Assembly: GCA_038256975.1 (NCBI GenBank)
Contig: JBBSJU010000001.1
Location: forward strand, 59,087 to 123,086
DNA length: 64,000 nt
Source of the DNA: Minisyncoccia bacterium
GTDB lineage: Bacteria > Patescibacteriota > Minisyncoccia > Phycocordibacterales > UBA5272
Direction of reading: 5' to 3'
Part shown: one piece after another, positions 1 to 64,000 of the stretch
Layout: each line of letters begins with the position of its first letter
How positions within the stretch are numbered: position 1 is the first letter of the stretch
The notes under the pieces: model-generated
Database searches by the model: none
Seen by the model: the letters and a program-made list of their open reading frames with translations, nothing else
What the model was told of the DNA's origin: nothing
Program-made: the position numbers and the translations under genes

Positions 1-1
1 G

Positions 2-1204
2 GTGACGCAGAAAGGAGGTGAGGATTGGATTGTAAAAGCAACTAAGGGTATTGATGATATACAAAATTTTATTTCTGAAGCTGGACCTGCGTATGTTGAA
101 GGTACTAAAGCGTATGATGAAAGTGAACAAGTTCAGAAAGAGGTTCGTGCAATTGCTAACAAGCTTTATAACAAGGATCTTGATTCTCAAGAATACAAAA
201 TTTTTGACACATGCAAACAATTGAACATTCGTTATTTTAATTTTGTAACCCAAAGACTCAGGTCATCTTTTGACAGCTTTATTTTTGAATCTGAAACAGG
301 ACCTATTGGTAAACAACTTGTTGAGGAAAATATTCCCAATGTTTTTATACAAAGCGAAGGTGCCATTATTTTTGATGGGGAGGCACGAGGTCTGCATACA
401 CGAGTCTTTATAAACAAAGACGGTAATCCGACCTACGAAGCAAAAGATCTTGGACTTTTGTCTTTAAAATTTTCACGTTTTAATCCTGAGCTTTCCATTT
501 TTGTTACTGATCATGAACAGGGCCCATATTTTAAAGTTGTTGGAACTGCGGCAGGGGAGATACATAAAGAGTGGCAAGAAAAAACAGTTCACCTCACTCA
601 TGGACGAATGACATTTAAGGGTGCCAAAATGTCTTCGCGTCTTGGTGGTGTACCTACTGCGGAAGAAGTTTTAAATACTATTAAAGAGGTTGCAAAAGAA
701 AAGTTTACTGAACGGAGTATTGGAATGGATACAGATGCATTTGCAGACATGGTTGCTATTGCCGCACTTAAATTCTCGATTTTAAAAGTTGCACCTGGAA
801 AGCCAGTGAATTTTGATCCAGAAGAAGCGCTTTCCTTTGAAGGCGATTCTGGCCCATACATTCAGTACACTTACGTGCGTACTCGAGCACTTCTTGAAAA
901 AGGGGAGGCTTCAGGAATGCACCCGCAATTAGCAAAGGAATATATTACAACAGACCTTGAAAGAATGTTATATCGATTCGAAGAAGTTGCTCTTCAGGCC
1001 GCGCAAGAATATGCACCGCACCATATCGCACACCACTTACTTCTTCTTGCCCAAGCATTCAATAGTTGGTATGCAGCAAATAAAGTGATTGATGAGAGCA
1101 ACAAAGAACTTTCTGCCCATCGTTTGGCTGTTACGAAAGCAACTGGAACGGTACTTAAAAATGGTCTCTACCTCCTTGGAATTCAAACCCCAGAGCGAAT
1201 GTAA
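2..1204 (+). CDS. argS: arginine--tRNA ligase, C-terminal portion (5' end lies outside the window)
   Basis: Anticodon-binding (DALR-type) region; ends ...LLGIQTPERM, the characteristic ArgRS C-terminal Met. ORF is open to the window start. Confidence 0.8.
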   Translation: MTQKGGEDWIVKATKGIDDIQNFISEAGPAYVEGTKAYDESEQVQKEVRAIANKLYNKDLDSQEYKIFDTCKQLNIRYFNFVTQRLRSSFDSFIFESETGPIGKQLVEENIPNVFIQSEGAIIFDGEARGLHTRVFINKDGNPTYEAKDLGLLSLKFSRFNPELSIFVTDHEQGPYFKVVGTAAGEIHKEWQEKTVHLTHGRMTFKGAKMSSRLGGVPTAEEVLNTIKEVAKEKFTERSIGMDTDAFADMVAIAALKFSILKVAPGKPVNFDPEEALSFEGDSGPYIQYTYVRTRALLEKGEASGMHPQLAKEYITTDLERMLYRFEEVALQAAQEYAPHHIAHHLLLLAQAFNSWYAANKVIDESNKELSAHRLAVTKATGTVLKNGLYLLGIQTPERM

Positions 1205-1246
1205 GGCATTTTTTCTGGCCTCGGGCTCTATGTTACACTGGACATT

Positions 1247-4200
1247 ATGAGTGAAAAATCAGAACTTGTTACACCAAAAAAGTCGATAGCCGAAAAGGAG
1301 CTCGACGTTCTACAGTTCTGGCAAGAAAACAAGATTTTTGAAAAAAGCCTTGAAAAACCAGGAGGAGCAATTGCCAAACAAAACTTCACTTTTTATGATG
1401 GCCCACCATTTGCAACCGGCGTACCGCACCATGGGCATCTTCTCACAGGGACAATTAAAGACCTTATTCCTCGTTACAAGACGATGCAAGGTGAGTATGT
1501 GCGTCGTGTGTGGGGTTGGGATTGTCATGGTTTGCCAATTGAAAATCTTATTGAGAAAGAGTTTAATTTGAATCACAAAAAAGAAATTGAAGAGTTTGGT
1601 TTGGGTAAGTTTAATCAAGCATGTTTCGAGAGAGTGCTTCTCTATGAAAAAGATTGGAAAAAAGTAGTTCCTCGTATGGGGCGATGGGTGGACATGGAGC
1701 GTGCATACAAAACAATGGACGCGACCTATACGGAGAGTATTTGGTGGTCATGGAAGCAATTGTATGAAAAAAAGTTGGCGTACGAGGGATATAAAATAAT
1801 GCAAATATGTCCACGTTGTGAGACGACACTTGCGCAGAGTGAAGTAGCCCAAGGATATAAAGATGTGACAGATATTTCAGTGACGGCAAAGTTTGAATTA
1901 GTTGACCCGTCTGCGCAGGCAGGTGAACCAGGAACTTTTTTACTTGCGTGGACAACAACACCGTGGACGCTTCCAGGGAATACTGCGCTTGCTCTTAATA
2001 CTGAGGCAATATATGCATACGTTCAGCATGAAGGTTCACTGTATGTTGTGGCAGAAGAAAGACTTGAAAATGTTTTCAAGGAGCTTATATATGAAAAAGT
2101 AAAAACAGTGAAAGGTAAAGATCTTGTTGGTAAATCATATAAACCAGTATTTCCTTACTACATAGATACTTCACTTGATAATAAAGAAAATATATATAAA
2201 GTGTGGGCGGGAGACTTTGTGACTTTAGATACAGGAACGGGAATTGTGCACATTGCCCCAGCTTTTGGAGCTGACGACATGAATCTTGCAAAGGTAAACA
2301 AAATCCCTGTTATTCAACATGTATCAATGAGTGGGCAATTTACTAAAGAAGTTATTGATTTTCCAGAATTGTATGTAAAAAAGTTTGGAGACACACAGTC
2401 AACGGATATCGAGATTGTAAAATATCTCGCGCATCAGGGCAAATTATTTGCAAAAGAAAAACTCGTTCACTCATACCCACACTGTTGGCGATGTGACACA
2501 CCCCTTTTAAACTACGCAACTTCTTCGTGGTTTGTGGATGTTCCAAAAATTAAAGACAAGCTTATTGAGGCAAACAAGGGAGTTACGTGGGTACCGGAAC
2601 ATATTAAAGAAGGTCGTTTTGGAAAGTGGCTCGAAAATGCACACGAATGGGCGGTGTCACGATCACGTTATTGGGGCGCACCTATTCCTGTGTGGAAGTC
2701 CGAAGATGGTGATGTAAAGGTTATTGGAAGTTTTGCAGAAATGCGTGAGTACATGCCGAAAGCGAAGAACATATATATGGGTCTTCGGCATGGAGAGGCA
2801 AATTCAAATGTTACAAACACTCTTGATTCACTTGATGATCAGGAAAATCATTTGACAGAAAAGGGTAAGGAACAGATTGTGGCTGCTGCTAAAGAGCTAA
2901 AGGGTTCTGGTGTCACTAAAATAATTTCCTCACCCTTCTTGCGAACTCAAGAAACAGCTCAAATCTTGAGTGATATTCTCGGGGTTTCTTTCGAGGTTGA
3001 TGACCGATTAAAGGAAATTAATGTAGGTGTTTGGAATCGAAAGACGATAACTGATTTGTACGCACAAAACCCTGAGTTTCAAGAGAATTTAGACTATGCA
3101 CCAGATGGGGGGGAAAGTCACAGAGATTCTCGGACTCGTGCGATGAAGGTTCTATTTGACTGCGAAAAGAAATATGAAGGAGAAACAATCTTGATCGTGA
3201 CTCATGGTGGACCAATCGGTATGCTTGTGACTGGCGCACAGCTTATGAGTGATACCGAAACGCATAATTTCTTTACCAAAGACTCTCATGCCGATAAGCA
3301 TGGAAGATGTCTTGGGCACGGTAAGGTATATGATATTAACTTCAAACCATTTCCAAATCGAAATGGCGTACTTGATGTGCACCGTCCGTTTATCGACGAG
3401 GTCAAACTTACTATTGATGGAAAAGAATACACACGAGTTCCGTATGTATTCGACTGCTGGTACGAGTCGGGGTCAATGCCATATGCTGAAATTCACTATC
3501 CGTTCGAAAATGAAGTGCTGTTTAAAAATAGGTTTCCTGCAGACTGGATTGGTGAAGGTTTAGATCAGACACGCGGATGGTTTTATTCTTTGATGGTTCT
3601 AGGTGTCGCCCTTTTTGACAAAGCTCCTTACAGAAATGTGATTGTAAATGGTCTTGTAATGGCTGCCGATGGGCAAAAGGTAAGTAAGAGCAAGAAAAAC
3701 TTCACTGACCCAATGGAACTCGTAGAAAGGTATGGCGCTGATAGTATGAGACTGTATTTGGTATCAAGCCCGCTTGTACAAGCAGAAAATTCAAATTTCG
3801 TAGACAAAGATTTAGAAGAAATGCATCGAAGAATATTTGTACGTCTTGAAAATGTACTTGCATTTTATGAGATGTTTAAGGGAACAACTAGTACTCGGAT
3901 AGATCCATACAAGTCTCAGAACATGCTTGATATGTGGATGTTAAGTAGACTCAATCAAACTTTGAGTCAGACAACGTCTGGACTTGATGCAAATATGCTT
4001 GATGTGGCATCGCGGCCTTTCGACGGTTTTATTGATGACCTTTCCGTTTGGTATGTGCGTCGAAGTCGAGAACGATTAAAGGGGGACACTGGTGAGGAGG
4101 ATAGAATTGCGGCACTTTCTACCTTTGAATATGTCTTGTTGCAATTTGCAAAAATGTTTGCGCCATTTGCACCATTTGTTTCAGAGCGAGTATACAAGGC

Positions 4201-4741
4201 GGTTGGAGGAGAAAAGGAAAGCGTGCATCTTGAAAGTTGGGGAGAGGTAGGTGAGATAAAGGTTGAGATTGTTGAAGAAATGAAAAAAGTTAGAGACGTG
4301 GTTTCTAAAGGACTCGATGTTCGTGTTAAAAATGCGATTAAGGTTCGCCAGCCACTCTCACTCCTTACAACAGGAATAAAAATTGCAGAGCAGTATCTTG
4401 GTCTTATTCAAGATGAAGTGAATGTAAAACAGGTTACTTTCGATGAATCTCTTGGAGATATTGTGACACTGGATCTTTCCATTACTCCAGAATTAAAAAA
4501 AGAAGGTGATACCCGAGAACTTATTCGAGCAATACAAGATTTGCGTAAAAATAATGGACTCACACCAAATGATACACCGGCACTTTTTTACTCAGGAAAT
4601 GAAGAGGTGAAGTTGTTTGTTGAAAGTATTACGGACGCACTTACTCAGGCGTGCTTACTTTCAGAGATTACATACAAAGATTCTATAGAGAGTGAAGAAA
4701 TAAAAGTAGGTGAGTATCAGATGAAACTTAATTTGGCATAG
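1247..4741 (+). CDS. ileS: isoleucine--tRNA ligase (eukaryote-like type) carrying an internal histidine-phosphatase domain insertion
   Basis: HIGH motif (PHHGHLLTG), KMSKS motif (KVSKSKKN), CP1 editing region, WAVSRSRYWGAPIP and FDCWYESGSMPYA blocks; 1164 aa. Confidence 0.9.
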   Translation: MSEKSELVTPKKSIAEKELDVLQFWQENKIFEKSLEKPGGAIAKQNFTFYDGPPFATGVPHHGHLLTGTIKDLIPRYKTMQGEYVRRVWGWDCHGLPIENLIEKEFNLNHKKEIEEFGLGKFNQACFERVLLYEKDWKKVVPRMGRWVDMERAYKTMDATYTESIWWSWKQLYEKKLAYEGYKIMQICPRCETTLAQSEVAQGYKDVTDISVTAKFELVDPSAQAGEPGTFLLAWTTTPWTLPGNTALALNTEAIYAYVQHEGSLYVVAEERLENVFKELIYEKVKTVKGKDLVGKSYKPVFPYYIDTSLDNKENIYKVWAGDFVTLDTGTGIVHIAPAFGADDMNLAKVNKIPVIQHVSMSGQFTKEVIDFPELYVKKFGDTQSTDIEIVKYLAHQGKLFAKEKLVHSYPHCWRCDTPLLNYATSSWFVDVPKIKDKLIEANKGVTWVPEHIKEGRFGKWLENAHEWAVSRSRYWGAPIPVWKSEDGDVKVIGSFAEMREYMPKAKNIYMGLRHGEANSNVTNTLDSLDDQENHLTEKGKEQIVAAAKELKGSGVTKIISSPFLRTQETAQILSDILGVSFEVDDRLKEINVGVWNRKTITDLYAQNPEFQENLDYAPDGGESHRDSRTRAMKVLFDCEKKYEGETILIVTHGGPIGMLVTGAQLMSDTETHNFFTKDSHADKHGRCLGHGKVYDINFKPFPNRNGVLDVHRPFIDEVKLTIDGKEYTRVPYVFDCWYESGSMPYAEIHYPFENEVLFKNRFPADWIGEGLDQTRGWFYSLMVLGVALFDKAPYRNVIVNGLVMAADGQKVSKSKKNFTDPMELVERYGADSMRLYLVSSPLVQAENSNFVDKDLEEMHRRIFVRLENVLAFYEMFKGTTSTRIDPYKSQNMLDMWMLSRLNQTLSQTTSGLDANMLDVASRPFDGFIDDLSVWYVRRSRERLKGDTGEEDRIAALSTFEYVLLQFAKMFAPFAPFVSERVYKAVGGEKESVHLESWGEVGEIKVEIVEEMKKVRDVVSKGLDVRVKNAIKVRQPLSLLTTGIKIAEQYLGLIQDEVNVKQVTFDESLGDIVTLDLSITPELKKEGDTRELIRAIQDLRKNNGLTPNDTPALFYSGNEEVKLFVESITDALTQACLLSEITYKDSIESEEIKVGEYQMKLNLA
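2777..3360 (+). other. histidine phosphatase (phosphoglycerate-mutase superfamily) domain embedded in ileS, ~195 aa
   Basis: YMGLRHGEANSN (RHG catalytic motif) ... ILIVTHGGPIG (second His motif). It sits between the IleRS blocks VIGSFAEM and VLDVHRPFIDEV, where canonical IleRS has only ~40 aa. Confidence 0.6.
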
Positions 4742-4746
4742 TTTTT

Positions 4747-5319
4747 GTGAGCTATCATCACTACACAACCGAAGGCGTAATTCTTAAACGAGAAGATCGT
4801 GGGGAAAATGATGCGGTCTATGTTGTCTTTACTGAAACACTCGGGCTCATCGCTGCACACGCAACAGGTATACGGCTTTTGAAATCAAAACTACGTTTTG
4901 CGCTCCAGGTAGGAAATAAGGTTCGTATTACTCTTGTACGCGGCAAGGCTTTGTGGAGAATTACAACCTGTGCATTGCTTACACCATTGCCAACATCTAT
5001 TCAAGCAACGTTTCCGCGCGTGTATAAGCTTTTACGAACGTGTATTGTTTTTGATGAGCCGCTCCCATTTGTCTACGAACACATACGAGCACTTGTTTCA
5101 CTTACCGAAGATGTCTACCAAGACAAGCGTCTCTTTCGCACCGCGGAGACACTCATAACAGCTCGCTTGCTCGCAACCATGGGTATGCTCGATCAAGTAC
5201 ACACTGGTGAATTTGATGAAATTTCGCCACTATCAGCATCATTTTGTGTCTCGTATCAAGCAAGAGGTGAGGCTTTGCTTCACCATATCAAAACACGGCT
5301 TGGTGAGAGCGTTCTCTAG
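4747..5319 (+). CDS. recO: DNA repair protein RecO-like (short form)
   Basis: N-terminal OB-fold pattern TEGVILKREDRGENDAVYVVFTETLGLIAAHATG typical of RecO; 190 aa, shorter than typical. Confidence 0.5.
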   Translation: MSYHHYTTEGVILKREDRGENDAVYVVFTETLGLIAAHATGIRLLKSKLRFALQVGNKVRITLVRGKALWRITTCALLTPLPTSIQATFPRVYKLLRTCIVFDEPLPFVYEHIRALVSLTEDVYQDKRLFRTAETLITARLLATMGMLDQVHTGEFDEISPLSASFCVSYQARGEALLHHIKTRLGESVL

Positions 5320-7256
5320 TGTTCTTTGCGGTATACTGTCTGTATATGGCACCAGAGGATAAAAGTTCTAAACTCGAAGAAATACAGGAATCCTTATATG
5401 ATTCTACCCAAGCGCCAAAAAGCAACGTGCGCCGTATTATTCATGAACGTGAATTTGATGTTCCCGAAGGTTGGACTGGTGCCGACGATCAAGAGTCTCT
5501 TTTGAACGAAATTCCTGCTGAAGAGCGAGTGAATCATTCAAAAAAGATTCCTATTCTTGTACTGATTCTCTCTCTTGTTTTGTGTATAGCGGCGGGAGTA
5601 TTTGCATGGTACCGACTGAGTGGAGAGTCATCTGCAGTGTCTCAAAATCTCATCGCATTAGAATCTCAAGCGCCAGGCTTTATTGATGGGGGAGAAGAGT
5701 TTGATTATATTGTATCGCTTTCGAATCAGAACACCACAGAGTTGCAGCTTGTTGATCTTGAGGTCTCTTATCCGCAAGGAGTTGAAGACATTGCTACCTC
5801 TCGAATTGTAACAACGAAAGATGTTGGTACGGTTCTTCCAAATACAGTTGTTCAAGAAAAGTTCCCACTCACACTTTACGGTGTTCCAGGTACTACCAAG
5901 CCAATTACTACAACTTTAAGATATAGTGTTCCTGGATCAACGGCCACATTTGAAAAAAAAGAAACAAAAGTTGTAGAAATAAAATCATCTCCTCTTACGC
6001 TTACGGTGGATTCTTTAAAAGAGGTTACTCCAGGACAGATCATGAAGGTTAAGGTGCGTATCGAATCTACTCGAGGTAAAACAATTCAAAGCTCTCTCCT
6101 CAAGCTTACATATCCAACAGGATTTGAATTTGTGAGTGCGGATGTTGTACCAACTACAGGTAATAATGTTTGGGATTTGGGCGTACTTACTCCCGGGGTT
6201 GTGCGTGAAATTACTGTCTCTGGTATTGCGCGTGGTGAGGATGGAGAATCAAGGGCGATTCGTGCACAGATTGGCTCAAAAGATGCCTCTGGAATTGCTA
6301 TCGCGTCACTTTTTGCAGAATCTAATCTTTCCTATACGCTTGTAAAGCCATTTTTACAGACAGACATTTTGGTGGCAAATGTAAAAGCGGCGACACATGT
6401 AGTTTCTTCTGGTGCAGATGTCTCTGTTTTTGTCTCCTATAAAAACAATGTCGATAAAGATCTTCAAAATGCAGAAATCGCACTTACTTTAAACGGTGAT
6501 GCAATTATGGAAGAAACTGTCCGCGCAGATGGCGGTTTTTACGATTCACGAACAAATACCGTGACGTGGACAAGGTCTACAGTACGGGAACTTGCAAATC
6601 TTGAGCCAGGCGCGATAGGGAGACTCTCTGTTGTATTTAAAACAAAAAGCTCTATCTCGCTTGATACCAATGAAGAAATAAAGCTAGACGTAAGTGCAAA
6701 AGCTCGACGGGTAGGAGAAAGTCAGCTTGCTGAAACGGTGGTTAGCTCACAGAGCACACTTTTGCGAGTTGTTACTCGGGTTGCTCTTGTTGCAGAAAGT
6801 GCGCGTAGTGGAGGATCATTCTCTGTTTTCGGACCTGTACCTCCAAAAGGAGAACAAGAAACATCGTATGTGCTCATTTCTCAAATTAAAAATACCGTTA
6901 ACCCGATCGATCGAGCAGAGGTGAAATTCAAGCTTCCATTTAATGTTCGGTTTATTGCGGGTGAGGCGACCCAGGGAACGGTAACCTATAGTGAGTTTGA
7001 TAAACAGATTAAGTGGACCGCGGGGAGTGTGGTGAAATCAAGTGGAGGTGTTGATCCAGTGCTGTATGTGCATGTTGCGGTGATACCGTCACTTGTCGAT
7101 GTTGGGAAAAGTTCTACTCTTGCCACAGACTTTACTCTGACCGCAGTTGATATATTTACCAAGACATCACTGAGTGCAAAAGGCCCGAGTGTTATTACGA
7201 CAAAGTTTCGAATTAGTGATGGTTTTAAGAAAGGGGACGATCTTGTTACTCAGTAG
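5319..7256 (+). CDS. membrane-anchored surface protein with DUF11-like conserved repeat domains
   Basis: Single TM helix (IPILVLILSLVLCIAAGVFAWY) after a short cytoplasmic N-terminus. Beta-rich repeats with LTYPTGFEFVSAD...WDLGVLTPG and KLPFNVRFIAGEAT...WTAGSV patterns. Confidence 0.55.
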   Translation: MFFAVYCLYMAPEDKSSKLEEIQESLYDSTQAPKSNVRRIIHEREFDVPEGWTGADDQESLLNEIPAEERVNHSKKIPILVLILSLVLCIAAGVFAWYRLSGESSAVSQNLIALESQAPGFIDGGEEFDYIVSLSNQNTTELQLVDLEVSYPQGVEDIATSRIVTTKDVGTVLPNTVVQEKFPLTLYGVPGTTKPITTTLRYSVPGSTATFEKKETKVVEIKSSPLTLTVDSLKEVTPGQIMKVKVRIESTRGKTIQSSLLKLTYPTGFEFVSADVVPTTGNNVWDLGVLTPGVVREITVSGIARGEDGESRAIRAQIGSKDASGIAIASLFAESNLSYTLVKPFLQTDILVANVKAATHVVSSGADVSVFVSYKNNVDKDLQNAEIALTLNGDAIMEETVRADGGFYDSRTNTVTWTRSTVRELANLEPGAIGRLSVVFKTKSSISLDTNEEIKLDVSAKARRVGESQLAETVVSSQSTLLRVVTRVALVAESARSGGSFSVFGPVPPKGEQETSYVLISQIKNTVNPIDRAEVKFKLPFNVRFIAGEATQGTVTYSEFDKQIKWTAGSVVKSSGGVDPVLYVHVAVIPSLVDVGKSSTLATDFTLTAVDIFTKTSLSAKGPSVITTKFRISDGFKKGDDLVTQ

Positions 7257-7311
7257 GGTGGAGTAAAGGATGGAGCTTATATTTTCAGACTATTTTTGCT
7301 AGAGTATAAAA

Positions 7312-8694
7312 ATGGAATCAAAAGACAAGATGGAGGCTATTATCTCGCTCTGCAAACGCCGAGGGTTTGTGTTTCAAGGCTCTGAAATATATGGGGGACT
7401 TGCTGGAGTATATGACTTTGGTCCACGTGGGGTTGAGGTGTTAAATAATATTAAACAATCCTGGTGGAAAGCGAATGTTTACAACAAGGAAAACTATTTT
7501 GGTCTTGATAGTGGAATGTTTAAGCACCCAAGAACATGGGAAGCAAGTGGCCATGTGGGAGGATTTAGCGATCCGCTTGCCGAATGTCGAAAATGTAATA
7601 CACGTGTTCGTGTTGATAAAGAATTGGCGTCTATTGGTGTTGCGGCTGATGAAAAAATGTCTGAGCAAAAAATCAATGAACTTTTTGACCAGAATCGAGA
7701 CAAAATTAAGTGTCCAACATGTGGTGAGAAAAATTTCAGTCAAGTGAAATCATTCAATCTTTTGGTTCAATCTAATCTTGGAGACTTCACATCTGAAGGT
7801 AATGAACCAGTCTATTTACCGGGAGAGGCGTGTCAGGGGATATACCTTAATTATAAAAACATTGTTAATTCAATGAACCCCAAGATGCCATTTGGTGTTG
7901 CTCAAATAGGTAAGGCTTTTCGTAACGAAATCTCGCCAAGAAATTTTCTCTTCCGTACACGGGAATTTGAACAAGCTGATACTCAGTACTTCATCAAACC
8001 AAATGAGAATAAAGAGGCGTATGAGACAATTAAAAAAGATCGTTTCGATTGGTATCTTTCGCTTGGTATACAAGAAAATAAACTTCGTTTTAAACAGCAC
8101 GAAAACCTCGTTTTCTATGCTAAAGATGCTTGGGATATCGAGTATGAATTTCCTAGTGGGTTTGATGAAATAGAAGGTATTCATGATCGCACTGATTATG
8201 ACCTCTCTCAACATCAAAAGTTTTCTGGAGTTGATCTAAACTATATTGATCAAGAAACAGGAGAAAAATATATACCGTGGATTCTGGAGACATCAATGGG
8301 TTTGGGGCGCGTATTTCTTGCGGTTCTTTGCGATGCGTATCACGAAGATGAAATGGATGGAGAAACACGTGTGGTTTTAAAACTTAAACCAGAACTCGCT
8401 CCAGTTTTATGTGCCGTATCGCCACTCCTTAAAAACAAACCAGAACTCGTTGCAAAGGCTCGCGAGGTGTATGCAAGTTTGAAAAAAGAATTTGGTCGCG
8501 TTATGTGGGATGACAACTCAAACATCGGTAAGCGATATCGTCGTCAAGATGAAATTGGTACACCATTTTGTATTACGGTTGATTTTGAAACATTAGAAGG
8601 GGACACAAAGGACACGGTAACAGTGCGTATGCGAGATGATGCAACACAGACGCGAGTTGCGATTGAAGATCTCTCTCATTTCTTACAAAAATAA
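7312..8694 (+). CDS. glyQS: glycine--tRNA ligase (dimeric class II form)
   Basis: N-terminus MEAIISLCKRRGFVFQGSEIYGGLAGVYDFGPRGVE and class II motifs; 460 aa. Confidence 0.9.
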   Translation: MESKDKMEAIISLCKRRGFVFQGSEIYGGLAGVYDFGPRGVEVLNNIKQSWWKANVYNKENYFGLDSGMFKHPRTWEASGHVGGFSDPLAECRKCNTRVRVDKELASIGVAADEKMSEQKINELFDQNRDKIKCPTCGEKNFSQVKSFNLLVQSNLGDFTSEGNEPVYLPGEACQGIYLNYKNIVNSMNPKMPFGVAQIGKAFRNEISPRNFLFRTREFEQADTQYFIKPNENKEAYETIKKDRFDWYLSLGIQENKLRFKQHENLVFYAKDAWDIEYEFPSGFDEIEGIHDRTDYDLSQHQKFSGVDLNYIDQETGEKYIPWILETSMGLGRVFLAVLCDAYHEDEMDGETRVVLKLKPELAPVLCAVSPLLKNKPELVAKAREVYASLKKEFGRVMWDDNSNIGKRYRRQDEIGTPFCITVDFETLEGDTKDTVTVRMRDDATQTRVAIEDLSHFLQK

Positions 8695-8697
8695 TTC

Positions 8698-9960
8698 ATG
8701 AAACATATTAAAAAAGTACTCCCTAATGGGCTTCGGGTTATTTTGGTGCCTAAAAAAGAATCTACGAGCGTTCTTGTGTCTGTAACGGTGCAAGCAGGTT
8801 CGAACTACGAATCAGAAAAAGATAGCGGCATCTCACACTTTCTAGAACACATGTGTTTTAAGGGTACAACAAGGCGTCCACAATCAACTGGGATTTCTCG
8901 AGAATTGGACTCTATTGGTGCAATGTACAATGCTTCTACAAATCGGTATCAAACAGAATACTATGTTCGGGTGCGTCCAAAACATCTCACACAAGTGTTT
9001 GATATTGTCTCCGATCTTTATTTAAATCCACTTCTTCCTGTGGAGGAAATAGAAAAAGAAAAGGGGGTTGTGTGTGATGAAATAGATATGTATGCGGATG
9101 ATCCAAGTAGTGTTGCTTCGCAATTAATGCTTGAGAAACTCTTTGGTGACCAAGCGGCTGGGCGAGATGTGGCGGGCACAAAGAAACATGTACAATCATT
9201 TACCCGTGAACAAATAAAGAAATATCGCGACACGCATTATGTAGCAGGAAAAACTATTGTCACGCTTGCGGGAAACTTTGATCCCAAAAAAGCGTTGCAA
9301 CTCGTGCGAAAAGCTTTCGGCAATCTTCCAAAGGTTAAAAAGATTTCACCACAAAAATATACTGCGCCAAAAAATACCACGAAACTTTTTGTACAAACAA
9401 AAGATTCGGAACAAACTCATGTGCGAATGGCTTTTACAAGTGTGCCGTCTAAACATAAAGATCGGCGCATTGCATCACTTCTGGGAGAAATTCTTGGCGG
9501 AACCATGTCGTCACGTCTTTTTGTGCGACTTCGACAGAAGATGGGAGTGAGTTATTATAATTACGCATCCCAAGCCTCTTTGCTTCAATACGGCTACTTC
9601 ACTCTTGGTGCAGGGGTTTATAAAGATCACGTACAAAAAACTGTTGAGGCGTTATATGAAGAATGCTTGAAAATGACCCAAGAACCGGTTAGTGACGAAG
9701 AGTTGGATCGCGCAAAAGAGACGTATGTGAATCCAATGCTTATGTCACTTGAAATGCCTACAACCATTGCCGGGTATGTTACTTCGTTTGAGATTTTTGA
9801 AGAACCATACATCACTATGCAAGAATGGGAAAAGAAAATGAGGGCCATTTCTAAGAAAGATATTATGCGTGTTGCTAAAACAATTTTCAAAAAAGAAAAT
9901 ATGATAGTCGTCGTTGTTGGTCCTCATGAGCAAAAGGTGCTGACTATTCCCACAAAATGA
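8698..9960 (+). CDS. M16 family zinc peptidase (pitrilysin-like)
   Basis: Inverted zinc-binding motif HFLEHMCFKGT (HxxEH) near the N-terminus; 420 aa. Confidence 0.8.
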   Translation: MKHIKKVLPNGLRVILVPKKESTSVLVSVTVQAGSNYESEKDSGISHFLEHMCFKGTTRRPQSTGISRELDSIGAMYNASTNRYQTEYYVRVRPKHLTQVFDIVSDLYLNPLLPVEEIEKEKGVVCDEIDMYADDPSSVASQLMLEKLFGDQAAGRDVAGTKKHVQSFTREQIKKYRDTHYVAGKTIVTLAGNFDPKKALQLVRKAFGNLPKVKKISPQKYTAPKNTTKLFVQTKDSEQTHVRMAFTSVPSKHKDRRIASLLGEILGGTMSSRLFVRLRQKMGVSYYNYASQASLLQYGYFTLGAGVYKDHVQKTVEALYEECLKMTQEPVSDEELDRAKETYVNPMLMSLEMPTTIAGYVTSFEIFEEPYITMQEWEKKMRAISKKDIMRVAKTIFKKENMIVVVVGPHEQKVLTIPTK

Positions 9961-10012
9961 TAGCTCGTGGTGTATAATTGCATCTCAATAAAAATCGCGT
10001 ACAATCAGGGGT

Positions 10013-11101
10013 ATGAACCCATCTGAAAAAGCACTGACCGTAAACGTTAGTTTTGCCACTATCATCAAGGCGGTAGTGTTTTTGCTTTTTATTTATGCGC
10101 TTTTCCTTCTCAAAGAGTTGGTTATTATTGTGCTTGCCTCTATTGTTATTGCGTCTGCCATTGAGCCTGTGACGAGACTTCTTGAGCGTATCCGCATCCC
10201 TCGGCCTTTTGCTGTTGGAATAATCTTTTCGGCCCTTATTGCCATTGTGACGGCTGTCATCTATCTTTTTGTGCCAGTGCTTATTGAGCAATTTTCAGGA
10301 TTTATTCTCACTATTCCAGATTTTTTGTTACGCTTGAGCGCCTTCACACAAGGAAATACTTACTTTACTGAACTTGATATTTTAGGGGACATACAAGCTC
10401 AATTACAAAATGTCGATATTATTTCTTCAGTAAAAGCGGCACTCTTTGGCGTCGGTGGGGGCGTGATACATACCGCAGGTGCACTCTTTAACGGAGTTAC
10501 TCAACTTGTACTAATTACCGTGATATCTTTTTATTTTGCCGTTCAGGAAAAAGGAATCGAAAATTTTCTACGTGTGATCATTCCGCTCAAAAATGAAGCA
10601 TACGCGATTGATCTCTGGAAACGTTCTCAGGCAAAAATAGGGAAGTGGATGCAGGGACAAATGATACTTGCGCTTATCATGGGCACAATCGCATTCTTCG
10701 GCCTCTGGGTAATCGGACTCCGAGAATACGCACTCTTTCTGGCTATTTTAATTTCAATCACAGAACTTATTCCGCTTTTCGGTCCAATTCTCGCTATGAT
10801 CCCGGCTATTTTCCTCGGTTTTTCTTTTGGGGGAGCAGAAATAGGACTCTTGGTGACTGGCTTTTATATTATCCTTCAGCAGTTCGAGAATCATATCCTT
10901 GTTCCGTTGGTGAATAAGCAGTTAGTTGGCGTGCCACCACTTATGGTTATCCTTGCGCTTCTAATCGGAGCAAGTCTTCTTGGTTTTTGGGGTCTTATTC
11001 TTGCGGTGCCAATTGCAGCTGCAATACTTGAGTTTACACGAGATGTACTTACTCGTAAGGACAAGGCTCTCACAATGGCAAATATTTTAAGCGAACAATA
11101 A
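10013..11101 (+). CDS. AI-2E family transporter (PerM / UPF0118)
   Basis: 8 predicted TM helices with an architecture typical of the AI-2E/PerM family; 362 aa. Confidence 0.7.
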   Translation: MNPSEKALTVNVSFATIIKAVVFLLFIYALFLLKELVIIVLASIVIASAIEPVTRLLERIRIPRPFAVGIIFSALIAIVTAVIYLFVPVLIEQFSGFILTIPDFLLRLSAFTQGNTYFTELDILGDIQAQLQNVDIISSVKAALFGVGGGVIHTAGALFNGVTQLVLITVISFYFAVQEKGIENFLRVIIPLKNEAYAIDLWKRSQAKIGKWMQGQMILALIMGTIAFFGLWVIGLREYALFLAILISITELIPLFGPILAMIPAIFLGFSFGGAEIGLLVTGFYIILQQFENHILVPLVNKQLVGVPPLMVILALLIGASLLGFWGLILAVPIAAAILEFTRDVLTRKDKALTMANILSEQ

Positions 11102-11106
11102 TTTTT

Positions 11107-12564
11107 GTGAAAAAACCTTTTTACATTACAACAACCCTTCCATACGTTAACAGTGATCCGCATATTGGGTTTGCCATGGAAATTATCCGTGCCGATGTCG
11201 TTGCGCGATTTAAGCGTATTCAAGGTCATGACGTATTTTTTAATACTGGTACTGATGAACACGGCGCGAAGCTCTACGAAGCTGCACAGAAAGAAGGTGT
11301 AACTCCGCAGCAATATGTTGATGGCTACGCAGCACGGTTTAAGGAACTTGTATCTGTTTTGAATATTTCTGCGAATAACTTTATTCGTACCACAGATGCG
11401 CATCATGTTTTAGCTGCCCAAGAATTTTGGAAAAGAGCTGATGCAAATGGCGATATTTATAAAAAGAATTACAAAACAAAATATTGTATCGGGTGTGAAT
11501 TAGAAAAGACGGACAGTGAACTTGTAGAGGGGAAGTGTCCAATCCATCCCAATCGTGACATTGAAATCCGCGAGGAAGAAAATTACTTTTTCCGCTATTC
11601 AAAATATGGTCAAAAGTTACTTGATCTTTATGCTGCCCGACCAGATTTTGTTCTTCCTGAATCTCGTTTGAATGAAATGAAGGCGTTCATTGAGCGGGGT
11701 CTTGAAGATTTTAGTATTTCTCGCCTCGCGTCAAAAATGTCATGGGGTATTCCGGTTCCAGGAGATGAAGAGCATGTAATGTATGTGTGGTTTGATGCAC
11801 TCGTAAACTACGTTGCCGCAGTTGGGTGGCCTCATAACATGGGGGAATTTGAAAAGTGGTGGAATGAGTCAGGTGGCGTGGTGCAATATTGTGGAAAAGA
11901 CAATACGCGTCAGCAGTCAGCAATGTGGCAAGCAATGCTTATGTCTGTTGGAATAATCCCATCACAAAAGATAATCATTAATGGTTTTATCATGGGTGCT
12001 GATGGACAAAAGATGAGTAAGTCAATTGGAAATGTAGTTAACCCTTTTGAGATTGTTGATGAGTTCAAAGATCTTGCTCATGCACCAGAAGAGGTGGTTC
12101 GTTTTGTGGTCACGCATGATTTTTCTTCTTTCGAAGATAGCCCAGCTTCGCGTGAGTATATTCGTAATTCATACTCAGCACAGCTTGCAAACGGTGTCGG
12201 TAATCTTACAAGTCGCATCATGAAGCTGTCAGAGACATATCTTACTGAACCTGTTCACGAACAAGCAACCCATTTTGCATCTGAATACATAGATGCATTT
12301 GAAAGGTACGATCTTCGCGACGCTATTGCGTATTGTATGCAAATTGTAAAACGTCTCGATACTCGTATCCAGGAAACAGAACCATTTAAAGTAGTGAAAG
12401 TTGAATCTGAAAAAGGAAAAGCGCTCATTACAGCTTTGGTGTACGACCTCGCTATTCTTGCGAGACACCTTGAACCATTTCTACCAAAAACATCTGCGGA
12501 AATATTGTCTTGTATCCGTACAAACAAAACGCCAAGCAAGCCTCTCTTTAACCGCCTTCCATAA
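11107..12564 (+). CDS. metG: methionine--tRNA ligase (short form lacking C-terminal tRNA-binding domain)
   Basis: PYVNSDPHIGFAMEI (HIGH-type) and KMSKSIGN (KMSKS); GTG start; 485 aa. Confidence 0.9.
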   Translation: MKKPFYITTTLPYVNSDPHIGFAMEIIRADVVARFKRIQGHDVFFNTGTDEHGAKLYEAAQKEGVTPQQYVDGYAARFKELVSVLNISANNFIRTTDAHHVLAAQEFWKRADANGDIYKKNYKTKYCIGCELEKTDSELVEGKCPIHPNRDIEIREEENYFFRYSKYGQKLLDLYAARPDFVLPESRLNEMKAFIERGLEDFSISRLASKMSWGIPVPGDEEHVMYVWFDALVNYVAAVGWPHNMGEFEKWWNESGGVVQYCGKDNTRQQSAMWQAMLMSVGIIPSQKIIINGFIMGADGQKMSKSIGNVVNPFEIVDEFKDLAHAPEEVVRFVVTHDFSSFEDSPASREYIRNSYSAQLANGVGNLTSRIMKLSETYLTEPVHEQATHFASEYIDAFERYDLRDAIAYCMQIVKRLDTRIQETEPFKVVKVESEKGKALITALVYDLAILARHLEPFLPKTSAEILSCIRTNKTPSKPLFNRLP

Positions 12565-12566
12565 CT

Positions 12567-13379
12567 ATGCAGTATCAATTTTTTGATATTCATGCTCATA
12601 TTCATGGCACTGAATATGACGCAGATCGTGATGGTCTGATGACTTCTTGTGCTCAGGAAAAAGTAGGAATCATTACTGTGGGTACGGACTACGAAGAGTC
12701 TGAAAAGGCAGTTTTGTGTGCACAAAAATATGAGCATGTTTTTGCAACAATTGGCATTCATCCAGTTGATCGTGTTTTAGATTTTGATTATGATCGGCTG
12801 AAAACAATCGCATTGAACGAAAAAGTTGTTGCTATTGGTGAGTGTGGACTCGATTACTATTGGCCGGCACATGACAATTGGAAAACAGGAGAGGAGATAG
12901 AGAAAGCCCGACAAAAGGAACTTTTTCAAAAACAAATAGAGCTTGCTGTAGAACTTAATCTTCCCCTTATGATTCATGGACGTCCGACAAAGAAGTCCAT
13001 GGATGCGTATGAAGATATTTTAGAGATTTTAAAAGAATGCCAAAAGGTACATGGTGCCAAAGTTCGGGGTAATGTGCACTTTTTTGCAGGTAACTTGTTT
13101 ATTGCAGAGCAATTTTGGAATCTTGGATTCACAACATCATTTACTGGAGTGATTACATTTACACATGATTACGATGAAGTGATAAAAATAGCTCCGCTTT
13201 CTATGCTCATGGCTGAAACTGATAGTCCGTACGCTACTCCTGTGCCACATCGAGGTACGCCGAATACTCCACTTTATGTTTGGCTTGTTTATCAAAAAAT
13301 AGCCGAGCTGAAAGGTGTCTCACTTCTAGAAGTGCAGAATCAATTTGAAGAAAATAGAAAACGAGTTTTTGGAATATAA
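12567..13379 (+). CDS. tatD: TatD family metal-dependent hydrolase / DNase
   Basis: FDIHAHI N-terminal His motif and TIM-barrel hydrolase pattern; 270 aa. Confidence 0.8.
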   Translation: MQYQFFDIHAHIHGTEYDADRDGLMTSCAQEKVGIITVGTDYEESEKAVLCAQKYEHVFATIGIHPVDRVLDFDYDRLKTIALNEKVVAIGECGLDYYWPAHDNWKTGEEIEKARQKELFQKQIELAVELNLPLMIHGRPTKKSMDAYEDILEILKECQKVHGAKVRGNVHFFAGNLFIAEQFWNLGFTTSFTGVITFTHDYDEVIKIAPLSMLMAETDSPYATPVPHRGTPNTPLYVWLVYQKIAELKGVSLLEVQNQFEENRKRVFGI

Positions 13380-13382
13380 GTC

Positions 13383-13500
13383 TTTTAAAAACCCGAGTTA
13401 TATATGCACACGTTCTCGCTTTGCCAAGCGAGCCGTTCCGCTCGACAGAATTTTCTGCTGAAAATTCGTCTGTGCGAGGCATATGTAATTCGGGTTTTTA
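13383..13500 (+). repeat. structured repeat element, family B copy 1 (79-nt conserved core at 13404-13482 inside a long closing stem)
   Basis: Core ATGCACACGTTCTCGCTTTGC.AAGCGAGCCG.TCCGCTCGA..GAATTTTCT...GCGAGGCAT recurs at 45373-45450. Flanking stem here is TTTAAAAACCCGAGTTATAT / ATGTAATTCGGGTTTTTAAA. Confidence 0.5.
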
Positions 13501-13563
13501 AAGTTCGGGAAAAGTTGACATATATACACTTTCTCGGTATGAATATGTTAAACCTCGCACAGT

Positions 13564-13788
13564 GTGAGGAGCATGGAGTGGGTCATGATGGTTATTGTAG
13601 TGATTGTTAAGTTGGTACTCATGATTGTGGGTCTTTGGTTGCTGACCCTGTTTGGCATGATTACCGCCCCTAATCTGTATGAATACGGAGAGAGTGAGCT
13701 ATTTCCAAAGGCGGTAAAGATTGTGTTGAGAAGGTATTTACTCGGAGGAATCACGGCAATTTTTCTCGCCGTGTTTATCCCGTACTGA
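13564..13788 (+). CDS. small hypothetical membrane protein (2 TM)
   Basis: Own -35/-10 at ~13515-13545 (TTGACA-17-TATGAAT) and own intrinsic terminator downstream; 74 aa, hydrophobic. Confidence 0.35.
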   Translation: MRSMEWVMMVIVVIVKLVLMIVGLWLLTLFGMITAPNLYEYGESELFPKAVKIVLRRYLLGGITAIFLAVFIPY

Positions 13789-13809
13789 TTTTTCAAGTTC
13801 CGAAAGCTC

Positions 13810-13848
13810 GCAGTGCGGCTTTCGGGCTTTCGTTTTTTATAGAGACAC
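13810..13848 (+). terminator. intrinsic terminator
   Basis: CCGAAAGC..GCTTTCGG stem followed by a T-run. Confidence 0.5.
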
Positions 13849-13896
13849 TAAAGGATTATTTTTTATATACAAAGGTGCGGTATACTTAAAGGACGC

Positions 13897-16629
13897 ATGA
13901 ATCCATCGTTTCTTCCGCAGCAATTTAAAAATCCTGAAGAAGAGATTGCCTATTTGCGTTCAAAACTTTTTGAGCGTGAGACACAAATGAAGGAAACTGG
14001 CGGGCAATTATCTGCTCCTGAGATTATGAAAGTGGAAGTGGATAGGTATCAGCAGATTCCTGTCGAAAAAGCTCTCACTCCACAATACGCTCTTTCACAG
14101 GGAGAGGTGGGGGGTATTGTGCTTAATCTTACGCCGCGCTCAACGGATGAAAAAGTAAGCGAGCTTTTGGGAATCTTTTTAGATAAAGGGTTACGGAATA
14201 CCCTGAGCGTTCTTGAACAAATGAAAAATCCAAGCCTCGACGACGACTTTCATCGCTTCCTTGTTCAATACATTGCTTCAGGACAAGACCCAAAAGATGT
14301 TCGCAAGGTGCCAGAGGAAATGAAGGGAGTGGACATGGTTCTTTACGAAATCTCGCTTCCCGCAGAAGAGACGAGTGATAAAGCGAAGTCGTTTAAAGAA
14401 CTTGTGGCGTCAATGGAGCAGTTCTATGCTGGGATGCTTGCTATTTCAGATGGCAAGGATAATTCAAATAAAAATTATTTCTCTCTTGAAATTGCACTTT
14501 CAGCCGAAAGTGATGAGATTATTTTTTATGCAGCAGTGCCACGCGAACGTCGGGAGCTTTTTGAAAAGCAGATCATTGGTGTATATCCAAAAGCTCGTCT
14601 CAAAGAACAGGTGAATGATTATAATATTTTTAATAATGAGGGTGCCTCATATGGGATGACGGCAGAATTTACCGAAAGTGCGGCGCTCCCCATAAAAACA
14701 TACGAGCAATTTGAGGCCGATCCTGTACAAGTTATCTTGAGCTCGTTCTCAAAACTCAAACACACTGGTGAGGGTGCGGCAGTGCAGTTTCTTATTCGTC
14801 CAGCAGGCGCAAAGTTCATTGAACGCTACGGAAAGATGCTCGATAAAATAAAGAAGGGTATGACGCTCAAAGAAGCAGTGAAGGAAGAAAGTACTGCGTA
14901 TTTGGTTGGCAAAAAGACGCTTAATTTTGTTTTTGGTGGCGAAAAAAAGAAAGATGAGAAAGTGACTATTTCACATGTTGAAGAAGATGCAACCCGTCTG
15001 ATTGTGGACAAAATAAAAAGTACCATCGTGGAAGTAAACATACGTGTCATTGCTTCAGCAGAGACAGTCGAGCGAGCACAAGGGATTATTAAAGATGTTA
15101 TTTCTGGATTTCACCAGTTCACTGAAACAAAAGGCAATCAGCTGACGTTTGATGTCAAAAAAGCTAAAGCGAACACTCGGTTATTCCATGACTTCAGTTA
15201 CCGTATTTTCCGAGAAAATGAAGTGTTGCCGCTTAACTTAAAAGAGCTGACAACTCTTGCGCACTTTCCAAGCTCTACAGTTGGTTCAAATCAGCTTAAG
15301 ACTGCTCAAGCAGCACAAGCGCCTGCGCCACTTGATTTACCAGTGTCAGGAACGCTTATCGGTGTCAACAAGTATCGGAGCACAGAGACAAAGATTTTCA
15401 TGACTCCTGATGATCGGGTGCGTCACATGTATGTTGTAGGACAGACAGGAACAGGTAAGACAAGTATCTTGAAAAACATGATTATTCAGGATATTCAAAA
15501 TGGTGATGGTTGCTGTTTTATAGATCCACACGGTACGGATGTGCAAGATATCTTAGCAAGTATCCCTCCAGAGCGTGCAAAAGATGTGGTGTATTTTGAC
15601 CCAGCATACACAGCACGGCCGATGGGACTCAATATGCTTGAATACGATGTTCGTTTTCCTGAACAGAAGACATTTGTAGTTAATGAGCTCTTGAGTATTT
15701 TCAACAAACTTTTTGATATGAAGACTGCTGGCGGGCCGGCATTTGAACAATACTTCCGCAATTCAGCTCTTCTAGTGATGGAACATCCAGAAAGCGGAAA
15801 TACCCTTCTTGATATTTCACGTGTGCTCTCTGATAAAAATTATCGAGCCTATAAGCTTTCTAAATGCCAAAATCCACTTGTGTCGCAGTTTTGGGCAAAC
15901 GCTGAAAAGACAACAGGTGATCAAGGTTTACAGAACTATGTTCCGTATATCACTAATAAATTCGACAATTTTCTTTCAAATGAAATCATGCGACCGGTAG
16001 TTGCTCAAGAGCACTCTGCTTTCAATTTCCGCGATATCATGGATCAGAAAAAGATACTCCTCGTCAATCTTTCGAAAGGTCGTCTCGGTGACATTAATGC
16101 GAATCTCATTGGACTTATTTTGGTTGGGAAGATCCAAATGGCCGCACTTTCTCGTGTGGATATGTACGGACAAAAGATGAACGATTTTTATCTCTATATC
16201 GATGAGTTTCAAAATGTCACGACCGATTCCATCGAGTCTATTCTCTCAGAAGCCCGAAAGTATCGTTTGAGTCTCAACTTAGCTCATCAGTACATTAGCC
16301 AAATCCCTGAAAATATTAAAGGTGCCGTGTTTGGAAACGTGGGTTCCATGGCAGTCTTTCGGGTTGGTGTCGAGGATGCTGAATTTTTGGCAAAACAATT
16401 TGAGCCGATTTTTACCGCGAATGATATTTTGAAAATTGAAAACTATAATGCGTATGTCAAAATGCTTTCTCGGGGTATTCCTCAGAAACCATTTAATATT
16501 AGTATTCTACCTCCAGCGAAGGGTAATCTAGAAATTGTAGAGCAACTTAAACAGCTTTCATATATGACATTTGGGCGAGACAGAACAGAGGTTGAAGCGG
16601 AAATCGCTCAAAAGTACACGCCCGTCTAG
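13897..16629 (+). CDS. TraD/TrwB/VirD4-like (type IV coupling protein-type, DUF87 / TraM-recognition) P-loop ATPase with a ~490-aa uncharacterised soluble N-terminal domain
   Basis: Walker A VVGQTGTGKTS followed 17 aa later by FIDPHG (as in the TrwB/TraD GTGKS...DPNG arrangement). Walker B YLYIDEFQNV. Then ARKYRLSLNLAHQYISQIPENI... (TraG/TraD C-terminal pattern). No TM segment; 910 aa. Confidence 0.65.
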   Translation: MNPSFLPQQFKNPEEEIAYLRSKLFERETQMKETGGQLSAPEIMKVEVDRYQQIPVEKALTPQYALSQGEVGGIVLNLTPRSTDEKVSELLGIFLDKGLRNTLSVLEQMKNPSLDDDFHRFLVQYIASGQDPKDVRKVPEEMKGVDMVLYEISLPAEETSDKAKSFKELVASMEQFYAGMLAISDGKDNSNKNYFSLEIALSAESDEIIFYAAVPRERRELFEKQIIGVYPKARLKEQVNDYNIFNNEGASYGMTAEFTESAALPIKTYEQFEADPVQVILSSFSKLKHTGEGAAVQFLIRPAGAKFIERYGKMLDKIKKGMTLKEAVKEESTAYLVGKKTLNFVFGGEKKKDEKVTISHVEEDATRLIVDKIKSTIVEVNIRVIASAETVERAQGIIKDVISGFHQFTETKGNQLTFDVKKAKANTRLFHDFSYRIFRENEVLPLNLKELTTLAHFPSSTVGSNQLKTAQAAQAPAPLDLPVSGTLIGVNKYRSTETKIFMTPDDRVRHMYVVGQTGTGKTSILKNMIIQDIQNGDGCCFIDPHGTDVQDILASIPPERAKDVVYFDPAYTARPMGLNMLEYDVRFPEQKTFVVNELLSIFNKLFDMKTAGGPAFEQYFRNSALLVMEHPESGNTLLDISRVLSDKNYRAYKLSKCQNPLVSQFWANAEKTTGDQGLQNYVPYITNKFDNFLSNEIMRPVVAQEHSAFNFRDIMDQKKILLVNLSKGRLGDINANLIGLILVGKIQMAALSRVDMYGQKMNDFYLYIDEFQNVTTDSIESILSEARKYRLSLNLAHQYISQIPENIKGAVFGNVGSMAVFRVGVEDAEFLAKQFEPIFTANDILKIENYNAYVKMLSRGIPQKPFNISILPPAKGNLEIVEQLKQLSYMTFGRDRTEVEAEIAQKYTPV

Positions 16630-16652
16630 CTTTTTGCTATACTTCAGCCTAT

Positions 16653-17255
16653 ATGACACACCCAAAGAAAGAGCGTACATTTGTAATTTTAAAGCCAGAC
16701 GCTATTCAGCGTGGACTTGTGGGAGATATTCTCTCCAGATTTGAAAAGTCAGGACTCAAAACAGTCGCAATGAAAATGGTTGTTGCAACCGAAGAGCAGT
16801 GTTTTGCGCACTATAATAAGGATGACGCATGGTTTGAAAAGAAGGGGGCAAAGGTAGTTGAAAATATGAAATCACGTGGTGTAGAGCCAACAAAGCCTGC
16901 CATTGAGTATGGTAAAGATATTGTACGGGCACTCGCAAAGTACATGACAGCTGGCCCATCAATTTGTCTTGTATTTGAAGGAAATAAATCCGTCGCTGTG
17001 GTGACAAAGCTTGTAGGTGGCACGGAGCCAACAACATCTGATGTGGGAACTATCCGTGGCGACCTTACTTTAGATTCATACGATGCTGCAAATTTTGATG
17101 CACGCGCAGTACGTAACCTTGCACATTGTTCAGAGAGTCCTGAAGAGGCGCTACGAGAAATTCCTATTTGGTTTAAAGAAAATGAAATCATTTCGTACAA
17201 TCATATTCAAGACGCTATTCTCTACGACGTGAATCTTGACGGCATTCTTGAATAA
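16653..17255 (+). CDS. ndk: nucleoside diphosphate kinase (extended C-terminus)
   Basis: ERTFVILKPDAIQRGLVGDILSRFEKSGL and the active-site His context NLAHCSES (NxxHgSDS). Confidence 0.85.
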   Translation: MTHPKKERTFVILKPDAIQRGLVGDILSRFEKSGLKTVAMKMVVATEEQCFAHYNKDDAWFEKKGAKVVENMKSRGVEPTKPAIEYGKDIVRALAKYMTAGPSICLVFEGNKSVAVVTKLVGGTEPTTSDVGTIRGDLTLDSYDAANFDARAVRNLAHCSESPEEALREIPIWFKENEIISYNHIQDAILYDVNLDGILE

Positions 17256-17258
17256 TTC

Positions 17259-17702
17259 ATGGAACACCTCACTGTACAAGTAAGTGAAATGATTCACGCT
17301 CCAATACAAAAAGTATTTGATTTTATTGTTGATCCTACACAAACACCAAAGGCGATGACTGGTTCTATAGAGAACACAAATATCTCCGAACTTCCACTTA
17401 AGAAAGGCTCAACATATAACTATAAATATAAAATGCTCGGGGTGACACTTGATGGTGTGTGGGAGGTAAAACAAATTGAATCACCAAAAATGTATTCAGC
17501 ACGAACTATTGGTGATGCTGAAAGTGAATGGAATTATGAACTTCAGGAAGATGCGGGGGTAACACATATTATTCTCACCATTACGTATAAGCCGCCAGAG
17601 AATGTTTTTGATCGAGTAAAGATGAGTGCGATGATAAAAGTGAATGAATTGGAGGCAAAAAACTTTCTACATAATCTGAAGGTATTGACTGAAGAAGAGT
17701 AG
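17259..17702 (+). CDS. SRPBCC (START / polyketide-cyclase-like) fold protein
   Basis: 147 aa; the N-terminal pattern IHAPIQKVFDFIVDPTQTPKAM resembles SRPBCC ligand-binding domain starts. Confidence 0.4.
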   Translation: MEHLTVQVSEMIHAPIQKVFDFIVDPTQTPKAMTGSIENTNISELPLKKGSTYNYKYKMLGVTLDGVWEVKQIESPKMYSARTIGDAESEWNYELQEDAGVTHIILTITYKPPENVFDRVKMSAMIKVNELEAKNFLHNLKVLTEEE

Positions 17703-17902
17703 AAGATATACTGGATACAGGTGTCGCACGTGTATCTTTCTTAACACTTGGTAAGGGAATGCGATATCCGTGTGTGCTGTGGCATATACATGAGCGATCC
17801 CACTTGAATTTTTTAGTTCAGGTACACCTGTTGGCACCTATAAAAAATATCACTCAGAAATGGGTGGTATTTTTTGTTTGTGCACTCTGATACAATACGA
17901 GC

Positions 17903-18289
17903 ATGTCCAAAGCTCTCTATGGAAGCACCTTCTTGTCTGTAGGCGTTCTCTCTTTTTTGCACTGGTATGCACTCAAGCAGCATCTCTATTTTTTTTATCC
18001 AACACTTGATATCTTCATGCATCTTTTTGGCGGGTTTACTGTTGGACTCTGTGCGGTGATAGCGATTTCCTTTTTCTTTAGAAACCTACCACCTAAAGTC
18101 CTCTACGCTCTTGTATTTTTATTTGTGCTCTCAAGCGGGGCATTGTGGGAAGTGTTTGAATTATATTTAAACTTTGAATTTAATTTAAAAAATTTTAGCC
18201 TGCAAGATACGATGGCAGATCTTGTAAATGATTTAGTAGGTGGGACAATTGCCCTGTATCTAGCCTACAAAAAACACTGGTATGCCTAG
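17903..18289 (+). CDS. hypothetical integral membrane protein
   Basis: 4 predicted TM helices; 128 aa. Confidence 0.4.
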   Translation: MSKALYGSTFLSVGVLSFLHWYALKQHLYFFYPTLDIFMHLFGGFTVGLCAVIAISFFFRNLPPKVLYALVFLFVLSSGALWEVFELYLNFEFNLKNFSLQDTMADLVNDLVGGTIALYLAYKKHWYA

Positions 18290-19664
18290 TAAACAAGTAA
18301 GTATTTCATTCGAGAGTGGCGCTCGTTCAGTAACGGGCTCTAATTTTTTGATTGAGTTTGGAAATAAAAAGTTTTTGGTTGATTGTGGCCTCGAACAAGG
18401 AAGTAAGTATGCTGATGAACAAAACCATGATCCGTTTGCATACGATCCATCCTCTATTGACGTGCTTTTTGTAACGCATGGACACTTAGATCATGTAGGA
18501 AGAATTGGAAAACTCGTGAAAGATGGTTTTCGAGGTCAGATATATTCAACACCACCAACAAAAGAAATAGGTGAGCTTGTGATGATAGATAGTATGAAAA
18601 TTGTAAACAGGGCAGCTGAGGAGGATCAAAAAGAGCCACTCTATTTACAAGGAGATGTAGATAATGCTCTTGCGCGTTGGAATACAAAAGATTATCACGA
18701 ACCAATGATATTTGATTGCGAGGGAGAGCCGCTTACAGTTACATTTCGTGACGCTGGGCACATTCTAGGCTCTTCGATGGTTGTTTTTTCATATAGAGGT
18801 ACAAAAATAGCGTTTACGGGCGACCTCGGGAATACACCTTCGACACTTATGGCAGATACTGAAATCATGCGCGATATTGATTACCTTGCTATTGAAAGCG
18901 TATATGGTGACCGTAATCACGAGATGCATTTTGAACGAAAACAAAAGTTACAAGATATAATTTTACGCACCGTTAAAGAAAAAGGGATTCTCATCATTCC
19001 AGCATTTTCGGTTGAACGTACGCAGGAACTCTTATTTGAGTTGAATGATATGGTTGAAAACAAAGAGGTCCCTCGGGTACCAACATATCTTGACTCACCA
19101 CTTGCAATAAAAGTAACAGATGTTTTTAAGCGAAACAAAAAATATCTCAATAAAAGTGTGCAAGAACGAATGAAATCTGATGACATTTTTGATTTTCCAG
19201 GACTCATTCGGGTGGCTGATAGTGAGGAGTCAAAAGCAATAAAAGAAGTTCCTGGTCCAAAAATAATTATTGCAGGAGCTGGCATGATGAATGGTGGGCG
19301 AGTGATCCATCATGCAAAAAATTATCTTAACAATCCTCACGCAACACTCCTTGTTGTCGGCTATCAAGCGCCAGGTACACTCGCACGGCTTCTGGTGGAC
19401 GGTATAAAAACAGTTCGAATATTTGGTATCGAAGTTGCGGTTCGTGCTAGGGTAGAAACCCTTACTGGCTATTCAGCACATAAAGATTCTGACGATCTTG
19501 TTTCTTTTGTCGAACCAATGGTTGGACGACTTAAAAAGGTGTTTGTCATTTTGGGCGAACTAAAAGCTTCTCTTTTTCTCGCACAACGTATAAAAGATAC
19601 CTATAATGTCGATGTGTCGGTTCCTGACAAGGGTGACAAAGTAATCGTGCCACTGGTACAATAG
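18282..19664 (+). CDS. MBL-fold beta-CASP ribonuclease (RNase J / CPSF-like hydrolase)
   Basis: FVTHGHLDHVGRIGKL (HxHxDH metallo-beta-lactamase motif) and beta-CASP-like C-terminal region; 460 aa. Confidence 0.75.
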   Translation: MPSKQVSISFESGARSVTGSNFLIEFGNKKFLVDCGLEQGSKYADEQNHDPFAYDPSSIDVLFVTHGHLDHVGRIGKLVKDGFRGQIYSTPPTKEIGELVMIDSMKIVNRAAEEDQKEPLYLQGDVDNALARWNTKDYHEPMIFDCEGEPLTVTFRDAGHILGSSMVVFSYRGTKIAFTGDLGNTPSTLMADTEIMRDIDYLAIESVYGDRNHEMHFERKQKLQDIILRTVKEKGILIIPAFSVERTQELLFELNDMVENKEVPRVPTYLDSPLAIKVTDVFKRNKKYLNKSVQERMKSDDIFDFPGLIRVADSEESKAIKEVPGPKIIIAGAGMMNGGRVIHHAKNYLNNPHATLLVVGYQAPGTLARLLVDGIKTVRIFGIEVAVRARVETLTGYSAHKDSDDLVSFVEPMVGRLKKVFVILGELKASLFLAQRIKDTYNVDVSVPDKGDKVIVPLVQ

Positions 19665-19671
19665 AGCAAAC

Positions 19672-20247
19672 ATGACTATACATAAAGAAACCTCGATCGT
19701 GCTTTGCGTCTCTGGAGCAGCTGACATTGGGCACTGTGGCATTGATGCGCGCGAAAAGGCAATAGAGCTTGGGAAAGAGATTGGTAGAAAAGGTGCGGTG
19801 TTGGTAACGGGCGCGACTACAGGGTTTCCTTTGTGGGCAGCAATGGGAACAAAGTCGGAAGGAGGCATTTCAATTGGACTTTCTCCTGCGGCCAATGTAA
19901 GAGAGCACAAAGAGGTGTATAAGCTTCCGCCTGATTATATGGACTTGGTAGTCTATACAGGGTTTGGTTTTCCTGGACGCGATTTGTTACTCATTCGTTC
20001 ATGCGAGGCGGTACTCATTGGTTGTGGACGTATTGGCACTATTCACGAGTTTACGATTGCGTTTGAGGACAATAAACCGATTGGAGTTTTGCAAGGCGAT
20101 TGGGCCACAGATGAAGTTATTCAAAATATTATTGCAAAAGGTAATCGTCCTAATCCAAAGATTGTTTTCGATACAGACCCAAAACGTTTGGTGGAAAAAG
20201 TGATAGAGCTTGTTAAAGTCGATCGTTTAGCGGCAGGGGTTATTTAG
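19672..20247 (+). CDS. TIGR00725 / LOG-like Rossmann-fold protein
   Basis: IVLCVSGAADIGHCGIDAREKAIELGKEIGRKGAVLVTGATTG matches the SLOG/LOG-family N-terminal nucleotide-binding pattern. Confidence 0.5.
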   Translation: MTIHKETSIVLCVSGAADIGHCGIDAREKAIELGKEIGRKGAVLVTGATTGFPLWAAMGTKSEGGISIGLSPAANVREHKEVYKLPPDYMDLVVYTGFGFPGRDLLLIRSCEAVLIGCGRIGTIHEFTIAFEDNKPIGVLQGDWATDEVIQNIIAKGNRPNPKIVFDTDPKRLVEKVIELVKVDRLAAGVI

Positions 20248-20318
20248 AAAATAAACAAAAGAAAACCCCACCAGACTAAAAGCAGGTAGGGTATTGCATG
20301 AGTGTTTTGGGCACTTTT

Positions 20319-20849
20319 TTATTTTGTCTTGGTCTTGGAAAACAAATGCGACAAGATACATCCTAGTATCCCACCAACAACCACAGAGCTAAGCACACCC
20401 TCACTATGAAAATGATTCTCTTGAATTACTCCAGACCACGTTTCTGAGTGGGGTGCTGGTATGTAGTAATAGACGAACGTTACGGTCAATGTCACAAGAG
20501 CACCTATGGTGATGTAGCGCGCAAACTTTCCATAGTGCGCTTTCGCTTCTACGTACAGGAATACCATATCGAGGAGTGCATGTATTCCGTGAAAAGTGAT
20601 TTCAGATCCATTGTAGTGACTTCCATGTAGTGCATGATGGTACCACTCAATTATCATGTGTCCGACAAGGAAAAGTGACGGAAGGTATCCATGTCGTTTA
20701 TGCGCCAAAAGCGCGACGGACAGACCTCCAAGTAGCGCACCGAACATTTGCCAAGAACCAAAACCCATTTCCCAAATATGCAGGAGAAGGAATCCTCCAT
20801 AGATGATGAGAAACAACTGAAAGAACAATCGGCGATGAGTATGAGTCAT
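20319..20849 (-). CDS. His-rich integral membrane protein (possible metal-handling)
   Basis: TM helices with clustered His: HMIIEWYHHALHGSHYNGSEITFHGIHALLD. Lies in a Fur-associated neighbourhood. Confidence 0.45.
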   Translation of the reverse strand: MTHTHRRLFFQLFLIIYGGFLLLHIWEMGFGSWQMFGALLGGLSVALLAHKRHGYLPSLFLVGHMIIEWYHHALHGSHYNGSEITFHGIHALLDMVFLYVEAKAHYGKFARYITIGALVTLTVTFVYYYIPAPHSETWSGVIQENHFHSEGVLSSVVVGGILGCILSHLFSKTKTK

Positions 20850-20903
20850 TTTTTCTTTCCTAAGGAAAAGGCGTCACTGGGACGCCTTTTGAACAAGTCC
20901 CAG

Positions 20904-21275
20904 TTAATGGAAGACCTGAGCTTTTATGTCGTTGTATGCATCACTTTGCGTGAGACACATAACAGCGACAGCTCTCAAGACATTCTGAAGCCGTGAAGCG
21001 TCGGCCATGTGTTTCCCCACAGTAAACGAAATGGGGTCGCCGTCTGCTTTGTGCCACTGATTGCACACATGTGGCTTACCACCGTGAGAGTTTTCGTCAC
21101 GATGATCATCGAAGACGACAAAACGAACATGCCCATCAGGAAACGTGCATCGCACGGTTACGCATCGCGAACTTTCCTTTACTAAGAACACGAACCCTTC
21201 CTTTTGAGCAAGTTCAAGCAGGTGGTCTGCGTTTTCGGAAAGAAAGTCGCTAAACGGGTGGTTAGCAGTCAGCAT
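20904..21275 (-). CDS. hypothetical protein (GC-elevated), His/Cys-containing
   Basis: Start chosen at MLTANHPF (GGAG 9 nt upstream); overlaps the upstream gene stop by 14 nt. Contains CTFPDGHVRFVVFDDHRDENSHGGKPHVCNQWH. Confidence 0.4.
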   Translation of the reverse strand: MLTANHPFSDFLSENADHLLELAQKEGFVFLVKESSRCVTVRCTFPDGHVRFVVFDDHRDENSHGGKPHVCNQWHKADGDPISFTVGKHMADASRLQNVLRAVAVMCLTQSDAYNDIKAQVFH

Positions 21276-21612
21276 AGTTGAGTACTCCATTCTGGGTCTC
21301 GAATTGGAACAAGACAGGGTTGAAGTCTTTGGGAGGGTCAACGATCACGTCGCAACAGTTTGCGAAGACAATCCGTCTTCCGTCGAACAGTTTTTTCTCG
21401 AGAACGTGTCGCATGCCGTCGGCAACAACACGCTTGATTTGTGCCGCAAGCGGAGTTGCGGGGTCTTCCTTGTGGTGGATACCCATACTCAGACCTTTGA
21501 ACCAGGCGAATGCCAGAGGAAGGTCTTTTTGGATTGCTCCGTAGAGTGTATCTTCCAGTTGTTCGACACTCATTCCGGTGGTGTCGACGTGAGCGATTGA
21601 AGGCAAGGACAT
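21262..21612 (-). CDS. hypothetical protein (GC-elevated)
   Basis: Start chosen at MSLPSIAHV (GGAG 7 nt upstream). No recognisable domain. Confidence 0.4.
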   Translation of the reverse strand: MSLPSIAHVDTTGMSVEQLEDTLYGAIQKDLPLAFAWFKGLSMGIHHKEDPATPLAAQIKRVVADGMRHVLEKKLFDGRRIVFANCCDVIVDPPKDFNPVLFQFETQNGVLNYADC

Positions 21613-21700
21613 GTCAGTTCTCCTAAGTGATATTGGGGTTGATGATGAAGGAACATTCGAACGCTTCACCTGTATGAATACAGGTGAAGCGTATAGAACA

Positions 21701-22528
21701 TTACTTTCCAGATTTCATATCTTGAAAATCTTTAATAGTCGAGAGGTTTCCTCTTTTCTTTAACTTCTTAACTTCCTCAATAACAGAAACCATTGCTTGT
21801 TTTGTTGCATCTTTAACTTTCACATAGTCATAATTCATAACATTTTCATCAAAAGGAATCTCACCTAATATTTTCTCGCCATTCTTCGCAACAAAGTCTT
21901 TATAGAATTCATTGTCTGTAGGCTTGTTAACTACAGCAAAGCAAGGAATGAGTGACTTTCTACAAATATCTTGAATCTGCTCAAACACCTTAATGCTGTT
22001 TCTGTGTGGTTCTACAACACCAATCACGGCATCTATTCCTGCGTATAATCCGTAATTGAGCATGTCAGCTCCCGCAACACTATCTATAACGACAAAGTCA
22101 TCTTTCTCATCAAGAAGTCCAAGATAATACTTAAGTGGACTAGAGAGTCCGTGGGCACACTTACCAGAAAACATTACATCAGGTGCACCAAGACCAATGT
22201 TTATGAGTGAAACTTTGTCACTTACATATATAGCAATAGAAGATGTATACGAATCTTGGGGGTTGGTAGTAAAAGAAGGGAGAGTGTTTGTGTCTTTATT
22301 AAGTACCCCACTTACTTTTGCCACACCGACATATTCCATAAACGCTTGTTCGGTTTTGTGCATGAGTAGAGTGGTCTCGGGATTAAGCCCTAAGTTGCTC
22401 GTTAGGTCCATGTTGTGATCTGCATCAATCGCCAACACAAAAGAACCCATATCTTCTATAGTCTTAACCGCAAGCCATGATACAGAGCTTTTGCCGCTCC
22501 CCCCTTTTCCTACAAATGCCGCTTTCAT
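21701..22528 (-). CDS. CooC/MinD-family P-loop ATPase
   Basis: Deviant Walker A FVGKGGSGKSS at the N-terminus, ParA/MinD/CooC fold; 275 aa. Confidence 0.75.
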   Translation of the reverse strand: MKAAFVGKGGSGKSSVSWLAVKTIEDMGSFVLAIDADHNMDLTSNLGLNPETTLLMHKTEQAFMEYVGVAKVSGVLNKDTNTLPSFTTNPQDSYTSSIAIYVSDKVSLINIGLGAPDVMFSGKCAHGLSSPLKYYLGLLDEKDDFVVIDSVAGADMLNYGLYAGIDAVIGVVEPHRNSIKVFEQIQDICRKSLIPCFAVVNKPTDNEFYKDFVAKNGEKILGEIPFDENVMNYDYVKVKDATKQAMVSVIEEVKKLKKRGNLSTIKDFQDMKSGK

Positions 22529-22530
22529 AT

Positions 22531-22551
22531 AAACGCAATAGTATTGCGTTT
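22531..22551. promoter_or_regulatory. perfect 10-1-10 palindrome, candidate Fur-family operator in a divergent promoter region
   Basis: AAACGCAATA g TATTGCGTTT lies between the divergent CooC-like gene and the fur-family gene. Confidence 0.5.
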
Positions 22552-22615
22552 ATAATACTAACTTAGATACAATATTATTGCAATACGGTTGCATTAATGG
22601 CATACTAATGCAACT

Positions 22616-23044
22616 ATGAAATCGAAAGACTTAACCTTCTGTGAAGATATTCTCAAAGGACATAAGTTTCGGGTGACTCCAGGAAGGGTGGCCCTTCTTC
22701 TTTTTTTAAAACACAAAGAAAAGCCCCTTTCTGTTCCTGACATACAAAAACAAATGCCGTACTCAATGGATAAGGTGACCCTTTATCGCGCTCTTGAGGA
22801 TTTTGCTCAGTCTAAAATTGTTGCAAAGATTAGTCTGCGAGATGCGGCGACATACTATGAGTTTATTCACGCTAACCATCACCATCATCATGTTGTGTGT
22901 GAAAAGTGCGGAAAAATCGAAGATATTGAAAGTTGCAATCAAGATTCTCTTCAAAAAGAAATCCTTAAGTCTGCAAAAAGTTTTAAAATTATCAATTCTC
23001 ACTCATTGGAATTCTTCGGTATTTGTAAAGAGTGTGATAAATAA
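22616..23044 (+). CDS. fur: Fur family transcriptional regulator (Fur/Zur/PerR)
   Basis: Winged-helix N-terminus; HHHHH...CEKCGKIEDIE...CKECDK metal-binding motifs; 142 aa. Confidence 0.8.
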   Translation: MKSKDLTFCEDILKGHKFRVTPGRVALLLFLKHKEKPLSVPDIQKQMPYSMDKVTLYRALEDFAQSKIVAKISLRDAATYYEFIHANHHHHHVVCEKCGKIEDIESCNQDSLQKEILKSAKSFKIINSHSLEFFGICKECDK

Positions 23045-23066
23045 ATATTTAGATATACTACTTAGT

Positions 23067-24200
23067 ATGATGAACGTAAAGAAAGTTTTAATAACATCTC
23101 TTTTTACAACACTACTTTTACCACTACTTTCATATGCGCAAGAAACTATTTTAGTCCCAGGCGTTGAGGTTTTTCAAAAAGCAAAAGTACTTACAGTAGA
23201 GAGTCAAGACGTAACTACGATTCTCGGAACACAGACCGTGGTACCAACACAAACACTTAAAGTTGAAATCCTTGAGGGGGTCCATGTGGGGAAAGTGGTT
23301 ACTTTTGAAAATGATTACATTCAGCTTTCGGCAGGTGATAGTTTCTATGCTCGGTACCAAAAAGATTCTTTGAGTGGCGATGAGTATTGGTCAGTGTCTA
23401 GTCCGTATAGGTTGGATGTTCTCGGCTGGCTTTTAATTGCTTTTATCGTGCTCATTGGCCTCTTTGGAGGTATTCAAGGGGTGCGGGGTTTTGCTAGTCT
23501 TATTGGGAGCTTGTTTCTCATATTTTACATTCTCGTACCTGGAATCTATGGCGGATACAATGCTGTGGCCATAAGCATTACAGTTGCTTCTCTTATCATT
23601 ATTGTTGGATCGTACATTACCCATGGTTTCAATAGAACCACCACAGCTGCTATTTTCGGGATGATTTTGACGGTCATTTTTACTGGACTTGTTGCGTACT
23701 ATATAGTCGATGTCGCACACCTGAGTGGATATGACAGTGAGGAGAGTATGTTTCTGAACCTAAACACACAAGGAAGTATCGATATGGTTGGCCTTTTGTT
23801 TGGTGGAATTATGATCGGACTTCTTGGTGTTCTGTACGATATTGCAATCGGGCAAGCCGTTGCTATAGAGGAACTATTTCGAGCGGGGAGACAATTGACG
23901 CGCAAAGAAGTTTACAAACGGGGAATACGGATTGGTAGAGAGCACATTGGTGCATTGGTTAACACGCTTGCGATTGCATATGTTGGTGCATCTTTACCGC
24001 TTCTTTTGCTCATGCAAAATTCGACGACAGGGATCCTTTTTATTATAAACAGTGAGATTTTTGCTACTGAAATCGTACGTATACTAATTGGAAGCATAGG
24101 GCTCATACTTGCTGTACCCATCACAACACTCATTGCTTCGCATATGTTGTATGGAAAAGAAACGCCATTTCAAAAATCTACTCATAATCATACACACTAG
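23067..24200 (+). CDS. YibE/F-like polytopic membrane protein
   Basis: Signal/TM, extracytoplasmic segment, then ~7 TM helices; His-rich tail KSTHNHTH. Start taken at MMNVKKV after the fur stop. Confidence 0.55.
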   Translation: MMNVKKVLITSLFTTLLLPLLSYAQETILVPGVEVFQKAKVLTVESQDVTTILGTQTVVPTQTLKVEILEGVHVGKVVTFENDYIQLSAGDSFYARYQKDSLSGDEYWSVSSPYRLDVLGWLLIAFIVLIGLFGGIQGVRGFASLIGSLFLIFYILVPGIYGGYNAVAISITVASLIIIVGSYITHGFNRTTTAAIFGMILTVIFTGLVAYYIVDVAHLSGYDSEESMFLNLNTQGSIDMVGLLFGGIMIGLLGVLYDIAIGQAVAIEELFRAGRQLTRKEVYKRGIRIGREHIGALVNTLAIAYVGASLPLLLLMQNSTTGILFIINSEIFATEIVRILIGSIGLILAVPITTLIASHMLYGKETPFQKSTHNHTH

Positions 24201-24228
24201 ACCTCTTGCATATCTAGAGCGAATAATA

Positions 24229-24295
24229 GTTTTTCTTTGGGTGGGGGAAGGTCTGGCAAAGAAAAACTATTTGTGAGTGAAGGATTTGCAAGAGG
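24229..24295 (+). repeat. repeat element family A copy 1 (hairpin with G-rich loop plus tail)
   Basis: TTTTTCTTTG-GGTGGGGGAAGGTCTGG-CAAAGAAAAA...GTGAGTGAAGGATTTGCAAGAGG is ~88% identical to 26874-26938. Confidence 0.5.
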
Positions 24296-24299
24296 TACA

Positions 24300-24333
24300 T
24301 TAAAAAACACCTGCATGTTGCAGGTGTTTTTTA
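24300..24333. terminator. bidirectional intrinsic terminator
   Basis: AAAAAACACCTGCA tgt TGCAGGTGTTTTTT lies between convergent yibE/F-like and rplT. Confidence 0.7.
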
Positions 24334-24347
24334 ATGTGTAGAGAATC

Positions 24348-24698
24348 TTACTTTGTTTTTACCTGAGCGATAATCTTCTTGAAAAGCTCTGGATACTCTG
24401 CGGCAATTTCTGAAAGCATTTTTCGATTGAGGAGAACGTTTGCTTTCTTTGCTGCACCAATGAATGCACTGTATGTTGTGCCATTTTCTCGGAGGGCAGC
24501 ATTGAGGCGAACGCTCCAGAGTCGACGGAAGTCATTCTTCTTGTCTTTTCGGTGTGCAAACGCATGTGCGCCAGCTTTAGTGAGCGCTACTTTTGCTGCT
24601 CGTTCCTTGGTACTTCGTCCGTTACGAAATCCTTTAGCAGCTTTTAGTACTGAACGTCGTCGTTTTGCACCTATGGTTCCTTTTTTTACTCGTGGCAT
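24348..24698 (-). CDS. rplT: 50S ribosomal protein L20
   Basis: MPRVKKGTIGAKRRRSVLKAAKGFRNGRS...; 116 aa. Confidence 0.9.
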   Translation of the reverse strand: MPRVKKGTIGAKRRRSVLKAAKGFRNGRSTKERAAKVALTKAGAHAFAHRKDKKNDFRRLWSVRLNAALRENGTTYSAFIGAAKKANVLLNRKMLSEIAAEYPELFKKIIAQVKTK

Positions 24699-24717
24699 AT
24701 TGTTATTAAAAGATAAG

Positions 24718-24909
24718 TTATTTTATGAGTCCAGGGAGAAACTGACGCTTTTCTCGAGATGTCATAGGGAAGGCAACGGGCTTTTTACCAGCAAGCTGTT
24801 TTGTTCGCTTTTGTTTCGCGTTGTAGTGATTAAAGCCTGGCGCTCGTCCGAGGATTTTACCGTTCTTCGTTACTTTTAGTCGTTTTGTATATGATTTGTT
24901 TGTTTTCAT
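24718..24909 (-). CDS. rpmI: 50S ribosomal protein L35
   Basis: MKTNKSYTKRLKVTKNGKILGRAPGFNHYNAKQ; 63 aa. Confidence 0.85.
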   Translation of the reverse strand: MKTNKSYTKRLKVTKNGKILGRAPGFNHYNAKQKRTKQLAGKKPVAFPMTSREKRQFLPGLIK

Positions 24910-24920
24910 ACGGATGTAGC

Positions 24921-25442
24921 CTACTTTTTTCGTTCAATGGTAACCATGAATCCTCCTTTTGGAGTTTTTTTGATTGGCTCAGCAATTTTGTAATCTTCAG
25001 TGAGGAGGATGAGTACTCGCTCGAGTCTTCCCCTGAGAAAACTTTCTTCAAGATACTTCTCTCGTCCTCGAAGGTAAAGGTCAAACTGTACTCGATGGCC
25101 TTCTTTGAGCCATTTTGATGCCTGGCGTGCCTTTATTTCAAGATCGTTATCTCCTGTTCCTAGTTTTACCTGAAGACTTTTGGTCTCAGTAACTTTTGCT
25201 TTTGCCTTTACATCCTTGAGCTTTTTTGATGTGTCGTATTGGTATTTACCGTAATCCGTTATCTTTACGATAGGGGGAACGGCGCCAGGACTAACTTCAA
25301 TAAGATCAAGCTGTAATGCTCGAGCACGCGCGAGCGCATCCTCGATACTTAGAACTCCCAAGTTTCCACCTTGCGGATCAATGACTCGCACTTCACGAGC
25401 GCGTATCTGCTCATTAATTCTTGTTTTGTCTTTGTCTTTCAA
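24921..25442 (-). CDS. infC: translation initiation factor IF-3
   Basis: INEQIRAREVRVIDPQGGNLGVLSIEDALARARALQLDLIEVSP; conserved infC-rpmI-rplT order. Confidence 0.9.
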   Translation of the reverse strand: MKDKDKTRINEQIRAREVRVIDPQGGNLGVLSIEDALARARALQLDLIEVSPGAVPPIVKITDYGKYQYDTSKKLKDVKAKAKVTETKSLQVKLGTGDNDLEIKARQASKWLKEGHRVQFDLYLRGREKYLEESFLRGRLERVLILLTEDYKIAEPIKKTPKGGFMVTIERKK

Positions 25443-25542
25443 AGTGGTGAACGAAATAGGTTACTAAGTGCTACGTACTATACTCTGAAAGCTGTTTTTG
25501 GTCAATATATCTATCCGTTTATTTGTGTATACAATAGGTAGT

Positions 25543-26820
25543 ATGAAAAAGGGGAGAATACACTGCATCGGCATAGGAGGAATCGGGCTTTCTGCCTTGG
25601 CACAATATTTTGTAGATCTTGGACATATAGTCTCAGGTACGGATCAAACAGAATCAAAAATAACAGCTCTTTTGGGAAGGGGGGGGATTGCTGTTGCCAT
25701 AGGACATCATCCGGAATTAATTACAGGCGACATCGAGCAAATTTTTTATACAGCAGCCCTTCCAGATTCTGATCCTGAACTTGTCCGTGCTCGAGAACTT
25801 GGCATCCCAACTTTTACCTATGCCCAAGGACTTGGCATGATTTCAAAAAACAAAAAGACAATTGCAGTTGCCGGGTCGCATGGGAAAACAAGTACGACCG
25901 CGATGATCGCGCATATTCTCCGTGAGGCACGAGTTGATCCAACGGTCATTGTCGGTAGTCTTCTTGCAAAAGACGGAACAAATTTCATCGCAGGAAAAGG
26001 CGAATTGTTTATTGTTGAATCGTGTGAGTACAAGAAATCGTTTCTTGAGATTGATCCATGGCTTGCGGTGGTAACAAACATAGACAACGACCATCTTGAT
26101 TATTACGGTACTATTGAAAATTTAGTTGCTACTTTCAAAACATTTGTTGAAAAAGTTCCCGAGAATGGTTTTGTTGTTGTTGATCGCACGCTTCCGTACA
26201 TGGAAGAAATACTTTCTTCTGTCAGGGGCACAGTGATAGATGTATCTGGAAAATCTTTTGATTTTAATTTGCTTGTTCCTGGAGATCATATGAAAAAAAA
26301 TGCGCGACTCGCAGCCTCTGTCGCAGAACTTATTTCTGTGGCTCACTCTGATGCTCGTACGTATTTAGAAACATTTGCAGGCACATGGCGGCGTTCACAA
26401 TATGTGGGTCTCACAACTGCGGGAGCAATGGTCTTTGATGATTACGGCCATCACCCCACAGAAATACAGGCAACCTTGAAAGGTTTCAAGGAGAAATACG
26501 CTGACAAAAAAATAGTGGTTCTTTTCCAGCCACATCTTTTTTCACGCACGAAGCTTTTGTTTAATGACTTTGTAGAATCTTTTTATGATGCAAGCACAGT
26601 CTATGTGGCACCCATATATGCCGCTCGAAAAGAAGATACACAGGATATATCTTCTGAAATCCTTGTCTTTGCATTGCAACAAAAAGGTGTGAATGCTCAC
26701 GTGTATACCGAGGATCATTTTGAAATACTGAAAAATCTCCCTGACGATTCTCTTGTTATCACGCTTGGAGCAGGGGAGATGAATAAAGTAAGCGAAGCGC
26801 TGACAGAAAAAGTCGCGTAG
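25543..26820 (+). CDS. murC: UDP-N-acetylmuramate--L-alanine ligase
   Basis: IHCIGIGGIGLSALA (Mur ligase N-terminal motif), GSHGKTSTT ATP-binding motif. Confidence 0.85.
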   Translation: MKKGRIHCIGIGGIGLSALAQYFVDLGHIVSGTDQTESKITALLGRGGIAVAIGHHPELITGDIEQIFYTAALPDSDPELVRARELGIPTFTYAQGLGMISKNKKTIAVAGSHGKTSTTAMIAHILREARVDPTVIVGSLLAKDGTNFIAGKGELFIVESCEYKKSFLEIDPWLAVVTNIDNDHLDYYGTIENLVATFKTFVEKVPENGFVVVDRTLPYMEEILSSVRGTVIDVSGKSFDFNLLVPGDHMKKNARLAASVAELISVAHSDARTYLETFAGTWRRSQYVGLTTAGAMVFDDYGHHPTEIQATLKGFKEKYADKKIVVLFQPHLFSRTKLLFNDFVESFYDASTVYVAPIYAARKEDTQDISSEILVFALQQKGVNAHVYTEDHFEILKNLPDDSLVITLGAGEMNKVSEALTEKVA

Positions 26821-26873
26821 GTCCTCAGGGGTGTATACTTACTAGACTGACTGCATATTTAGAACGAACAACA

Positions 26874-26938
26874 TTTTTCTTTGAGTAGGGGAAGGTCTGG
26901 CAAAGAAAAATGTTTGTGAGTGAAGGATATGCAAGAGG
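26874..26938 (+). repeat. repeat element family A copy 2
   Basis: See 24229-24295; here it sits directly 5' of the next ORF, and its 3' end AAGAGG could serve as the RBS. Confidence 0.5.
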
Positions 26939-26945
26939 CCTATAT

Positions 26946-27338
26946 ATGTCATATTTTCTTTCACTCTTTGCTTCTGCATTTGTAATATTTGCAGCAATCG
27001 ATGTTTTCGCCATCACCTACATCATCACCCCGTTCTATCGTTCCAAAGTTCCTGAAATTCTAGCTTCAAAATTCGCACTTCTTCCAGCCCTTTCTTTTTA
27101 CATTATTTATATCGCTGGAATTGTATATTTTGCAATTATGCCTGCTCTCAAATCAGGTTCTATATTGAATGCATTTATAAACGGAGCGTTGCTCGGCGCT
27201 TTTGCATACGCAACATTTACCCTCACCAATATGGCCATTCTTAAAAATTGGCCATTCGTTATTGCTGCCTCAGATATTTTATGGGGCGCACTTTTGACAG
27301 GGACAGTTGCTGCGCTTGTGGTCTGGTTTTTCAAATAA
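26946..27338 (+). CDS. hypothetical small integral membrane protein (4 TM)
   Basis: Hydrophobic 130 aa; start at MSYFLSLF preceded by AAGAGG. Confidence 0.45.
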   Translation: MSYFLSLFASAFVIFAAIDVFAITYIITPFYRSKVPEILASKFALLPALSFYIIYIAGIVYFAIMPALKSGSILNAFINGALLGAFAYATFTLTNMAILKNWPFVIAASDILWGALLTGTVAALVVWFFK

Positions 27339-27756
27339 CTTCTTCTTGTTTGCCAAGGAAATAGGCTACGCTATACTAAAAGATATGTTAGACCATCCTG
27401 TGTTCAAAATGTCTTTCTTCTTTGCTCTTATTATTGGGGCGACTATTTTTCTTTTGGGTGTTTCTGGATACTACGACCAAGGTGCTGCGCCAGGGCAAGA
27501 AGGTGCACTTCAAAAGTTTTTCAAGTTTGAGTAATTTTTTAGCCGGAGTGATCATATAAATTCTAAACCTTGTTTTAAGGTGGTATTTGACAAAGTTTAT
27601 ATTAATGTGTTTAATTGATAACAAAGTTCTTTGATACAAGCTTGCAAGTGACTATAGTCAAAAAACTATTACAACGCTAAATAAAAAGCTAGGTGTTTTT
27701 GGCTATGGTTACCAAAACAGTAACCGAGTAAACCACGAAAAAACCAAGGAGAGTCT

Positions 27757-28194
27757 ATGAATACCCGTGTTCGTGTTCCTCATTATTTTGCCGATGTCCC
27801 CCCAATCTTATTGATCGAGAATTGGTCTACCCTTGATCAAGAATTGGTCTACGATCGACTCTGGCGGTTTGGACCGCAAAGATATGATTTGGCGAAGATC
27901 AAGGTTTCTCGGTCCACCAACTCAGACGTCTTACTTATTATCAAAGATGTTGAGAGTCTGAAGGGGTGTCTGGGTCTCCAGGATGCATTGCAGATTCAGA
28001 AAAAAGGTCCGTGTGTTTTTCGAGACTTGTTCGGGCTTGGTAGTGCACTATGTTGCTTGAAGTCTGTTACGAGTCTCAAGGGAAAATTTTACGCACCATC
28101 TCTTCGGGAGTACGGAGATCAGTTGGGAGTGTTTTGGACTGATTTGTCTATAGGGCACGACGATTGGCTTATTGCTCGGTTTCCAGTAAGTTGA
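27757..28194 (+). CDS. hypothetical protein
   Basis: 145 aa, no recognisable motif; follows an AT-rich promoter region. Confidence 0.35.
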   Translation: MNTRVRVPHYFADVPPILLIENWSTLDQELVYDRLWRFGPQRYDLAKIKVSRSTNSDVLLIIKDVESLKGCLGLQDALQIQKKGPCVFRDLFGLGSALCCLKSVTSLKGKFYAPSLREYGDQLGVFWTDLSIGHDDWLIARFPVS

Positions 28195-28428
28195 TGACTA
28201 ACGAGCGACCGTGTTCATTTCAGGAGTAGCCACCCAAAACTGGGTGGCTTTTGTATTTCTGGACTTTTATGTTACATTGTCCGAGTAAATCCGTAGACAG
28301 CAGGCGTTTATAAGTCCTGCCGAGGTGCTCGCAATATCAAGGTTTATTCCTTACTATTGCAACTTCTCCTACTTCAGAAAAGATTTACCGTAAAAGCTTT
28401 GCTTTTGCGTTTGAACTATTACAACATT

Positions 28429-28926
28429 ATGGCAATATCACGAACAAAAAAAGGCGAACTCGTCTCGGGTATGACAACCATGGTGCGTGATGCAGGATCT
28501 GTTGTCTTTGTAAAATTTAAAGGTCTTAAAGTAAATGATGCAAATGAACTTCGAAAGAAGCTCAAAGCAGAACAAGTAGACTTTACCGTTACAAAGAAAT
28601 CACTCTTGAATCGTGCTTTGGAAGCCAACAAAGTCTCAGGTGAACAACCAGCTTTGGAAGGTGCAGTTGCTATTGCGTACGGAAAAGATCTTCTTTCTCC
28701 AGCGCGCGAAGTACATGCATTTTACAAAACCCATAAAGACGAGCTCTCTATAATCGGTGGTGTGTTTGAAGGAAAGTACATGAATGCGGCAGAAATGTCT
28801 GTAATCGCAACTATCCCTTCACGCGAGACACTCATCGCTCAGATTCTTATGCTTATTCAGTCACCAATTCGTGGATTCGCGGTGGCAGTAGGCGAAATCG
28901 CAAAACAGAAAGAAACCACAAACTAA
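28429..28926 (+). CDS. rplJ: 50S ribosomal protein L10
   Basis: MAISRTKKGELVSGMTTMVRDAGSVVFVKFKGLKVNDANELRKKL. A ~230-nt structured leader at 28195-28428 is upstream. Confidence 0.9.
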   Translation: MAISRTKKGELVSGMTTMVRDAGSVVFVKFKGLKVNDANELRKKLKAEQVDFTVTKKSLLNRALEANKVSGEQPALEGAVAIAYGKDLLSPAREVHAFYKTHKDELSIIGGVFEGKYMNAAEMSVIATIPSRETLIAQILMLIQSPIRGFAVAVGEIAKQKETTN

Positions 28927-28952
28927 CTTTAGTAAACTATTAAAAAAAGAGT

Positions 28953-29345
28953 ATGGACGAAATGAAAAAAGAAGTACCTGCAAAATTTGCAGACTTGGTA
29001 AAGAATATCGAGACTATGTCAGTGCTCGATCTTCATGAATTAGTAAAAACACTTGAAAATCACTTCGGAGTTTCTGCAGCAGCAGTTGCAGTTTCAGGTG
29101 GGCAAGCTGCGGGAGCTGAAGTGGCTGAGGCGAAAGACGCTTACACACTTCACCTTGTTTCAGCTGGCGAAGCTAAAATCGGTGTGATGAAAGTAATCAA
29201 GGAAGCACTCGGTCTTGGTCTTAAGGAAGCAAAAGACATGGTAGACGGAGCACCAATTGATGTGAAAGTGGGACTCAAGAAAGCTGAAGCTGATGATCTC
29301 AAAAAGAAAATCGAAGAAGCTGGAGGAAAGGTTGAACTTAAATAA
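28953..29345 (+). CDS. rplL: 50S ribosomal protein L7/L12
   Basis: Ala-rich hinge; C-terminal KIGVMKVIKEALGLGLKEAKDMVDGAP...KKAEADDLKKKIEEAGGKVELK. Confidence 0.9.
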   Translation: MDEMKKEVPAKFADLVKNIETMSVLDLHELVKTLENHFGVSAAAVAVSGGQAAGAEVAEAKDAYTLHLVSAGEAKIGVMKVIKEALGLGLKEAKDMVDGAPIDVKVGLKKAEADDLKKKIEEAGGKVELK

Positions 29346-29374
29346 CGAAGTTATTTGCCGCTTTTCAGCCGGAG

Positions 29375-29455
29375 GCGCGTCGGCGCTGACCCAGTAGGTC
29401 ATTCTGCTGAATGAGGCGGGGTCGCGTAAATTTTCGTCAGAAAATTATACGTGAC
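29375..29455 (+). repeat. repeat element family C copy 1
   Basis: ACCCAGTAGGTCATTCTGCTGAATGAG plus flanks, related in inverted orientation to 49934-49960 (25/26 identical in the core). Confidence 0.45.
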
Positions 29456-29491
29456 AAAGTGGAACTTAAATAAGTTTTCTTTTCAAAAAAC

Positions 29492-29526
29492 AAAACCCGC
29501 ACATAAATGTGCGGGTTTTGTTTTGT
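29492..29526 (+). terminator. intrinsic terminator
   Basis: AAAACCCGCACAtaaaTGTGCGGGTTTTGTTTTG. Confidence 0.7.
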
Positions 29527-29551
29527 TCTAATTAAGGCATACAATCACTGT

Positions 29552-31327
29552 ATGTGTGGCATTATTGCAGGAAATACTAAACGCTCAGTCACGCCATTTT
29601 TAATACAAGGGCTTAAGCAGCTAGAGTATAGGGGGTACGATTCTTCTGGAGTGGGTGTTTTGCAAGAGGGAGTTTTTAAAAGAGAACGGAAAATTGGGAC
29701 AAAAAATATTGACGCTCTTAGCGCAGCTATTTCTCACGATACAGTATTTAATGATGCTCATGTTGGTATTGCACACACTCGGTGGGCAACTCACGGTGGA
29801 GTTTCAGTTGAGAATGCTCATCCGCACGCAGGACCTCAGAATAAAATCGTTCTCGTTCACAATGGCATTATCGAAAATTACCAAGAGCTTAAAAAATCTA
29901 TTGACGAAGGTAAACTTACTGGGCAAACAGACACAGAAGTACTGGCACACTATATTGAAAATGTGTGTGAGGATGAAGTGTCTTTGCAAAAAATATTAGA
30001 GAGGATAATTCCAAATATACGCGGAGAATGGAATAGTGTGGTGTTGCGTGACACAGGTGAGTGCGTTGCAATACGGAGAAGTGGGCAGGGTCTGGTGTGC
30101 GGGATAAGTGATGACGGCATTTTCGTTGCCTCCGATGAACAAGCACTTCCTGCATCTGTAGTAGAAGTCTATGAAATACCAAATGGTTCTATGGCTGAAA
30201 TTAAAGAGGGAGGGGTTACTTTTTTCGATAATGACGGTAAAGAATCTTTATATCCTGTGCGTCCACGCGTTGTATTTCCGGTTGAAATTTTAGATGGAGA
30301 AATGATGGGGCGAGAAATTCGCGGGCAAGATGAAACATTGAAAGCTCTTGTTTTAGGGCTTGGCAGTCAACAAGAGATTGTCGAGGATATTTTCGCACTT
30401 CTCCATCACAGAGATACAAAAGAAATTATTTTTACTGCCTGTGGGACAAGCTTTAATGCTGGACTTTGTGTTGCAAGAGAATGGGAGAAGGTATTTCAAA
30501 AACCTGTTCAAGTAATTATTGCAAGTGAAATAGAAAGCGTGATGCGTGATCTTTCTGGTGCTGTGCTCGTTGCGCTTTCACAATCTGGCTCGACGCAAGA
30601 TGTACTTGGCGCAATTGCATATGCAAGAAGACAAGGAGTACAGAAAGTTATTGCAATTACCAACAAGAGATATTCAGCAATAAAAGAAACAGCAGACTTT
30701 CTTTTTGATGTGTGCGCTGGTCCAGAGTTTGGTGTTGCGGCAAGCAAAACTTTTACGCACACTTTGATTGGCTTGCTTGCGCTCTCAAAGACAATTACTA
30801 AAGATGAAATTATCCAGAGTCTTTCTGATATCGCTGAAATAATTAAAAATGTTGACGCCTCGATGGTGTCTTGGGCAAAAGAATTAGTTTCTGCTCAAAC
30901 GATGCTTTATTTAGGCAAACATTCACTGTATCCTATTGCGGTTGAAGGTGCGTTAAAAATAAAAGAGATTAGCTATATTCACGCCGAGAGTTTTGCGGCA
31001 GGGGAGCTTAAACATGGACCTATTGCACTTGTAGAGCATGATATTCCTGTGATTCTTTTGGTTCGACATGATAGTGCCGAAGAGGCAGTGCTTGGTAGTT
31101 TGCGTGAAGTGGAAGCACGAGGAGCAAGGGTATACGTTGTATGTGAAGAAGGGGTGCCGTTGAATACTGTTCCAAGCGAAAGGATTCTAGTCTTACCAGC
31201 TTTAGGTGCACTTCATCAAATTACGTTTGTGATTCCTTTTCAACTTCTTGCGTATCATACCGCAAAGCAGAAAGGGCTTGATCCAGACAAGCCTCGTAAT
31301 TTAGCAAAATCAGTGACAGTCAAATAA
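29552..31327 (+). CDS. glmS: glutamine--fructose-6-phosphate aminotransferase
   Basis: MCGIIAG (N-terminal catalytic Cys) and two SIS domains; 591 aa from this start. Confidence 0.9.
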   Translation: MCGIIAGNTKRSVTPFLIQGLKQLEYRGYDSSGVGVLQEGVFKRERKIGTKNIDALSAAISHDTVFNDAHVGIAHTRWATHGGVSVENAHPHAGPQNKIVLVHNGIIENYQELKKSIDEGKLTGQTDTEVLAHYIENVCEDEVSLQKILERIIPNIRGEWNSVVLRDTGECVAIRRSGQGLVCGISDDGIFVASDEQALPASVVEVYEIPNGSMAEIKEGGVTFFDNDGKESLYPVRPRVVFPVEILDGEMMGREIRGQDETLKALVLGLGSQQEIVEDIFALLHHRDTKEIIFTACGTSFNAGLCVAREWEKVFQKPVQVIIASEIESVMRDLSGAVLVALSQSGSTQDVLGAIAYARRQGVQKVIAITNKRYSAIKETADFLFDVCAGPEFGVAASKTFTHTLIGLLALSKTITKDEIIQSLSDIAEIIKNVDASMVSWAKELVSAQTMLYLGKHSLYPIAVEGALKIKEISYIHAESFAAGELKHGPIALVEHDIPVILLVRHDSAEEAVLGSLREVEARGARVYVVCEEGVPLNTVPSERILVLPALGALHQITFVIPFQLLAYHTAKQKGLDPDKPRNLAKSVTVK

Positions 31328-31337
31328 ATTTTTCATC

Positions 31338-32276
31338 ATGAGTAAGGTAGAGATATACAACATACTAATGCTTTTCGTCGCACTCGTTTTAGCATTTATT
31401 CTACCATTTGATTTATTTCTGTTTGCATATGCGGTTTTAGGGCCACTTCATTATCTTACTGAAATCAGGTGGCTCCATGATAAAAATTACTTCACGGCAG
31501 CAACTATCTCTCGGTTTATTTTTGTCACTTGTATGAGTATTGGGGTTGCGGCACTATTTTCTAGCACACTTGCGGTATCAAATTTTCTTCTCATAGCACT
31601 CTTTCTTCTCTCGCTTCTCCTTGTTTTTCCTAGAAGTATATACATATGGATGAGCGCACTTGGTCTTATAGGGGTATCACTTTTCTATCGTGCGGGTCCC
31701 ATCGTTGCACTTCTTGGTGTTTTAATACCCACACTAATTCATGTGTACTTTTTTACTCTTGTGTTTATGATTCAAGGTGCTCTAAAAAATAAACATAAGA
31801 TATATTGGATTGCTCCAATCCTTCACGTATCTTTTGGATTGTTATGTGTGTATGGTTCCTTCGGTGGATATTTTGCAAGTAGCGTGTACGCACAAAATGT
31901 TTTCTTTAATCAAGACTTTGGTTTTTCTGAAACATTTGTTCAGATTGGAGGTAGTTTTTTTGGTGGTTTGCATAATGTGCGACAGTTGTTTTCTTCTCCA
32001 GAAGGGTTGGCTATAAGTCGACTGTTTGCCTTTGCGTACACGTACCATTACTTGAATTGGTTTATAAAAACACGAGTTATTGGATGGGGAAATATACCTA
32101 AAAAAACGTTCATAATTATTCTCTTATTATGGTTCTCAGCACTGTTTGTGTATACCCATGATTACATCACAGGTATGGCAGTTCTTGCTTTTCTGAGCGT
32201 TTTACATGTTGTCTTAGAGTTTCCTCTGAATATACGGGCTGTGCGGAGTTTTTTCCCAAACTCAACAAAAATATAG
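31338..32276 (+). CDS. hypothetical polytopic membrane protein
   Basis: ~9 TM helices; 312 aa. Confidence 0.45.
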   Translation: MSKVEIYNILMLFVALVLAFILPFDLFLFAYAVLGPLHYLTEIRWLHDKNYFTAATISRFIFVTCMSIGVAALFSSTLAVSNFLLIALFLLSLLLVFPRSIYIWMSALGLIGVSLFYRAGPIVALLGVLIPTLIHVYFFTLVFMIQGALKNKHKIYWIAPILHVSFGLLCVYGSFGGYFASSVYAQNVFFNQDFGFSETFVQIGGSFFGGLHNVRQLFSSPEGLAISRLFAFAYTYHYLNWFIKTRVIGWGNIPKKTFIIILLLWFSALFVYTHDYITGMAVLAFLSVLHVVLEFPLNIRAVRSFFPNSTKI

Positions 32277-32318
32277 TTTAGTTTTGGCACTTAGGGCAAT
32301 CTGATATACTCCCTATAT

Positions 32319-32951
32319 ATGGAAATTTTAGGGAAACTATTTGGAAGTGTGTTGCGAGTAAAGCTCTTGCGCACATTTCTTTTCAACCCAGGCGTCGCAT
32401 ACGATGGGGCTACGCTTGCAAAACGAACGCAATCAAAACTTGCTGATGTAAAAAAAGAATTGGGTCTTTTAATGAAGATTGCTTTTGTAAAAGAAAAGAT
32501 ATACGTCAAAGAGTTTGAGAAAAAAGTAAAACGTGGCAAAAAGACCGTGAGTGAGTATGCAAAAAAGAAAGTTGTTGGATTCACTATCAATCCAAACTTT
32601 GAATACGCAGAAACGCTCAAGAAAGTTTTACTTGATTTTCAATTTCTCGATCGCAACGCTATTGCTGATAGGTTTAAGAGAGTTGGCCGTGTGAAGTTTT
32701 TTGCCGTTGCGGGAGTGTTTCTTAATAATGTAGAAAGTCGTGTTGATATTTTGATAGTGGGGGATAGTCTTAATAGAGCACTTGTCGAAACTGAAGTACG
32801 TAAACTTGAGGCTGAAATTGGAAAAGATTTAACATACGCTCTTTTTGAGACACAAGATTTCCTCTACCGCGTGCAGATGTATGACAAATTTGTGCGTGAT
32901 ATTTTGGATTTCGAACACGTGCGCCTGATTGAAAAGATGATAGTTCGGTAA
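32319..32951 (+). CDS. hypothetical protein with possible N-terminal winged-helix DNA-binding domain
   Basis: GSVLRVKLLRTFLFNPGVAYDGATLAKRT resembles a wHTH recognition region; Lys-rich; 210 aa. Confidence 0.35.
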   Translation: MEILGKLFGSVLRVKLLRTFLFNPGVAYDGATLAKRTQSKLADVKKELGLLMKIAFVKEKIYVKEFEKKVKRGKKTVSEYAKKKVVGFTINPNFEYAETLKKVLLDFQFLDRNAIADRFKRVGRVKFFAVAGVFLNNVESRVDILIVGDSLNRALVETEVRKLEAEIGKDLTYALFETQDFLYRVQMYDKFVRDILDFEHVRLIEKMIVR

Positions 32952-33052
32952 GAGTTAAAAACTGGGGATGGGGGACCATATTTATAGTGTACAAAAGGTA
33001 TACTGTATGTAAGCCTGAATAAGGCATATGCATATTCTTTATTAAACATTTT

Positions 33053-33742
33053 ATGAATTCACAATCAGAGTTTATTTTCGCACTCAAAGACTCTTTCTAT
33101 GGTGTGCTTGAGAACGTTCTTATCTACGCTCCAAATGTTATTGTAGCGTTAGTTCTCTTTATTGTCGGTTGGTTCTTAGCTTCATGGATTGGTAAGGTGG
33201 TGGCAGCGCTTATTGGTTCTCTTAAGCTTGATGATGCGCTTGGTGCAACAGGGCTTCGTGAGTTAGCAAGTCGTGCTGGATTTGGATTGAACATCGGACA
33301 CGTACTTGGCGTATTTGTGAAATGGATGCTTATCATTATTGTGGCAACTGTTGCCTTCGATATGGTAGGGCTTTCGCAGATTAACGAGTCTCTTGCTCAA
33401 ATCTTGAGTTATATTCCAAACGTTATTGTAGCGGCAGTAGTTCTTATGATTACTGCGCTCGTTGCAGAATTTGTTGAAAAACTATCAACGGGTGGAGCTA
33501 AGGCGGCTGGAGTAAAGAAAGCAGGGGTTTTTGGAGTAGTAGCTCGCTGGTTTGTATGGATTGTTGGTATTACAACAGCCCTCGCACAACTTCAGGTTGC
33601 TGATGTCCTCGTGAGTCTTTTCCAAAGTCTTCTTACGGGTGTTGTAGCGGCAGTCGCTATTGCATTAGGTATTTCATTTGGTCTTGGCGGAAAGGAGGCT
33701 GCAGCTCGATATATTTCTCGGGTAGAGAAGGATATTGAATAG
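33053..33742 (+). CDS. hypothetical membrane protein with repeated TM-helix modules
   Basis: Repeated IPNVIVA(L/A)VLFIVG.../YIPNVIVAAVVLMI modules; 229 aa. Confidence 0.45.
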   Translation: MNSQSEFIFALKDSFYGVLENVLIYAPNVIVALVLFIVGWFLASWIGKVVAALIGSLKLDDALGATGLRELASRAGFGLNIGHVLGVFVKWMLIIIVATVAFDMVGLSQINESLAQILSYIPNVIVAAVVLMITALVAEFVEKLSTGGAKAAGVKKAGVFGVVARWFVWIVGITTALAQLQVADVLVSLFQSLLTGVVAAVAIALGISFGLGGKEAAARYISRVEKDIE

Positions 33743-33850
33743 AGCTTTACTTTTAAGACAAAAGAGGCCCCTAAAAGGGTCTTTTTTGTTTGCTTTTTGA
33801 GCAGAAAAGGGCTTAAAAAGGAGACTCTTCTTTTGGGTGTATAAATCCTA

Positions 33851-33878
33851 TTGACATCTATTTTTGCTCGTGTATACT
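33851..33878 (+). promoter_or_regulatory. sigma70-type promoter upstream of 23S rRNA
   Basis: TTGACA - 16 nt - TATACT. Confidence 0.5.
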
Positions 33879-34673
33879 AGGCTCTATCACTCAAAAATGT
33901 TAAAAGAAAAACCAAACCAACCAAGCGCCTAACGATTCAAGTCTCTTGAGTTGTACCGCTTGCAAGAGCGGTTTTTCTTTTACTAAAAAAGTGGTGCGTT
34001 GTTTGACAATTCAATTCTGTTCCTCGGGTATTTATCCCAAAACAATTTGGGGTCTTTTCTCCCGAGGAAACAGGTTCATAAAAACAAAGTAAGAAGCATT
34101 ACAGATGAAAAAATAAAAGGTACATCTGTAATGAACATGTATACGTCTTGAGTGGTCAAGACAAGTACATTTGGTTTTTACATTTCCTAATAGGAATGTA
34201 TGGGCGTACGGTGGATGCCTTGGTTCTGACGAGCGATGAAGGACGTAGTCTGGCTGCGATAAGTTTCGGGGAGGTGCCAAACAACCTTTGATCCGGAAAT
34301 TTCCGAATGAGGAAACTCCATGTGAGTAATGTCATGTGATCCCGCAAGGGAAGCGAACCCGATGAAGTGAAACATCTCAGTAATCGGAGGAAAATAAACT
34401 AAACAAGTATTTCGTAAGTAGCGGCGAGCGAAAGCGAAGAAGCCCAAACCGTTTGTAGCAATACAGGCGGGGTTGTAGGGCAGAGATGTCAATTATGAGG
34501 AGAGTTACAAAACGTGTGTTTAAAAGAAGTGCCTGGAACGGCACGCCATAGATGGTGATAGCCCAGTATTTGAAAAACACATGTCTCTCTAGTCTCTGTT
34601 CCTGAGTAATTCTAGACACGAATAGCTAGGATGAATCCACCAGCACTAACTGGTAAGGCTAAATATTGTCAGA

Positions 34674-34715
<42 letters not shown>

Positions 34716-35406
34716 GTCCGAAAGGACAGTGAAATAGACCTGAACCCGTATGCCTACAAGGAGTCAGAGCGGATATTTATATCCGTCATGGCGTGCCTAT
34801 TGAAGAATGAGCCAACGAGTTTTTATGTGCAGCTGGCTAAGGAAGAGAAACTTCTGGAGCCACAGGGAAACCGAGTGTTAATAGCGCGAAATTATAGTTG
34901 CACATAAAAGACCCGAAGCCAGAAGAGCTTACCATGAGCAGGGTGAAGTATTTCGAAAGAAGTATGGAGGCCCGAACCCGTAGATCGTTCAACTTCTTGG
35001 GATGACTTGTGGTAAGGAGTGAAAAGCTAATCGATTCTGGTAATAGCTGGTTCTCTCCGAAATAGTTTTAGGACTAGCGTCGCGTGTTCCTCTGAGGGGT
35101 AGAGCACTGGAAGGGTTCAACAGGGAGCAATCTCGTGAACCCTATCAAACTCCGAATACTCAGTAGTCAAGAACGCGGCAGTAAGACCGTGGGGGCGAAG
35201 CTTCACAGGTCAAAAGGGAAACAGCCCTGATCTCCAGTTAAGGTCCCAAAGTATATGCTAAGTGCAAAGTGAGGAGGTGAAATTTCGTAGACAATGAGGA
35301 TGTTGGCTTAGAAGCAGCCATCATTGAAAGATAGCGTAACAGCTCACTCATCGAGAGATTTTGCGCCACAGATAATCGGGGCTCAAGCATATCACCGAAA
35401 CTGAGG

Positions 35407-35549
35407 GCTTGTAGATTTCATACAGGATTTTGTGTGACATAGTGTTAGTGGATAGCACGTCACAAAATAGTGGAGGCTTCCGTTCGATTCGGAACTCACA
35501 CAAATTCTGTCACAACTGCATAGTTGTGTCCTGTATGAAATCTATAAGC
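35407..35549 (+). other. ~140-nt intervening/expansion stem-loop in 23S at the helix-45 position
   Basis: GCTTGTAGATTTCATACAGG ... CCTGTATGAAATCTATAAGC is a 20-bp stem. It replaces the short E. coli hairpin GCGGCAGCGACGCUUAUGCGUUG between CACCGAAGCUG and GGUAGGGGAGCGUUC. Confidence 0.5.
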
Positions 35550-36305
35550 GGTAGGAGAGTGTTCCGCTCTGCGTTGAAGTAGAAGGGGTGACCCACTATG
35601 GAGCGTGCGGAAGTACAAATGTTGGCACAAGTAACCACAATGTGGGTGAGATCCCCACACGTCGAAAGAACAAGGTTTTCTTCGCCATGATAATCATCGA
35701 AGAGTTAGTCGGCCCTAAGGGAATGGCTCGCGCCGGACCCGATGGACAAAAGGTTAATATTCCTTTACTTCTTTATACAGCGATGGGAGGACGAAGGGCA
35801 GTAACATACGCATATCAATGGATTTGTGTTTGTATTGTGAGGGAGCATTCTAGGTAAATCCGGGTGCTGATTTAAATATCGATTCCAAGCAATGCATAAA
35901 CCGGCGGGGCAACCCAAAGGAATGTATGTGAGCGCGCTTCCAAGAAAAGTCTCTAGCTTCAACGATAATACCGTTGAAATCTCTTCTTTTTTCGCTCTTT
36001 ATTGAGTGAAATGAGAAGGGAAATATGTATAGTGAAACCGTACCGCAAACCGACACAGGTGTTCAGGTCGAGTAGACCAAGACGAACGAGTGATTGATCC
36101 CCAAGGAACTCGGCAAAAAAGCAGCCGTAAGTTAGCAATAAGGCTTGCCCGTAGCAATACGGGCCGCAGCGAAAGTTTCCCTGGCAACTGTTTACCAAAA
36201 ACACAGCTCCCTGCGAACTCGTAAGAGTATGTATAGGGGGTGACACCTGACCAATGCCAGAAGGTCAAATATCGGTGGTCGCAAGGCTGACTGATATAAG
36301 CCCTG

Positions 36306-36346
<41 letters not shown>

Positions 36347-37004
36347 GTTCCTTGTCTGGTAAGTTCAGACGCGCACGAATGGTGTAATGACTGGGGAACT
36401 GTCTCGGGGATTAGCTCGGTGAAAATACAATACCGGTGAAGATGCCGGTTACCTGCAGTTAGACGAAAAGACCCCAGGAGCTTTACTGCAACTTGATATT
36501 GAAAATACGTTTGTGATGCGTAGCATAGGTGGGAGAGGTTGAAGTCACGGTCTCGGCTGTGATGGACTCGAAATATGAAATACCACTCTTCAAACGGGTA
36601 TGCACTAACGTGTTTAAGAAAATTTTACGCAGACAGTATCTGGCGGGTAGTTTTACTGGGGCGGTACCCTCCTAAAGGGTAACGGAGGGGTTTATTAAGG
36701 TCAGTTAGGTGTGAATGGAAACCATACCGATAGTGTAAGGGCATAAACTGGCTTTACTGTAAGACGGGCATGTCAAGCAGTTGCGAAAGCAGAACCTAGT
36801 GAACCGATGGTTCGCATTAGACGCGACCGAAGATTAACGGATAGAAGCTACTCTGGGGATAACAGGCTAGTTCCGCCTAAGAGTTCATATCGACGGCGGA
36901 GTTCGGCACCTCGATGTCGGCTCATCTTATCCTGGTGGTGAAGAAGCTACCAAGGGTATGGCTGTTCGCCATTTAAAAAGATACGCGAGCTGGGTTCAAA
37001 CCGT

Positions 37005-37318
37005 AGAGGAGGTAATTGCAAAGACGTTCCAAGTTTTTGTAATTGGCTTCTCTTAGTTTGAACCCGAGGGTTAAGACTAAACTTAACAAAAAGACATCAA
37101 TCACGGCGGTGTGTTGTAGTGATACAACATGACAAGTCAACTAATATCGGGAAAATCCTATTCGTAGGACAATTCCGAGGGAACTTTATGCAAATAAAGA
37201 CCCGTAGAGACTATACGTTGGCACACTTACATAAAAAATAAGTGCAAGCTCTAGTCCGATCCCTTCAGTAATGAAGGTTCTTGCAACCGAGACCACGGCA
37301 AGATATAAAACTGAAATG
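37005..37318 (+). other. putative group I intron (~314 nt, no ORF) in 23S domain V
   Basis: Interrupts GGGTTCAAACCGT|...|CGTGAGACAGGTTGG (E. coli GGGUUUAGAACGUCGUGAGACAG). 5' exon ends in U and the insert ends in G. Internal AGACTAAA ... TAGTCC resembles the P7 GACUA/UAGUC pair. Confidence 0.55.
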
Positions 37319-37369
37319 CGTGAGACAGGTTGGTCTCCTATCTACTGCAGGCGTTGATATTTGAGGATA

Positions 37370-37401
<32 letters not shown>

Positions 37402-37922
37402 GAACCTCTGGTGTAAGGGCTCTGGCGCCAGCCGGACCGCCCTGTAGCTATGTTCGGAACGGATAACTTCTGAAAGCATCTAAGAAGGAAGCCGCATCCA
37501 AGATAAGATATCGTTATTAGGGTCGTAAGAGATGATTACGTTGATAGGCTTTAGGTGTAAGTGCAGTAATGCATTCAGCCGAGAAGTACTAATTACCCGA
37601 ATTCCTATTAGGAAATGTGAAAACCAATGTCAGATAAATTGTTTTAAATGAAAAGAAGGGAGGGTCCGCCCTCCACACAAGGTGTATGTGCAGACTTTGT
37701 GTGGAGGGCGGAAGAAGCGAAGGTTTTACTGTTTGCTTGTCGATGTCCGTATTCCTAGGCTTCTATGCCGCGAGGAAAAGGTCTTCTGATGACAACCATT
37801 GTCAGTAAAAACGAGCATGCCTCCTTCAGGGACTGGTGTTCCGTACGAGACTCCGCCATGTGCGTATGTCTCTCGGTCGGGTGTAAGCTCAACACCAGTC
37901 ACCCCCTTCTTTGTTCTTTGTG

Positions 37923-37998
37923 TGGGGCCGTAGCTCAGTTGCGAGAGCGTCCGCATCGCATGCGGAAGGTCATGGGTTCAATCCCCATCGGCTCCACC
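37923..37998 (+). tRNA. tRNA-Ala (anticodon CGC), CCA encoded
   Basis: GGGGCCGTAGCTCAGTTG...; G3:U70 identity pair; anticodon loop AUCGCAU; T-arm GGTTCAATCC. Confidence 0.85.
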
Positions 37999-38022
37999 AC
38001 CCAAATCTTGATTTTATGAATA

Positions 38023-38099
38023 GGGAGACGTAGCTCAACACTTAGAGCGCATGTGGCGTTCCCACGTGAGGGTTGAGGGTGAAAATCCCTTCGTCTCCT
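38023..38099 (+). ncRNA. tRNA-like element (possible degenerate tRNA; nominal anticodon GUU)
   Basis: Cloverleaf possible: acceptor GGAGACG/CGTCTCC, D-arm GCTC..GAGC. But the anticodon loop GCGUUCC lacks U33 and a purine at 37, and the T-loop UGAAAAU lacks T-Psi-C. Confidence 0.3.
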
Positions 38100-38145
38100 T
38101 CATATAGTACAGTCAAGTACTTTTCTTTGAGTGTATGTTGAATGT

Positions 38146-38262
38146 TCTGTCTTGGTGGTTTGTCACGGTGGAAACACCTCTTCCCATTCCGAACAGAGTC
38201 GTTAAGCACCGCTGAACCGATGATAGTCCTTCGGGGCAAAAGTAGGTTGCTGCCAAGACAGA
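38146..38262 (+). rRNA. rrf: 5S ribosomal RNA
   Basis: TCTGTCTTGGTGG...CCCATTCCGAACAGAGTCGTTAAGCACCGCTGAACCGATGATAGT...CTGCCAAGACAGA; helix I pairs the two ends. Confidence 0.85.
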
Positions 38263-38302
38263 GTATTCAACGATGTGCGCTTAAAGAAAAGTACTTATAC
38301 GA

Positions 38303-38332
38303 AAAATCCAAAGGTAACTCTTTGGATTTTTT
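38303..38332 (+). terminator. intrinsic terminator after 5S
   Basis: ATCCAAAGgtaactCTTTGGATTTTTTGG. Confidence 0.65.
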
Positions 38333-38347
38333 GGTATACTCTCATAT

Positions 38348-39115
38348 ATGTCATGGACTCGCGAACGAAAAACATTCATTACTTTTATTGTCGCGCTTTT
38401 CTTTCTTGTTGTGGGAACTTTTATTGCACTTCCTTTTATTATCAAAGATTCTACATGTACCGATGGTGTTAAAAATGGTACAGAAACAGGTGTTGATTGC
38501 GGCGGCTCATGTGGACAGGTGTGTGCAAGTGACATCATTCCTCTTCAAATTCTTTGGGAGCGTTCGGTGCAGGTTGATGAAAAAACATACGACGCTGTTG
38601 CATATTTGGTGAATAAAAATAACACTGCAATACCAACATTCGTATCTTTTAAAGTAACGCTTTCAGATCGAAACGGGTCAACTATCACAACGCAAGAAGG
38701 ACTAACGTTTATCTTACCAGGCGCTGCCACACCGCTCTATGTTCCAAATATTTCAGTTGGCACGCGTGTTCCTGTTCGGACACGGTTTGAAATTGTAGAG
38801 ACAGGTCCTTTTTATAGTTATTCAAATCAGGAACTTTTGAAAAATGTTCAAGTTGTTGATCAGGTATTCGATAATGTAACTAATACACCACGTCTAACTC
38901 TTACCGTGGGAAACAAACTTTTCAATACAGTACGAGATATTGATGTGTATGTTCTTTTGTATGATAGCGAGGATACGGTGATTGCGGTAAATAAAACCTA
39001 CATTGAAGCAATCAGAGGGCAGTCACAAGAAAAAGCATATTTTTCATGGCGGGCGCCATTTTCAAGTCCGGCGCGGTTTGAGTTTATTCTCGTACGAAAT
39101 CCTTTTGCGCAATAA
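38348..39115 (+). CDS. hypothetical membrane-anchored extracytoplasmic protein with Cys-rich motif
   Basis: N-terminal TM helix; CTDGVKNGTETGVDCGGSCGQVC motif; beta-rich remainder; 255 aa. Confidence 0.45.
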   Translation: MSWTRERKTFITFIVALFFLVVGTFIALPFIIKDSTCTDGVKNGTETGVDCGGSCGQVCASDIIPLQILWERSVQVDEKTYDAVAYLVNKNNTAIPTFVSFKVTLSDRNGSTITTQEGLTFILPGAATPLYVPNISVGTRVPVRTRFEIVETGPFYSYSNQELLKNVQVVDQVFDNVTNTPRLTLTVGNKLFNTVRDIDVYVLLYDSEDTVIAVNKTYIEAIRGQSQEKAYFSWRAPFSSPARFEFILVRNPFAQ

Positions 39116-39118
39116 AGT

Positions 39119-40252
39119 ATGTGGGCATGGTTGTATGAAAAGGTTCGGCATATAGATTTTCTTATCGTCGGAGCTGCGGCCACGATTACTATTTTTGGTA
39201 TCGTAACCATGTATGGTTTTGCAGAGGAAAGCAATTTTGGACAAAGACAACTTGTGTGGCTGAGTATTTCTCTAGTTGTGTTTTTTGTGGCATCACAATT
39301 TGAATATCGCACACTGCGGAAGACGGGAGTTGTTCTTGGCCTGTTTGGAGTGTCGGTAGGGCTGCTTATTTTGGTAACTATAGTTGGAAATGTCGTAAAA
39401 GGTGCGCAGAGCTGGTTTAGTTTAGGGTTCGCATCATTTCAGCCAACTGATCTTGCGAAACTTGCACTGATTTTTTTGCTTGCAAAATATCTAGCAAAAC
39501 GTCATGTTGAAATCGCACATATACGGCATATTATTGTTTCTGGGCTGTACGCGCTTATTCCCACAGTTCTTGTGCTTTTGCAGCCAGACTTAGGGTCGGC
39601 GCTGGTGCTTTCGGGAATATGGTTTTGTTTGGTGCTGGTTTCTGGCATTTCAAAAAAACACCTTGCTTTGGTACTCGGAGGGGCTTTTGTTGCATTTGTC
39701 CTTGCGTGGGTATTTGTGTTTGCTCCGTATCAAAAAGACCGTATCAAGACCTTTATTGACCCACTCTCTGATATTCGTGGATCTGGTTACAATGTCTACC
39801 AGTCGCAGATTGCTATCGGCTCAGGCGGTGTATTTGGCAAAGGAGTAGGTTTTGGAACACAGTCACGTCTTGAGTTTTTACCAGAACATCAAACAGACTT
39901 TATTTTTGCTGCTTTTGCGGAGGAGTGGGGTTTTATTGGTGTCTTTGTCGTACTTGGATTGTTCTTACTTTTTTTGTGGCGATTGCTTGCTATTGCCCTT
40001 ACTTCAGCGACTAACTTTGAGCTCTTTGCTGTGCTTGGAATTATTTTTTTGTTTTTAATTCACATCGTTGTAAATGTGGGTATGAATCTTGGCATCATGC
40101 CGGTAACAGGAATTCCACTTCCATTTATGAGCTATGGAGGATCACACTTGCTTACAGAATGGATTGCACTTGGCGTGGTGATGGGAATGCGAAAGTACGA
40201 ACGTATTGCTCATCGTGACAAACTTAACTACGAATTTTTAGGAGTAGAGTAA
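39119..40252 (+). CDS. FtsW/RodA/SpoVE (SEDS) family peptidoglycan polymerase
   Basis: Polytopic; IDPLSDIRGSGYNVYQSQIAIGSGGVFGKGVGFGTQSRLEFLPEHQTDFIFAAFAEEWGF matches the SEDS periplasmic loop. Confidence 0.8.
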   Translation: MWAWLYEKVRHIDFLIVGAAATITIFGIVTMYGFAEESNFGQRQLVWLSISLVVFFVASQFEYRTLRKTGVVLGLFGVSVGLLILVTIVGNVVKGAQSWFSLGFASFQPTDLAKLALIFLLAKYLAKRHVEIAHIRHIIVSGLYALIPTVLVLLQPDLGSALVLSGIWFCLVLVSGISKKHLALVLGGAFVAFVLAWVFVFAPYQKDRIKTFIDPLSDIRGSGYNVYQSQIAIGSGGVFGKGVGFGTQSRLEFLPEHQTDFIFAAFAEEWGFIGVFVVLGLFLLFLWRLLAIALTSATNFELFAVLGIIFLFLIHIVVNVGMNLGIMPVTGIPLPFMSYGGSHLLTEWIALGVVMGMRKYERIAHRDKLNYEFLGVE

Positions 40253-41418
40253 AGGATAAATATTTTTTCGAGCATTTCTTTCTTCGCATATTCACGGAGG
40301 ACTTTTTCATAGAGTGCCTGAGCATAGGATTCCATGATATCTTTGTTTGTGACAGCAAATGAAAGCGCGAGTGAAAGTTCACGAACATCTTCTTTTGATA
40401 CTAGGAGACCAGTTTTTTGATGCTCGATGATTTCAGGGATTCCGCCGATTCTGCTTGCTATACAAGGGATTTTGGCTATTCCTGCTTCAAGGAGTGCGTA
40501 GCCAAGTGCTTCTGTTCGCGACGGTAATACAAAAACTGTAAAAGCCTTGAGGTATTCCTTAGCATTCTGAACGTGTCCTAAAAGGATAATGTCTTGGGTG
40601 AGTTTTTCTTGGGAGATAACTTTTTCTAGAGATGCCCGTTCTTCGCCACCACCGACAATGCAGAGTTTTGTGTGTGGATATTGTTTGTGTATCTGTGCAA
40701 ATGCGTGGATAAGAATGTCGAGCCCTTTATTTTTGTGTAGATCAGCAATGGTTCCGAAAACAAAAGCTTGTGGTGGAAAGGGGAGATGGAGTGCAACCCG
40801 AGCGTTTTCTTTGCCGTACATAGAAAATGTATCGAGACCATTTTTTATGGTGGAAACTTTTTTGGAGAGTAAAAAATCTGGCGCTTGTGCGTGTGTGGTC
40901 TCTGAAACTGTAATTATGTTCGTTGAGAAAAGAATGGTTAGCCACTCTAAAAAACGAAAAAGTATTTTCTGCCATTCAGGATAGCTTTCGTTATGTAGCC
41001 AACCATGGGCAGTGAAAATGATTTTTGGAATGCGCGCAAGTCGCGCGGCTAAACTTCCGACCACGCCTGCCTTTGAGCTATGGATATGAACAATGTCAGG
41101 ACGTTCTTTTCTGAGTATTTTTTGCAATGTAAAAATGATGCGCACATTTCCCCAAAGACCCACTTTTTGTTCGAACAAAGGAACGTGAATACGCGTAATA
41201 CTGAGTAATGAGATTTTGTCAGAAAGCTCACCTTCCGTGCTGTACATAATTCCTGTTTCGAATCCTCGGGTTTTTGCTTCGTATAAAAGGTCGTACACAT
41301 AGACTTGTGGACCTCCCCAGGCAGCTTTTGTAATTATATGAAGTATCTTAGGCGGCGCTTTGGAATCATCCATAGGGAGAGTAGAATGGTAACCATAATA
41401 ATACCATGTTTCAGTCAT
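40228..41418 (-). CDS. glycosyltransferase family 4
   Basis: GT-B fold; EALGYALLEAGIAKIPCIASRIGGIPEII (EX7E-type region). Confidence 0.8.
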   Translation of the reverse strand: MTETWYYYGYHSTLPMDDSKAPPKILHIITKAAWGGPQVYVYDLLYEAKTRGFETGIMYSTEGELSDKISLLSITRIHVPLFEQKVGLWGNVRIIFTLQKILRKERPDIVHIHSSKAGVVGSLAARLARIPKIIFTAHGWLHNESYPEWQKILFRFLEWLTILFSTNIITVSETTHAQAPDFLLSKKVSTIKNGLDTFSMYGKENARVALHLPFPPQAFVFGTIADLHKNKGLDILIHAFAQIHKQYPHTKLCIVGGGEERASLEKVISQEKLTQDIILLGHVQNAKEYLKAFTVFVLPSRTEALGYALLEAGIAKIPCIASRIGGIPEIIEHQKTGLLVSKEDVRELSLALSFAVTNKDIMESYAQALYEKVLREYAKKEMLEKIFILYSTPKNS

Positions 41419-42740
41419 CCGTACTTACACCTACTAAGAAATCCTTCATCGTGTTTCTTGATGTTGCGGCGCTTTTTATTGCAATATGGCTTGCGTTAAG
41501 TGCGCGAGATTTTTCTATTGTAAGTTATCAGAAATATCTCGACCATGTTATTGCCTTTAGTCCAATAGTATTGTTCAGCATAGCTGCTTTTTTTGTCAGT
41601 AATCTATACGAGGACGATCTCTATCTCGTACGTCAAAGGACAATGTATCGCATTGCCTCGTCGTTTGTGTTCATAACTTTTGTTGCGGTTGGTATATTTT
41701 ACACATATCCATATCAGGGCATAACTCCAAAAAGCATTTTGTTCTTGTTTGTGGTTTTCGGGGCCTCATTCATTACCTTGATTCGTTTTAGTCTTGTGCC
41801 ACTTTTTTTACGCACAAAGACATTGCGGGCGTGTCTTATTGCAACTGGTCCAGAATCTGATGATGTCTATGCGCACGTGAATACGTATGCACACATTCCA
41901 ATTCATTTTGATGATTTAGTGCCTTTAGAAACAAGTGCCCAGTATTTACGAATACACACCAAAGATCATTTTGATTGCGTCGTCATAAATACAAAACGCC
42001 ACTTAGGCGAAGAATTGCAAGAGCTCTTATTTGAAAAAGTAAAACAAGGAACACTGATTATTGATGAAACACACCTGTATGAAACTCTTTTCAAAAAAGT
42101 TGAATTGAGTGACGCTAATTATCGCGTATTTTTTGAACCACTCTCTTCGTCTAAAAAAATATTCATTGCTTGGAAACGCCTGGTAGATATTTGTGTGGCT
42201 ATTCCTCTTTCGTTTGTCAGTGTTGTTTTAATTGTCCTTGCAGCTGTGTGTATTAAACTCGAAGATCGAGGACCTGTTTTCATCACACAGATTCGTTTGG
42301 GAAAGTTTGGTAAGCGTATTTCACTTTTCAAACTTCGTACCATGACACAAAGTGATACAGGGAAGTGGCTGAAAGAAAGCGATAACCAAAACAAAGTAAC
42401 AAGGGTAGGATATTTTTTACGCAAGAGTCGTATCGATGAATTACCACAGTTGTGGAATATTTTGAAAGGGGAACTCTCGCTCATTGGCCCTCGTCCTGAT
42501 CTCGAAGGATTCGTTTCTCGTTTAGAAGAAGCTATTCCGTACTACAATCTTCGCTATACAGTAACGCCTGGACTTTCTGGCTGGGCGCAAATAAATCAAG
42601 AGAAGCCACCACAATCTGTCGAAGAAACACGAGAACGCCTTGCATACGATCTTTATTATGTGAAGTATCGTTCCATGGGCCTTGATTTATATATTGGATT
42701 TAAAACAATTAAAACCTTGCTTTCACGAACAGGAATGTGA
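41406..42740 (+). CDS. polyprenyl-phosphate sugar phosphotransferase (WbaP/bacterial sugar transferase family)
   Basis: N-terminal TM region plus C-terminal IDELPQLWNILKGELSLIGPRP and DRGPVFITQIRLGKFGK motifs. Confidence 0.85.
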   Translation: MFQSSVLTPTKKSFIVFLDVAALFIAIWLALSARDFSIVSYQKYLDHVIAFSPIVLFSIAAFFVSNLYEDDLYLVRQRTMYRIASSFVFITFVAVGIFYTYPYQGITPKSILFLFVVFGASFITLIRFSLVPLFLRTKTLRACLIATGPESDDVYAHVNTYAHIPIHFDDLVPLETSAQYLRIHTKDHFDCVVINTKRHLGEELQELLFEKVKQGTLIIDETHLYETLFKKVELSDANYRVFFEPLSSSKKIFIAWKRLVDICVAIPLSFVSVVLIVLAAVCIKLEDRGPVFITQIRLGKFGKRISLFKLRTMTQSDTGKWLKESDNQNKVTRVGYFLRKSRIDELPQLWNILKGELSLIGPRPDLEGFVSRLEEAIPYYNLRYTVTPGLSGWAQINQEKPPQSVEETRERLAYDLYYVKYRSMGLDLYIGFKTIKTLLSRTGM

Positions 42741-42774
42741 TTTCAGAAAGGTTTGGAACAAACCCACCTGAAAT

Positions 42775-42955
42775 CACCCAGCGCTGTCGCTGCCTCCCTT
42801 GCGACAAGTCGGGTAGAATTTGAAACCAAATTCAATAAAAATTCATCCAGCAGGCAACTGTATTTTTGTTGCGAGTCGGAAACGTTTGAAACGAACCTTC
42901 TTTTTATCCAGCGACGTCGCTGCCTTTATCGCAACAAGTTAGGTAAATTTTAAAG
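42775..42955. repeat. three degenerate ~50-nt tandem direct repeats in a convergent intergenic region
   Basis: CCAGCGCTGTCGCTGCCTCCCTTGCGACAAGTCGGGTAGAATTTGAAACC / CCAGCAGGCAACTG..TTGCGAGTCGGAAACGTTTGAAAC / CCAGCGACGTCGCTGCCTTTATCGCAACAAGTTAGGTAAATTTTAAAGCC. Confidence 0.4.
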
Positions 42956-44086
42956 CCCGTAAGTATTTTTAGTCATAGAAACCATATTTTCAAACGTTAT
43001 TAATCCATAATGAGGCTGAGGTTCTTGCGAAAGGTCGGCGACTTGTTTTATGGCTTCACACAAAGCTTCTGGATTACTTGGCGGAACAAGAATATCAACA
43101 TTTCTATTCATTATTTCCGGTGCTGCAATAATCGAAGTCGCGACTCTCGCAATACCTGCATGCCCCGCTTCAAGAAGAACATAGACAAATCCTTCCTTAA
43201 TAGACGGTAAGACTAAAGCATCAAACGCTTTTAAATATTGTGATGCGTCGGGGACAAAGCCAGCAAAAAAAACATTTTGCTCTAGTCCCAGAGTTTTAAC
43301 TTGGTACTCTAAATCTTCACGCAGCTCGCCGTCTCCCATTACTATATACACAAATGTGTCACCATATCTTTTTTTATATAAAGCGAATGCTTCAAGTGCA
43401 TATCGTATTCCTTTGTTTTGGTTTAAAAGACTTATTGAGCAAAACCTTTTTTTATTCCTCGTATCAATATGTTTTTTTGCAGCTTGTATGAGAGACAACA
43501 ATTTTTCTTGAGCATCCACTTTGGATAAAAATAAGGGAGAAGGTATTGCAAGAGGTATGACAACTAACTTTTTTTGCACTAAAAACCAATGGGCAACGGC
43601 ATCAAATTCTTTTTGGGCAGTAACAATAACTACATGAGAAGATATGCAGGTTATCCATGAGATACATTTAAAAATGAAACGCGTTATCCAAGGCCGATGC
43701 AATTCTTTAAAGACCCAGCCATGGCTTGTAAAGATGATTTTTTTAATACCACAGAGTCTGCCAAGAATTGCGCCGACCGCTCCTATTTTTGAACTATTGA
43801 TGTGGAGCACATCAGGTTTTTCTGTTTTTAAGATTGACCAAAATTCAAATAGGAGTCCAATTTCTTTTAAAAAATTAATATCTCGCTGTCCATGCTGCAA
43901 GCGAATTGTCTGCACAGCCTCTTTTTGAAGGTGGCCAAGGAGTGAGCCTGTGCCACCAGCAACAACACGTACTAAATGTCCTTCTTTTTGCAAATATGCA
44001 GATATATCAAAAACGTATTTTTGGGCACCGCCCCAGTTTGAATCAGTAATTGCAATAAGAATCTTTTTTTGCTTTGGCATTGTCAT
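42950..44086 (-). CDS. glycosyltransferase family 4
   Basis: GT-B fold; EGFVYVLLEAGHAGIARVATSIIAAPEIM region; 378 aa. Confidence 0.75.
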   Translation of the reverse strand: MTMPKQKKILIAITDSNWGGAQKYVFDISAYLQKEGHLVRVVAGGTGSLLGHLQKEAVQTIRLQHGQRDINFLKEIGLLFEFWSILKTEKPDVLHINSSKIGAVGAILGRLCGIKKIIFTSHGWVFKELHRPWITRFIFKCISWITCISSHVVIVTAQKEFDAVAHWFLVQKKLVVIPLAIPSPLFLSKVDAQEKLLSLIQAAKKHIDTRNKKRFCSISLLNQNKGIRYALEAFALYKKRYGDTFVYIVMGDGELREDLEYQVKTLGLEQNVFFAGFVPDASQYLKAFDALVLPSIKEGFVYVLLEAGHAGIARVATSIIAAPEIMNRNVDILVPPSNPEALCEAIKQVADLSQEPQPHYGLITFENMVSMTKNTYGL

Positions 44087-44213
44087 GGCCTTAATTTTAG
44101 TGAGTACGTGTCAGGTGTGAGGTTATTTCTAGTATACATGGTTACTATGGAGATGTGGAATAAGGAAAAAGGTAGTGGTTTTCTTGTACATACACCATGG
44201 TATAGTTGGAAGT

Positions 44214-45272
44214 ATGCAAGGGAAGACCATTTTTATTACTGGCGGTGCTGGATATGTGGGTGCAATGCTGTGCGACCAATTTTCCAAACGTGCTGATGTC
44301 GAAAAAGTTATCACTATCGACAAAGAACCAGAAACAGATCTGACAAAAGGCAATGCAAAGATTTTGTATATACAACAAAATCTCGCCGATGATGGGTGGC
44401 AGACTATTATTAATGAGCATAAGCCGTCGATTATTATCCATACCGCCTGGCAAATTCGCGAAATCTATGGCAATCGGCCACTTTCTTGGAAATGGAATAT
44501 TGAAGGGTCGGACAAGGTGTTTGATTTTGCTTTTTCACACGAATATGTAGAGCGCCTTACGCATTTTTCTACAGTGGCTTCCTATGGTGCATTTGCCGAA
44601 AATACACTTGAGCATCGTTTTACTGAGAATGAATCATTTCGCAAAACAAACTACCTATATGCTGAGGAGAAACGTATAGCAGAAGAACATCTGCAAGAAA
44701 AATATCAAGAACTCAAAAAACAAGGGAAAAAACTCCCTCAGGTTTCGATTATTCGCCCAGCCGCTATCACCGGCCCCCGGGGTCGTTACGAACGTATTCG
44801 TTTTGGGCTATATGGTATTTTAAAAAATCAACTCAAACAAAGCTTCATTCACCGAGCTCTTTCGTATGTAACAGTATTTGTTCCAGTAACTAAAAAATGG
44901 TTGCGCCAATATGTTCATGAAGATGATATTACTGATATTGTCGAGCTTCTTTCATTTGGAAATGTAAGTCATGAATATGAAGCATTTAATGCCTCTCCAT
45001 CTGGTAGTGTGATTCTCGCCAAAGATATGGCTCGCATTGTTGGTAAGACTCCTGTGCGTATTCATCCATATTTGATTCGGGGTGCATTCTTCTTTTTTTG
45101 GCATCTAACCCGAGGGAGAATTCCAACAGCAGAGGGAAGTTGGAAAGGGTATTCATATCCGATTGCGGTTGACGGCTCAAAAATCACAAAAATGTATGAT
45201 TATCAGTACAAAATGTCTTCAACTGAAGCGTTTGTAAAAAATGAGGGGAGGTACAAGGTTGATCTTTCATAA
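44214..45272 (+). CDS. NAD-dependent epimerase/dehydratase family protein
   Basis: GKTIFITGGAGYVGAMLCDQ Rossmann GxxGxxG motif at the N-terminus. Confidence 0.75.
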   Translation: MQGKTIFITGGAGYVGAMLCDQFSKRADVEKVITIDKEPETDLTKGNAKILYIQQNLADDGWQTIINEHKPSIIIHTAWQIREIYGNRPLSWKWNIEGSDKVFDFAFSHEYVERLTHFSTVASYGAFAENTLEHRFTENESFRKTNYLYAEEKRIAEEHLQEKYQELKKQGKKLPQVSIIRPAAITGPRGRYERIRFGLYGILKNQLKQSFIHRALSYVTVFVPVTKKWLRQYVHEDDITDIVELLSFGNVSHEYEAFNASPSGSVILAKDMARIVGKTPVRIHPYLIRGAFFFFWHLTRGRIPTAEGSWKGYSYPIAVDGSKITKMYDYQYKMSSTEAFVKNEGRYKVDLS

Positions 45273-45275
45273 GTA

Positions 45276-45305
45276 TTGACAAGTATCGTATATCCATGTT
45301 ATAAT
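45276..45305 (+). promoter_or_regulatory. consensus sigma70-type promoter
   Basis: TTGACA - 18 nt - TATAAT. Confidence 0.5.
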
Positions 45306-45332
45306 ACAAGAAGTCAAAAAGCTCTTTAAAAC

Positions 45333-45505
45333 AAGGTTTGCCCTAGCTTTAAGTACTCAAACTCCGCAGGAACACAAAGGAAATGCACACGTTCTCGCTT
45401 TGCAAAGCGAGCCGCTCCGCTCGATGAATTTTCTACTAAAAATTCATCTGCGCGAGGCATTTCCTTTGTGTCTTGCTTCGTTTCAGTTTTGAATGTTTAA
45501 AGCTA
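45333..45505 (+). repeat. structured repeat element family B copy 2 (78-nt core at 45373-45450 nested in two closing stems)
   Basis: Core is near-identical to 13404-13482. Inner stem CACAAAGGAA/TTCCTTTGTG; outer stem AAGGTTTGCCCTAGCTTTAA/TTAAAGCTATGGCAAACCT. Confidence 0.5.
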
Positions 45506-45575
45506 TGGCAAACCTGCAAGATTGCAGTTTAGGTCCGCTAGCAGAAGCACACGTGCTTCAAAATGGAGAAAAGAC

Positions 45576-46229
45576 ATGTCTTATTCTTTCGAACAAGTCG
45601 CCCAACTCGTCAACAAATTGAAAAAGATGGGTTGGGGCCCCGAGTGTGTCACGGCACTCGGACAAGCCGACACTCGAAAGTTCCGTGCCATCGAGACGAT
45701 TCTCGAGGGCAAGACCCTCGAGGAAGCAATCAAAGCTGCCGTCGCGATGAAAGTGGATGTGCTCGCCGATGACACTTCCCACTTGCGCTTTCTCGAATCG
45801 GTGGAGCTCGCCCCGACTTCAGGCAAGGTGACACTTGCTCAGTCGAGCGACATTTTTAACGTGGACCTCAACTTCAAGAATTGGGGCACCGATAAGTCGG
45901 GAAGCGATACTCAGGGACAAACGGCACTGATCTACGAGATGAAGAAAGACGGCACTTTCGTCGCTCTCTTCAACTCGTTCGGAGCCGACCTCTCGAGCCT
46001 TGTGTGGCAACAAGGTCAGATTCGTGAGTTCTGTGCTTCGCACCGCCACCTTCTCTGTCAGGATGGTTACGGCACTTTCTTCCTCTTCGAGGTCGACAAG
46101 AAGCTGTTCGTTGCCGACGTGATCGTGGGTGGCGGCAGGCTCTGCGCCGATGTCCGCCGCGTTTCGGACGACGGCGTCTGGGGTGCCGCCTTTCGTCGTC
46201 GGTTGGTGGTACCGCAACAGACCATTTGA
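45576..46229 (+). CDS. hypothetical protein encoded in a GC-rich (~57% GC) islet
   Basis: GGAG 7 nt upstream of ATG; 217 aa with no recognisable domain. Long antisense ORFs overlapping it are attributed to the high GC. Confidence 0.5.
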   Translation: MSYSFEQVAQLVNKLKKMGWGPECVTALGQADTRKFRAIETILEGKTLEEAIKAAVAMKVDVLADDTSHLRFLESVELAPTSGKVTLAQSSDIFNVDLNFKNWGTDKSGSDTQGQTALIYEMKKDGTFVALFNSFGADLSSLVWQQGQIREFCASHRHLLCQDGYGTFFLFEVDKKLFVADVIVGGGRLCADVRRVSDDGVWGAAFRRRLVVPQQTI

Positions 46230-46257
46230 TTTTTTGCTCTAAACCTTTGAATCTTTG

Positions 46258-46306
46258 TCCCTTGGACCCTTTCGATTTGTTTCGGAAGGGTCCAAGGGAT
46301 TTTTTG
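46258..46306 (+). terminator. strong intrinsic terminator
   Basis: GTCCCTTGGACCCTT tcgatttgtttcgg AAGGGTCCAAGGGATTTTTTG. Confidence 0.7.
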
Positions 46307-46484
46307 TATACTGTATACGCATGAAGAAAATGATGCGGAATGTCTCCGAGAAAAATGTTGCTTCCTACAAAGGGATGTTGGGGTGGGGGAATGGGTGGGG
46401 GTTGGAGCAGGTGCTTGAAAAAGCAACGCTGGGGGATCTTTTATAGACTTGTGTTTTTGTGGTTTTTGTGTAATTATATGCCCC

Positions 46485-47135
46485 ATGATTACACTTTCAG
46501 CCACGACGCGAGACGCGTTCCCATCAGTCGAAAAAGCACGTGAAGCCGGATTCATTCCTGCTGTATTTTACGGTTCACACAAAGCATCGACTTCTATTTT
46601 TGTTTCTCAAGCTCTTTTTACTAAAACTCTTAAAGATGCTGGAGAGTCAACGCTAATCACTATTGATACTGGTTCTGAAAAAGTATCAGTCCTGATTCAT
46701 GATGTGCAGTTTGACCCAGTAACAGACCGAGCGCTTCATGTTGACTTCTATGCAGTTGATGCAAACGAGAAACTAGAAGTTGGAGTGAAACTTGAGTTCG
46801 TCGGAGTTTCTGAAGCAGTGAAGAGTCTTGGTGGAACATTGGTGAAAGTAGCACATGAACTTGAAGTGAAGTGTCTTCCTAAAGATCTTCCTCATGAAAT
46901 CGTTGTTGATATCTCGAAACTCGAGAATCTCGATAGCGTTATTACCGTTGCCGACCTTACACTTCCATCCGGAGTAGTTGCAAAAGCATCTGCGGAAGAA
47001 GTTATCGCATCAATTGCTGTTGGAAAAGAAGAAGATCTTTCAGCTCCAGTTGCAGGCCCTGATCTTGAGGCTATTGAAGTAGAAAAGAAGGGTAAGAAGG
47101 ATGAAGAGGGCACAGAAACCCCCGCTGCGGAATAA
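46485..47135 (+). CDS. rplY: 50S ribosomal protein L25 / general stress protein Ctc
   Basis: MITLSATTRDAFPSVEKAREAGFIPAVFYG... L25 beta-barrel plus acidic C-terminal extension. Confidence 0.8.
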   Translation: MITLSATTRDAFPSVEKAREAGFIPAVFYGSHKASTSIFVSQALFTKTLKDAGESTLITIDTGSEKVSVLIHDVQFDPVTDRALHVDFYAVDANEKLEVGVKLEFVGVSEAVKSLGGTLVKVAHELEVKCLPKDLPHEIVVDISKLENLDSVITVADLTLPSGVVAKASAEEVIASIAVGKEEDLSAPVAGPDLEAIEVEKKGKKDEEGTETPAAE

Positions 47136-47207
47136 GTTTTTAGGTCACATCTATAAAAAACAGCCGTTACTATGAGTATAGACGGCTGTTTTGCTATACT
47201 AAAAATT

Positions 47208-48551
47208 ATGAATATTCCTTTGAAAGTTTTTTTGATTGCACTTTTGTTTGCGAGCGTTCTTTCTCCGAAGCTTTCAAACGCCCAGCAAGCGTGTCCAACA
47301 GCAAGTCCTGAAAAGGAAATTTGTGAGGCAAAATTGCGTGAAGAACTAGCAAAAGTTGAAGCAGAAATTGCCGAGAAACAAAGCCAAATTAAAGAGACAC
47401 AGGCTGAGGCAAAAACCCTAAAAGGTGATATTTCGGTGTTGAACAATAAGATAGATCAGTCTGCTTTGAAGATTAAATCTCACGGTATTGTCATTACTAA
47501 GATCAGCGGTGAGATTACAACGAAACAAAGTACAATACAGCAACTTGATCAAAAGCTCGACAGGCAGCGTGCTGCACTTGCTCAGATACTACGTCGCAGT
47601 GAAGAGATTGAAAAAACTTCTCTTATTGAGGGCGCACTCAGGAAACAAACACTCTCTGATTTTGTGTCGCAAGCAGAGGAATATCGCTTAGTAAAGCTTG
47701 CTATGAAAGATACTTTTGAAGAAGTAAAAGAAACAAAAGAAGAAACACAGGAAGTAAAAGAGTCTCTTGAGACAAAGAAAACTGAGCAAGAAAAATTAAA
47801 GATTCAGCAAGAAGTTGAACGAAAAAAGGCTGAACAAAACAAACAGGTAAAAGCGGTCGTACTAAAAGAAACACAAGGAAAGGAAAGTGAGTACCAAAAA
47901 GATCTTAAAGAAAAACAAGCAAAGGCTGCGGCAATTCGAAATGCTCTTTTTGCCCTTCGTGACGCAAGTGCGATTAAGTTTGGCGACGCACTTGCATATG
48001 CAAATGAAGCATTTGAGATTACCGGTGTTCGCCCAGCATTTATTCTAGCTATCCTTACTCAGGAATCAAACTTAGGGAAAAATACAGGACGCTGTTATTT
48101 GAAAAATGTAGATGGTTCTGGGGTAAACACAAGTGGCACTGTATTTAAAAATGTCATGAGTCCAACGCGTGACGTACCTCCATATTTGGAAGTTGCAAAG
48201 GAACTTGGTTTTGATCCGTTCGAACGACTTATTTCGTGCCCACTTAATGTTGGTTGGGGTGGCGCGATGGGACCAGCACAGTTCATTGCATCAACATGGA
48301 ACGGGTACAAGGCGAAGGTTGCAGCCGCTGAAGGTAAAGCAATAGCAAACCCATGGTTACCACGAGACGCCATTATGGCATCTGCTTTTCTTCATAAAGA
48401 TAACGGTGCCGTGACCGATGAACGTAACGCTGCCTGTCGATACTACTCAGGACGGTCATGTTCGAGTGTTTCAAATTCGTATGGAAATAGCGTTGTGGCC
48501 CTTGCCAAGAAGATTCAAGCTGAGCAGATTAACCCGTTGCAAGGCTTCTAG
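47208..48551 (+). CDS. secreted coiled-coil protein with C-terminal lysozyme-like / lytic-transglycosylase-like domain
   Basis: Signal peptide and long coiled coil. C-terminal AILTQESNLGKNTGRCY...WGGAMGPAQFIASTW resembles the SLT catalytic-Glu context. Confidence 0.5.
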   Translation: MNIPLKVFLIALLFASVLSPKLSNAQQACPTASPEKEICEAKLREELAKVEAEIAEKQSQIKETQAEAKTLKGDISVLNNKIDQSALKIKSHGIVITKISGEITTKQSTIQQLDQKLDRQRAALAQILRRSEEIEKTSLIEGALRKQTLSDFVSQAEEYRLVKLAMKDTFEEVKETKEETQEVKESLETKKTEQEKLKIQQEVERKKAEQNKQVKAVVLKETQGKESEYQKDLKEKQAKAAAIRNALFALRDASAIKFGDALAYANEAFEITGVRPAFILAILTQESNLGKNTGRCYLKNVDGSGVNTSGTVFKNVMSPTRDVPPYLEVAKELGFDPFERLISCPLNVGWGGAMGPAQFIASTWNGYKAKVAAAEGKAIANPWLPRDAIMASAFLHKDNGAVTDERNAACRYYSGRSCSSVSNSYGNSVVALAKKIQAEQINPLQGF

Positions 48552-48572
48552 TTTCGTGGTATATTGGCACGC

Positions 48573-48842
48573 ATGAAGAAAGACGTACATCCAAACAATT
48601 TTCGCCCGGTACTCTTTATTGACACCACAAATGGTGCTCAGTTTTTGATTAGTTCCACAGTTGATTCAAAAGAAACTGGCGTATACGAAAAAGACAAGAA
48701 AGAATATCCTGTGTGCCGTGTAGAAATTTCAAGTTCGACACACCCTTTTTATACTGGACAGGATGTTGTGCTTGACACTGCTGGACGAGTAGACAAGTTC
48801 AAGAAACGACAAGAAGCAACTAACGCAAAGAAATCAAAGTAA
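48573..48842 (+). CDS. rpmE: 50S ribosomal protein L31 (type B, non-zinc form)
   Basis: [29 protein letters not shown]...HPFYTG; no CxxC pairs. Confidence 0.85.
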
Positions 48843-48891
48843 GTGCGTACTCACAAACATCGCTCTCTTTCGGGGCGATTTTTGTATTATT

Positions 48892-49872
48892 ATGATCGAC
48901 GAATTTAAGAAAAATTTTAAAACAGCATATCTTGCAGAAGAGTATGTGCGATTAGAAAAGGAAGAGAGCGAACTCGAATCGCTGCTTGCAAACGATGTGT
49001 CTATGGGAGAGCTTGTATCTGAAGAAAAAGCACGCATAGCTTCACGTAAAAAAGAACTTCTATCTCAAATGCAACAGATTGTTGATAAAGATAAAGAAGA
49101 GGAGGAGATTCCGAAGGTTATTATCATGGAAATTGCTGCCGGTGCGGGAGGAGATGAATCAGCGCTTTTTGCACTCGATTTAACAACTATGTATACCGGC
49201 TTTGCTGAGACGAAAGGATGGACTACAAATATTGTAGATAGTTCGCTTTCAGATAATGGAGGCTACAAAGATGTGTCGATTGAAATTAAAGGAAAAGATG
49301 CCTATGAATATTTACGATACGAAACAGGAGTACATCGGGTACAACGTGTACCGGAAACAGAAAAAAACGGACGGGTGCACACTTCAACTGTAACGGTTGC
49401 GATTACTCCTGTGCGAGAAAAGTCGGTACTTGTAGTGCCTCCTGGTGATATTGAGATGGAAACATCACGTTCCGGCGGCGCGGGCGGGCAAAATGTGAAT
49501 AAAGTTGAAACCGCGGTGCGACTTATCCATAAGCCCACTGGTCTTGCGGTGCGGTGTACTATCGAACGAAGCCAGTTGAAGAACCGTGAACGAGCGATGC
49601 AAATGCTCTTGGCTAAACTCGAACAACTTAAGGCGGAGGATGAGGCAAAGAAATCTTCAGATGATAAACGTGCCCAAGTGGGAACAGGGAGTCGGTCTGA
49701 AAAGATTCGCACATACAATTATCTTCAGGATCGTATTACTGACCACAGAATTAAGGAGTCGTGGCACTCATTGCCGCGGATTATGGAAGGGCAGGCAGGA
49801 CCTATTTTTGAAGCACTTCGTGCGGCTGCTCAAAATGGAGGTGTTGGAAGCGCTGAAGAAAGTGAGGAATAA
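48892..49872 (+). CDS. prfA: peptide chain release factor 1
   Basis: GGQ motif ([18 protein letters not shown]); tripeptide anticodon region RVQRVPETE (PxT type, RF1-like); no frameshift site. Confidence 0.8.
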
Positions 49873-49886
49873 GGTTTGGGAACACT

Positions 49887-50011
49887 GTCTGCGAAATACT
49901 TTTGAACCGTCGCATATGTTTTCGTGAAAATTGCTCATTCAGTAGAATGACCTACTGGGTGATTCTCGACCCGTCGGTCTGCGAAACACGGTTCAAAAGT
50001 ATTTCGCAGAC
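49887..50011 (+). repeat. family C copy 2 inside a 23-bp inverted repeat; candidate structured leader of rpsB
   Basis: GTCTGCGAAATACTTTTGAACCG ... CGGTTCAAAAGTATTTCGCAGAC encloses CTCATTCAGTAGAATGACCTACTGGGT. A proximal GTCTGCGAAA copy offers an alternative pairing. Confidence 0.45.
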
Positions 50012-50079
50012 GGCTTGAAAGTTGTCCATGTGAGCCTTGAATTTTGACAAGATATCTGATACTATTGCCCAATAATTAT

Positions 50080-50778
50080 ATGAACACACAGGGAACTCTT
50101 ATCGATGAAATGGTTGCTGCAGGGGCACATTACGGCTATACCCGCACCCGACGACACCCTTCAATTCGACAGTTTTTGTACGCTACAAAAGACCGTAGTG
50201 ATCTTATTGACCTGTCTAAAACATCTACACAGCTCGAAACAGTAATTAAAGTAATGGCAGACGCTATTCGCGGAGGAAAACAAATTCTTTTCTCTGGAAA
50301 TAAACCAGAAGCACAGCAAATCACAAAAGAGATTGCTCTTGCGCTCCGTATGCCGTATTCAACTAATCGATGGATTGGCGGAACTCTCACAAACTTTGGG
50401 GAAATTAAGAAGCGAATTGAAAAACTACAGGATCTTCTAGATAAAAAAGAAAAAGGGGAGCTTTCTGTATACACAAAAAAGGAGCGGTTACTTATTGACC
50501 GAAGTATTGAAAAAATGGATCAGAGTTTTGGCGGTCTCTCTGAAATGAAACAACTCCCGGCAGTGCTTTTTGTTGTTGACTCACTTGCTGAAGACACAGC
50601 GGTAAAAGAAGCAAACTTCATGCATATTCCTGTTATCTCTATCTCAAACACAGACTGTAATGTGAACATGATCGATTATCCTATTGTTGCAAACGATGCA
50701 TCACAATCGAGTCTTAAGTTCTTCTTGTCACATATCGAAAATGCGCTCAAAGACGCACGTACACCTGAAGCAAAGTAA
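50080..50778 (+). CDS. rpsB: 30S ribosomal protein S2
   Basis: MNTQGTLIDEMVAAGAHYGYTRTRRHPSIRQF...RWIGGTLTNF. Confidence 0.9.
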   Translation: MNTQGTLIDEMVAAGAHYGYTRTRRHPSIRQFLYATKDRSDLIDLSKTSTQLETVIKVMADAIRGGKQILFSGNKPEAQQITKEIALALRMPYSTNRWIGGTLTNFGEIKKRIEKLQDLLDKKEKGELSVYTKKERLLIDRSIEKMDQSFGGLSEMKQLPAVLFVVDSLAEDTAVKEANFMHIPVISISNTDCNVNMIDYPIVANDASQSSLKFFLSHIENALKDARTPEAK

Positions 50779-50801
50779 TTTTTGCGGTATAATACATTTC
50801 T

Positions 50802-51341
50802 ATGACTATTTCTATTGAAGCGGTAAAAGAACTTCGTGAGAAAACAGGTATTTCTATCGCAGAATGTCGTAAAGCACTTGAAGAAACACAAGGAGACATG
50901 GATAAGGCCCTTGAGTTTCTTAAAGAGAGAAGTGCAATTACTGCGGCCAAGAAGTCCGATCGAGAGCTCGGAAGTCATGCTGTCGCTGCGTATATTCATC
51001 CAACAGGAGGAATGGGAGTGCTTGTTGATTTGATGTGTGAGACAGATTTTGTTTCTCAGAACGAAGAAATCAAAGCCCTTGCAAAGGATATTGCTATGCA
51101 AGTTGCTTCGATGAACCCTCTTGTTGTTAAACGAGAAGATATCACAGAGGATATGATGGCAACACTCAAGGCCGAGCTCGAAGAAGGTGGTGATATCGAA
51201 GCAAAGATAAAAGAAGTTACACTTTTTGAACAGCCGTTCATTAAAAATCCTGAAATGACCGTTCAAAACCTTGTTGCGCAAGCGATTCAAAAATTTGGAG
51301 AGAATGTTGTCGTGGCTCACATGACTCGCTACGGTAACTAG
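50802..51341 (+). CDS. tsf: elongation factor Ts (short form)
   Basis: MTISIEAVKELREKTGISIAECRKALEETQGDMDKALEFLKE (UBA-like N-terminus). Confidence 0.85.
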   Translation: MTISIEAVKELREKTGISIAECRKALEETQGDMDKALEFLKERSAITAAKKSDRELGSHAVAAYIHPTGGMGVLVDLMCETDFVSQNEEIKALAKDIAMQVASMNPLVVKREDITEDMMATLKAELEEGGDIEAKIKEVTLFEQPFIKNPEMTVQNLVAQAIQKFGENVVVAHMTRYGN

Positions 51342-51359
51342 TGAGTCCGACAACACAGT

Positions 51360-51749
51360 ATGCTTCCATATATTTTTATTGGGTGCGGCATCGCGGTATT
51401 GGTTACTCTATCTGTAATGCTTACTCGGCGTGCGAAAGTTGTTGAGGTGGGCACCGTAGAAGAATTATACGGTGAATATGGAGGTCTGGGAGAAGTGTAT
51501 ATGTATCTGTACTCAATATACAGGAACATTTTACGGACTGCTGATGGACTTAAAAAACTTGCATTTCAGTATATTTTCCATATACTAGTTCGAGTACTCT
51601 ATTACGTAAAAGATTTCTCAAATGGCGCGTACGCATTTGCTAGAAACCAGTTCGTGAAAAATGCGGTGAAGAGTAAGGTTTCGGTCTCATTTTTTTGGAC
51701 TCATTTAAAAGAGTATAAAAAACAGATTGAGAAGGAACAAAAAGGATAG
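51360..51749 (+). CDS. hypothetical protein
   Basis: One N-terminal TM helix; 129 aa, Tyr-rich. Confidence 0.35.
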   Translation: MLPYIFIGCGIAVLVTLSVMLTRRAKVVEVGTVEELYGEYGGLGEVYMYLYSIYRNILRTADGLKKLAFQYIFHILVRVLYYVKDFSNGAYAFARNQFVKNAVKSKVSVSFFWTHLKEYKKQIEKEQKG

Positions 51750-51756
51750 CCAAGTC

Positions 51757-51832
51757 GCCGCTTTAGCTCAGTTGGTAGAGCAACGGTTTTGTAAACCGTA
51801 GGTCGTCAGTTCGAATCTGACAAGCGGCTCCA
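51757..51832 (+). tRNA. tRNA-Thr (anticodon UGU), CCA encoded
   Basis: GCCGCTTTAGCTCAGTTGGTAGAGC...; anticodon loop UUUGUAA; T-arm GTTCGAATC. Confidence 0.85.
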
Positions 51833-51835
51833 AAA

Positions 51836-51868
51836 AGAAAAACACCCGTACGGGTGTTTTTCTTTTTG
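51836..51868. terminator. bidirectional intrinsic terminator
   Basis: AAAAACACCCGTACGGGTGTTTTTCTTTTT. Confidence 0.7.
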
Positions 51869-51878
51869 ATATGTTTTT

Positions 51879-52553
51879 CTACTTCTTTTTGGGTGTGCTT
51901 GTTGCGGTAGTTGATGTGGCACGGAGAGACTGGGGAAGAAGGGCGTTCATCTCCTCAAGTGATTTGAATCCATAGTATGTCTTACCTTGAATTACGAAGG
52001 CGGGGAGGGTATTTTCTACCTTATAGACACTTAAGAGTGTTTTGATAGCAGACAGGTCGAGTTCGGCATCAAACGAGTACACACGAAGGTCAGGGTAGTT
52101 TTTACGGACCTCGGTGAGTACATACCCCTGATTTTCACAGGTAGGGCAATTTTCCTTATTTCCGTATAAGTAGATAAGAAAGACCGTCCTTTTGCTACAT
52201 GTTTCAGAAAGGCGTTTACTTAGAAGATAGTCTTTAATTTGCAGAAGTGAATAGTATTGTTTCAAGTACAACGTCTCACTGTCTGCGATACCTCGTTCGC
52301 TTTCAAGTCGAGTGAGTTTGTCACCAAGTGTGCCGAGTTCACCAGAGAGGATTGATTTATCAACATCATTGCATTGTACTTCGCGTAAAAGATCAAATTG
52401 AGTTTCTGATGAAAGAATGTCAAGCGCGATGCGTTGTTCGATCGATTTAATATTTTCTGTTTTTTTATTGCTTAGATAATCAGAAAGAAGAAATGCGCCC
52501 CCGAAGATACTTGCGGTAATAATGAATGAAAGAATGTATTTTGAAAATTGCAT
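51879..52553 (-). CDS. membrane-anchored thioredoxin-fold protein (DsbA/thioredoxin-like, CxxC)
   Basis: N-terminal TM helix; KENCPTCENQ CxxC motif; 224 aa. Confidence 0.45.
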   Translation of the reverse strand: MQFSKYILSFIITASIFGGAFLLSDYLSNKKTENIKSIEQRIALDILSSETQFDLLREVQCNDVDKSILSGELGTLGDKLTRLESERGIADSETLYLKQYYSLLQIKDYLLSKRLSETCSKRTVFLIYLYGNKENCPTCENQGYVLTEVRKNYPDLRVYSFDAELDLSAIKTLLSVYKVENTLPAFVIQGKTYYGFKSLEEMNALLPQSLRATSTTATSTPKKK

Positions 52554-52662
52554 GATTGTAATTATGAATTATTTTTTGTAAACCCGTCACTCATAAGTAG
52601 TTTTTCTCTGCCAGACCTTACCCTACCCAAAGAAAAACTACTTATTCGTTTTTTGCATACTA

Positions 52663-53895
52663 TTACCTCCAACTATTATGCTTTCCACGCAAAAGGTCAA
52701 TACCTGCGCGCCAGAGCCAAAAAGGAGCAAGAATCGGGTAAACCACAAAGAACGATACAAGCTCTAAGAGCGAGCCTCGTTCGCGGGTCATGCGAATGCC
52801 AAAACTAATGAGAGTAAGGGTGATAATAAGAAGCAGGGTTGCAAGAAGCGATAAGGTGCTTGTGTTTACGTAGAACCAGTCAAAATTAAAGTCAGGTGTC
52901 GTAATTCCTGTTATCCCTACTTTTCCTACTTGTTCCCCAATCCATTGGCTCAAATTTATAATTGAGTACATGCTTATAAAAAGTGCGATGAAGTAATAAA
53001 CAACTGCCATAGGGAGAATAAGTATACCGAGGTGTCCGTACTGAATCCTAAAGAAAAGTTCCCGATAGTCTATGAGATTGAGAAGATTTCCTTGTACCCA
53101 ACGAAGTCGTTGGCGAAATAGAGTATACGGTGTTGCAGGAGTTGTCGTATATACAAACGCGCGTGGTGCATTGCCTATTTTGTAGCCATGTTTATGCATA
53201 CGGAGTGCAATTTCGAAGTCTTCAGTATTGTATGCCTTTTTGTAGAGTCCAAGATCTTCGAACACTTTTCTTCGGAATATAGAGAAAGGTCCTGGAGTTA
53301 CTTGAATAGCGCTTAAATCACCAAATATGCGCTTAAGGAGGGCTCCAACAGTGTATTCAATCTTTTGTGCGCGCTGTATGAAAGTCTTCGGGGACTTCAC
53401 AATCATACAAGGGGTCACCGCCATCATGTCGGGATTTTGAAATACTGTAACTATTTCCTGCAATGCATCAGGGTGTACAAAGGAGTCAGCATCAAGACAT
53501 CCAACGAGTTCTGCTCTAGTTTGGTTGATCCCAAAATTTACTGCCGTGTGCTTACCCCCATTTTCTTTGCTGAATATTTTTATTTGGGGCTCGTGTTCAA
53601 ACTCTTTGGAAATCGAGAGAGTATTGTCAGTGCTCCCATCGTCTATAACAAGGATTTCAAGTTTGTCTTTCGGGTAGTTGAGAGCAAGAAGGCTTTCAAG
53701 GGTTCCACGAAGCGTTCGCTCCTCGTTCCATACGGGTACAATAATGCAAACTGAAAAAAGAGTTGGACCTCCTTTCTTTGCTTTTGTGAGTTTATTGTCT
53801 TTCTTTTCAAAAAAGGTAATCAAAAGAAACACCTGAAAGAAGAGGGAAATGAAGATAATCCCGAGAATAATGACTTCCGGCGCACCTGAAAACAT
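52663..53895 (-). CDS. processive family 2 glycosyltransferase (cellulose/chitin/PNAG-synthase-like)
   Basis: IIVPVWNEE...VIDDGSTDNT (DxD region) and QRLRWVQGNL (QxxRW) plus C-terminal TM helices. Confidence 0.8.
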   Translation of the reverse strand: MFSGAPEVIILGIIFISLFFQVFLLITFFEKKDNKLTKAKKGGPTLFSVCIIVPVWNEERTLRGTLESLLALNYPKDKLEILVIDDGSTDNTLSISKEFEHEPQIKIFSKENGGKHTAVNFGINQTRAELVGCLDADSFVHPDALQEIVTVFQNPDMMAVTPCMIVKSPKTFIQRAQKIEYTVGALLKRIFGDLSAIQVTPGPFSIFRRKVFEDLGLYKKAYNTEDFEIALRMHKHGYKIGNAPRAFVYTTTPATPYTLFRQRLRWVQGNLLNLIDYRELFFRIQYGHLGILILPMAVVYYFIALFISMYSIINLSQWIGEQVGKVGITGITTPDFNFDWFYVNTSTLSLLATLLLIITLTLISFGIRMTRERGSLLELVSFFVVYPILAPFWLWRAGIDLLRGKHNSWR

Positions 53896-54004
53896 GTAGG
53901 GAACTATAGCATAATTTTGACATTTTTCAATTTCATGTTGACTTTGAATTCTTTGTGTAGTACGAATGTATTACCGCCCGAAGGGGTTTAAGGGGAGAGA
54001 TACC

Positions 54005-54196
54005 GTGAGGCAAGGAGTGTTCCAGAATGAAAAAGGCCAATGGATCCACTGGATTCATCTTGACGAAGGGTGGATTCCTGGAGGACATGGCTGGGTTAGT
54101 CAGGCTGAGATTGGTCAGGAGAATTGTTGGCACAAATTGATTGACTTCCCAACTTTGTTTGCCGAGCGCAAGAAGGAAGCAAAAGGAACCATTTGA
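54005..54196 (+). CDS. possible small Trp-rich protein in its own promoter-terminator unit
   Basis: AAGGGGAG 7 nt before GTG. An in-frame ATG at 53966 would give 76 aa, otherwise 63 aa. Followed by the hairpin ATACCGGTGCGC aag GCGCACCGGTAT. Confidence 0.3.
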   Translation: MRQGVFQNEKGQWIHWIHLDEGWIPGGHGWVSQAEIGQENCWHKLIDFPTLFAERKKEAKGTI

Positions 54197-54266
54197 TGTC
54201 GGATACCGGTGCGCAAGGCGCACCGGTATTTATATTCAAAACTTTTCTGTATGTTAGTATAGAAAA

Positions 54267-55001
54267 ATGGAACAAAAAGGGCATTTGCACCCACTTTCAA
54301 TACTGATAAATGATATTACACAAGCGGGGGTAAAGCTCGGCTTTGATATTGTAGATGGTCCAGAACTTGAACAGGAAAAGTACAATTTCGACATGCTCAA
54401 CATTCCTTCATGGCATCCGGCACGGGACATGTGGGATACCTTTTGGGTCAAAACACTTGCAGAAAAAGGGAGACGAGTAATGCGCACCCATACATCATCT
54501 GTCCAGCCGCGATATATGGAGAGTCATACGCCGCCATTTGCAGTACTTGTGCCTGGTAAAGTTTTTCGCTACGAACCAACAGACGCAACGCACGAAGCGC
54601 AGTTTTTCCAGCTCGATGGTTTTATGGTTGGCAAAGATGTTTCTGTTGCCACAATGAAATCTTTTTTCGCTCAATTCTTTAGTGAGCTTTTTAAGAAAGA
54701 AATTAACGTCCGGATGCGTCCAAGTTATTTTCCATTTGTTGAGCCTGGCGTTGAGGTTGATATGAGTTGTTTCAAGTGCGGAGGAAGTGGCTGTAATACA
54801 TGTAAACATACAGGTTGGATAGAAATTATGGGAGCAGGGATGATTCATCCGAAAGTACTCGTTGCGTGTGGGCTTAATCCTGAAGAGTGGCAAGGGTTTG
54901 CGTTTGGTGTGGGAATAGACCGTATTGCCATGATGAAATATGGCATTGATGATGTCCGGCATTTATATAATGGTGATGTGCGTGTATCGGCACAATTTTA
55001 G
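54267..55001 (+). CDS. pheS: phenylalanine--tRNA ligase alpha subunit (catalytic core only, no N-terminal coiled coil)
   Basis: Class II motifs FRYEPTDATHEAQFFQLDG, MRPSYFPFVEPG, GWIEIMGAGMIHP; 244 aa. Confidence 0.85.
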   Translation: MEQKGHLHPLSILINDITQAGVKLGFDIVDGPELEQEKYNFDMLNIPSWHPARDMWDTFWVKTLAEKGRRVMRTHTSSVQPRYMESHTPPFAVLVPGKVFRYEPTDATHEAQFFQLDGFMVGKDVSVATMKSFFAQFFSELFKKEINVRMRPSYFPFVEPGVEVDMSCFKCGGSGCNTCKHTGWIEIMGAGMIHPKVLVACGLNPEEWQGFAFGVGIDRIAMMKYGIDDVRHLYNGDVRVSAQF

Positions 55002-55004
55002 AAT

Positions 55005-56924
55005 ATGAAAGTCTACACAGAAGTTTTAAAACAATTCATTTCTGATTTACCTGACACAGAAACCTTGAAGTCGGTACTGACGAATCATGCTTTTGAAGTT
55101 GAAGAAGTTATCAAAAAAGAAAAAGGGGATGCTATTGATTTGAAAGTGCTTCCTGACCGTGCACACGACGCACTCTCTCACCGTGGTGTGGCACGCGAGA
55201 TAGCGACACACACAGGTAAAAAGTTTAACGAAGTTGCAACACAGACGCTCACTCCAACTACGGAAGTTTCTTCTGTTCCTGTTCGTGTTGAGAGCGAACT
55301 TTGCCATCGGTACATGGCTCTACGAATAGAGAATGTCTCTGTGGCTAAATCTCCTGCATGGCTTTCTGAAATACTTGGTGTGCTTGATCAAAAAAGTATT
55401 AACACGTTAGTTGATCTAACTAACTATATACTTTTTGAGCTTGGGCAGCCGATGCATGTGTTTGATGCAGAAAAAGTAAAGGGTGCAATTACGGTGCGTA
55501 CGGCACGCGCAGGCGAGACAATGACAACGCTCGATAATAAGGAGCTTACTCTTACTGAAGAGATGTTGGTGATTGCTGATGATGAGGCTGTGCTCGCACT
55601 TGCGGGAATTAAAGGCGGGAAAAAAGCGGAAGTAGATGCGAACACAAAATCTATTATTCTTGAATGCGCAAATTTTGATTCTATTTCGGTGCGTAGAAGC
55701 GCATTTAAAGTTGGTATTCGTACTGATGCTTCAAAACGATTTGAAAATAATTATCCTTCTCTATGGGCAGAGCAGACGCTTTTGCGATATGTGTATTTAT
55801 TGCAAAAAGAACAACCAGACATTTCCTACGGAGAAGTCACTGATATATATCCAAATCCAAAGATGTCGTTTCTCGCAACAATAACAACCAAACGAACAAA
55901 CGAATGGCTGGGGACGCAGCTTTCTTCAAGTGAGATTTCTGAGATACTTACAAAACTTCATTTGGAACACGTACAAAAAGACGAGGGTGTTTTTGAGGTA
56001 ACATGTAACGACAATTTATTTAATATCCGAAGCGTTGATGATCAAAAGTACGTTTCATATCAAATCATTGGGCACATTGGACGAGTGCTTGGCTATGATG
56101 CAGGCATACAAGAAAAAGAATACATGCCTCTCAAGCCACGAGGGCAAGTTGTGCCGTATATTACAGAAACTGATCGAATACGAAACGAGCTTGTGGCACG
56201 AGGATTTGTGGAAGTGCGTACTTACCATTTTCAGAATGAAGGCGAAGAGGAGCTTGAAAATCCAATCGCAAATGATAAAAAGTTTATTCGTTCAAATTTG
56301 TATCTGGGTATGAGCGAGGCGCTCACAAAAGCAACATACAACGCACCGCTTCTTGGACGAACCGATATTTTTATTTTTGAAATAGGAACGGTTGTAACGA
56401 AAGAAAAAGGAGAAGTTATACATTTGGCACTTGCTGGATTTAAGCAAAATCAAAAGAAACAAAAAGTAATTGATGTCCTCAAACAAACCTTGAGCGAAAT
56501 CGGTCTCGATACAAATGTCGAAAAAGAAACAGAGAATTATATAGAAGTAGTAATTTCTGCCCACAATGAACTTTTTGAAGCAGCACAAGATGTTGTAGAT
56601 CTTGTACATGAATCACAATATGTGAATTGGAAACCGCTTTCTGTGTATCCTTTTATGACTCGAGATATTGCCTTTTTTGTTTCTGAAGAAGCGAAACAAA
56701 AAGACCTACAAGAGATTTTTCTTTTATGGGCAGGTGCGCTTTGTGTGCGAGTAGATATGTTTGATGAATTTGAAAAAACGCTTGAGGATGGAACTAAGAA
56801 ACTCTCTCAAGCCTACCGACTTGTGTTTCAGTCGCAAGAAAAAACACTCACGGATGACGAGGTGAATGTGTGTATGCAAAACGTTGAAAGAGAAATCGAA
56901 TCTCTTGGATGTGAAGTTCGTTAA
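55005..56924 (+). CDS. pheT: phenylalanine--tRNA ligase beta subunit (short form)
   Basis: Immediately follows pheS; B3/B4- and B5-like regions; 639 aa. Confidence 0.75.
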   Translation: MKVYTEVLKQFISDLPDTETLKSVLTNHAFEVEEVIKKEKGDAIDLKVLPDRAHDALSHRGVAREIATHTGKKFNEVATQTLTPTTEVSSVPVRVESELCHRYMALRIENVSVAKSPAWLSEILGVLDQKSINTLVDLTNYILFELGQPMHVFDAEKVKGAITVRTARAGETMTTLDNKELTLTEEMLVIADDEAVLALAGIKGGKKAEVDANTKSIILECANFDSISVRRSAFKVGIRTDASKRFENNYPSLWAEQTLLRYVYLLQKEQPDISYGEVTDIYPNPKMSFLATITTKRTNEWLGTQLSSSEISEILTKLHLEHVQKDEGVFEVTCNDNLFNIRSVDDQKYVSYQIIGHIGRVLGYDAGIQEKEYMPLKPRGQVVPYITETDRIRNELVARGFVEVRTYHFQNEGEEELENPIANDKKFIRSNLYLGMSEALTKATYNAPLLGRTDIFIFEIGTVVTKEKGEVIHLALAGFKQNQKKQKVIDVLKQTLSEIGLDTNVEKETENYIEVVISAHNELFEAAQDVVDLVHESQYVNWKPLSVYPFMTRDIAFFVSEEAKQKDLQEIFLLWAGALCVRVDMFDEFEKTLEDGTKKLSQAYRLVFQSQEKTLTDDEVNVCMQNVEREIESLGCEVR

Positions 56925-56933
56925 TATTAGTGT

Positions 56934-57611
56934 ATGAAGCTTGTTATTTTAGCAGCAGGAAAGGGAACACGAATGGGGGAACTGACAAAAGATACTCCCA
57001 AGCCGATGCTTAAAGTTCTTGGTAAAAATTTAATAGAACATAAACTTGAGGCAACGCCACTTGAACAGATTTCAGAAATTGTTCTTGTTGTTGGGTATTT
57101 GCAACATGTGATTCGTGATTATTTTGGATCTGAGTATAAAGGCGTTTCTATTACCTATATCGAAGACACACTTCAAGGCACTGGAAAAGCAGTATGGAAC
57201 GCAAAGCATGTACTTAATGAACCATTTTTAGTGATGATGGGAGATGACATGTATCACACAGATGATATTGCAATGATTTTAAGAACAAAGGGTGGCATTC
57301 TCCTTGATCGTGTAAAGAAGGAAACAAAAAGCGGAAAAGTTATTATTCAAAATCATGGCATTGTAGATGTTGTTGAAGGTGCAATACTGCAACCAGGCGA
57401 ACCTATTAATGCAGCTCTTTATCATCTGACTCCAGAAATTTTTAATTTTGAATTAGTGAAATTAACAGATCGAGAAAACGAGTGGGGACTTCCACAGACA
57501 ATCATCCCACATAAAGACGAGTACATTCTTACTCCTGTATATGCTACTTGCTGGATACAAATTACTGCGCCAGAGGATATAGAAAAAGCGGAACGGGAAT
57601 TGGAAAAATAA
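56934..57611 (+). CDS. sugar-phosphate nucleotidyltransferase
   Basis: MKLVILAAGKGTRMGELTKDTPKPMLKV (G-x-G-T-R-x nucleotide-binding signature). Confidence 0.75.
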   Translation: MKLVILAAGKGTRMGELTKDTPKPMLKVLGKNLIEHKLEATPLEQISEIVLVVGYLQHVIRDYFGSEYKGVSITYIEDTLQGTGKAVWNAKHVLNEPFLVMMGDDMYHTDDIAMILRTKGGILLDRVKKETKSGKVIIQNHGIVDVVEGAILQPGEPINAALYHLTPEIFNFELVKLTDRENEWGLPQTIIPHKDEYILTPVYATCWIQITAPEDIEKAERELEK

Positions 57612-57656
57612 AATTTATAAAGCGCTACGTAGAGACCAGTTGACACTGGTATTTTT

Positions 57657-58130
57657 TTGTTGTATGAATTAACATATCAACCGCACGGAGCGGCAGGAGT
57701 TCTTTATATGATGAAGGTCCATGCGTGGCTTTTAAACTATGTCCAAAAATTTGTAGATTGGGCCGCACGGCAAGGCCTCGACCTCTTTTGTGTTGTCAAT
57801 ATTGTGTTGACTACTCATGTGGTCATTTCCGCTTTCGCTATTCCTACACAGTCAGTCCTTTCGAAGATGTCTTGGGTTCTGATGTTCTCCATTAATTACT
57901 CAGTATGGCGTATGGACATGCCTCGAATTAAGCCAGGGCATGTTAATCCAAGGAAACTTGTTCGTGGATGGTCTATACTTTCTCTCTGGTTTCTTTTTCT
58001 GAGTATTGTGCCTCCAATAAGTATTCTTTCACTACAATTTATGTCATTGAGTTTGTTTTTTCTTATTTCGCAATGCGACTACATTGAGCCACGGTTGCGA
58101 CAAAAGAAACGAAAAGAAGCTTTCGCATAG
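57657..58130 (+). CDS. hypothetical membrane protein
   Basis: Hydrophobic ORF between two terminators; start uncertain. Confidence 0.3.
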   Translation: MLYELTYQPHGAAGVLYMMKVHAWLLNYVQKFVDWAARQGLDLFCVVNIVLTTHVVISAFAIPTQSVLSKMSWVLMFSINYSVWRMDMPRIKPGHVNPRKLVRGWSILSLWFLFLSIVPPISILSLQFMSLSLFFLISQCDYIEPRLRQKKRKEAFA

Positions 58131-58266
58131 ATTACCACCCCTACCGCCCACTTGCACAAAAACCGTGCTTGGAGGGCGGTTTTTGTTTTAGCCTAAATAA
58201 GTCGTCTGCTTTGCAAGAAATACCCTTGATTGTCAATGAAAAACAATGTTTTTTGTGGTATACTAG

Positions 58267-60303
<2,037 letters not shown>

Positions 60304-60314
60304 GAATTAAAATA

Positions 60315-60350
60315 GAAATAAAGCCGTACAATTTTGTACGGCTTTATTTC
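60315..60350. terminator. bidirectional intrinsic terminator
   Basis: GAAATAAAGCCGTACA attt TGTACGGCTTTATTTC between convergent gyrB and thrS. Confidence 0.7.
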
Positions 60351-60363
60351 TATTAGTGTTGTC

Positions 60364-62112
60364 TTACAGAGCTCTATTTTTTATTTCTTGTGTAAGTGTT
60401 TGTGTGAAATCTTCTATAGAAATATTTTCAATTTTACTTCCATCGCGTTTTTCTACAGTGAGCATCTTACTTTCGACTTCTTTATCACCAAGCACAATCA
60501 CATAAGGCACTTTGTCTGTCTTGGCATTACGAATGCGTTTGCCAAGCGAGTCATTTGAAGCGTCGAGCTCAACACGAATATCTGCGTCTTTGAGACCCTT
60601 GTATACCATGTCTGCAAATTCTGTTTGACGTTCACCGATAGGCACGACACGAACCTGAACAGGGGAAAGCCATGTCGGAAATGCGCCCGCGAAATGTTCA
60701 ATGGCAACAGCGAGGAATCGCTCAAAGGATCCCATGATAGCGCAGTGAATCATTACTACGCTTTCTTTCTCGCCTTTTTCATTGATACACGTAAGCTCAA
60801 ATCGTTCTGGTTGAACAAAGTCGAGCTGAATAGTTGCCACCTGTAACTTTCTTCCGATAGCATCTTTTGCAATAAAGTCGATTTTTGGTCCGTAGAAGGC
60901 TGCTTCACCTGGGCCATCAATATATTCTGCACCAAAGTTTTTCAGGATGACATCTTTTAATTTATTTTCAGCAATCTCCCAATTTTCCACTTTCCCAAGA
61001 TATTTCTCTGGAGTGGCAAGGTCTCGACGGGATAGTCGGGGAGTAAGTATGAACCCAAATTTAGAGTAGAAAGTTTCAATAATTTCCCAAATAGATTTTA
61101 CCTCATCTTCAATTTGGTTTACACGACAAAACACATGGGCATCGTCTTGGGTGATAGAAATAACACGCGAGAGACCAGAAAGTTCGCCAGTTTGTTCGTC
61201 TCGATAGACCATTGTACTTTCGGCGTATCTTTGAGGCATGTCTCGATACGACCGCTGTTCTGAGTCAAAAATTTGTGTATGGTGCGGACAGTTCATTGGC
61301 TTCATTGCAAACACGTGTCCATCTCTTGTGTTTATCTTAAACAAATCTTCAGCATATTTTGCCCAATGCCCACTTTTTTCATAGAGACTTTGTTTGGTTA
61401 TGTGAGGAATAACTACTTTGCCATAGCCGCGGGTTTTTCGGAGGCTCCACACAAAGTCTTGAAGTTCTTCACGAATAATTGTTCCTTTTGGTGTCCAGAG
61501 AGGAAGCCCTCCTCCAATGAGATCAGAAAAAATAAACAAGCCAAGTTCTTTTCCGAGTTTTCTATGGTCTCGTTTTTTTGCTTCCTCTTGTTGAGTAATG
61601 TACGCGTCAAGCTCTGTTTTGGTATCAAAAGCAAGTCCATACACACGAGTAAGCATCGGATTCTTTTCGTCACCACGCCAATATGCACCTGCAATTTTTT
61701 CCAGTTTGAAACTCTCTGGATCGATATCTTTTAAATCTTCTACGTGTCCACCCCGGCAAAGATCGGTAAACCAGTCTGTTGTATAAAGAGTTATCGCTTC
61801 ATCTTTTTCTGCAATTTCTTTTATCAACTCTGATTTGTAGGGATTGTTCGCAAAGTGGGCGAGCGCTTCATCTTTCGAAACTTCTTTATGTGAAAAGTTC
61901 GCGCCTTTGCGGACGATTTTCTGCATTGCTTTTGTCAGATCCTTCAAATTATCTTCTGTTGGTTTTTTTGCCCCAAAATCAATGTCGTAATAGAAACCAG
62001 TATCAATAGCAGGTCCGAGGGTTAGTTTTGCCTCTGGATAGGCCTGTAGTATTGCCATGGCAAGGACATGGGCGAGGGAGTGGCGTTTGTTGTTTAAGGC
62101 TGTGTTTTCCAT
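60364..62112 (-). CDS. thrS: threonine--tRNA ligase (lacks N-terminal TGS domain)
   Basis: MENTALNNKRHSLAHVLAMAILQAYPEAKLTLGPAIDTGFYYD (second additional/editing domain) and class II core; start taken at MENT, not the upstream in-frame ATG. Confidence 0.9.
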   Translation of the reverse strand: MENTALNNKRHSLAHVLAMAILQAYPEAKLTLGPAIDTGFYYDIDFGAKKPTEDNLKDLTKAMQKIVRKGANFSHKEVSKDEALAHFANNPYKSELIKEIAEKDEAITLYTTDWFTDLCRGGHVEDLKDIDPESFKLEKIAGAYWRGDEKNPMLTRVYGLAFDTKTELDAYITQQEEAKKRDHRKLGKELGLFIFSDLIGGGLPLWTPKGTIIREELQDFVWSLRKTRGYGKVVIPHITKQSLYEKSGHWAKYAEDLFKINTRDGHVFAMKPMNCPHHTQIFDSEQRSYRDMPQRYAESTMVYRDEQTGELSGLSRVISITQDDAHVFCRVNQIEDEVKSIWEIIETFYSKFGFILTPRLSRRDLATPEKYLGKVENWEIAENKLKDVILKNFGAEYIDGPGEAAFYGPKIDFIAKDAIGRKLQVATIQLDFVQPERFELTCINEKGEKESVVMIHCAIMGSFERFLAVAIEHFAGAFPTWLSPVQVRVVPIGERQTEFADMVYKGLKDADIRVELDASNDSLGKRIRNAKTDKVPYVIVLGDKEVESKMLTVEKRDGSKIENISIEDFTQTLTQEIKNRAL

Positions 62113-62294
62113 CCTGAAATAGTAACACATTGTTTTCAAACGCGAATTCCGTACCTGCGACCTAAAAAGGTTTACAGGTGTCAAGACTTGCTTTTTTACC
62201 TCCTTTGCGTAAGAGTTAATAGGTACCGGTGAGAAGGTCTCCTTTTCGCGTCTCCTCCACAATCACTGTATATGCATTCCGGTGCATTTACCTT

Positions 62295-63200
62295 ATGAAT
62301 AATCTTTACGATCAAAAATCAAAAAATATCCGAAAGACCTGGCTCTTAATGGTCATTTTCTTCTTGGCGACTATTGCACTTGGCTCACTTTTGGCGTATG
62401 TCTTTCAAACACCTCTCATTGCCTATGCTTTTGGAATCTTTGGAATAGTCTCTAATGTCACTGCGTATTGGTTTTCAGACAAGATTGCGCTTTCGCAATC
62501 TCACGCTAAACCAGCTGACAAAGCTCTCTATCCAGAATTGTATGCAATGATAGATACTTTGGCAAAAAGAGCAGAGGTGCCTATGCCGAAGGTCTATATT
62601 ATTGAAGATCCAATGCCAAATGCATTTGCCACTGGGCGCAATCCCCAAAATGCAGCGGTCGCGGTAACCACAGGAATACTTCCGCTCCTTAATAAATCAG
62701 AGCTCGAAGGTGTGATAGCGCATGAGCTTTCGCATATTGCAAATAGAGATACTCTTATTATGACAGTAGTCACAGTTCTTGCTGGACTTTTGAGTATGTC
62801 AGCAAACTTCTTTGCCTACGGTGGACAAATGGGTGGAAGTGGTGAAAGCAGAAACCCACTCTTTTTCTTTCTTTCAATTGCAGCAAGCATCATCGCACCG
62901 TTTGCGGCTATGATTGTACAGCTTTCTATCTCACGAAAGCGAGAATTTTTAGCGGACGCATCAGGTGCGTTACTTACTAAATATCCGCAAGGGCTTGCCT
63001 CAGCATTGCAAAAGATTTCTCAGTTTGCTCAGCCAATGCGTCATGCCACAGAGTCAACGGCGCATTTGTATATCGCAAATCCGATGGGGCACGCATTCTC
63101 AGCTGATGGCAAAGAAAAAGTTGGATTCATTACAAAACTTTTCATGACGCATCCGCCGGTGCAAGAACGTGTAGATGCGTTACTTGGAAGAATTGAATAA
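62295..63200 (+). CDS. htpX: zinc metalloprotease HtpX (M48 family)
   Basis: HELSHIANRD (HExxH), TM helices, C-terminal MTHPPVQERV. Confidence 0.8.
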   Translation: MNNLYDQKSKNIRKTWLLMVIFFLATIALGSLLAYVFQTPLIAYAFGIFGIVSNVTAYWFSDKIALSQSHAKPADKALYPELYAMIDTLAKRAEVPMPKVYIIEDPMPNAFATGRNPQNAAVAVTTGILPLLNKSELEGVIAHELSHIANRDTLIMTVVTVLAGLLSMSANFFAYGGQMGGSGESRNPLFFFLSIAASIIAPFAAMIVQLSISRKREFLADASGALLTKYPQGLASALQKISQFAQPMRHATESTAHLYIANPMGHAFSADGKEKVGFITKLFMTHPPVQERVDALLGRIE

Positions 63201-63220
63201 TTCTGAAATACTATACACAT

Positions 63221-63799
63221 ATGGAAATACGAAAAAATGCTGGGTTTGTGAAATGGGTTGTGGTCATCGCTGTCATCCTTGTTGTCGTTACTTGGACTAC
63301 AGGCAAGTACAATTCATTTGTAGCACTTAATCAAAAAGTTGACACACAATGGGCGCAGGTTGAGAATCAGTTTCAACGCCGTTTTGACTTGGTACCAAAT
63401 CTTGTAAATACAGTGAAGGGTATTACTAAGCAAGAACTCGAAGTCTTTACTGCAATTGCAGAAGCTCGTACTCGATACTCTGGCGCACAGACAACGGATG
63501 CAAAGGTTACCGCGGCAAATGAATATCAGTCTGCTCTCGGACGACTTCTTGTTGTTGTAGAAAACTATCCTCAACTCAAGTCATCGGATTCATTTAATGC
63601 TCTCATGGCGGAACTCGCGGGAACAGAAAATCGAGTTGCTGTAGAACGAGGACGATTCAATGAAGTTGTTGGTGAATACAACGTGGCAACAAAACGTGTT
63701 CCAGGATCACTTATTGCGATGCTATTTGGTTTTGATAAAAAAGAACTCTTCAAGGCACAAGATGGAGCACAGACAACTCCTGTAGTGGATTTCCAGTAG
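63221..63799 (+). CDS. lemA: LemA family protein
   Basis: N-terminal TM helix plus YNSFVALNQKVDTQWAQVENQFQRRFDLVPNLVNTVKG. Confidence 0.8.
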   Translation: MEIRKNAGFVKWVVVIAVILVVVTWTTGKYNSFVALNQKVDTQWAQVENQFQRRFDLVPNLVNTVKGITKQELEVFTAIAEARTRYSGAQTTDAKVTAANEYQSALGRLLVVVENYPQLKSSDSFNALMAELAGTENRVAVERGRFNEVVGEYNVATKRVPGSLIAMLFGFDKKELFKAQDGAQTTPVVDFQ

Positions 63800-63805
63800 T
63801 CTCAT

Positions 63806-64000
63806 GACAAAAAGGCTCGCACGAATTGCAAGTGTAACTCTTACGCTTATCGGGGCGGGTTTTTTTGCGTTTGCAGTTGCGTATACTTCGCCGGGGAGTC
63901 CAACGGGATTCGTAAATGATTTCGCAAACATTCTTGATAGTGAAACAAAAGCAAATCTCGAAACAAAACTTTCTGCATTCGAACAAAAAACAACGCACGA
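63806..64000 (+). CDS. TPM-domain (YgcG-like) protein, 5' portion only (runs off window)
   Basis: Signal/TM then FVNDFANILDSETKANLETKLSAFEQKT (TPM pattern); usual partner of lemA. Confidence 0.55.

Follow-up and report, generated by a model that had tools for sequence, protein, structure and literature searches.

Does the isoleucyl-tRNA synthetase (IleRS) encoded near the start of this stretch of DNA carry a second enzyme inside its own chain, and if so, is that enzyme tied to the charging of tRNA? Aminoacyl-tRNA synthetases (aaRS) are among the best-studied enzymes, and to our knowledge, editing domains are the only catalytic domains nested within them. We analyzed a 64-kb window (the whole stretch of 64,000 nucleotides from a Minisyncoccia bacterium, a tiny-genome member of the Patescibacteria) and find that an IleRS with a nested histidine phosphatase is real, conserved over many related lineages, and seemingly undescribed. 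The first-pass annotation of the window had not recognized the architecture as a described variant, in agreement with the literature: literature searches aimed at the architecture or at aaRS with extra domains gave no published description, and none appears in a survey from 2026 that covered 96,219 IleRS sequences.

Results

The gene, ileS, is a single uninterrupted open reading frame (ORF) on the forward (+) strand (positions 1247 to 4741; 1164 amino acids [aa] plus stop), and all other features described here lie on the same strand. The encoded protein scores 835.7 bits against the IleRS model TIGR00392 (cutoff, 621.4 bits; E value, 4.6e-251), and the match is split into two stretches with a break at aa ~506. 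The IleRS parts are named here as in PMC7191050 and PMC7955072. The N-terminal part (positions 1247 to 2767; aa 1 to 507) comprises the Rossmann N-half with the HIGH motif in the form HHGH (aa 61 to 64; nucleotides [nt] 1427 to 1438), the connective-peptide (CP) core, the CP1 editing domain with the motif WTTTPWTLPGN (aa 235 to 245), CP2, the CP2-3 linker (RYWGAPIPVW, aa 474 to 483), and the first half of CP3 (VIGSFAEMREY, aa 492 to 502). The C-terminal part (positions 3371 to 4738; aa 709 to 1164) comprises the rest of CP3 with HRPFID (aa 712 to 717), the Rossmann C-half with the segment FDCWYESGSMPYA (aa 735 to 747) and the KMSKS motif in the form KVSKS (aa 811 to 815; nt 3677 to 3691), the anticodon-binding domain, and the type-2 C-terminal domains (DUF5915). 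The HIGH, KMSKS, and CP1 editing motifs were invariant or nearly so among 115 homologues. The protein belongs to the type-2 (eukaryote-like) IleRS, with DUF5915 at aa 1011 to 1163 and no match to the Zn-finger family in the Pfam search, and it is nearer to IleRS2 of Priestia megaterium (E value, 1.3e-212) than to IleRS1 of S. aureus (E value, 4e-91). Its best solved relatives are the P. megaterium IleRS2 structures 8C8V and 8C9D (E value, 1e-212; Foldseek TM, 0.80). It is neither a MupA/MupB mupirocin resistance IleRS (NF000257/NF000258; 655 and 734 bits against a cutoff of 1900) nor the IleRS with GNAT of NF040702 (295.7 against 1999 bits), and it has no GNAT match in Pfam. Judging by its intact synthetic and editing motifs, the ORF is the organism's housekeeping type-2 IleRS and is predicted to be active in charging. 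The protein has the size of a soluble enzyme.

Between the two parts lies a block of ~200 aa (positions 2768 to 3370; aa 508 to 708) that constitutes a complete branch 1 histidine phosphatase, PhoE/GpgP-like, nested in CP3. The first-pass annotation had put a complete PGAM-type domain with both catalytic signatures at 2777 to 3360, at most 10 nt off at either end, and had taken it as an in-frame internal insertion and not a neighboring gene or a terminal fusion. Both readings hold: Pfam His_Phos_1 (PF00300) matches aa 513 to 672 with an E value of 1.7e-35 and 122.9 bits, far above the gathering cutoff of 21.7, and the whole lies in one continuous ORF. The branch 1 catalytic core is present in full (R514, H515, R566, E590, and H653). 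The RHG motif (R514, H515, and G516; nt 2786 to 2794) contains the predicted phospho-accepting nucleophile, H515, and both R514 and H515 were invariant in all 119 close homologues and in all 101 embedded domains from diverse clusters. The second phosphate-binding arginine, R566 (nt 2942 to 2944), lies in an SPxxRxxET motif (aa 562 to 570) and was conserved in 119/119 and 100/101 of these sequences, respectively. At the position of the predicted general acid/base glutamate, E590 (nt 3014 to 3016), glutamate was found in 119/119 close homologues and glutamate or aspartate in 99/101 embedded domains, and the second catalytic histidine, H653 (nt 3203 to 3205) of the THGG motif (aa 652 to 655; nt 3200 to 3211), was conserved in 119/119 and 101/101. 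Among close homologues, the insert is more diverged than the remaining protein (median identity, 39% versus 59%), and the invariance of the catalytic residues amid this faster divergence fits purifying selection on catalysis.

The insert was modeled with high confidence both in isolation (pLDDT, 93.2; pTM, 0.90) and within the full-length AF2 model (pLDDT >90 over most of the insert). It has an alpha/beta fold with a cap that can be superposed on solved branch 1 histidine phosphatases, and its pocket has kept the cap that small-molecule phosphatases typically show. The nearest structures are phosphatases, not mutases, at 23 to 29% sequence identity. The domain is acidic to neutral rather than basic (pI 5.6 here; family median, 6.3), which favors a small-molecule type of enzyme. 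The top NCBIfam match is PRK07238, and the insert fell below the cutoffs for CobC (TIGR03162; 92.2 versus 162.9 bits), archaeal dPGM (NF038349; 89.9 versus 225 bits), cofactor-dependent phosphoglycerate mutase (TIGR01258; 19 versus 81.7 bits), PspA (NF045917; 63.2 versus 350 bits), and SixA (TIGR00249; 40 versus 74.5 bits). A specific function was therefore not assigned from dPGM, CobC, PspA, GpmB, SixA, or MutT1, each of which scored below its curated cutoff, and since no equivalog model was passed, substrate specificity is not transferable. Membership in a defense system was likewise rejected, as a PADLOC-DB search with the insert returned 0 families at an E value of ≤0.01.

The boundaries of the insert were set by aligning the protein to a hidden Markov model (HMM) of IleRS2 derived from 48 sequences that lack it. 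In the alignment to P. megaterium IleRS2 (8C8V), aa 10 to 491 of the query correspond to residues 6 to 465 and aa 709 to 1078 correspond to residues 486 to 862, such that ~218 query residues stand where 8C8V has a connection of ~20 residues. The spacing from WGxPxP to HRPxID is 29 to 56 aa in insert-free relatives versus 200 to 246 aa in insert-bearing ones. CP3 spans residues 473 to 534 in Ca IleRS and 459 to 526 in Sc IleRS (PMC7191050, PMC7955072), and by alignment the insertion point is this CP3 subdomain, a peripheral module of variable form within the Rossmann-fold domain, and not the Rossmann core proper. The first-pass annotation had placed the insert inside the catalytic core and beside the aminoacylation active site, a placement that is not supported as worded. 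CP3 differs in structure from one IleRS to another, both in topology and in whether Zn is present, and it comes directly after the CP2-3 linker, which lines the tRNA CCA/reveromycin pocket (PMC7191050, PMC7955072); given this adjacency, a location of the insert near the tRNA 3' end is possible. The CP3 cysteines kept by some relatives are absent from the query. Conserved residues mark the junctions on the N-terminal (K507, N508, and Y510) and C-terminal (P703 and G707) sides. The insert resembles the remaining gene in composition (GC, 0.410 versus 0.404; GC3, 0.338 versus 0.333), and no repeats were found flanking it.

The architecture was common to all 120 closest database homologues (53 to 100% identity; NCBI, JGI, ENA, and Logan assemblies), in which the insert length is tightly conserved at 199 to 208 aa, and the insert was present in about two-thirds of the cluster representatives (clustering at 50% identity) when the 150 nearest were compared and in at least 22 GTDB genome loci among the 80 matches listed. 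Insert-bearing IleRS were named in Nomura-, Kaiser-, Yanofsky-, Pacei-, and Peregrinibacteria, and a search of other genomes of the candidate phyla radiation (CPR) thus recovers the same insert across many lineages of the Patescibacteria. Relatives also use two alternative insertion sites: site B, a loop at aa ~756 to 762 after HYPFEN (used in P0163), and site C, a loop at aa ~879 to 893 where the anticodon-binding domain begins. Together with CP3, the His_Phos domain type thus occurs at three IleRS loops, with two copies within one IleRS in P0137, P0190, and P0242. In Peribacteria the copies stand in tandem. No other insert type comes close to His_Phos in frequency in the IleRS loops of relatives. 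The other domains found there are MutT-like NUDIX (P0201, P0236, and P0239), GNAT (P0233, P0251, and P0262), a P-loop kinase (P0175), and Ser_hydrolase, and an IS200 transposase domain lies in frame within the IleRS of P0238.

Insert-free IleRS were interspersed among insert-bearing ones in a crude neighbor-joining (NJ) tree of the IleRS core sequence. In P0126 the insert has been cleanly deleted with the C-terminal junction kept, and in P0143 it has decayed, with RHG changed to LHG, THG lost, and an internal deletion. Insert-free relatives have a normal short CP3, and one of them, P0133, shares the ileS-recO synteny of the window. From these comparisons, the insert is apparently lost cleanly or decayed in several close lineages with an otherwise normal IleRS. 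A word-index search with the site C domain of P0227 found only two free-standing proteins, of 216 aa, which were used as outgroups; in a crude NJ tree the embedded copies grouped apart from three free-standing outgroups, a weak test with only three available. A free-standing His_Phos gene was found neither elsewhere in the 64-kb window nor in 82 loci that were examined out to ±10 kb from ileS. The reverse "Rosetta stone" arrangement, with a free-standing His_Phos beside ileS in insert-free relatives, was also absent within ±10 kb in these 82 loci, with P0133 and P0153 lying on short contigs. Within the window, ArgRS, GlyRS, and MetRS lack a His_Phos domain, and no glycolysis genes were found.

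Discussion

The explanation that we favor, and to which we give about an even chance, is that the protein is a bifunctional IleRS that would carry an autonomous small-molecule phosphomonoesterase in CP3, the synthetase acting as a scaffold with permissive loops while performing ordinary aminoacylation. The nested domain would fold as an independent module on the IleRS surface and hydrolyze a small phosphomonoester, either a metabolite or a nucleotide, by the standard His_Phos mechanism, in which the phosphoryl group would be transferred to H515 with the help of R514, R566, and H653, and E590 would donate the proton. The synthetase itself would aminoacylate as an ordinary IleRS does. Three surface loops of the patescibacterial IleRS2 (in CP3 and at sites B and C) would serve as permissive landing sites where small enzymes are co-expressed with an essential gene. 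The occurrence of NUDIX, GNAT, P-loop kinase, Ser_hydrolase, and IS200 domains in the same loops points to such scaffold behavior, and the interspersed insert-free IleRS, the deletion in P0126, the decay in P0143, and the synteny of P0133 suggest that the insert is dispensable for IleRS. The identity of the domain, its insertion point, and its conservation, recurrence, and loss are directly shown by the comparisons, and from there we infer an active phosphatase with a small-molecule substrate that tRNA charging does not require. A purely passive passenger would not easily explain the predominance of His_Phos, its recurrence at three loops, its duplication, the grouping of the embedded copies in the weak outgroup test, or the conserved junctions. 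Some functional association with IleRS is in fact strengthened by the presence of the same domain type at three loops, sometimes in duplicate.

A closer association, in which the phosphatase would form a third active site linked functionally to aminoacylation, on the same logic as the nested editing domain CP1, is a genuine contender that we nevertheless consider unlikely. The domain could act on nucleotides of the synthetic site (AMP, ADP, PPi, Ap4A-type by-products, or alarmones), and aaRS are the main source of Ap4A. It could also act on the tRNA 3' end, stripping a 2'/3'-phosphate or, jointly with NUDIX, a pyrophosphate that stands in the way of charging; toxSAS enzymes are known to pyrophosphorylate the tRNA CCA end. 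Coupling would account for the presence of His_Phos at three IleRS loops and its duplication within IleRS, for the intact catalytic set retained across deep Patescibacteria lineages, for a position adjoining the CP2-3 linker of the tRNA CCA pocket, and for co-occurring inserts of a nucleotide or RNA-end type, namely, the MutT-like NUDIX domains and the P-loop kinase. However, an obligatory tie to aminoacylation is weakened by the repeated loss or decay of the insert where IleRS is otherwise normal, by the unrelated enzymes in the same loops, of which GNAT, Ser_hydrolase, and IS200 fall outside any nucleotide theme, and by the capped small-molecule pocket and the lack of basic character of the domain, features that speak against tRNA binding. 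Site C is expected to lie far from the synthetic site, ArgRS, GlyRS, and MetRS of the window do not carry the domain, and the lack of a PADLOC defense family match also counts against coupling. It is quite doubtful, if conceivable, that the NUDIX, P-loop kinase, GNAT, serine hydrolase, and His_Phos inserts together form one new class of synthetase-embedded catalytic modules that work in cis with aminoacylation. Such a class would clear nucleotide by-products (AMP, PPi, and Ap4A) at the synthetic site or, alternatively, heal blocked tRNA-Ile 3' ends bearing a 3'-phosphate, a pyrophosphate, or an N-acyl-aminoacyl group.

It is improbable that the insert supplies the cofactor-dependent phosphoglycerate mutase that the cell would otherwise lack, or some other phosphatase of core metabolism, hidden within ileS and so overlooked in metabolic reconstructions of Parcubacteria. 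Short archaeal dPGMs (~194 aa) are among its best NCBIfam matches (NF038349; E value, 1.9e-25), free-standing His_Phos genes were not found in the window or in the neighborhood of ileS in the 82 loci, and annotation names the protein only IleRS or "class I tRNA ligase family protein." Against this, the scores lie far under both mutase cutoffs (for dPGM, 90 versus 225 bits), the nearest structures are phosphatases rather than mutases, and an essential glycolytic step is unlikely to have been lost so often unless it was replaced in trans. We see equally little probability in the insert no longer being mainly an enzyme, whether as a ligand-sensing module in which binding of a phospho-metabolite or phosphorylation of H515 tunes IleRS or as a structural module that replaces the variable CP3 zinc knuckle. 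CP3 is variable, the query lacks the cysteines that some relatives keep there, and conservation at the junctions suggests that the insert is held in one orientation to the core, but a near-universal catalytic set that includes the acid/base glutamate exceeds what ligand binding needs, the domain decays as a whole under relaxed constraint (P0143), and insert-free relatives manage with a normal short CP3. An artefact can practically be discarded, be it a chimeric assembly, a pseudogene with a frameshift, or a mobile element (unspliced intein or intron ORF) that is absent from the mature protein: the window probably comes from a metagenome-assembled genome and mobile DNA can enter ileS, as the IS200 domain in P0238 shows, but the reading frame is continuous, hundreds of independent assemblies carry the insert (including all 120 closest homologues and the GTDB loci), its length and composition are consistent and no repeats flank it, it is confidently modeled within the full-length protein, and it has no match to Hint or intron families.

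The favored bifunctional IleRS has partial counterparts among known systems. The host protein as a whole is the same as bacterial IleRS2 (P. megaterium; PDB 8C8U, 8C8V, and 8C9D) and the yeast and Candida cytoplasmic IleRS, with which it shares the HUP/Rossmann fold, HIGH, KMSKS, the CP core, CP1, CP2, CP3, and the anticodon-binding and type-2 C-terminal domains. In these solved IleRS, however, CP3 is only a short beta-beta-alpha-alpha or Zn-knuckle unit, whereas the query has a second enzyme of ~200 residues between the CP3 halves. The relatives of the insert itself, PhoE (G. stearothermophilus; 1EBB/1H2E), GpgP (M. tuberculosis; 4PZ9/6S2Q), and the phosphoserine phosphatase iPSP1 (4IJ5), are small free-standing branch 1 histidine phosphatases and, unlike the insert, are not nested in another enzyme. 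The precedent for a hydrolytic domain nested in a Rossmann-fold loop is the CP1 editing domain of the class Ia IleRS, ValRS, and LeuRS, which is also intact in the query. CP1 is universal, acts on mischarged tRNA, and is needed for fidelity, whereas the His_Phos insert is lineage restricted, belongs to an unrelated superfamily, has been lost repeatedly, and has only a putative link to tRNA. An IleRS variant with an extra enzyme domain has already been curated (NF040702, "ileS_w_GNAT"), but that domain is from another family. Single chains that hold His_Phos along with NUDIX, or along with a P-loop kinase, occur in the IleRS relatives P0201, P0236, and P0175 and are known from mycobacterial MutT1 and PFK-2/FBPase-2, respectively, and Rv2228c joins RNase H to a CobC-like phosphatase. 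These known proteins are end-to-end fusions of functionally related partners, while in the IleRS relatives the domains are nested separately in loops.

In conclusion, over a large part of the Patescibacteria (CPR), IleRS carries inside it a second, unrelated enzyme with intact active-site residues. This amounts to a natural large-scale experiment in the insertion of whole domains into an essential enzyme, which reveals the IleRS loops that tolerate them. Should the module prove to have tRNA ends or nucleotides derived from the adenylate as substrates, it would represent a new kind of synthetase-linked quality control, and if it works in cis, it would be a third quality control or repair site in class I aaRS, comparable in principle to CP1. 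For the organisms themselves, the finding predicts a hidden activity: since annotation pipelines label the protein as IleRS, the phosphatase would be invisible to metabolic reconstructions of these bacteria with minimal metabolism.

RESULTS

The isoleucyl-tRNA synthetase (IleRS) in the window is encoded by a single ORF (1247-4741, + strand), uninterrupted over 1164 aa, and tests of family membership placed it in type 2 and its insert in PF00300. TIGR00392 matched the protein with 835.7 bits (cutoff, 621.4) in two stretches with a break near aa 506, and the Pfam domains tRNA-synt_1, Anticodon_1, and DUF5915 were also matched. The match is split by a strong hit to His_Phos_1 (PF00300) at aa 513-672, between the halves of the catalytic domain (E value, 1.7e-35; 122.9 bits versus a cutoff of 21.7). 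The nested PGAM-type histidine phosphatase and the continuous reading frame described in the first-pass annotation are both confirmed. Alignment to an insert-free core HMM, built from 48 relatives without the insert, gave an inserted block of aa 508-708 (nt 2768-3370, + strand), essentially the segment 2777-3360 proposed earlier, and both quoted catalytic signatures were found (RHG, aa 514-516; THGG, aa 652-655). Among solved structures, the closest is that of Priestia megaterium IleRS2 (8C8V), whose residues 6-465 and 486-862 correspond to aa 10-491 and 709-1078 of our protein; ~218 residues here take the place of ~20 there. The HIGH, KMSKS, and editing motifs are intact. The insert is similar in composition to the remaining gene (GC, 0.410 versus 0.404; GC3, 0.338 versus 0.333), and no flanking repeats were found around it.

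The insert is flanked by VIGSFAEMREY and LDVHRPFIDEV, with the RYWGAPIPVW linker preceding and FDCWYESGS following this region. These flanks map to connective peptide 3 (CP3; domain names follow PMC7191050 and PMC7955072), a small module that spans Ca 473-534 in the Candida and Sc 459-526 in the yeast IleRS structures and whose topology and zinc content differ between IleRS. The CP2-3 linker ARDWNVSRNRYWG, ahead of CP3, contributes to the tRNA-CCA/reveromycin pocket. The initial placement inside the catalytic core thus holds for the catalytic domain in sequence terms, but the phosphatase itself is housed in a connective peptide at the periphery. Conservation extends to K507, N508, Y510, P703, and G707 at the junctions, which hints at docking in a defined geometry.

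Among 119 close homologues, the branch-1 active-site residues R514, H515, N521, R566, E590, and H653 are invariant, as are E623, R631, and E640, and the insert keeps a length of 199 to 208 aa with a median identity of 39%, versus 59% for the remaining protein. Of the embedded domains taken from diverse clusters (50% identity), 101/101 had R514, H515, and H653, 100/101 had R566, and 99/101 had E or D at the E590 position. The full-length AlphaFold2 model had a pLDDT of 85 overall and >90 over most of the insert, and the isolated domain reached a pLDDT of 93.2 and a pTM of 0.90. The nearest solved relative by sequence is PhoE (E value, 9e-17). From the conserved catalytic set, the models, and this similarity, the insert is a complete PhoE/GpgP-like phosphomonoesterase that is very probably active. 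It belongs to no functionally defined His_Phos equivalog, scoring well below every cutoff for the curated CobC, dPGM, PspA, GpmB, and SixA, so that these do not assign a specificity.

The nested architecture is no artefact and is not rare. An identical protein was already present in NCBI, and PF00133 and PF00300 occurred together in 120/120 of the best homologues from a 5.8-billion-protein collection (53-100% identity, nearly all ~1140-1200 aa); these came from NCBI, JGI, ENA, and Logan assemblies, which puts an assembly error practically out of the question. A full HMMER search against 1.84 billion cluster representatives gave, among its best 150 matches, ~95 IleRS with the phosphatase HMM inside them, at overall identities as low as 36-40%. 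The same insert was found in other CPR genomes across Patescibacteria lineages, the taxa named being Candidatus Nomurabacteria, Pacebacteria, Kaiserbacteria, Yanofskybacteria, Spechtbacterales, Paceibacteria/Minisyncoccia, Peregrinibacteria, and Peribacteria. Public labels for these proteins are just IleRS or "class I tRNA ligase family protein."

When the best 150 representatives were aligned to the insert-free core HMM, discrete insertion hot spots emerged. His_Phos was present at the CP3 point (site A) in ~85; in the loop after HYPFEN (site B, ~aa 756-762) in 7 (P0162, P0163, P0190, P0241, P0242, P0233, and P0262); and in the loop that opens the anticodon-binding domain (site C, ~aa 879-893) in 7 (P0137, P0190, P0219, P0227, P0228, P0242, and P0246). 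Two copies were found in P0137 (A and C) and in P0190 and P0242 (B and C), and a tandem pair occupies site A in Peribacteria and Peregrinibacteria IleRS of 1472-1491 aa. Four GTDB genome loci (L020, L021, L023, and L024) are also listed with His_Phos duplicated or at other IleRS loops. In some lineages, these loops or neighboring ones carry other small enzymes: NUDIX (MutT-like; P0201, P0191, P0236, and P0239), GNAT (P0233, P0251, and P0262, the last an IleRS of 1859 aa), a P-loop kinase (P0175), Ser_hydrolase PF06821 (P0228), and an IS200-type (Y1) transposase domain (P0238). These are whole, in-frame domains confined to a small set of loops (core-HMM columns 214, 247, 292, 484, 537, and 662), and they often co-occur with His_Phos in one IleRS. 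Patescibacterial IleRS2 appears to be an insertion hub. In a crude NJ tree, all embedded His_Phos copies clustered apart from PhoE and two free-standing 216-aa proteins, a weak test given that these were the only three outgroups.

In an NJ tree of IleRS core columns, insert-free enzymes were scattered many times among insert-bearing ones. P0126, the nearest neighbor of P0121 and our protein, lacks the domain and keeps the C-terminal junction IPKDETGNINLHKPYID, and P0143 holds a decayed, catalytically dead copy with LHG in place of RHG, no THG histidine, and an internal deletion. This pattern indicates repeated loss among close relatives, and the IleRS evidently can dispense with the phosphatase. 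P0133, without the insert, shows ileS-recO synteny as in the window, and P0192 is another close relative without it.

Four aminoacyl-tRNA synthetase genes lie on one strand at 2-12564 (ArgRS-IleRS-RecO-...-GlyRS-...-MetRS, with ArgRS truncated by the window start), with RecO, an M16 peptidase, and an AI-2E transporter between them; of the four, only IleRS carries a foreign domain. In this gene order, in its long 23S rRNA, and in the tRNAs ahead of the 5S gene, the window has the look of a Patescibacteria genome. Immediately after recO, an ORF of 645 aa (5319-7256) had no Pfam match. The nucleoside diphosphate kinase ORF (16653-17255) has 200 aa, and its match to Pfam NDK (135 model positions) is broken in two, so that an extension or insertion seems to be present; it is perhaps another insert-prone protein of this genome. 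The 23S rRNA match (34188-37612) spans 3425 nt versus 2925 nt in the bacterial model; the ~500 extra nt contain no ORF longer than ~100 aa, and they gave no match to an Rfam intron family. Between the 23S and 5S rRNA genes lie tRNA-Ala(CGC) (37924-37999) and another tRNA-like feature (38024-38099), which only Rfam matched, weakly (38.4 bits), and which ARAGORN missed; an ORF overlapping the 5S gene (38142-38612) is probably spurious. Further genes encode a 910-aa TraG/VirD4-like coupling-protein homologue (13897-16629) and a beta-CASP/RMMBL RNase J-like protein followed by an SLOG (LDcluster4) protein (18282-20247).

DISCUSSION

To our knowledge, class Ia synthetases are not known to nest any catalytic domain other than those for editing. 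The multidomain His_Phos proteins PFK-2/FBPase-2 and Rv2228c are end-to-end fusions, as is MutT1. Nor does our protein belong to "IleRS with GNAT," a curated family. In agreement with the first-pass annotation, literature searches for this architecture and for domain-bearing synthetases yielded no description of it, and a phosphatase goes unmentioned in a 2026 preprint that catalogued domain architectures across 96,219 IleRS.

The reading that we prefer, with about even confidence, is that of a bifunctional protein in which an IleRS2 would retain its usual housekeeping and editing role and the phosphatase would be an autonomous module on its surface, acting on a small molecule. The capped small-molecule-type fold and the nonbasic surface (pI 5.6; family median, 6.3) point this way, as do the varied, unrelated passengers and the repeated loss, and the loops of patescibacterial IleRS2 may be permissive landing sites for small enzymes. 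The main alternative is that the phosphatase is coupled to aminoacylation, with adenylate-derived nucleotides, PPi, or the tRNA 3' end as the substrate. In its favor, it is specifically the His_Phos family that recurs and duplicates within IleRS and is deeply conserved, CP3 adjoins the CCA-pocket linker, and some co-inserts are of nucleotide type (NUDIX and kinase), with mycobacterial MutT1 (NUDIX plus His_Phos) as a relevant precedent; we consider coupling rather unlikely. It is improbable that the insert is a hidden phosphoglycerate mutase or another core metabolic enzyme, and we give equally little credence to a sensing or structural role.

The IleRS with a nested phosphatase is real, widespread, and experimentally tractable.

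Follow-up and report, generated by a model that had tools for sequence, protein, structure and literature searches.

Two copies of a conserved, structured core, here called Family B, are present in the 64-kb stretch of DNA that was analysed (the window). Each core forms the tip of a long closing stem that differs in sequence between the copies, and each lies in an untranslated region. Our analysis indicates that Family B is a real, non-random structured element under selective constraint, most likely representing a small RNA family not described so far, whose architecture resembles that of the intervening sequences (IVS) of 23S rRNA. The reading that we tentatively favour is that of a lineage-specific structured RNA of a Patescibacteria clade that lies in untranslated regions and is probably set free when RNase III cuts its long stems.

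Two copies share a core in unrelated arms

The original prediction of a core conserved in two copies was correct: both were found in the sequence, differing by seven substitutions and one 1-nt indel (Table 1). Two of its details needed correction. Copy 2, placed at 45373-45450, does exist, but these coordinates are 10 nt too low, and positions 45373-45382 are in fact the inner 5′ arm. The site described as a CA/TG difference is indeed variable, but it represents a C-to-T change plus the loss of a bulged A. When the window was searched with 25 nt of the core, allowing up to three mismatches, exactly two sites matched, compared with none expected from 100 shuffles. A covariance model applied to the whole window with filters off also recovered only the two known copies, with none in the 23S gene (34188-37612).

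Comparison of the two copies revealed that their similarity ends at the core edges, and the copies are therefore not a segmental duplication, as had been argued beforehand. The arms of copies 1 and 2 are unrelated in sequence, yet they are complementary within each copy. Both copies are on the sense strand within transcription units. Copy 1 begins 4 nt past the tatD stop codon, in the 3′ untranslated region of tatD, and is followed by a 67-aa membrane ORF and then by a VirD4-like gene. Copy 2 is located in the 5′ leader of a 217-aa DGR target gene, approximately 28 nt past a promoter with 12/12 matches; the encoded protein has a 100% identical NCBI entry, and its named homologue comes from "Patescibacteria group". 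The window derives from a Patescibacteria (candidate phyla radiation) MAG. Its genes are housekeeping genes, and no transposase or integrase was found among those of the 64 kb. Near the Family B copies, we found no candidate partner protein, and neither copy has a separate promoter or terminator delimiting an RNA gene. The possibility of a peptide-coding core was considered and rejected. Although an ATG opens the core on either strand, neither reading frame survives the 1-nt indel, and copy 2 carries an early in-frame stop.

Table 1 Features of the two Family B copies and their surroundings in the window
Feature	Position	Strand	Remarks
Copy 1 5′ arm of P1, TTTAAAAACCCGAGTTATAT	13384-13403	+	Pairs with 13483-13502; covaries with L011
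Family B core 1	13404-13482	+	79 nt; closing pairs AUGC/GCAU, hairpins P2 and P3
Copy 1 3′ arm of P1, ATGTAATTCGGGTTTTTAAA	13483-13502	+	T-run gives terminator-like look
Promoter-like site TTGACA, 17 nt, TATGAA	13515-13543	+	Small-gene cassette, just 3′ of copy 1
Small hydrophobic ORF, 67 aa	13585-13788	+	In the variable cassette carrying copy 1
Conserved intrinsic terminator CCGAAAGC...GCTTTCGG with T-run	13799-13826	+	Directly after tatD in L015
Perfect sigma-70-type promoter TTGACA, 18 nt, TATAAT	45276-45305	+	TG before second hexamer; 12/12 matches; drives transcript with copy 2
Copy 2 5′ arms	45333-45382	+	Outer stem 45333-45352, middle imperfect stem, inner perfect stem 45373-45382
Family B core 2	45383-45460	+	78 nt
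Copy 2 3′ arms	45461-45515	+	Inner 45461-45470; outer 45497-45515 (TTAAAGCTATGGCAAACCT)
Small conserved leader hairpin GAAGCACACGTGCTTC	45544-45559	+	Just 5′ of ribosome-binding site; part of the gene's leader and not of the repeat
217-aa gene, DGR target	45576-46229	+	Variable repeat at about 46104-46222

Arms and core are gained or lost together at the tatD site

We compared the tatD site across syntenic loci retrieved through TatD homologues at 77-89% identity. The Family B unit was present in 2 of 7 relative lineages, namely in the window and, at the identical site, in L011-L014 (TatD identity 89%). It was absent from L015 (88%), where the tatD stop codon is followed by the terminator CCGAAAGC...GCTTTCGG and its T-run, and from L038 (89%), L016 (77%) and L020/L021 (79%), all of which have a short spacer. 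In L017/L018 (79%), the promoter and leader are homologous to those of the window and precede a different 88-aa ORF, and both arms and core are missing. Given its absence from sisters at 88-89% TatD identity, the unit is dispensable there.

Once positions 13384-13502 are removed, the window and L017 are collinear over the interval between the end of tatD and the start codon, which defines a 119-nt indel; arms and core were therefore gained or lost together as one 119-nt unit. Because the empty-site relatives lack both arms and core, the arms belong to the unit and not to an older tatD terminator. The proposal that copy 1 had inserted into a tatD terminator formed by its CCCGAG/TTCGGG arms is not supported: the coreless L017, L015, L038, L016 and L020 lack these arms as well, and the terminator that is conserved across relatives is the separate hairpin downstream (Table 1). 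From two paralogues alone, insertion into a terminator and a hairpin that moves as a unit look alike, and only empty-site relatives separate them. The copy 1 stalk, whose loop is 79 nt, is followed by TTTTTAAA in the window and by TTTATTA in L011, and the T-run is absent at copy 2. No unambiguous direct repeat was found at the indel borders defined by L017, which are AT-rich and palindromic (TTTAA).

Copy 1 belongs to a variable cassette of approximately 415 nt between tatD and the conserved terminator, composed of the hairpin unit, the promoter-like site, a leader hairpin and a small ORF. The promoter-like site was read from the sequence and has counterparts in L011 and L017; it falls under the threshold of the consensus scan. 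Beyond the unit, the promoter and leader are homologous among the window (13503-13797), L011 (8620-8905) and L017 (10813-11170), following the pattern AAGTTGACA...ACTTT...hairpin...GGAG. The ORFs of the cassette differ: those of the window (67 aa) and L011 (68 aa) are two-helix hydrophobic proteins, and the L017 ORF (88 aa) is basic, cysteine-rich and unrelated to either. The small-gene cassette is absent from L015, L038, L016 and L020.

The 3′ part of core 1, GTGCGAGG (13476-13483), and the 5′ half of the leader hairpin, CCTCGCAC (13553-13560), are perfect complements. We considered and rejected the idea that the core pairs with the downstream leader as an antisense RNA, in the manner of a type I toxin-antitoxin system. 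Pairing of GUGCGAGG with CCUCGCAC gave p ~0.007 against shuffles for copy 1 of the window, but it was not conserved, with values of 0.83 for the L011 orthologue and 0.43 for copy 2.

The core evolves more than ten times more slowly than synonymous sites

Core 1 of the window and its L011 orthologue differ at 3 of 79 positions (96% identity). Between the same two genomes, divergence at four-fold degenerate sites in tatD, metG, the VirD4-like gene and ndk amounts to 42-47%, and the probability of such core conservation under neutrality is approximately 5 × 10−16 (3/79 against a four-fold divergence of 44%). The core has thus evolved more than 10 times more slowly than synonymous sites. Identity in the surrounding parts of the cassette was 65-71% for the arms, 72% for the promoter and leader, and 62% for the small ORF. 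Judged by sequence comparison, the core is an island of strong purifying selection in a cassette drifting near the neutral rate.

One predicted fold accommodates all copies

A single predicted three-way-junction fold accommodates all copies. Its P1 is the long closing stem, of which the last four pairs (AUGC/GCAU) are conserved, and of the three junction strands one is ACA and the other two have 0 nt, leaving three unpaired nucleotides in total. P2 consists of CG, an internal loop and then CUCGCUU-UGCM-AAGCGAG, with the loop UGCC in copy 1. P3 has a bulged base below GAAUUUUC-loop-GAAAAUUC, with the loop UGCU in copy 1. At the DNA level, the core contains two perfect inverted repeats, CTCGCTT/AAGCGAG and GAATTTTC/GAAAATTC. 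In the predicted folds, P1 of copy 1 pairs 13384-13403 with 13483-13502, and copy 2 pairs 45373-45382 with 45461-45470 and, in its outer stem, 45333-45352 with 45497-45515. The stalks measure 18-24 bp, or 50 bp with bulges. The predicted folding energy was −54 kcal/mol for copy 1 (z = −9.5 against shuffles) and −84 kcal/mol for copy 2 (z = −11).

Pairing was evaluated in an alignment of the three complete copies, that is, copies 1 and 2 of the window and the L011 orthologue. In this alignment, 99% of cells were paired, compared with 31-52% in slid registers, and nine pairs were altered on both sides, including 8 of the 14 in P1. None of 500 shuffles reached the observed value in any of five pairing measures. 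P2 is invariant in the three copies and so shows no covariation, and the covariation in P3 amounts to one double change. The differences between cores 1 and 2 are all compatible with the fold, comprising one C-G to U-A double change in P3 and two G-C to G·U changes, with the rest located in loops or consisting of the lost bulged A. The expectation of a conserved, structured core within a variable but compensatory closing stem was upheld by L011, where the core is nearly unchanged and the changed arms still pair.

Long palindromes can be re-perfected when the template switches within the strand, and covariation in the arms alone is therefore no proof of RNA-level function. Copy 1 folds at −56.6 kcal/mol on the sense strand and at −50.6 kcal/mol on the other strand, and the two strands are equal for the other two copies; across the three copies, neither wobble pairs nor folding energy gave a consistent strand preference. 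A hairpin acting at the DNA level would remain compatible with the strand-equal folding energies predicted for two copies.

Copy 2 occupies the tip of an older leader hairpin

We next consider copy 2 and its host gene. Its orthologue in L002 and L003 (86% protein identity) retains the last 10 core nucleotides (CGCAAGGCAT); the 3′ arm has diverged, and the contigs break there, as is expected for arms that exceed the assembly k-mer. In the distant homologues L004, L009 and L010, the leader is laid out as in the window and the core is absent. The outer stem of copy 2 in the window (…AAGCTATGGCAAACCT) is homologous to the L004 stem. As the coreless homologues share this outer leader hairpin, copy 2 and its inner arms occupy the tip of an older hairpin. 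For copy 2, the suggested insertion into a pre-existing palindrome is thus supported for the outer stem, which is the older leader hairpin, but not for the inner arms, which are specific to the unit. Coreless homologous leaders keep hairpins of 16-24 bp at the same place, so the stalk tip is a tolerated position.

The shared leader plan consists of a strong promoter, a variable hairpin of 16-24 bp, a small palindromic hairpin (GCACAYGTGC) and a ribosome-binding site, and it spans 45312-45575 in the window, 9895-10000 in L004, 2510-2650 in L009 and 4805-4940 in L010. The DGR-target leader may itself serve in cis regulation or in processing. A further hairpin was observed in L004 (9788-9848), and likewise in L005-L007, where it separates a terminator from the promoter of the DGR-target homologue. 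It is a perfect 22-bp hairpin with a GC content of 75% in an otherwise low-GC genome and has a 30-nt centre (GGCCTCACCCACCTCGGCGGCG...CGCCGCCGAGGTGGGTGAGGCC), and it may be another nested-hairpin element.

In L002 (1-2613), a template repeat, a bAvd gene and a reverse transcriptase gene lie directly downstream of the target gene, and the 3′ end of that gene (654-772) matches the template repeat (1093-1210) at 86%. Relative to L002, the window has lost approximately 1.6 kb containing the template repeat, bAvd and the reverse transcriptase. A remnant of the reverse transcriptase, 39 codons of its 3′ end, persists at 46324-46440, about 860 nt downstream of copy 2, and the DGR of the window (45576-46440) is a decayed one. 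We rejected the idea that Family B is part of the DGR: the surroundings of copy 1 contain no DGR, the core is missing from homologous DGR target genes, and it lies outside the template repeat, the variable repeat and the accessory region. A DGR accessory element should adjoin the 3′ side of the variable repeat, whereas copy 2 lies approximately 650 nt 5′ of 46104-46222.

Family B has no match among known families

We searched for Family B among known RNA families and for further copies. At the gathering threshold, Rfam returned only rRNA and tRNA over the whole window. A permissive search of 300 nt around each copy (Rfam 15, E up to 10) yielded only chance-level matches to unrelated families, eukaryotic or other, at 12-20 bits compared with thresholds of 46-70. 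The models covered included those of hammerhead, twister, twister-sister, pistol, hatchet and HDV-like ribozymes, group II domains V-VI, riboswitches, Y RNA, 6S and SRP. An exact-pattern scan of GTDB genomes gave one chance match, inside a Pyrinomonadaceae coding sequence. In JGI metagenomes, a first pattern gave no match and a second gave 16 chance matches on high-GC contigs, all rejected by the covariance model. Four patterns searched in IMG/VR produced one chance match in a coding region, and BLAST against phages and plasmids returned nothing meaningful.

A covariance-model search had been proposed as a way to collect more copies. Applied to approximately 280 kb of relatives' loci, it did recover the tatD-site orthologue, but no others. 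Three complete copies were thus found, from two related genomes, and in the collections and loci searched Family B was not seen beyond the window species and one sister species. Literature searches returned no account of such an element from Patescibacteria.

Other features of the window

A second repeat family, probably the one designated Family A in the original prediction, occurs in the window at 24214-24295 (+), 26860-26938 (+) and 52589-52650 (−), and in L002 at 3310-3378. It forms a nested hairpin with the conserved centre TTTTTCTTTGGGTRGGGKAAGGTCTGGCARAGAAAAA, and the adjoining stem compensates (ATAG/CTAT, ACAT/ATGT, GTAG/CTAC). All three window copies lie just past a stop codon in sense orientation, with approximately 90% identity in the sister species. 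This family had no Rfam match. The 23S rRNA gene (34188-37612) measures 3425 nt against a model of 2925 positions, corresponding to an insertion of approximately 500 nt. In the rRNA region (34188-38258), two tRNA genes lie between 23S and 5S, and the window contains no 16S gene.

A released small RNA as the favoured reading

In the mechanism that we propose, a Family B unit is one long hairpin carrying a three-way junction of 78-79 nt as its tip. The sequence of the tip is under strong purifying selection, and the stalk of 18-50 bp would merely have to stay paired. The unit would be transcribed within its host mRNAs, in the 3′ untranslated region of tatD and the 5′ leader of the DGR target gene. 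RNase III would then cut the double-stranded stalk, by analogy with rRNA processing stems and 23S intervening sequences, and cleavage would free the conserved core as a discrete small RNA of approximately 80-140 nt. The freed RNA may act in trans through specific recognition of a partner, most likely by binding a protein; the near-total sequence constraint is what suggests specific recognition. We infer release by RNase III because a conserved interior with fast, compensating flanks resembles stable RNAs with processing stems, and because the helix-tip position, stems of at least 20 bp and sporadic distribution parallel those of 23S rRNA IVS.

In helix 45 of the Coxiella burnetii 23S rRNA, RNase III cuts an IVS with a stem of 28 bp (PMC4990558); in length, the Family B stalks resemble RNase III substrates of this kind. 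Like 23S rRNA IVS, Family B is an extra stem-loop at the tip of an existing helix, has complementary termini of 20-28 bp or more, occurs sporadically among close relatives and is inherited vertically after acquisition. Excision by RNase III has been demonstrated for IVS and would be expected for Family B by this likeness. The two differ in that IVS reside in rRNA helices 25 or 45, measure 100-450 nt and have a weakly conserved interior that is degraded after excision, whereas Family B is hosted by mRNA untranslated regions, outside 23S rRNA, and its 79-nt interior is its most conserved part.

The precursor processing stems of rRNA and tRNA offer a second parallel, with a conserved RNA flanked by complements that drift fast and still pair. 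In contrast to these RNAs, the Family B core matches no known stable RNA, lacks its own promoter and is confined to part of the clade. A third comparison is with retrons. The retron non-coding RNA (msr-msd) has flanking a1/a2 repeats, and the retron reverse transcriptase gene lies immediately downstream. Family B likewise has variable flanking inverted repeats that close a multi-hairpin RNA, but no retron reverse transcriptase adjoins it; the nearby remnant is of DGR type, and homologous DGR loci are coreless.

Alternative explanations

A possible, though doubtful, alternative is that Family B is a selfish non-autonomous mobile element. Its core would then be the part recognised by a transposase, recombinase or reverse transcriptase that is encoded elsewhere, and copies would survive at hairpin tips and in untranslated regions because insertions are tolerated there. 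Such an element would account for the patchy distribution at the tatD site, with the window and L011 occupied and L015, L038, L016, L020 and L017 empty, for the clean 119-nt indel relative to L017 and for the presence of more than one copy in a genome. It would also fit the position of copy 2 at the tip of an older hairpin and the intact DGR reverse transcriptase that adjoins the copy 2 orthologue in a relative. However, transposase-dependent elements keep their ends conserved, whereas the termini of Family B, its arms, are unrelated between copies, and no clear target-site duplication was seen. The window contains no transposase or integrase, and its sole reverse transcriptase is a 3′ remnant. 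Moreover, copy 1 is orthologous in two lineages with arms approximately 30% diverged and a core 96% identical, which points to long-term selection on a resident copy and away from recent spread, and no extra copies were found in approximately 280 kb of relatives' DNA or in public collections.

Known short repeats differ from Family B in the same respect. In REP/BIME, ERIC, Correia and RUP-type MITEs, the arms or terminal inverted repeats are conserved and the centre varies, and these elements usually have target duplications and tens to hundreds of copies. They share with Family B a short, non-coding and multi-copy nature, an untranslated or intergenic location, RNA hairpins and a possible effect on mRNA fate. 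Family B, by contrast, has a conserved centre and arms that bear no relation from copy to copy, with only two copies in 64 kb. Family B therefore lacks the conserved terminal inverted repeats of MITEs, and it departs from REP/REPIN elements in its variable arms and conserved centre; a RAYT transposase was not found in the window.

It is unlikely that Family B is a purely cis-acting RNA, that is, a terminator or insulator after tatD, an RNase III stability site or an exonuclease barrier with no function in trans. The sense orientation of both copies in untranslated regions, the T-run after the copy 1 stalk in the window, the long coreless hairpins at the same place in related leaders, and the second repeat family, which is likewise sense-oriented just past stop codons, are all consistent with such a role. 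However, a terminator or stability hairpin does not require 96% conservation over 79 nt, loops included. The T-run is degraded to TTTATTA in L011, a conserved terminator already exists at 13799-13826, and the two copies occupy opposite contexts, one in a 3′ and the other in a 5′ untranslated region.

A broader version of the favoured reading, which we consider quite unlikely as a whole, is that Family B is the first example of a new class of small, highly constrained Patescibacteria RNAs: a passenger of stalk tips, released by RNase III and functioning as a ribonucleoprotein or a catalyst. Such an RNA might spread between hairpin tips through a resident reverse transcriptase, for example the DGR enzyme that adjoins the copy 2 orthologue.

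We regard as very improbable a site acting at the DNA level, where a protein such as a regulator or recombinase would bind the duplex or a cruciform, or where a single-strand initiation or transfer signal would lie near the VirD4-like gene. In favour of such a site, two of the three copies fold equally well on either strand, two perfect palindromes are present in the core, and copy 1 lies approximately 400 nt upstream of the coupling-protein-like gene. Nevertheless, synteny of the VirD4-like gene holds across all relatives, including the majority without the element, and both copies share the orientation of transcription. The C-G to U-A swap, the G·U wobbles and the fast compensatory arms also fit pairing better than half-site recognition.

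Least probable of all is the ligand-sensing riboswitch or self-cleaving ribozyme with a variable P1 suggested by the original prediction: despite a three-way junction, a conserved sequence, a variable closing stem and the position of copy 2 in a 5′ leader, even a search at E up to 10 returned no match to an Rfam ribozyme or riboswitch model, the junction is nearly devoid of unpaired nucleotides (ACA only), a P1 of 20-50 bp cannot switch, in place of the short competing P1 of riboswitches, and copy 1 lies upstream of the next gene's promoter and not in a leader, with unrelated genes downstream of the copies where riboswitches consistently occupy the 5′ leaders of related genes; for a hammerhead in particular, the core motifs (CUGAUGA, GAAA) are not common to both copies, CGAUGAA of copy 2 corresponding to CGACAGAA in copy 1.

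Significance

Patescibacteria have tiny genomes, few repeats and few described regulatory RNAs, and the Family B core is a strong candidate for a functional RNA that has no match in Rfam 15. If it is released by RNase III, the architecture known from intervening sequences and processing stems would also serve to deliver small RNAs from the untranslated regions of mRNAs.

Follow-up and report, generated by a model that had tools for sequence, protein, structure and literature searches.

Genes for coupling proteins usually sit beside a Replic_Relax-type gene. In Patescibacteria few lie close to virB4: a recent survey recorded 5,713 VirD4-type coupling-protein (T4CP) homologs in 2,918 of 3,035 genomes, of which only 148 lie near virB4, and VirB4 itself was found in fewer genomes (2,417) than the T4CP homologs (Quinonero-Coronel et al. 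2025; PMC12102498). The same genomes encode next to no relaxases (109 in 3,035), the T4CP homolog of Southlakia is non-essential for epibiotic growth while other T4SS genes are essential, and the authors themselves raise the exaptation of Patescibacteria T4CP homologs (PMC12102498). Two further ATPases are relevant. CedD – needed for DNA import – consists of a transmembrane (TM) segment, a domain like the VirB4 N-terminal domain (NTD) and an ATPase (PMC11868833); VirB4, as a rule, is a soluble or peripheral protein (PMC3548315).

Here we describe a complete ORF encoding a 910-aa ATPase in a 64-kb stretch of DNA (which we refer to as the window). The gene, at 13897..16629, is a typical representative of a family that Pfam, NCBI annotation and the 2025 survey (PMC12102498) already cover; its protein is nevertheless of interest for the evolution of T4SSs. 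Features of the locus are collected in Table 1.

Table 1. Features of the ATPase gene and its immediate neighbors (window coordinates; all on the forward strand).
Feature	Residues	Position	Remarks
Hydrophobic ORF	74 aa	13564..13788 (+)	GTG start; within strain-specific 517-bp insert 13380-13896
DUF8128-type T4CP-family ATPase	910 aa	13897..16629 (+)	complete ORF, ATG start
N-extension	aa 1-139	13897..14313 (+)	clade-specific, soluble, helical
DUF8128 (PF26449)	aa 140-495	14314..15381 (+)	VirB4-NTD-like alpha/beta fold
P-loop ATPase domain	aa 496-910	15382..16629 (+)	T4CP-type, FtsK/HerA superfamily
Walker A GQTGTGKT	aa 515-522	15439..15462 (+)
All-helical insertion between the two Walker motifs	aa 590-717	15664..16047 (+)	seen in the full-length model's secondary structure
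Walker B FYLYIDEF	aa 764-771	16186..16209 (+)
TraG-D_C (PF12696) match	aa 764-822	16186..16362 (+)	includes ARKYRLSLNLAHQ
Nucleoside diphosphate kinase (NDK)		16653..17255 (+)	24 bp downstream of ATPase gene

Results

The ATPase half

The first-pass annotation assigned the C-terminal half of the protein to the TraD/TrwB type on the basis of its motifs, and these are present: GTGKTS at aa 518 and FIDPHG at aa 541 are separated by exactly 17 residues, and are followed by DEF at aa 769 and ARKYRLSLNLAHQYISQI at aa 786. Across 25 homologs G515, Q516, T517, G518, G520, K521 and T522 of Walker A are invariant, as is YIDEF (aa 767) of Walker B: both motifs are intact, and the ATPase half as a whole is very strongly conserved. 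Profile searches point the same way. In Pfam, TrwB_AAD_bind scores 28.8 bits (gathering threshold 20.5; E 7.6e-7) and TraG-D_C 23.6 bits (gathering threshold 22), each match spanning ~50-60 residues and hence a short part of its profile. Both are matched by all 25 clade members, and T4SS-DNA_transf is matched by 6 of the 25. The NCBIfam TraD/VirD4 models are missed widely (14-49 bits vs cut-offs of 250-800). By motif and profile the ATPase half is classified as a TraD/VirD4-type (T4CP-family) P-loop ATPase, in keeping with the original assignment.

Profiles of related ATPases fare less well. TrwB_AAD_bind is a stronger match than either DUF87 (E 2e-3) or FtsK_SpoIIIE (E 0.017), and a TraG-D_C match is present: the best profile matches are not to HerA or FtsK. 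The VirB4 profiles AAA_10 (PF12846) and CagE_TrbE_VirB (PF03135) were unmatched by the query at E<=1 and by all 25 clade members at E<=0.01. A weak match to NCBIfam CedD (E 6.7e-4) is confined to the P-loop region, and searches of PDB sequences, whether started from the protein alone or from a profile of 25 sequences, gave matches at the level of the P-loop only (TrwB, DotL, RecA), leaving the N-terminal half unclassified. The segment that separates the two Walker motifs is composed of helices only and lies where T4CPs carry their all-alpha domain, a placement of moderate confidence (pLDDT ~56-83) read from the secondary structure of the model.

The N-terminal half

The ~490 residues preceding the ATPase had been described as a novel and unrelated domain. 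This does not hold: the precomputed annotation of a 100%-identical database entry (P0001) places DUF8128 at aa 140-495, the same Pfam domain is annotated in nearly all listed homologs, and only the first ~140 residues are specific to the clade. A profile built from the DUF8128 domain recovered 6,188 clusters (at 50% identity); literature searches for DUF8128 gave no match. The best structural matches, both for the full-length model and for a model of the N-domain, are VirB4/TrwK (DndH-C and HerA also occur among the matches of the full-length model), and the DUF8128 domain folds like the N-terminal domain of VirB4. The full-length AF2 model, built from 25 closely related sequences, has a pLDDT of 66, falling below 50 at aa 771-824 in the ATPase core, and served only as a lead and as a source of secondary structure. 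When the N-domain was aligned by hhalign to a TcpF profile (34 sequences) the probability was a non-significant 1.8%, and the link between DUF8128 and the VirB4 NTD is therefore one of fold similarity only. The profile of the full-length family aligned collinearly with TcpF over aa 366-877 (E 1.5e-4, probability 51%).

The N-terminal TM anchor that is a feature of T4CPs is absent. Kyte-Doolittle means over 19 residues peak at 1.55, within the ATPase core (aa 733), and no TM helix is predicted anywhere in the protein, as had been noted at the outset. A hydrophobic segment in the first 60 residues (cut-off >=1.8) is found in 66 of 101 full-length family representatives (~65%). Where most members of the family have this anchor, the present protein has its soluble, helical extension of 140 aa, in which P112, D117, H119 and R120 are nearly invariant.

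A separate membrane protein of 74 aa had been reported directly before the gene. The hydrophobic ORF does exist, and a terminator-like hairpin (13799..13826) lies 3' of it, but it is no conserved partner: the insert that contains it is missing from a 90%-identical relative, in which TatD and ATPase genes are 36 bp apart, and an 87%-identical relative has an unrelated 158-aa gene in its place. A role for this ORF in anchoring the ATPase was rejected on these grounds.

Genomic setting

The ORFs of the window were screened and, together with rRNA, comprise genes for aminoacyl-tRNA synthetases, ribosomal proteins, a Mur ligase, FtsW, GyrB and glycosyltransferases; T4SS, relaxase and pilin genes were not among them. 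The first-pass annotation was thus right to report no conjugation genes nearby, and no conjugative element adjoins the ATPase gene. T4SS and relaxase genes were also lacking within ±8-10 kb flanks of the chromosomal relatives examined, VirB3, VirB6 and VirB8 homologs were not adjacent to the gene or to those relatives, and neither a Replic_Relax partner nor an integrase was seen at the ATPase locus. The description of the gene as an orphan, on the other hand, cannot be sustained. At least 3,900 homologs were scored in the search, full-length relatives (57-91% identity) occupy conserved housekeeping synteny in Patescibacteria genomes, and T4CP homologs are the subject of the survey cited above: the gene is a conserved, chromosomally fixed Patescibacteria member of a large family, neither orphan nor unique.

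A TatD gene lies upstream; downstream are NDK, a beta-CASP nuclease and a SLOG/LOG-like gene. NDK directly follows the ATPase gene in four of the five loci read from Patescibacteria relatives (one extra gene intervenes at L008), an adjacency that amounts to conserved synteny only. Promoter-like sites are not enriched (12 vs 8.3 ± 3.0 in shuffled sequences), and for this reason nothing is claimed about an operon beyond the close spacing to NDK. The region is of even GC content (0.40-0.42). Next to divergent chromosomal members of the family, prepilin (N_methyl) genes were found at two of three loci.

Homologs also occur on mobile elements. In a Bacillus plasmid, an actinomycete plasmid and phage SPO1 the homolog adjoins a gene for a Replic_Relax protein, and both plasmids carry a separate VirB4/TcpF-type ATPase, with Replic_Relax, TcpE, TcpF and PrgI nearby. 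In these monoderm plasmids the same architecture fills the coupling-ATPase slot, beside a DNA-processing protein. Further phage homologs are found in G and TP-84 which, like SPO1, have no T4SS, and members of the DUF8128-ATPase family can therefore work without one.

Discussion

Taken as a whole the data are best explained if the protein is a vertically inherited T4CP (VirD4/TraD) family member of a DUF8128 branch, acting as the substrate motor of a Patescibacteria T4SS encoded elsewhere, although we would give this proposal a little less than an even chance. The protein would assemble into a hexameric, ATP-driven ring; the ring would receive DNA or nucleoprotein, or possibly protein, and feed it to the MPF-FATA-derived T4SS encoded elsewhere on the chromosome; and docking would be achieved through the VirB4-like N-domain and the N-extension rather than through a TM anchor. 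Of this picture, domain identity, fold, conservation and genomic context have been shown, while oligomeric state, substrate and T4SS partnership are inferences. Against it stand the lack of T4SS genes in the window and in the examined flanks of chromosomal relatives, the phage homologs, the near absence of relaxases from Patescibacteria and of a Replic_Relax partner from the locus, and the absence from this clade of an anchor that ~65% of the family possesses. The survey adds that T4CP homologs occur in more genomes than VirB4 and that the Southlakia homolog, unlike other T4SS genes, is dispensable for epibiotic growth (PMC12102498). The Pfam matches to T4CPs are, moreover, short, and the ATPase core of the model is of low confidence.

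Several of these points would be expected if the motor had been exapted in Patescibacteria as a T4SS-independent translocase for handling chromosomal DNA, which we regard as possible but rather unlikely. In its most attractive version foreign DNA would be imported for recombination or nucleotide salvage, as by archaeal CedD; FtsK-like segregation or clearance is an alternative. CedD has a comparable domain order and a weak NCBIfam match to the query, T4CP homologs outnumber VirB4 by genome and the survey's authors consider exaptation (PMC11868833; PMC12102498), and phage homologs dispense with a T4SS altogether. Strong conservation of the ATPase half, core synteny with enzymes of nucleotides and nucleic acids (TatD, NDK, the beta-CASP nuclease and the SLOG/LOG-like gene) and the prepilin genes beside divergent members are also consistent with this role. 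Yet the CedD match is limited to the P-loop region, the clade has neither a membrane anchor nor an identified channel partner, the synteny could reflect mere vertical inheritance within one class, and DNA as the substrate is something that we infer. N_methyl genes abound in CPR genomes, and chance may account for their adjacency. If instead the protein were a divergent VirB4 paralogue – an ATPase of assembly or pilus biogenesis whose T4CP Pfam matches reflect general VirB4/VirD4 relatedness and whose architecture was inherited from VirB4 – then its structural matches, the collinearity of the family profile with TcpF and its solubility (VirB4 being typically soluble or peripheral; PMC3548315) would follow. 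This we consider improbable: all members match T4CP profiles and none matches AAA_10 or CagE_TrbE_VirB, the N-domain lacks significant similarity to TcpF, and the plasmids hold a separate, bona fide VirB4/TcpF while the homolog adjoins a Replic_Relax gene. Patescibacteria VirB4 genes, furthermore, cluster near dnaA/dnaN, and the ATPase gene does not.

Two other readings were rejected. Of the three roles guessed in the first-pass annotation, namely DNA uptake, defence and effector transfer, it is defence that has the least support. A HerA-like or MADS mad8-like anti-phage ATPase is suggested by PADLOC matches (mad8, E 4.8e-10; HerA, E 1.9e-7) and by DndH-C and HerA among the structural matches, but matches of both kinds are generic to P-loop ATPases of the superfamily. 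Neither a nuclease nor a methylase nor any other partner in defence is adjacent, and a single-copy gene of the core genome that is highly conserved and keeps a fixed housekeeping neighborhood is unlike the variable content of defence islands: a defence function is very improbable. No more credible is the idea that the gene was left behind by an integrated conjugative element or prophage. The plasmid and phage homologs and the strain-specific insert directly upstream might point that way, but composition is flat, integrase, relaxase and T4SS genes are absent, the reading frame and invariant catalytic motifs are intact, and synteny is maintained across relatives at 58-90% identity.

The significance of the T4SS-coupled motor that we favor, and of its exapted counterpart, lies in the chromosomal T4SS of Patescibacteria, which is essential for epibiosis and comes without relaxases or a clearly assigned coupling protein. 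Being nearly universal in Patescibacteria, highly conserved and homologous to the occupant of the monoderm coupling slot, the family is a concrete candidate for the motor that selects or moves the substrate, or for an exapted DNA translocase. The VirB4-like fold of DUF8128 supplies a structural hypothesis for the docking of a T4CP that lacks a TM segment, and a data point on the divergence of VirB4 and VirD4. For nucleotides, as for other building blocks, Patescibacteria depend on hosts. A bolder and distinctly doubtful proposal is that DUF8128-type ATPases are a surviving VirB4/VirD4 intermediate, with an ancestral VirB4 N-domain, and in Patescibacteria also a core engine of DNA import for nucleotide salvage, independent of the T4SS or loosely coupled to it, in parallel to CedD. 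An intermediate would fit the soluble common ancestor that has been proposed for VirB4 and VirD4.

Comparison with known systems

With T4CPs (VirD4/TrwB/TraD/DotL/Cagbeta) the protein shares TrwB_AAD_bind and TraG-D_C (and, in relatives, T4SS-DNA_transf), intact Walker motifs with a helical insert between them, and plasmid homologs that sit by a Replic_Relax gene and accompany a separate VirB4. It differs from them in that its clade lacks an N-terminal TM anchor, a VirB4-NTD-like DUF8128 domain of ~355 aa precedes the ATPase, NCBIfam equivalog cut-offs are missed, and the gene belongs to the chromosomal core, with no relaxase or T4SS neighbors. From VirB4/TrwK/TcpF it is set apart by the lack of a VirB4 profile match and of significant N-domain profile similarity to TcpF, by plasmid homologs that coexist with a true VirB4, and by the absence of VirB3, VirB6 and VirB8 genes next to it.

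The crenarchaeal Ced system of DNA import resembles it in combining a VirB4-NTD-like domain with a HerA/VirB4-like ATPase (CedD/CedB), in being chromosomal, and in representing a T4SS-like system repurposed away from conjugation; CedD, however, belongs to the HerA clade, is TM-anchored, and has an NTD covering part of the VirB4 NTD (PMC11868833). Sequence similarity to CedD is restricted to the P-loop region, and Ced partners are absent from the ATPase locus. The protein is also related to the "DUF87 domain-containing protein" of Bacillales plasmids and to gp27.4 of phage SPO1 (phrog_5156). The phrog_5156 match spans aa 141-905 at E 1.5e-85, and identity over aa ~140-875 is 22-26%. The plasmid and phage proteins are members of the same family, with DUF8128 and the same ATPase, that lack the 140-aa N-extension and reside on mobile elements, beside Replic_Relax and ParM-like genes.

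Domain architecture of the ATPase

The open reading frame was confirmed (table), and all the motifs listed in the first-pass annotation are present at the spacing it claimed. Its assignment of the C-terminal half to the TraD type is borne out by Pfam: TrwB_AAD_bind (28.8 bits; threshold 20.5) and TraG-D_C (23.6 bits; threshold 22) match the query, DUF87 and FtsK match more weakly, and TraD/VirD4-like NCBIfam models match below threshold only. Twenty-five homologs from the query's own clade were profile-tested: all match TrwB_AAD_bind, TraG-D_C and DUF87, and 6/25 match T4SS-DNA_transf (best 5.8e-9). The predicted model places an all-helical insertion between Walker A and B, where type IV coupling proteins (T4CPs) carry an all-alpha domain. 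On sequence evidence the motor is probably T4CP-type; the overall architecture resembles VirB4. As claimed, there is no TM segment: scanned in 19-residue windows, hydrophobicity stays below TM level throughout and peaks at a Kyte-Doolittle mean of 1.55 in the ATPase core.

Coordinates of features in the window, the query protein and the compared loci
Feature	Position	Remarks
Isoleucyl-tRNA synthetase-type ORF	1247-4741 (+)	1164 aa; internal His_Phos_1 at aa 513-672 (E 1.7e-35)
ORF without Pfam match	5319-7256 (+)	645 aa
Strain-specific insert	13380-13896	517 bp, between TatD and query gene
Inverted repeat in insert	13384-13407 / 13479-13502	24 nt
Terminator-like hairpin in insert	13799-13826	after 74-aa ORF
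Query ATPase gene	13897-16629 (+)	910 aa
N-extension	aa 1-139	
DUF8128 (PF26449)	aa 140-495	
P-loop ATPase	aa 496-910	
GTGKTS	aa 518	
FIDPHG	aa 541	17 residues past GTGKTS
All-helical insertion	aa 590-717	predicted model
DEF	aa 769	
ARKYRLSLNLAHQYISQI	aa 786	
Downstream block	16653-20247	
ORF without Pfam match	31338-32276 (+)	312 aa
23S rRNA region	34188-38258	match spans 3425 nt; model 2925 positions
Second tRNA	38024-38099	Rfam only, 38.4 bits; missed by ARAGORN
Phage SPO1 module (L005)	2968-8478	
N_methyl/ATPase neighbourhood, divergent locus L013	2600-3406, 14650-17583	
N_methyl/ATPase neighbourhood, divergent locus L014	1177-1620	

The N-terminal half had been described as novel and unrelated, but only its first ~140 residues are peculiar to the query's clade: when 75 diverse members are aligned, the core common to the family is DUF8128 plus the ~415-aa ATPase. 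DUF8128 (aa 140-495) was modelled with AF2 from 30 aligned sequences averaging 33% column identity; the model is of high confidence (pLDDT 85.4, pTM 0.83), and its top 12 Foldseek matches are exclusively chains of TrwK, a VirB4-type ATPase (E 9e-7 to 6e-4; all later matches E >2e-3). With a full-length model (pLDDT 66) TrwK aligned over 750-927 columns; DotL and Cagbeta (both T4CPs), DndH-C and HerA matched over only ~340. The VirB4 C-terminal-domain-only structure 4ag6, T4CPs and HerA are missing from the N-domain match lists: the N-domain thus matches the N-terminal domain of VirB4, not its ATPase. Against the profile of TcpF, also VirB4-type, hhalign gave the N-domain a probability of 1.8%; the full-length profile was collinear over aa 366-877 (E 1.5e-4), but at only 51% probability. 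As modelled, DUF8128 has the VirB4 N-terminal fold, with no sequence-level relationship to VirB4 demonstrable.

A DUF8128 profile search recovered 6,188 clusters (50% identity) at E<=1e-3, of which 1,372 reach E<=1e-30. The domain starts at residue ~35-65 in most clusters, and 66 of 101 full-length representatives carry a strongly hydrophobic segment somewhere in their first 60 residues, so a typical member runs from a TM anchor through DUF8128 to the ATPase. In the query's clade the anchor is swapped for a soluble helical extension, in which P112, D117, H119 and R120 are nearly invariant.

Conservation and chromosomal setting

Far from being an orphan, as first described, the query has more than 3,900 scored relatives among the matches listed and a neighbourhood conserved in five relative loci. 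The best 120 relatives are all full-length (894-938 aa), 57-100% identical and belong to Patescibacteria (Minisyncoccia, Paceibacterota, Nomurabacteria); in NCBI they are labelled 'TraM recognition domain-containing protein' or 'type IV secretion system DNA-binding domain-containing protein', with precomputed architecture PF26449 + PF10412 + PF12696. The ATPase half retains 71-78% identity (N-half 44-51%) between genomes whose nucleoside diphosphate kinases (NDK) share just 27-32%, which indicates a core gene under strong purifying selection.

The screened ORFs of the 64-kb window are housekeeping genes (aminoacyl-tRNA synthetases, ribosomal proteins, Mur ligase, FtsW, GyrB, glycosyltransferases), alongside 23S and 5S rRNA, and GC content is flat; none encodes a T4SS component, relaxase or pilin, in agreement with the claim that conjugation genes are absent nearby. 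In the five relative loci (58-90% identity) the gene follows a ribosomal-protein/SecY/Adk/Map cluster or MetRS-TatD, and precedes NDK, sometimes SRPBCC and a DUF2238 membrane protein, a beta-CASP metallo-beta-lactamase nuclease, a SLOG/LOG-like gene and L20/L35/IF3. NDK lies directly 3' in 4/5, one extra gene intervening in L008. TatD lies upstream in the query genome. The downstream block, here and in the relatives (L001, L006-L009), holds many nucleotide and nucleic-acid enzymes: this hints at a salvage link, or may be inherited gene order only.

The insert before the query gene contains a 74-aa hydrophobic ORF (GTG start). A 90%-identical relative has no insert (TatD-ATPase gap 36 bp); in another, at 87% identity, the space is taken by an unrelated 158-aa gene, and alignment is confined to the ~40 bp ahead of the start codon. 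The membrane ORF reported earlier exists, but it is ruled out as a conserved partner.

Elsewhere in the window, the histidine phosphatase domain within the isoleucyl-tRNA synthetase ORF is an unusual insertion or fusion. The length of the 23S match implies ~500 nt of insertions; tRNA-Ala, a second tRNA and 5S follow, and no 16S rRNA occurs in the 64 kb. Two sizeable ORFs lack a Pfam match, the gene at the equivalent position to the 645-aa one in L006 having only a faint CLIPPER match.

Homologs on mobile elements and divergent chromosomes

Unexpectedly, phrog_5156 matches the query near full-length (PHROGs; E 1.5e-85, aa 141-905). By tblastn, homologs of aa ~140-875 occur in 67 phage records, among them SPO1 (gp27.4), phage G (gp156), TP-84 and D6E, whose hosts are almost always spore-forming Bacillales, and in 278 plasmid records (Bacillus, Streptomyces, Clostridium botulinum, haloarchaea, Sulfolobus), 236 typed non-mobilizable by MOB-suite; many Bacillus homologs carry PF26449 in precomputed annotation.

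Three mobile-element contexts were compared, and in all three a partner protein matches Replic_Relax (PF13814) above threshold. On a B. subtilis plasmid, ParM precedes an 886-aa DUF87/DUF8128 ATPase and Replic_Relax; two small ORFs follow, then TcpE between a conjugal transfer protein and an 848-aa ATPase, and lastly another conjugal transfer protein. The 848-aa ATPase (PF12846; 45% identity to Enterococcus and Clostridium TcpF) is a true VirB4/TcpF. The order on an Embleya plasmid is PrgI (VirB3-like), VirB4-like ATPase, DUF8128 homolog, Replic_Relax, NlpC/P60. Since both plasmids pair the homolog with Replic_Relax and a separate VirB4-type ATPase, the DUF8128-ATPase architecture there fills the second-ATPase/coupling slot beside a DNA-processing protein. 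In SPO1 the order is actin-like ParM-type gp27.9, DUF8128 ATPase gp27.4, Replic_Relax gp27.3; because phages with the homolog lack a T4SS, the role of this three-gene module there must lie in replication, segregation or the handling of DNA.

Of three divergent chromosomal loci, one is from a Gracilibacteria genome, one from a second metagenomic contig and one from a genome probably not CPR given its purine and riboflavin biosynthesis genes and SLH protein; all lie among housekeeping genes, with no T4SS neighbours in any. Prepilin N_methyl genes occur nearby in 2/3, perhaps by coincidence, perhaps through a tie to type IV filament/competence machinery.

Discussion

The analysis fixes domain identities, N-domain fold, family size and distribution, genomic contexts and strong conservation; the observation in the first-pass annotation stands, its interpretation in part only. 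Nothing sets the locus apart within its large, previously catalogued family. New are the VirB4-N-domain fold of DUF8128 (a domain without mention in the literature searched), the link between DUF8128 ATPases and conjugation modules with Replic_Relax and TcpF, the TM anchor in most members but not the query's clade, and the fixed housekeeping synteny. Patescibacteria hold 5,713 VirD4-type T4CP homologs in 2,918/3,035 genomes, and just 148 of these homologs lie close to virB4; VirB4 occurs in 2,417 genomes, relaxases number only 109 in total, and exaptation was raised as possible (Quinonero-Coronel et al. 2025, PMC12102498). A second Patescibacteria architecture joins an N-terminal CxxC-x17-CxxC zinc-ribbon (PF23477) to the same ATPase type without DUF8128 (P0226, P0231, P0232, P0234, P0239; ~540-710 aa), and may account for the ~two homologs per genome in that survey.

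We infer a hexameric ATP-driven translocase. Our tentative preference, held at a little under even confidence, is that it would work for an MPF-FATA-derived Patescibacteria T4SS encoded elsewhere, its VirB4-like N-domain perhaps serving as the docking part. The main rival, a T4SS-independent DNA translocase, is somewhat unlikely; it draws on the archaeal DNA-import ATPase CedD as precedent (PMC11868833), on T4CP homologs being more widespread than VirB4, on a Southlakia homolog non-essential for epibiotic growth (PMC12102498), and on phage homologs without any T4SS. A VirB4 paralogue is improbable: AAA_10 and CagE_TrbE_VirB match 0/25 clade members. PADLOC mad8/HerA matches speak for a defence component, which we rate as very improbable, and a mobile-element remnant seems slightly more far-fetched still.

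CedD itself combines a TM anchor, a VirB4-NTD-like domain and an ATPase (PMC11868833), whereas the query's clade has a soluble extension in place of the anchor. In the proposal of Guglielmini et al. (PMC3548315), VirB4 and VirD4 share a soluble ancestor; an intermediate between the two might resemble a T4CP-type motor joined to a VirB4-type N-domain.

Follow-up and report, generated by a model that had tools for sequence, protein, structure and literature searches.

A CooC-like ATPase with a putative clustered-cysteine partner at a probable Zur-type zinc-starvation locus of the Patescibacteria

The locus described here is probably the core of a Zur-type zinc-starvation regulon, in which a CooC-like ATPase would hand on zinc with a cysteine-protein partner; this reading, drawn from comparative genomics, was given a probability of roughly 0.6. 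The locus comes from the ultra-small genome of a Paceibacterota-like bacterium and occupies positions 20319-24200 of the window (i.e., the whole stretch of 64,000 nucleotides that was analysed). All six genes were confirmed where the initial annotation had placed them, a fur-family gene being divergent from a leftward group of four. The features are as follows:

20319..20849, minus strand: His-rich polytopic membrane protein of 176 aa, of an unnamed family, whose homologues follow the ATPase operon
20866..20890, minus strand: 10-bp hairpin, weak and terminator-like, between the P123 and His-rich membrane protein genes, read from the sequence
20904..21275, minus strand: P123, 123-aa orphan protein with invariant C42, H57, H63, H68, C70, N71-Q72-W73 and C106
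21262..21612, minus strand: P116, 116-aa clustered-cysteine protein and putative partner of the ATPase, with an MS[FL]PS N-terminus, F-x-N-C-C and a C-terminal D-C
21652..21702, minus strand: conserved RNA hairpin separating the ATPase and P116 cistrons; over 10 loci, compensatory changes occur at 9 of its 20 predicted pairs
21701..22528, minus strand: CooC-like MinD/SIMIBI ATPase of 275 aa (Pfam CbiA/MinD-type, 6e-9)
22528-22554, no strand: Operator 1, perfect 13-1-13 palindrome of Zur-box type, core GCAATAgTATTGC at 22535-22547
22569..22592, no strand: Operator 2, two overlapping degenerate boxes near the fur start, ACAATAtTATTGC and GCAATAcGGTTGC
22616..23044, plus strand: Fur-family repressor of 142 aa, read as Zur-type (Pfam FUR, 5e-21)
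23067..24200, plus strand: YibE/F-family membrane protein of 377 aa, ending HNHTH (Pfam YibE_F, 1.8e-66)

Comparative loci were anchored on homologues of the ATPase, 79 for the neighbour counts and 81 for the operator scan. When gene order was compared in these relatives, the divergent arrangement, with yibE/F following fur on one side and a cysteine-protein gene following the ATPase gene on the other, was found to be kept across the Patescibacteria.

The initial annotation had described a perfect 10-1-10 palindrome at 22531-22551. The palindrome was real but its extent had been set too short; the symmetry reaches 13-1-13 over 27 bp (TATAAACGCAATA g TATTGCGTTTATA), and the site adjoins the start codon of the ATPase gene (CAT at 22526-22528). 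No match to it, allowing up to three mismatches, arose in 100 shuffles of the window. The 87-bp intergenic region also contains two degenerate, overlapping copies of the core GCAA-N5-TTGC (22569-22581 and 22580-22592). Elsewhere in the 64-kb window, core matches lay outside this region, and the one examined (2439) was inside ileS. The full palindrome occurred only once in the window. Its core was repeated in the intergenic region, and 56 of 81 related loci had it no more than 110 bp upstream of the start of the ATPase gene, with favoured positions at -17 and -62. In the 121 bp preceding the orthologous ATPase gene, the core GCRA-N5-TYGC was enriched about 60-fold across these 81 loci (87 matches in 9.8 kb of upstream DNA against 113 in 772 kb), and the distal box lay, as a rule, some 44-45 bp from the proximal box.

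Comparison with Fur, Zur and PerR boxes showed that the operator consensus matches the Zur box ATGCAACnnnGTTGCAT predicted for znuABC-zur of Desulfovibrio (PMC545781), which is of the same motif type, and the Desulfovibrio-type box GCAACTAAGTTGC was read exactly in several related loci. The 7-1-7 operators of Bacillus subtilis Fur, PerR and Zur, like the Desulfovibrio box, are likewise inverted repeats of 15-17 bp with conserved bases outside. However, the half-site here is TGCAA(n), rather than the TGATAAT, TTATAAT or TCGTAAT of the B. subtilis-type operators, and the symmetry extends to 13-1-13 instead of 7-1-7; unlike either set of comparison boxes, the divergent promoters here share two boxes that stand about 45 bp from each other.

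The company kept by this operator elsewhere was assessed through an exact-pattern search of metagenomes for the 21-bp box, on contigs unrelated to this locus. The box was found within 140 bp of COG0523 genes in five loci, and upstream of ZnuA-type transporter operons (znuACB) in three, at 13-440 bp from znuA; it also fronted a ZIP gene, TonB receptors and fur-family genes, and was carried upstream of DksA-type genes and a GTP cyclohydrolase II (RibA-like) gene. COG0523, DksA-type and RibA-like genes are hallmarks of Zur regulons (PMC2770081). Since znuACB, COG0523, ZIP and fur-family genes all follow the box directly, zinc, and not nickel, is the most probable of the metals tentatively named at the outset (Ni, Zn or Co).

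Zinc genes also recurred around the ATPase itself. ZIP-like genes were present in 21 of the 79 anchored loci, and COG0523 genes in the 5-kb flanks of 12, being directly upstream on the same strand in six; znuA and znuB (the znuACB operon) immediately followed fur in six loci, occupying the slot of yibE/F here. Within this window no ZIP, ZnuABC or COG0523 gene lies beside the module. In Calothrix, the neighbours of the ATPase were a fur-family gene, a weak CobW-like gene, an Asp-rich (Zn-independent type) HemB and ThrRS, and such neighbours are typical paralogues of Zur regulons (PMC2770081).

The assignment of the ATPase to the CooC/MinD type was borne out. It has a deviant Walker A motif (GKGGSGKS), and its sole sequence match in the PDB was CooC1 (3kje; E = 1.7e-10), aligned over residues 1-250, where the C-x-C of CooC1 falls on C124-A-H126, i.e., at the CooC metal site. 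Both C124 and H126 were invariant, and 90 of 93 homologues had C-x-H. In Carboxydothermus hydrogenoformans, CooC1 (PDB 3KJE-3KJI) inserts Ni into CO dehydrogenase; it too is a P-loop ATPase of the MinD type, has a deviant Walker A and carries its metal-ligand motif in the same loop. Unlike CooC1, the protein described here has Cys-x-His in place of Cys-x-Cys, none of the loci contained CODH/ACS genes, CooT and CooJ were absent, and the ATPase gene stands under a Fur-family operator and is linked to zinc genes. The ATPase defines a subfamily, with fur-family, COG0523, ZIP or ZnuABC neighbours in Patescibacteria, Bdellovibrionales and cyanobacteria. There is a parallel with the COG0523 G3E GTPases (YciC/ZagA, ZigA and Zng1 type), which are P-loop NTPases with Cys-rich metal motifs, controlled by Fur-family/Zur regulators and expressed under zinc limitation (PMC2770081), as is predicted here, and which share the same operator in metagenomes. 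However, those are G3E GTPases with CobW_C, and carry CxCC inside the NTPase, whereas here a MinD/CooC-type ATPase has C-x-H only and the clustered cysteines belong to a separate partner protein.

A gene for a CC/CxC protein was situated directly downstream of the ATPase in 62 of 79 loci (78%), against 2.8% of other annotated genes. P116-family genes held this position even where ATPase identity was only 31-45%, retaining N-C-C in nearly all members and the terminal Cys in all, while other loci had a different clustered-Cys protein in the slot, some variants with C-x-C-G-C-G. P123, the gene of which overlaps that of P116 by 14 nt, was confined to a few clusters of relatives; it is a lineage-restricted orphan and a lineage-specific addition, in which a Cys/His cluster is invariant. 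Only the P116 family, not P123, would be a general partner of the ATPase. Both small proteins had been called novel, and this held: they had no matches in Pfam, NCBIfam, PADLOC or PHROGs, no relative was detectable by sequence or fold, and no homologue of unrelated known function emerged. Context and motifs suggest that the ATPase and the small proteins may act as a metallochaperone set. There is an analogy with ArsA-ArsD(-ArsB), in which a SIMIBI-class ATPase with thiol metal(loid) ligands has membrane carriers nearby and is accompanied by a small chaperone; the chaperone has three Cys, two of them vicinal, comparable to the P116 motifs. No sequence or fold similarity to that system was detected, and ars is regulated by ArsR for efflux and detoxification, whereas the present system has a Fur-family repressor and would be linked to starvation.

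A terminator had been placed before the membrane protein gene; the 10-bp hairpin is present at that point, but it lacks a clean T-run and was not called by a terminator scan. The longer hairpin between the ATPase and P116 genes had no Rfam match and is followed by no U-tract; it could uncouple the expression of the two genes from each other.

The regulator carries the HHHHH and CxxC motifs originally reported, the latter as two pairs, and its conserved residues are E82, H90-92, E102, H129 and C95/C98/C137/C140. Its gene adjoined the ATPase gene in 58 of 79 loci. It reached no cut-off among the NCBIfam subtype models, all scores being far below and those for Fur and PerR exceeding that for Zur, and a Cys ligand that characterised Zur proteins typically have in their sensory sites is missing from it. 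Its sequence does not allow the regulator to be subtyped. The YibE/F-like protein was confirmed downstream, and its gene is probably co-transcribed with fur (22-nt gap). The His-rich protein had no match in Pfam, NCBIfam, PADLOC or PHROGs; homologues followed the ATPase operon in L007, L008, L010, L012, L015, L016 and L019, with invariant His, Glu and Asp in and near predicted membrane helices (motifs AHK.HG..PS; HM..EW..HA.HG.HY; F.G.HA..D..FL..EA..H).

Within the same regulon, the ATPase might instead energise or gate a membrane transporter in the manner of ArsA-ArsB, making an ATP-assisted zinc importer and not a cytosolic insertase; it would dock on the His-rich protein, ZIP or YibE/F, and be fed by P116 as an ArsD-like chaperone. 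This is conceivable but unlikely. Membrane proteins were always nearby (of 79 loci, 42 had YibE/F within 3 kb of the ATPase, 21 had ZIP-like proteins and six the His-rich protein), the His-rich membrane gene of L010 directly follows the ATPase gene with its own box, and the three conserved cysteines of P116, including a vicinal pair, resemble ArsD. Nevertheless, no single membrane protein consistently accompanied the ATPase, which was often paired with a soluble COG0523 GTPase, or in cyanobacteria with soluble enzymes, and no membrane-docking feature was detected in it. It is decidedly improbable that the regulator senses peroxide, iron or manganese as a protein of PerR/Fur/Mur type, with the ATPase and cysteine proteins serving Fe-S carriage or repair of oxidised centres, as Mrp/NBP35 do. 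Here B. subtilis PerR is the regulator's closest relative of solved structure (3.6e-17), an Asp aligning with PerR Asp104; C-x-C-G-C-G in some partner variants recalls A-type Fe-S carriers; and ZnuA-type and ZIP transporters are not strictly zinc-specific, Mn or Fe being possible cargo too. The ahpC gene found in the fur operon of 10 loci also fits a peroxide sensor, but there is precedent in Anabaena for Zur controlling a peroxiredoxin (PMC10957091). Moreover, 51 of 56 regulators have a conserved Pro where PerR and Fur need the ligand His37, suf, isc, ferritin, feo and mntH were not seen in any related locus, and the operator equals a predicted Zur box that fronts the Zur-regulon hallmarks noted above.

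That P116 and P123 are passengers, a separate two-gene cassette of higher G+C and unrelated function, bounded by its own hairpin, which came to lie behind the ATPase gene in this lineage, is very doubtful. In most genomes the G+C of their genes exceeds that of neighbouring genes by about 10 points, the conserved hairpin divides them from the ATPase gene and P123 has a narrow distribution; yet the P116 position persists across divergent ATPases, or is filled by another clustered-Cys protein, the divergence of both proteins tracks that of the ATPase, and PADLOC and PHROGs returned nothing. Least credible of all is the view that the ATPase has a positioning role of ParA/MinD type, that P116 and P123 are its small partners, serving as adaptors or binding DNA, and that fur is adjacent by coincidence. 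Besides the deviant Walker A, only a PHROG ParA-like family (8e-6) and the MinD and ParA models gave weak matches, the latter far below cut-offs (e.g., 26 bits against 201), and the invariant C-x-H at the CooC metal site, the Zur-type operator at the promoter, the frequent fur-family link and the link to COG0523, ZIP or ZnuABC across phyla all stand against it.

Under the zinc-starvation reading, the metal-loaded Fur-family protein would bind TGCAA-N5-TTGCA 15-bp inverted repeats, one perfect and two degenerate, in the 87-bp divergent promoter region, repressing both its own operon (fur-yibE/F) and the leftward operon of the ATPase, P116, P123 and probably the His-rich membrane protein; zinc scarcity would lead to their expression. 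The ATPase would be a CooC-like dimer, in which Cys124-x-His126 of two subunits would form a Cys2His2 interface site where CooC1 binds Ni/Zn through Cys-x-Cys, and would spend ATP to take up zinc and then pass it on. P116, with its vicinal Cys pair and C-terminal Cys, is a dedicated candidate metal-binding partner (donor, acceptor or adaptor), P123 would be a lineage-specific accessory, and YibE/F and the His-rich protein are candidate metal permeases. The original interpretation as a metal-handling module was supported, since none of the refutation tests that were run went against it, and the gene cluster points to zinc-handling machinery of an undescribed kind.

Six genes in two divergent groups were found at 20319–24200, all of them present as the initial annotation had described. 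They are listed here with the hairpin between them and the neighbouring gene on the left.

Features of the locus and its left flank (coordinates in the window)
19672–20247, plus strand: SLOG cluster4 / LOG-like gene (PF18306, E 2e-30)
20319–20849, minus strand: His-rich membrane protein gene, 176 aa, beyond a short hairpin after the P123 gene
20904–21275, minus strand: P123 gene, 123 aa, with a 14-nt overlap with the P116 gene
21262–21612, minus strand: P116 gene, 116 aa, without family match
21652–21702, minus strand: intercistronic hairpin, between ATPase stop and P116 start, 20 pairs with covariation
21701–22528, minus strand: MinD/CooC-type ATPase gene, 275 aa, with a CbiA match in Pfam and the motif GKGGSGKS
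22616–23044, plus strand: fur-family gene (PF01475), with HHHHH and two CxxC pairs
23067–24200, plus strand: YibE/F-family membrane protein gene (PF07907), 22 nt after fur, with C-terminal HNHTH

All of the locus proteins had their nearest relatives in metagenome-assembled genomes of Candidatus Paceibacterota/Pacebacteria. The P116 and P123 genes had a G+C content of 0.49–0.51 against 0.37–0.39 for their neighbours, a gap of about 10 points that was similar in most related genomes (among the relatives fetched as L001–L020); amino-acid composition, expression level or past transfer could account for it. A defence-system or phage origin was rejected, as PADLOC gave no match and the sole PHROG match was a weak, ParA-like one to the ATPase. 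The SLOG cluster4 / LOG-like gene, immediately left of the module and convergent with the His-rich membrane gene, gave no sign of regulon membership. Elsewhere in the window, the isoleucyl-tRNA synthetase (ileS; 1247–4741, plus strand, 1164 aa) contained an inserted His_Phos_1 (PGAM-like) domain (residues 513–672, E 1.7e-35), which interrupts the class I catalytic domain.

A perfect 13-1-13 palindrome, TATAAACGCAATA-g-TATTGCGTTTATA, occupied 22528–22554 and touched the ATPase start codon; the symmetry was as perfect as first described, although the length had been given as 10-1-10. When the window was shuffled 100 times with its dinucleotides preserved, nothing like it appeared. The full palindrome was unique in the 64-kb window, and further copies took the form of two overlapping, degenerate GCAA-N5-TTGC cores (22569–22581 and 22580–22592) within the same 87-bp intergenic region. 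Core matches across the 64 kb were not in total above those in shuffles; the core match examined outside this intergenic region, at 2439, was rejected as an operator, being inside ileS and probably due to chance.

The comparative set comprised loci around P123 and ATPase homologues, to which 80 further loci were added, one genome being taken for each species. Across 81 non-redundant loci, 87 copies of GCRA-N5-TYGC fell within the 121 bp preceding the ATPase start, as against 113 in the other 772 kb, which is a 60-fold enrichment upstream of the ATPase gene. At least one box was present there in 56 of the 81, the favoured positions relative to the start codon being -17 and -62, and the window's site conforms to the consensus, aaAYGCAA-nTnAn-TTGCRTtt. 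Where a ZIP-like gene lay between the fur and ATPase genes, it had a box on either side, in the fur–ZIP and in the ZIP–ATPase intergenic region. Conservation of this kind, across ATPases down to 31% identity, amounts to phylogenetic footprinting of the predicted operator, which is like the 7-1-7 sites of Bacillus Fur, PerR and Zur in its 15-bp inverted repeat geometry and conserved outer bases. Rhizobial Mur boxes may also resemble TGCAA...TTGCA, and this carries no weight in the argument. Given that no recognisable Shine-Dalgarno for either the ATPase gene or fur was found in 22529–22615, and that the proximal box ended 4–8 nt before the ATPase ATG in most related loci, a leaderless mRNA with a -10 element inside the operator is possible. 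Five short metagenome contigs (L105, L111, L139, L161 and L184) had two or three exact 21-bp boxes, a few hundred bases apart.

Zinc was considered the metal concerned with a probability of roughly 0.8, on five lines of evidence: the type of box, a metagenome scan, the ATPase-anchored loci, the cyanobacteria, and the compatibility of ahpC with Zur. Nickel, zinc and cobalt had all been suggested at first; gene context and box type favoured zinc over nickel. When compared with Zur boxes, the palindrome agreed with ATGCAACnnnGTTGCAT, the site predicted upstream of znuABC-zur in two Desulfovibrio genomes (Rodionov et al. PMC545781); the motif is the same, and several related loci had exactly GCAACTAAGTTGC. 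The metagenome scan, for the exact pattern AAAYGCAANNNNNTTGCRTTT, returned at least 120 stretches. Among the matches listed, the box was located at, or close to, the starts of COG0523 genes (L112, L118, L143, L179, L209) and of ZnuA-ABC transporter operons (L149, L180, L208), as well as at or near a ZIP gene (L175), TonB-dependent receptors (L096, L119) and fur-family genes; these box-flanking genes were supported by Pfam (ZnuA, 2e-72; cobW plus CobW_C; Zip, 74.6 bits). In L118, DksA-type and GTP cyclohydrolase II (RibA-like) genes lay alongside.

Among ATPase-anchored loci, the fur operon included znuA/znuB in six, and ZIP-like genes were present in 21 of 79. A COG0523 gene occurred in the flanks of 12 ATPase loci, directly upstream of the ATPase and on the same strand in six of them; one of these six, from a Bdellovibrionales genome, displayed the order fur - COG0523 - ATPase. 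The ATPase homologue of Calothrix and Dulcicalothrix was preceded by Fur-box-like palindromes and accompanied by a fur-family gene, a weak CobW-like gene, ThrRS and an Asp-rich HemB (the zinc-independent type); HemB and ThrRS paralogues and COG0523 are hallmarks of Zur regulons (PMC2770081; PMC10957091). Finally, ahpC was found in the fur operon of 10 loci; it is PerR-like in appearance, and compatible with Zur because ROS-protection proteins are reportedly among the products of the Zur regulon in Anabaena (PMC10957091).

The ATPase had the deviant Walker A motif GKGGxGK[ST] as GKGGSGKS (residues 7–14). Its earlier designation as CooC/MinD-type was borne out by the CbiA match and by a sequence search of solved structures, in which CooC1 of C. 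hydrogenoformans (3KJE family, E 1.7e-10) was the sole hit. In the alignment, K-C124-A-H126-G fell on Q-C-Y-C-R of CooC1, the Cys-x-Cys of which binds metal at the dimer interface; the window's ATPase had Cys-Ala-His instead. C124 and H126 were invariant and, since C-x-H was present in 90 of 93 homologues (the three exceptions being truncated ORFs), the ATPase is best regarded as a distinct Cys-x-His subfamily and not as CooC proper. Two Cys-His pairs across a dimer would give a Cys2His2 site, suited to zinc. No CODH/ACS genes were seen among the Pfam-labelled called genes of six loci and of the Calothrix and Bdellovibrionales loci. Pfam found no cobW domain in the ATPase, from which the COG0523 genes (cobW + CobW_C) are separate, being its neighbours in other loci. 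In three heterocystous cyanobacteria (L049, L051, L054), two paralogous Cys-x-His ATPases stood side by side, one with C-S-H (280 aa) and the other with C-Y/F-H (333–340 aa), and in Calothrix the first of these overlapped the start of the Asp-rich hemB; the Fur-box-like palindromes upstream were ATAATAATGATTATCAT (L054, 4889–4905) and AGAATAATAATTATTTT (L051, 4892–4908). The homologues in L052 and L055 (Peribacteria, Absconditabacteria) were truncated ORFs of 111–128 aa under table 11 and were excluded from C-x-H scoring; they are consistent with the UGA recoding of these lineages.

Members of the P116 family, 34 ORFs of the locus set, lay directly downstream of the ATPase and conserved an N-terminal MS[FL]PS, an F-x-N-C-C strand and a terminal (A/S/I)-D-C that ends the protein. 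Loci without P116 had another clustered-cysteine protein in the slot (FCDCGCG, ICCNGC, GHCCD, LCSCG or GCSCC). P123 was rarer, being present in about 16 loci of the set and, in a search of 1.84 billion representative proteins, in no more than six clusters at E ≤ 1e-10; it was partnered by P116 or by a GHCCD protein of 188–218 aa, and had an invariant cluster of C42, H57, H63, H68, C70, NQW and C106. Like the His-rich membrane protein, P116 and P123 had no match in Pfam, NCBIfam, PADLOC or PHROGs, and profile searches against PDB sequences gave chance-level matches only; homologues of unrelated known function, which would have spoken against the initial proposal, did not emerge from any of these searches. 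AlphaFold models were confident for both (pLDDT 92 and 90). An E2/UBC-like fold for P123 was discarded when the apparent resemblance was lost with a second method, leaving no significant structural match to UBC-fold proteins. Downstream proteins of 254–260 aa in other loci proved not to be P116–P123 fusions; they were either other proteins with cysteine clusters or the His-rich membrane protein, its ORF called too long.

The YibE/F product matched PF07907 over profile positions 2–240 of 241 (E 1.8e-66, 224.6 bits). Gene order was retained in related genomes, where yibE/F followed fur in about half of the loci and a clustered-cysteine protein was next to the ATPase in 62 of 79, against 2.8% of other annotated genes. 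YibE/F is a candidate zinc transporter, since a znuACB operon takes its position immediately downstream of fur in six other loci; nothing relevant on YibE/F function was found in the literature. Homologues of the His-rich membrane protein were located downstream of the ATPase operon in seven fetched loci, with many helix His, Glu and Asp residues invariant, a pattern that suits a metal permease. The intercistronic hairpin was preserved across 10 loci, with nine of its pairs compensatory, and lacked a U-tract; possible roles are attenuation, processing or stabilisation of the transcript. A riboswitch or known RNA was rejected, as Rfam gave nothing above noise in the region and the hairpin has no Rfam family.

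The anatomy of the locus, its conservation, the invariance of its motifs and the association of its genes are direct observations, from which we infer the biochemical steps of a mechanism. A zinc-bound, Zur-type repressor on the boxes would keep both divergent promoters off. Zinc depletion would result in production of the regulator itself, of the candidate permeases (YibE/F, the His-rich protein, and ZIP/ZnuABC where present), and of the Cys-x-His ATPase, which with its cysteine partner would capture the zinc in short supply and pass it to clients or along a hand-off chain; ATP hydrolysis would give this transfer its directionality. CooC, COG0523 and ArsD-ArsA work in comparable ways.

The regulator belongs to the Fur family (PF01475, residues 18–133, E 5.3e-21, 75 bits against a cut-off of 23) and the structural zinc site, C95-x-x-C98 with C137-x-x-C140, was kept in 53–56 of 56 regulators; its subtype cannot be assigned from sequence. 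The Zur model NF008646 scored 31.7 bits against a cut-off of 167, regulators next to COG0523 genes being likewise far below cut-offs, while the NCBIfam Fur and PerR models scored above Zur, yet far under their own cut-offs; such models are thus uninformative in these lineages. The closest solved relative was B. subtilis PerR (3.6e-17), as might be expected of a peroxide, iron or manganese regulon with Fe-S-type chemistry. However, of the PerR site (His37, Asp85, His91, His93, Asp104; B. subtilis numbering), only the last three residues have counterparts; Asp85 is replaced by Glu82, and His37, a ligand in the sensory sites of PerR and Fur alike, by Pro37, a conserved residue shared by 51 of the 56 regulators. 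By gene context, with the box apparently controlling zinc-uptake and zinc-sparing genes, the regulator would qualify as Zur, and the peroxide, iron or manganese regulon is improbable.

Other rivals concern the ATPase and its partners. An ArsA-like role, with the ATPase energising a transporter, could draw on the membrane proteins of the locus; it was thought unlikely. That P116 and P123 are an unrelated cassette would suit their divergent G+C content, but sits poorly with the recurrence of P116 or a substitute in the same slot, and is very improbable. A ParA-like positioning system, with which the Walker A motif would be compatible, is scarcely credible: MinD/ParA family cut-offs were missed throughout (minD_arch, 26 bits against 202; minD_bact, 14 against 213; ParA_partition, 17 against 180).

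Within the preferred reading of a zinc-starvation regulon, a broader proposal is tentative, and rather doubtful as a whole: that CooC-like ATPases with Cys-x-His, together with partners of the clustered-cysteine type (P116 and variants), constitute an unrecognised class of ATP-driven zinc metallochaperone, distinct from GTP-driven COG0523, in Zur regulons of Patescibacteria, Bdellovibrionales and heterocystous cyanobacteria; that YibE/F and the His-rich protein are new zinc permeases; and that this is a main route of scarce-zinc allocation in ultra-small bacteria. Precedents exist for Zur regulons, for Zur boxes of this kind and for metallochaperone NTPases within such regulons, and the finding is a good testable lead, not a surprise of principle. 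Literature searches on CooC-like genes, whether in Patescibacteria or in Zur regulons, yielded nothing relevant, and no description of a Cys-x-His CooC-like ATPase subfamily recurrent in Zur regulons across three phyla, of its obligatory clustered-cysteine partner or the orphan P123, or of a Zur regulon that includes YibE/F and a new family of His-rich membrane proteins.

Nearly all that is understood of how zinc-starved cells distribute the metal comes from the COG0523 GTPases. The regulons to which these belong also contain a second NTPase family, which differs in its metal motif, has cysteine-rich partners of its own and would offer a new way into metalation. The finding also provides a first testable function for several 'hypothetical' families strongly conserved in Patescibacteria and for the widespread YibE/F; to a phylum whose transcriptional regulation has hardly been mapped, it contributes a clearly defined operator and regulon.
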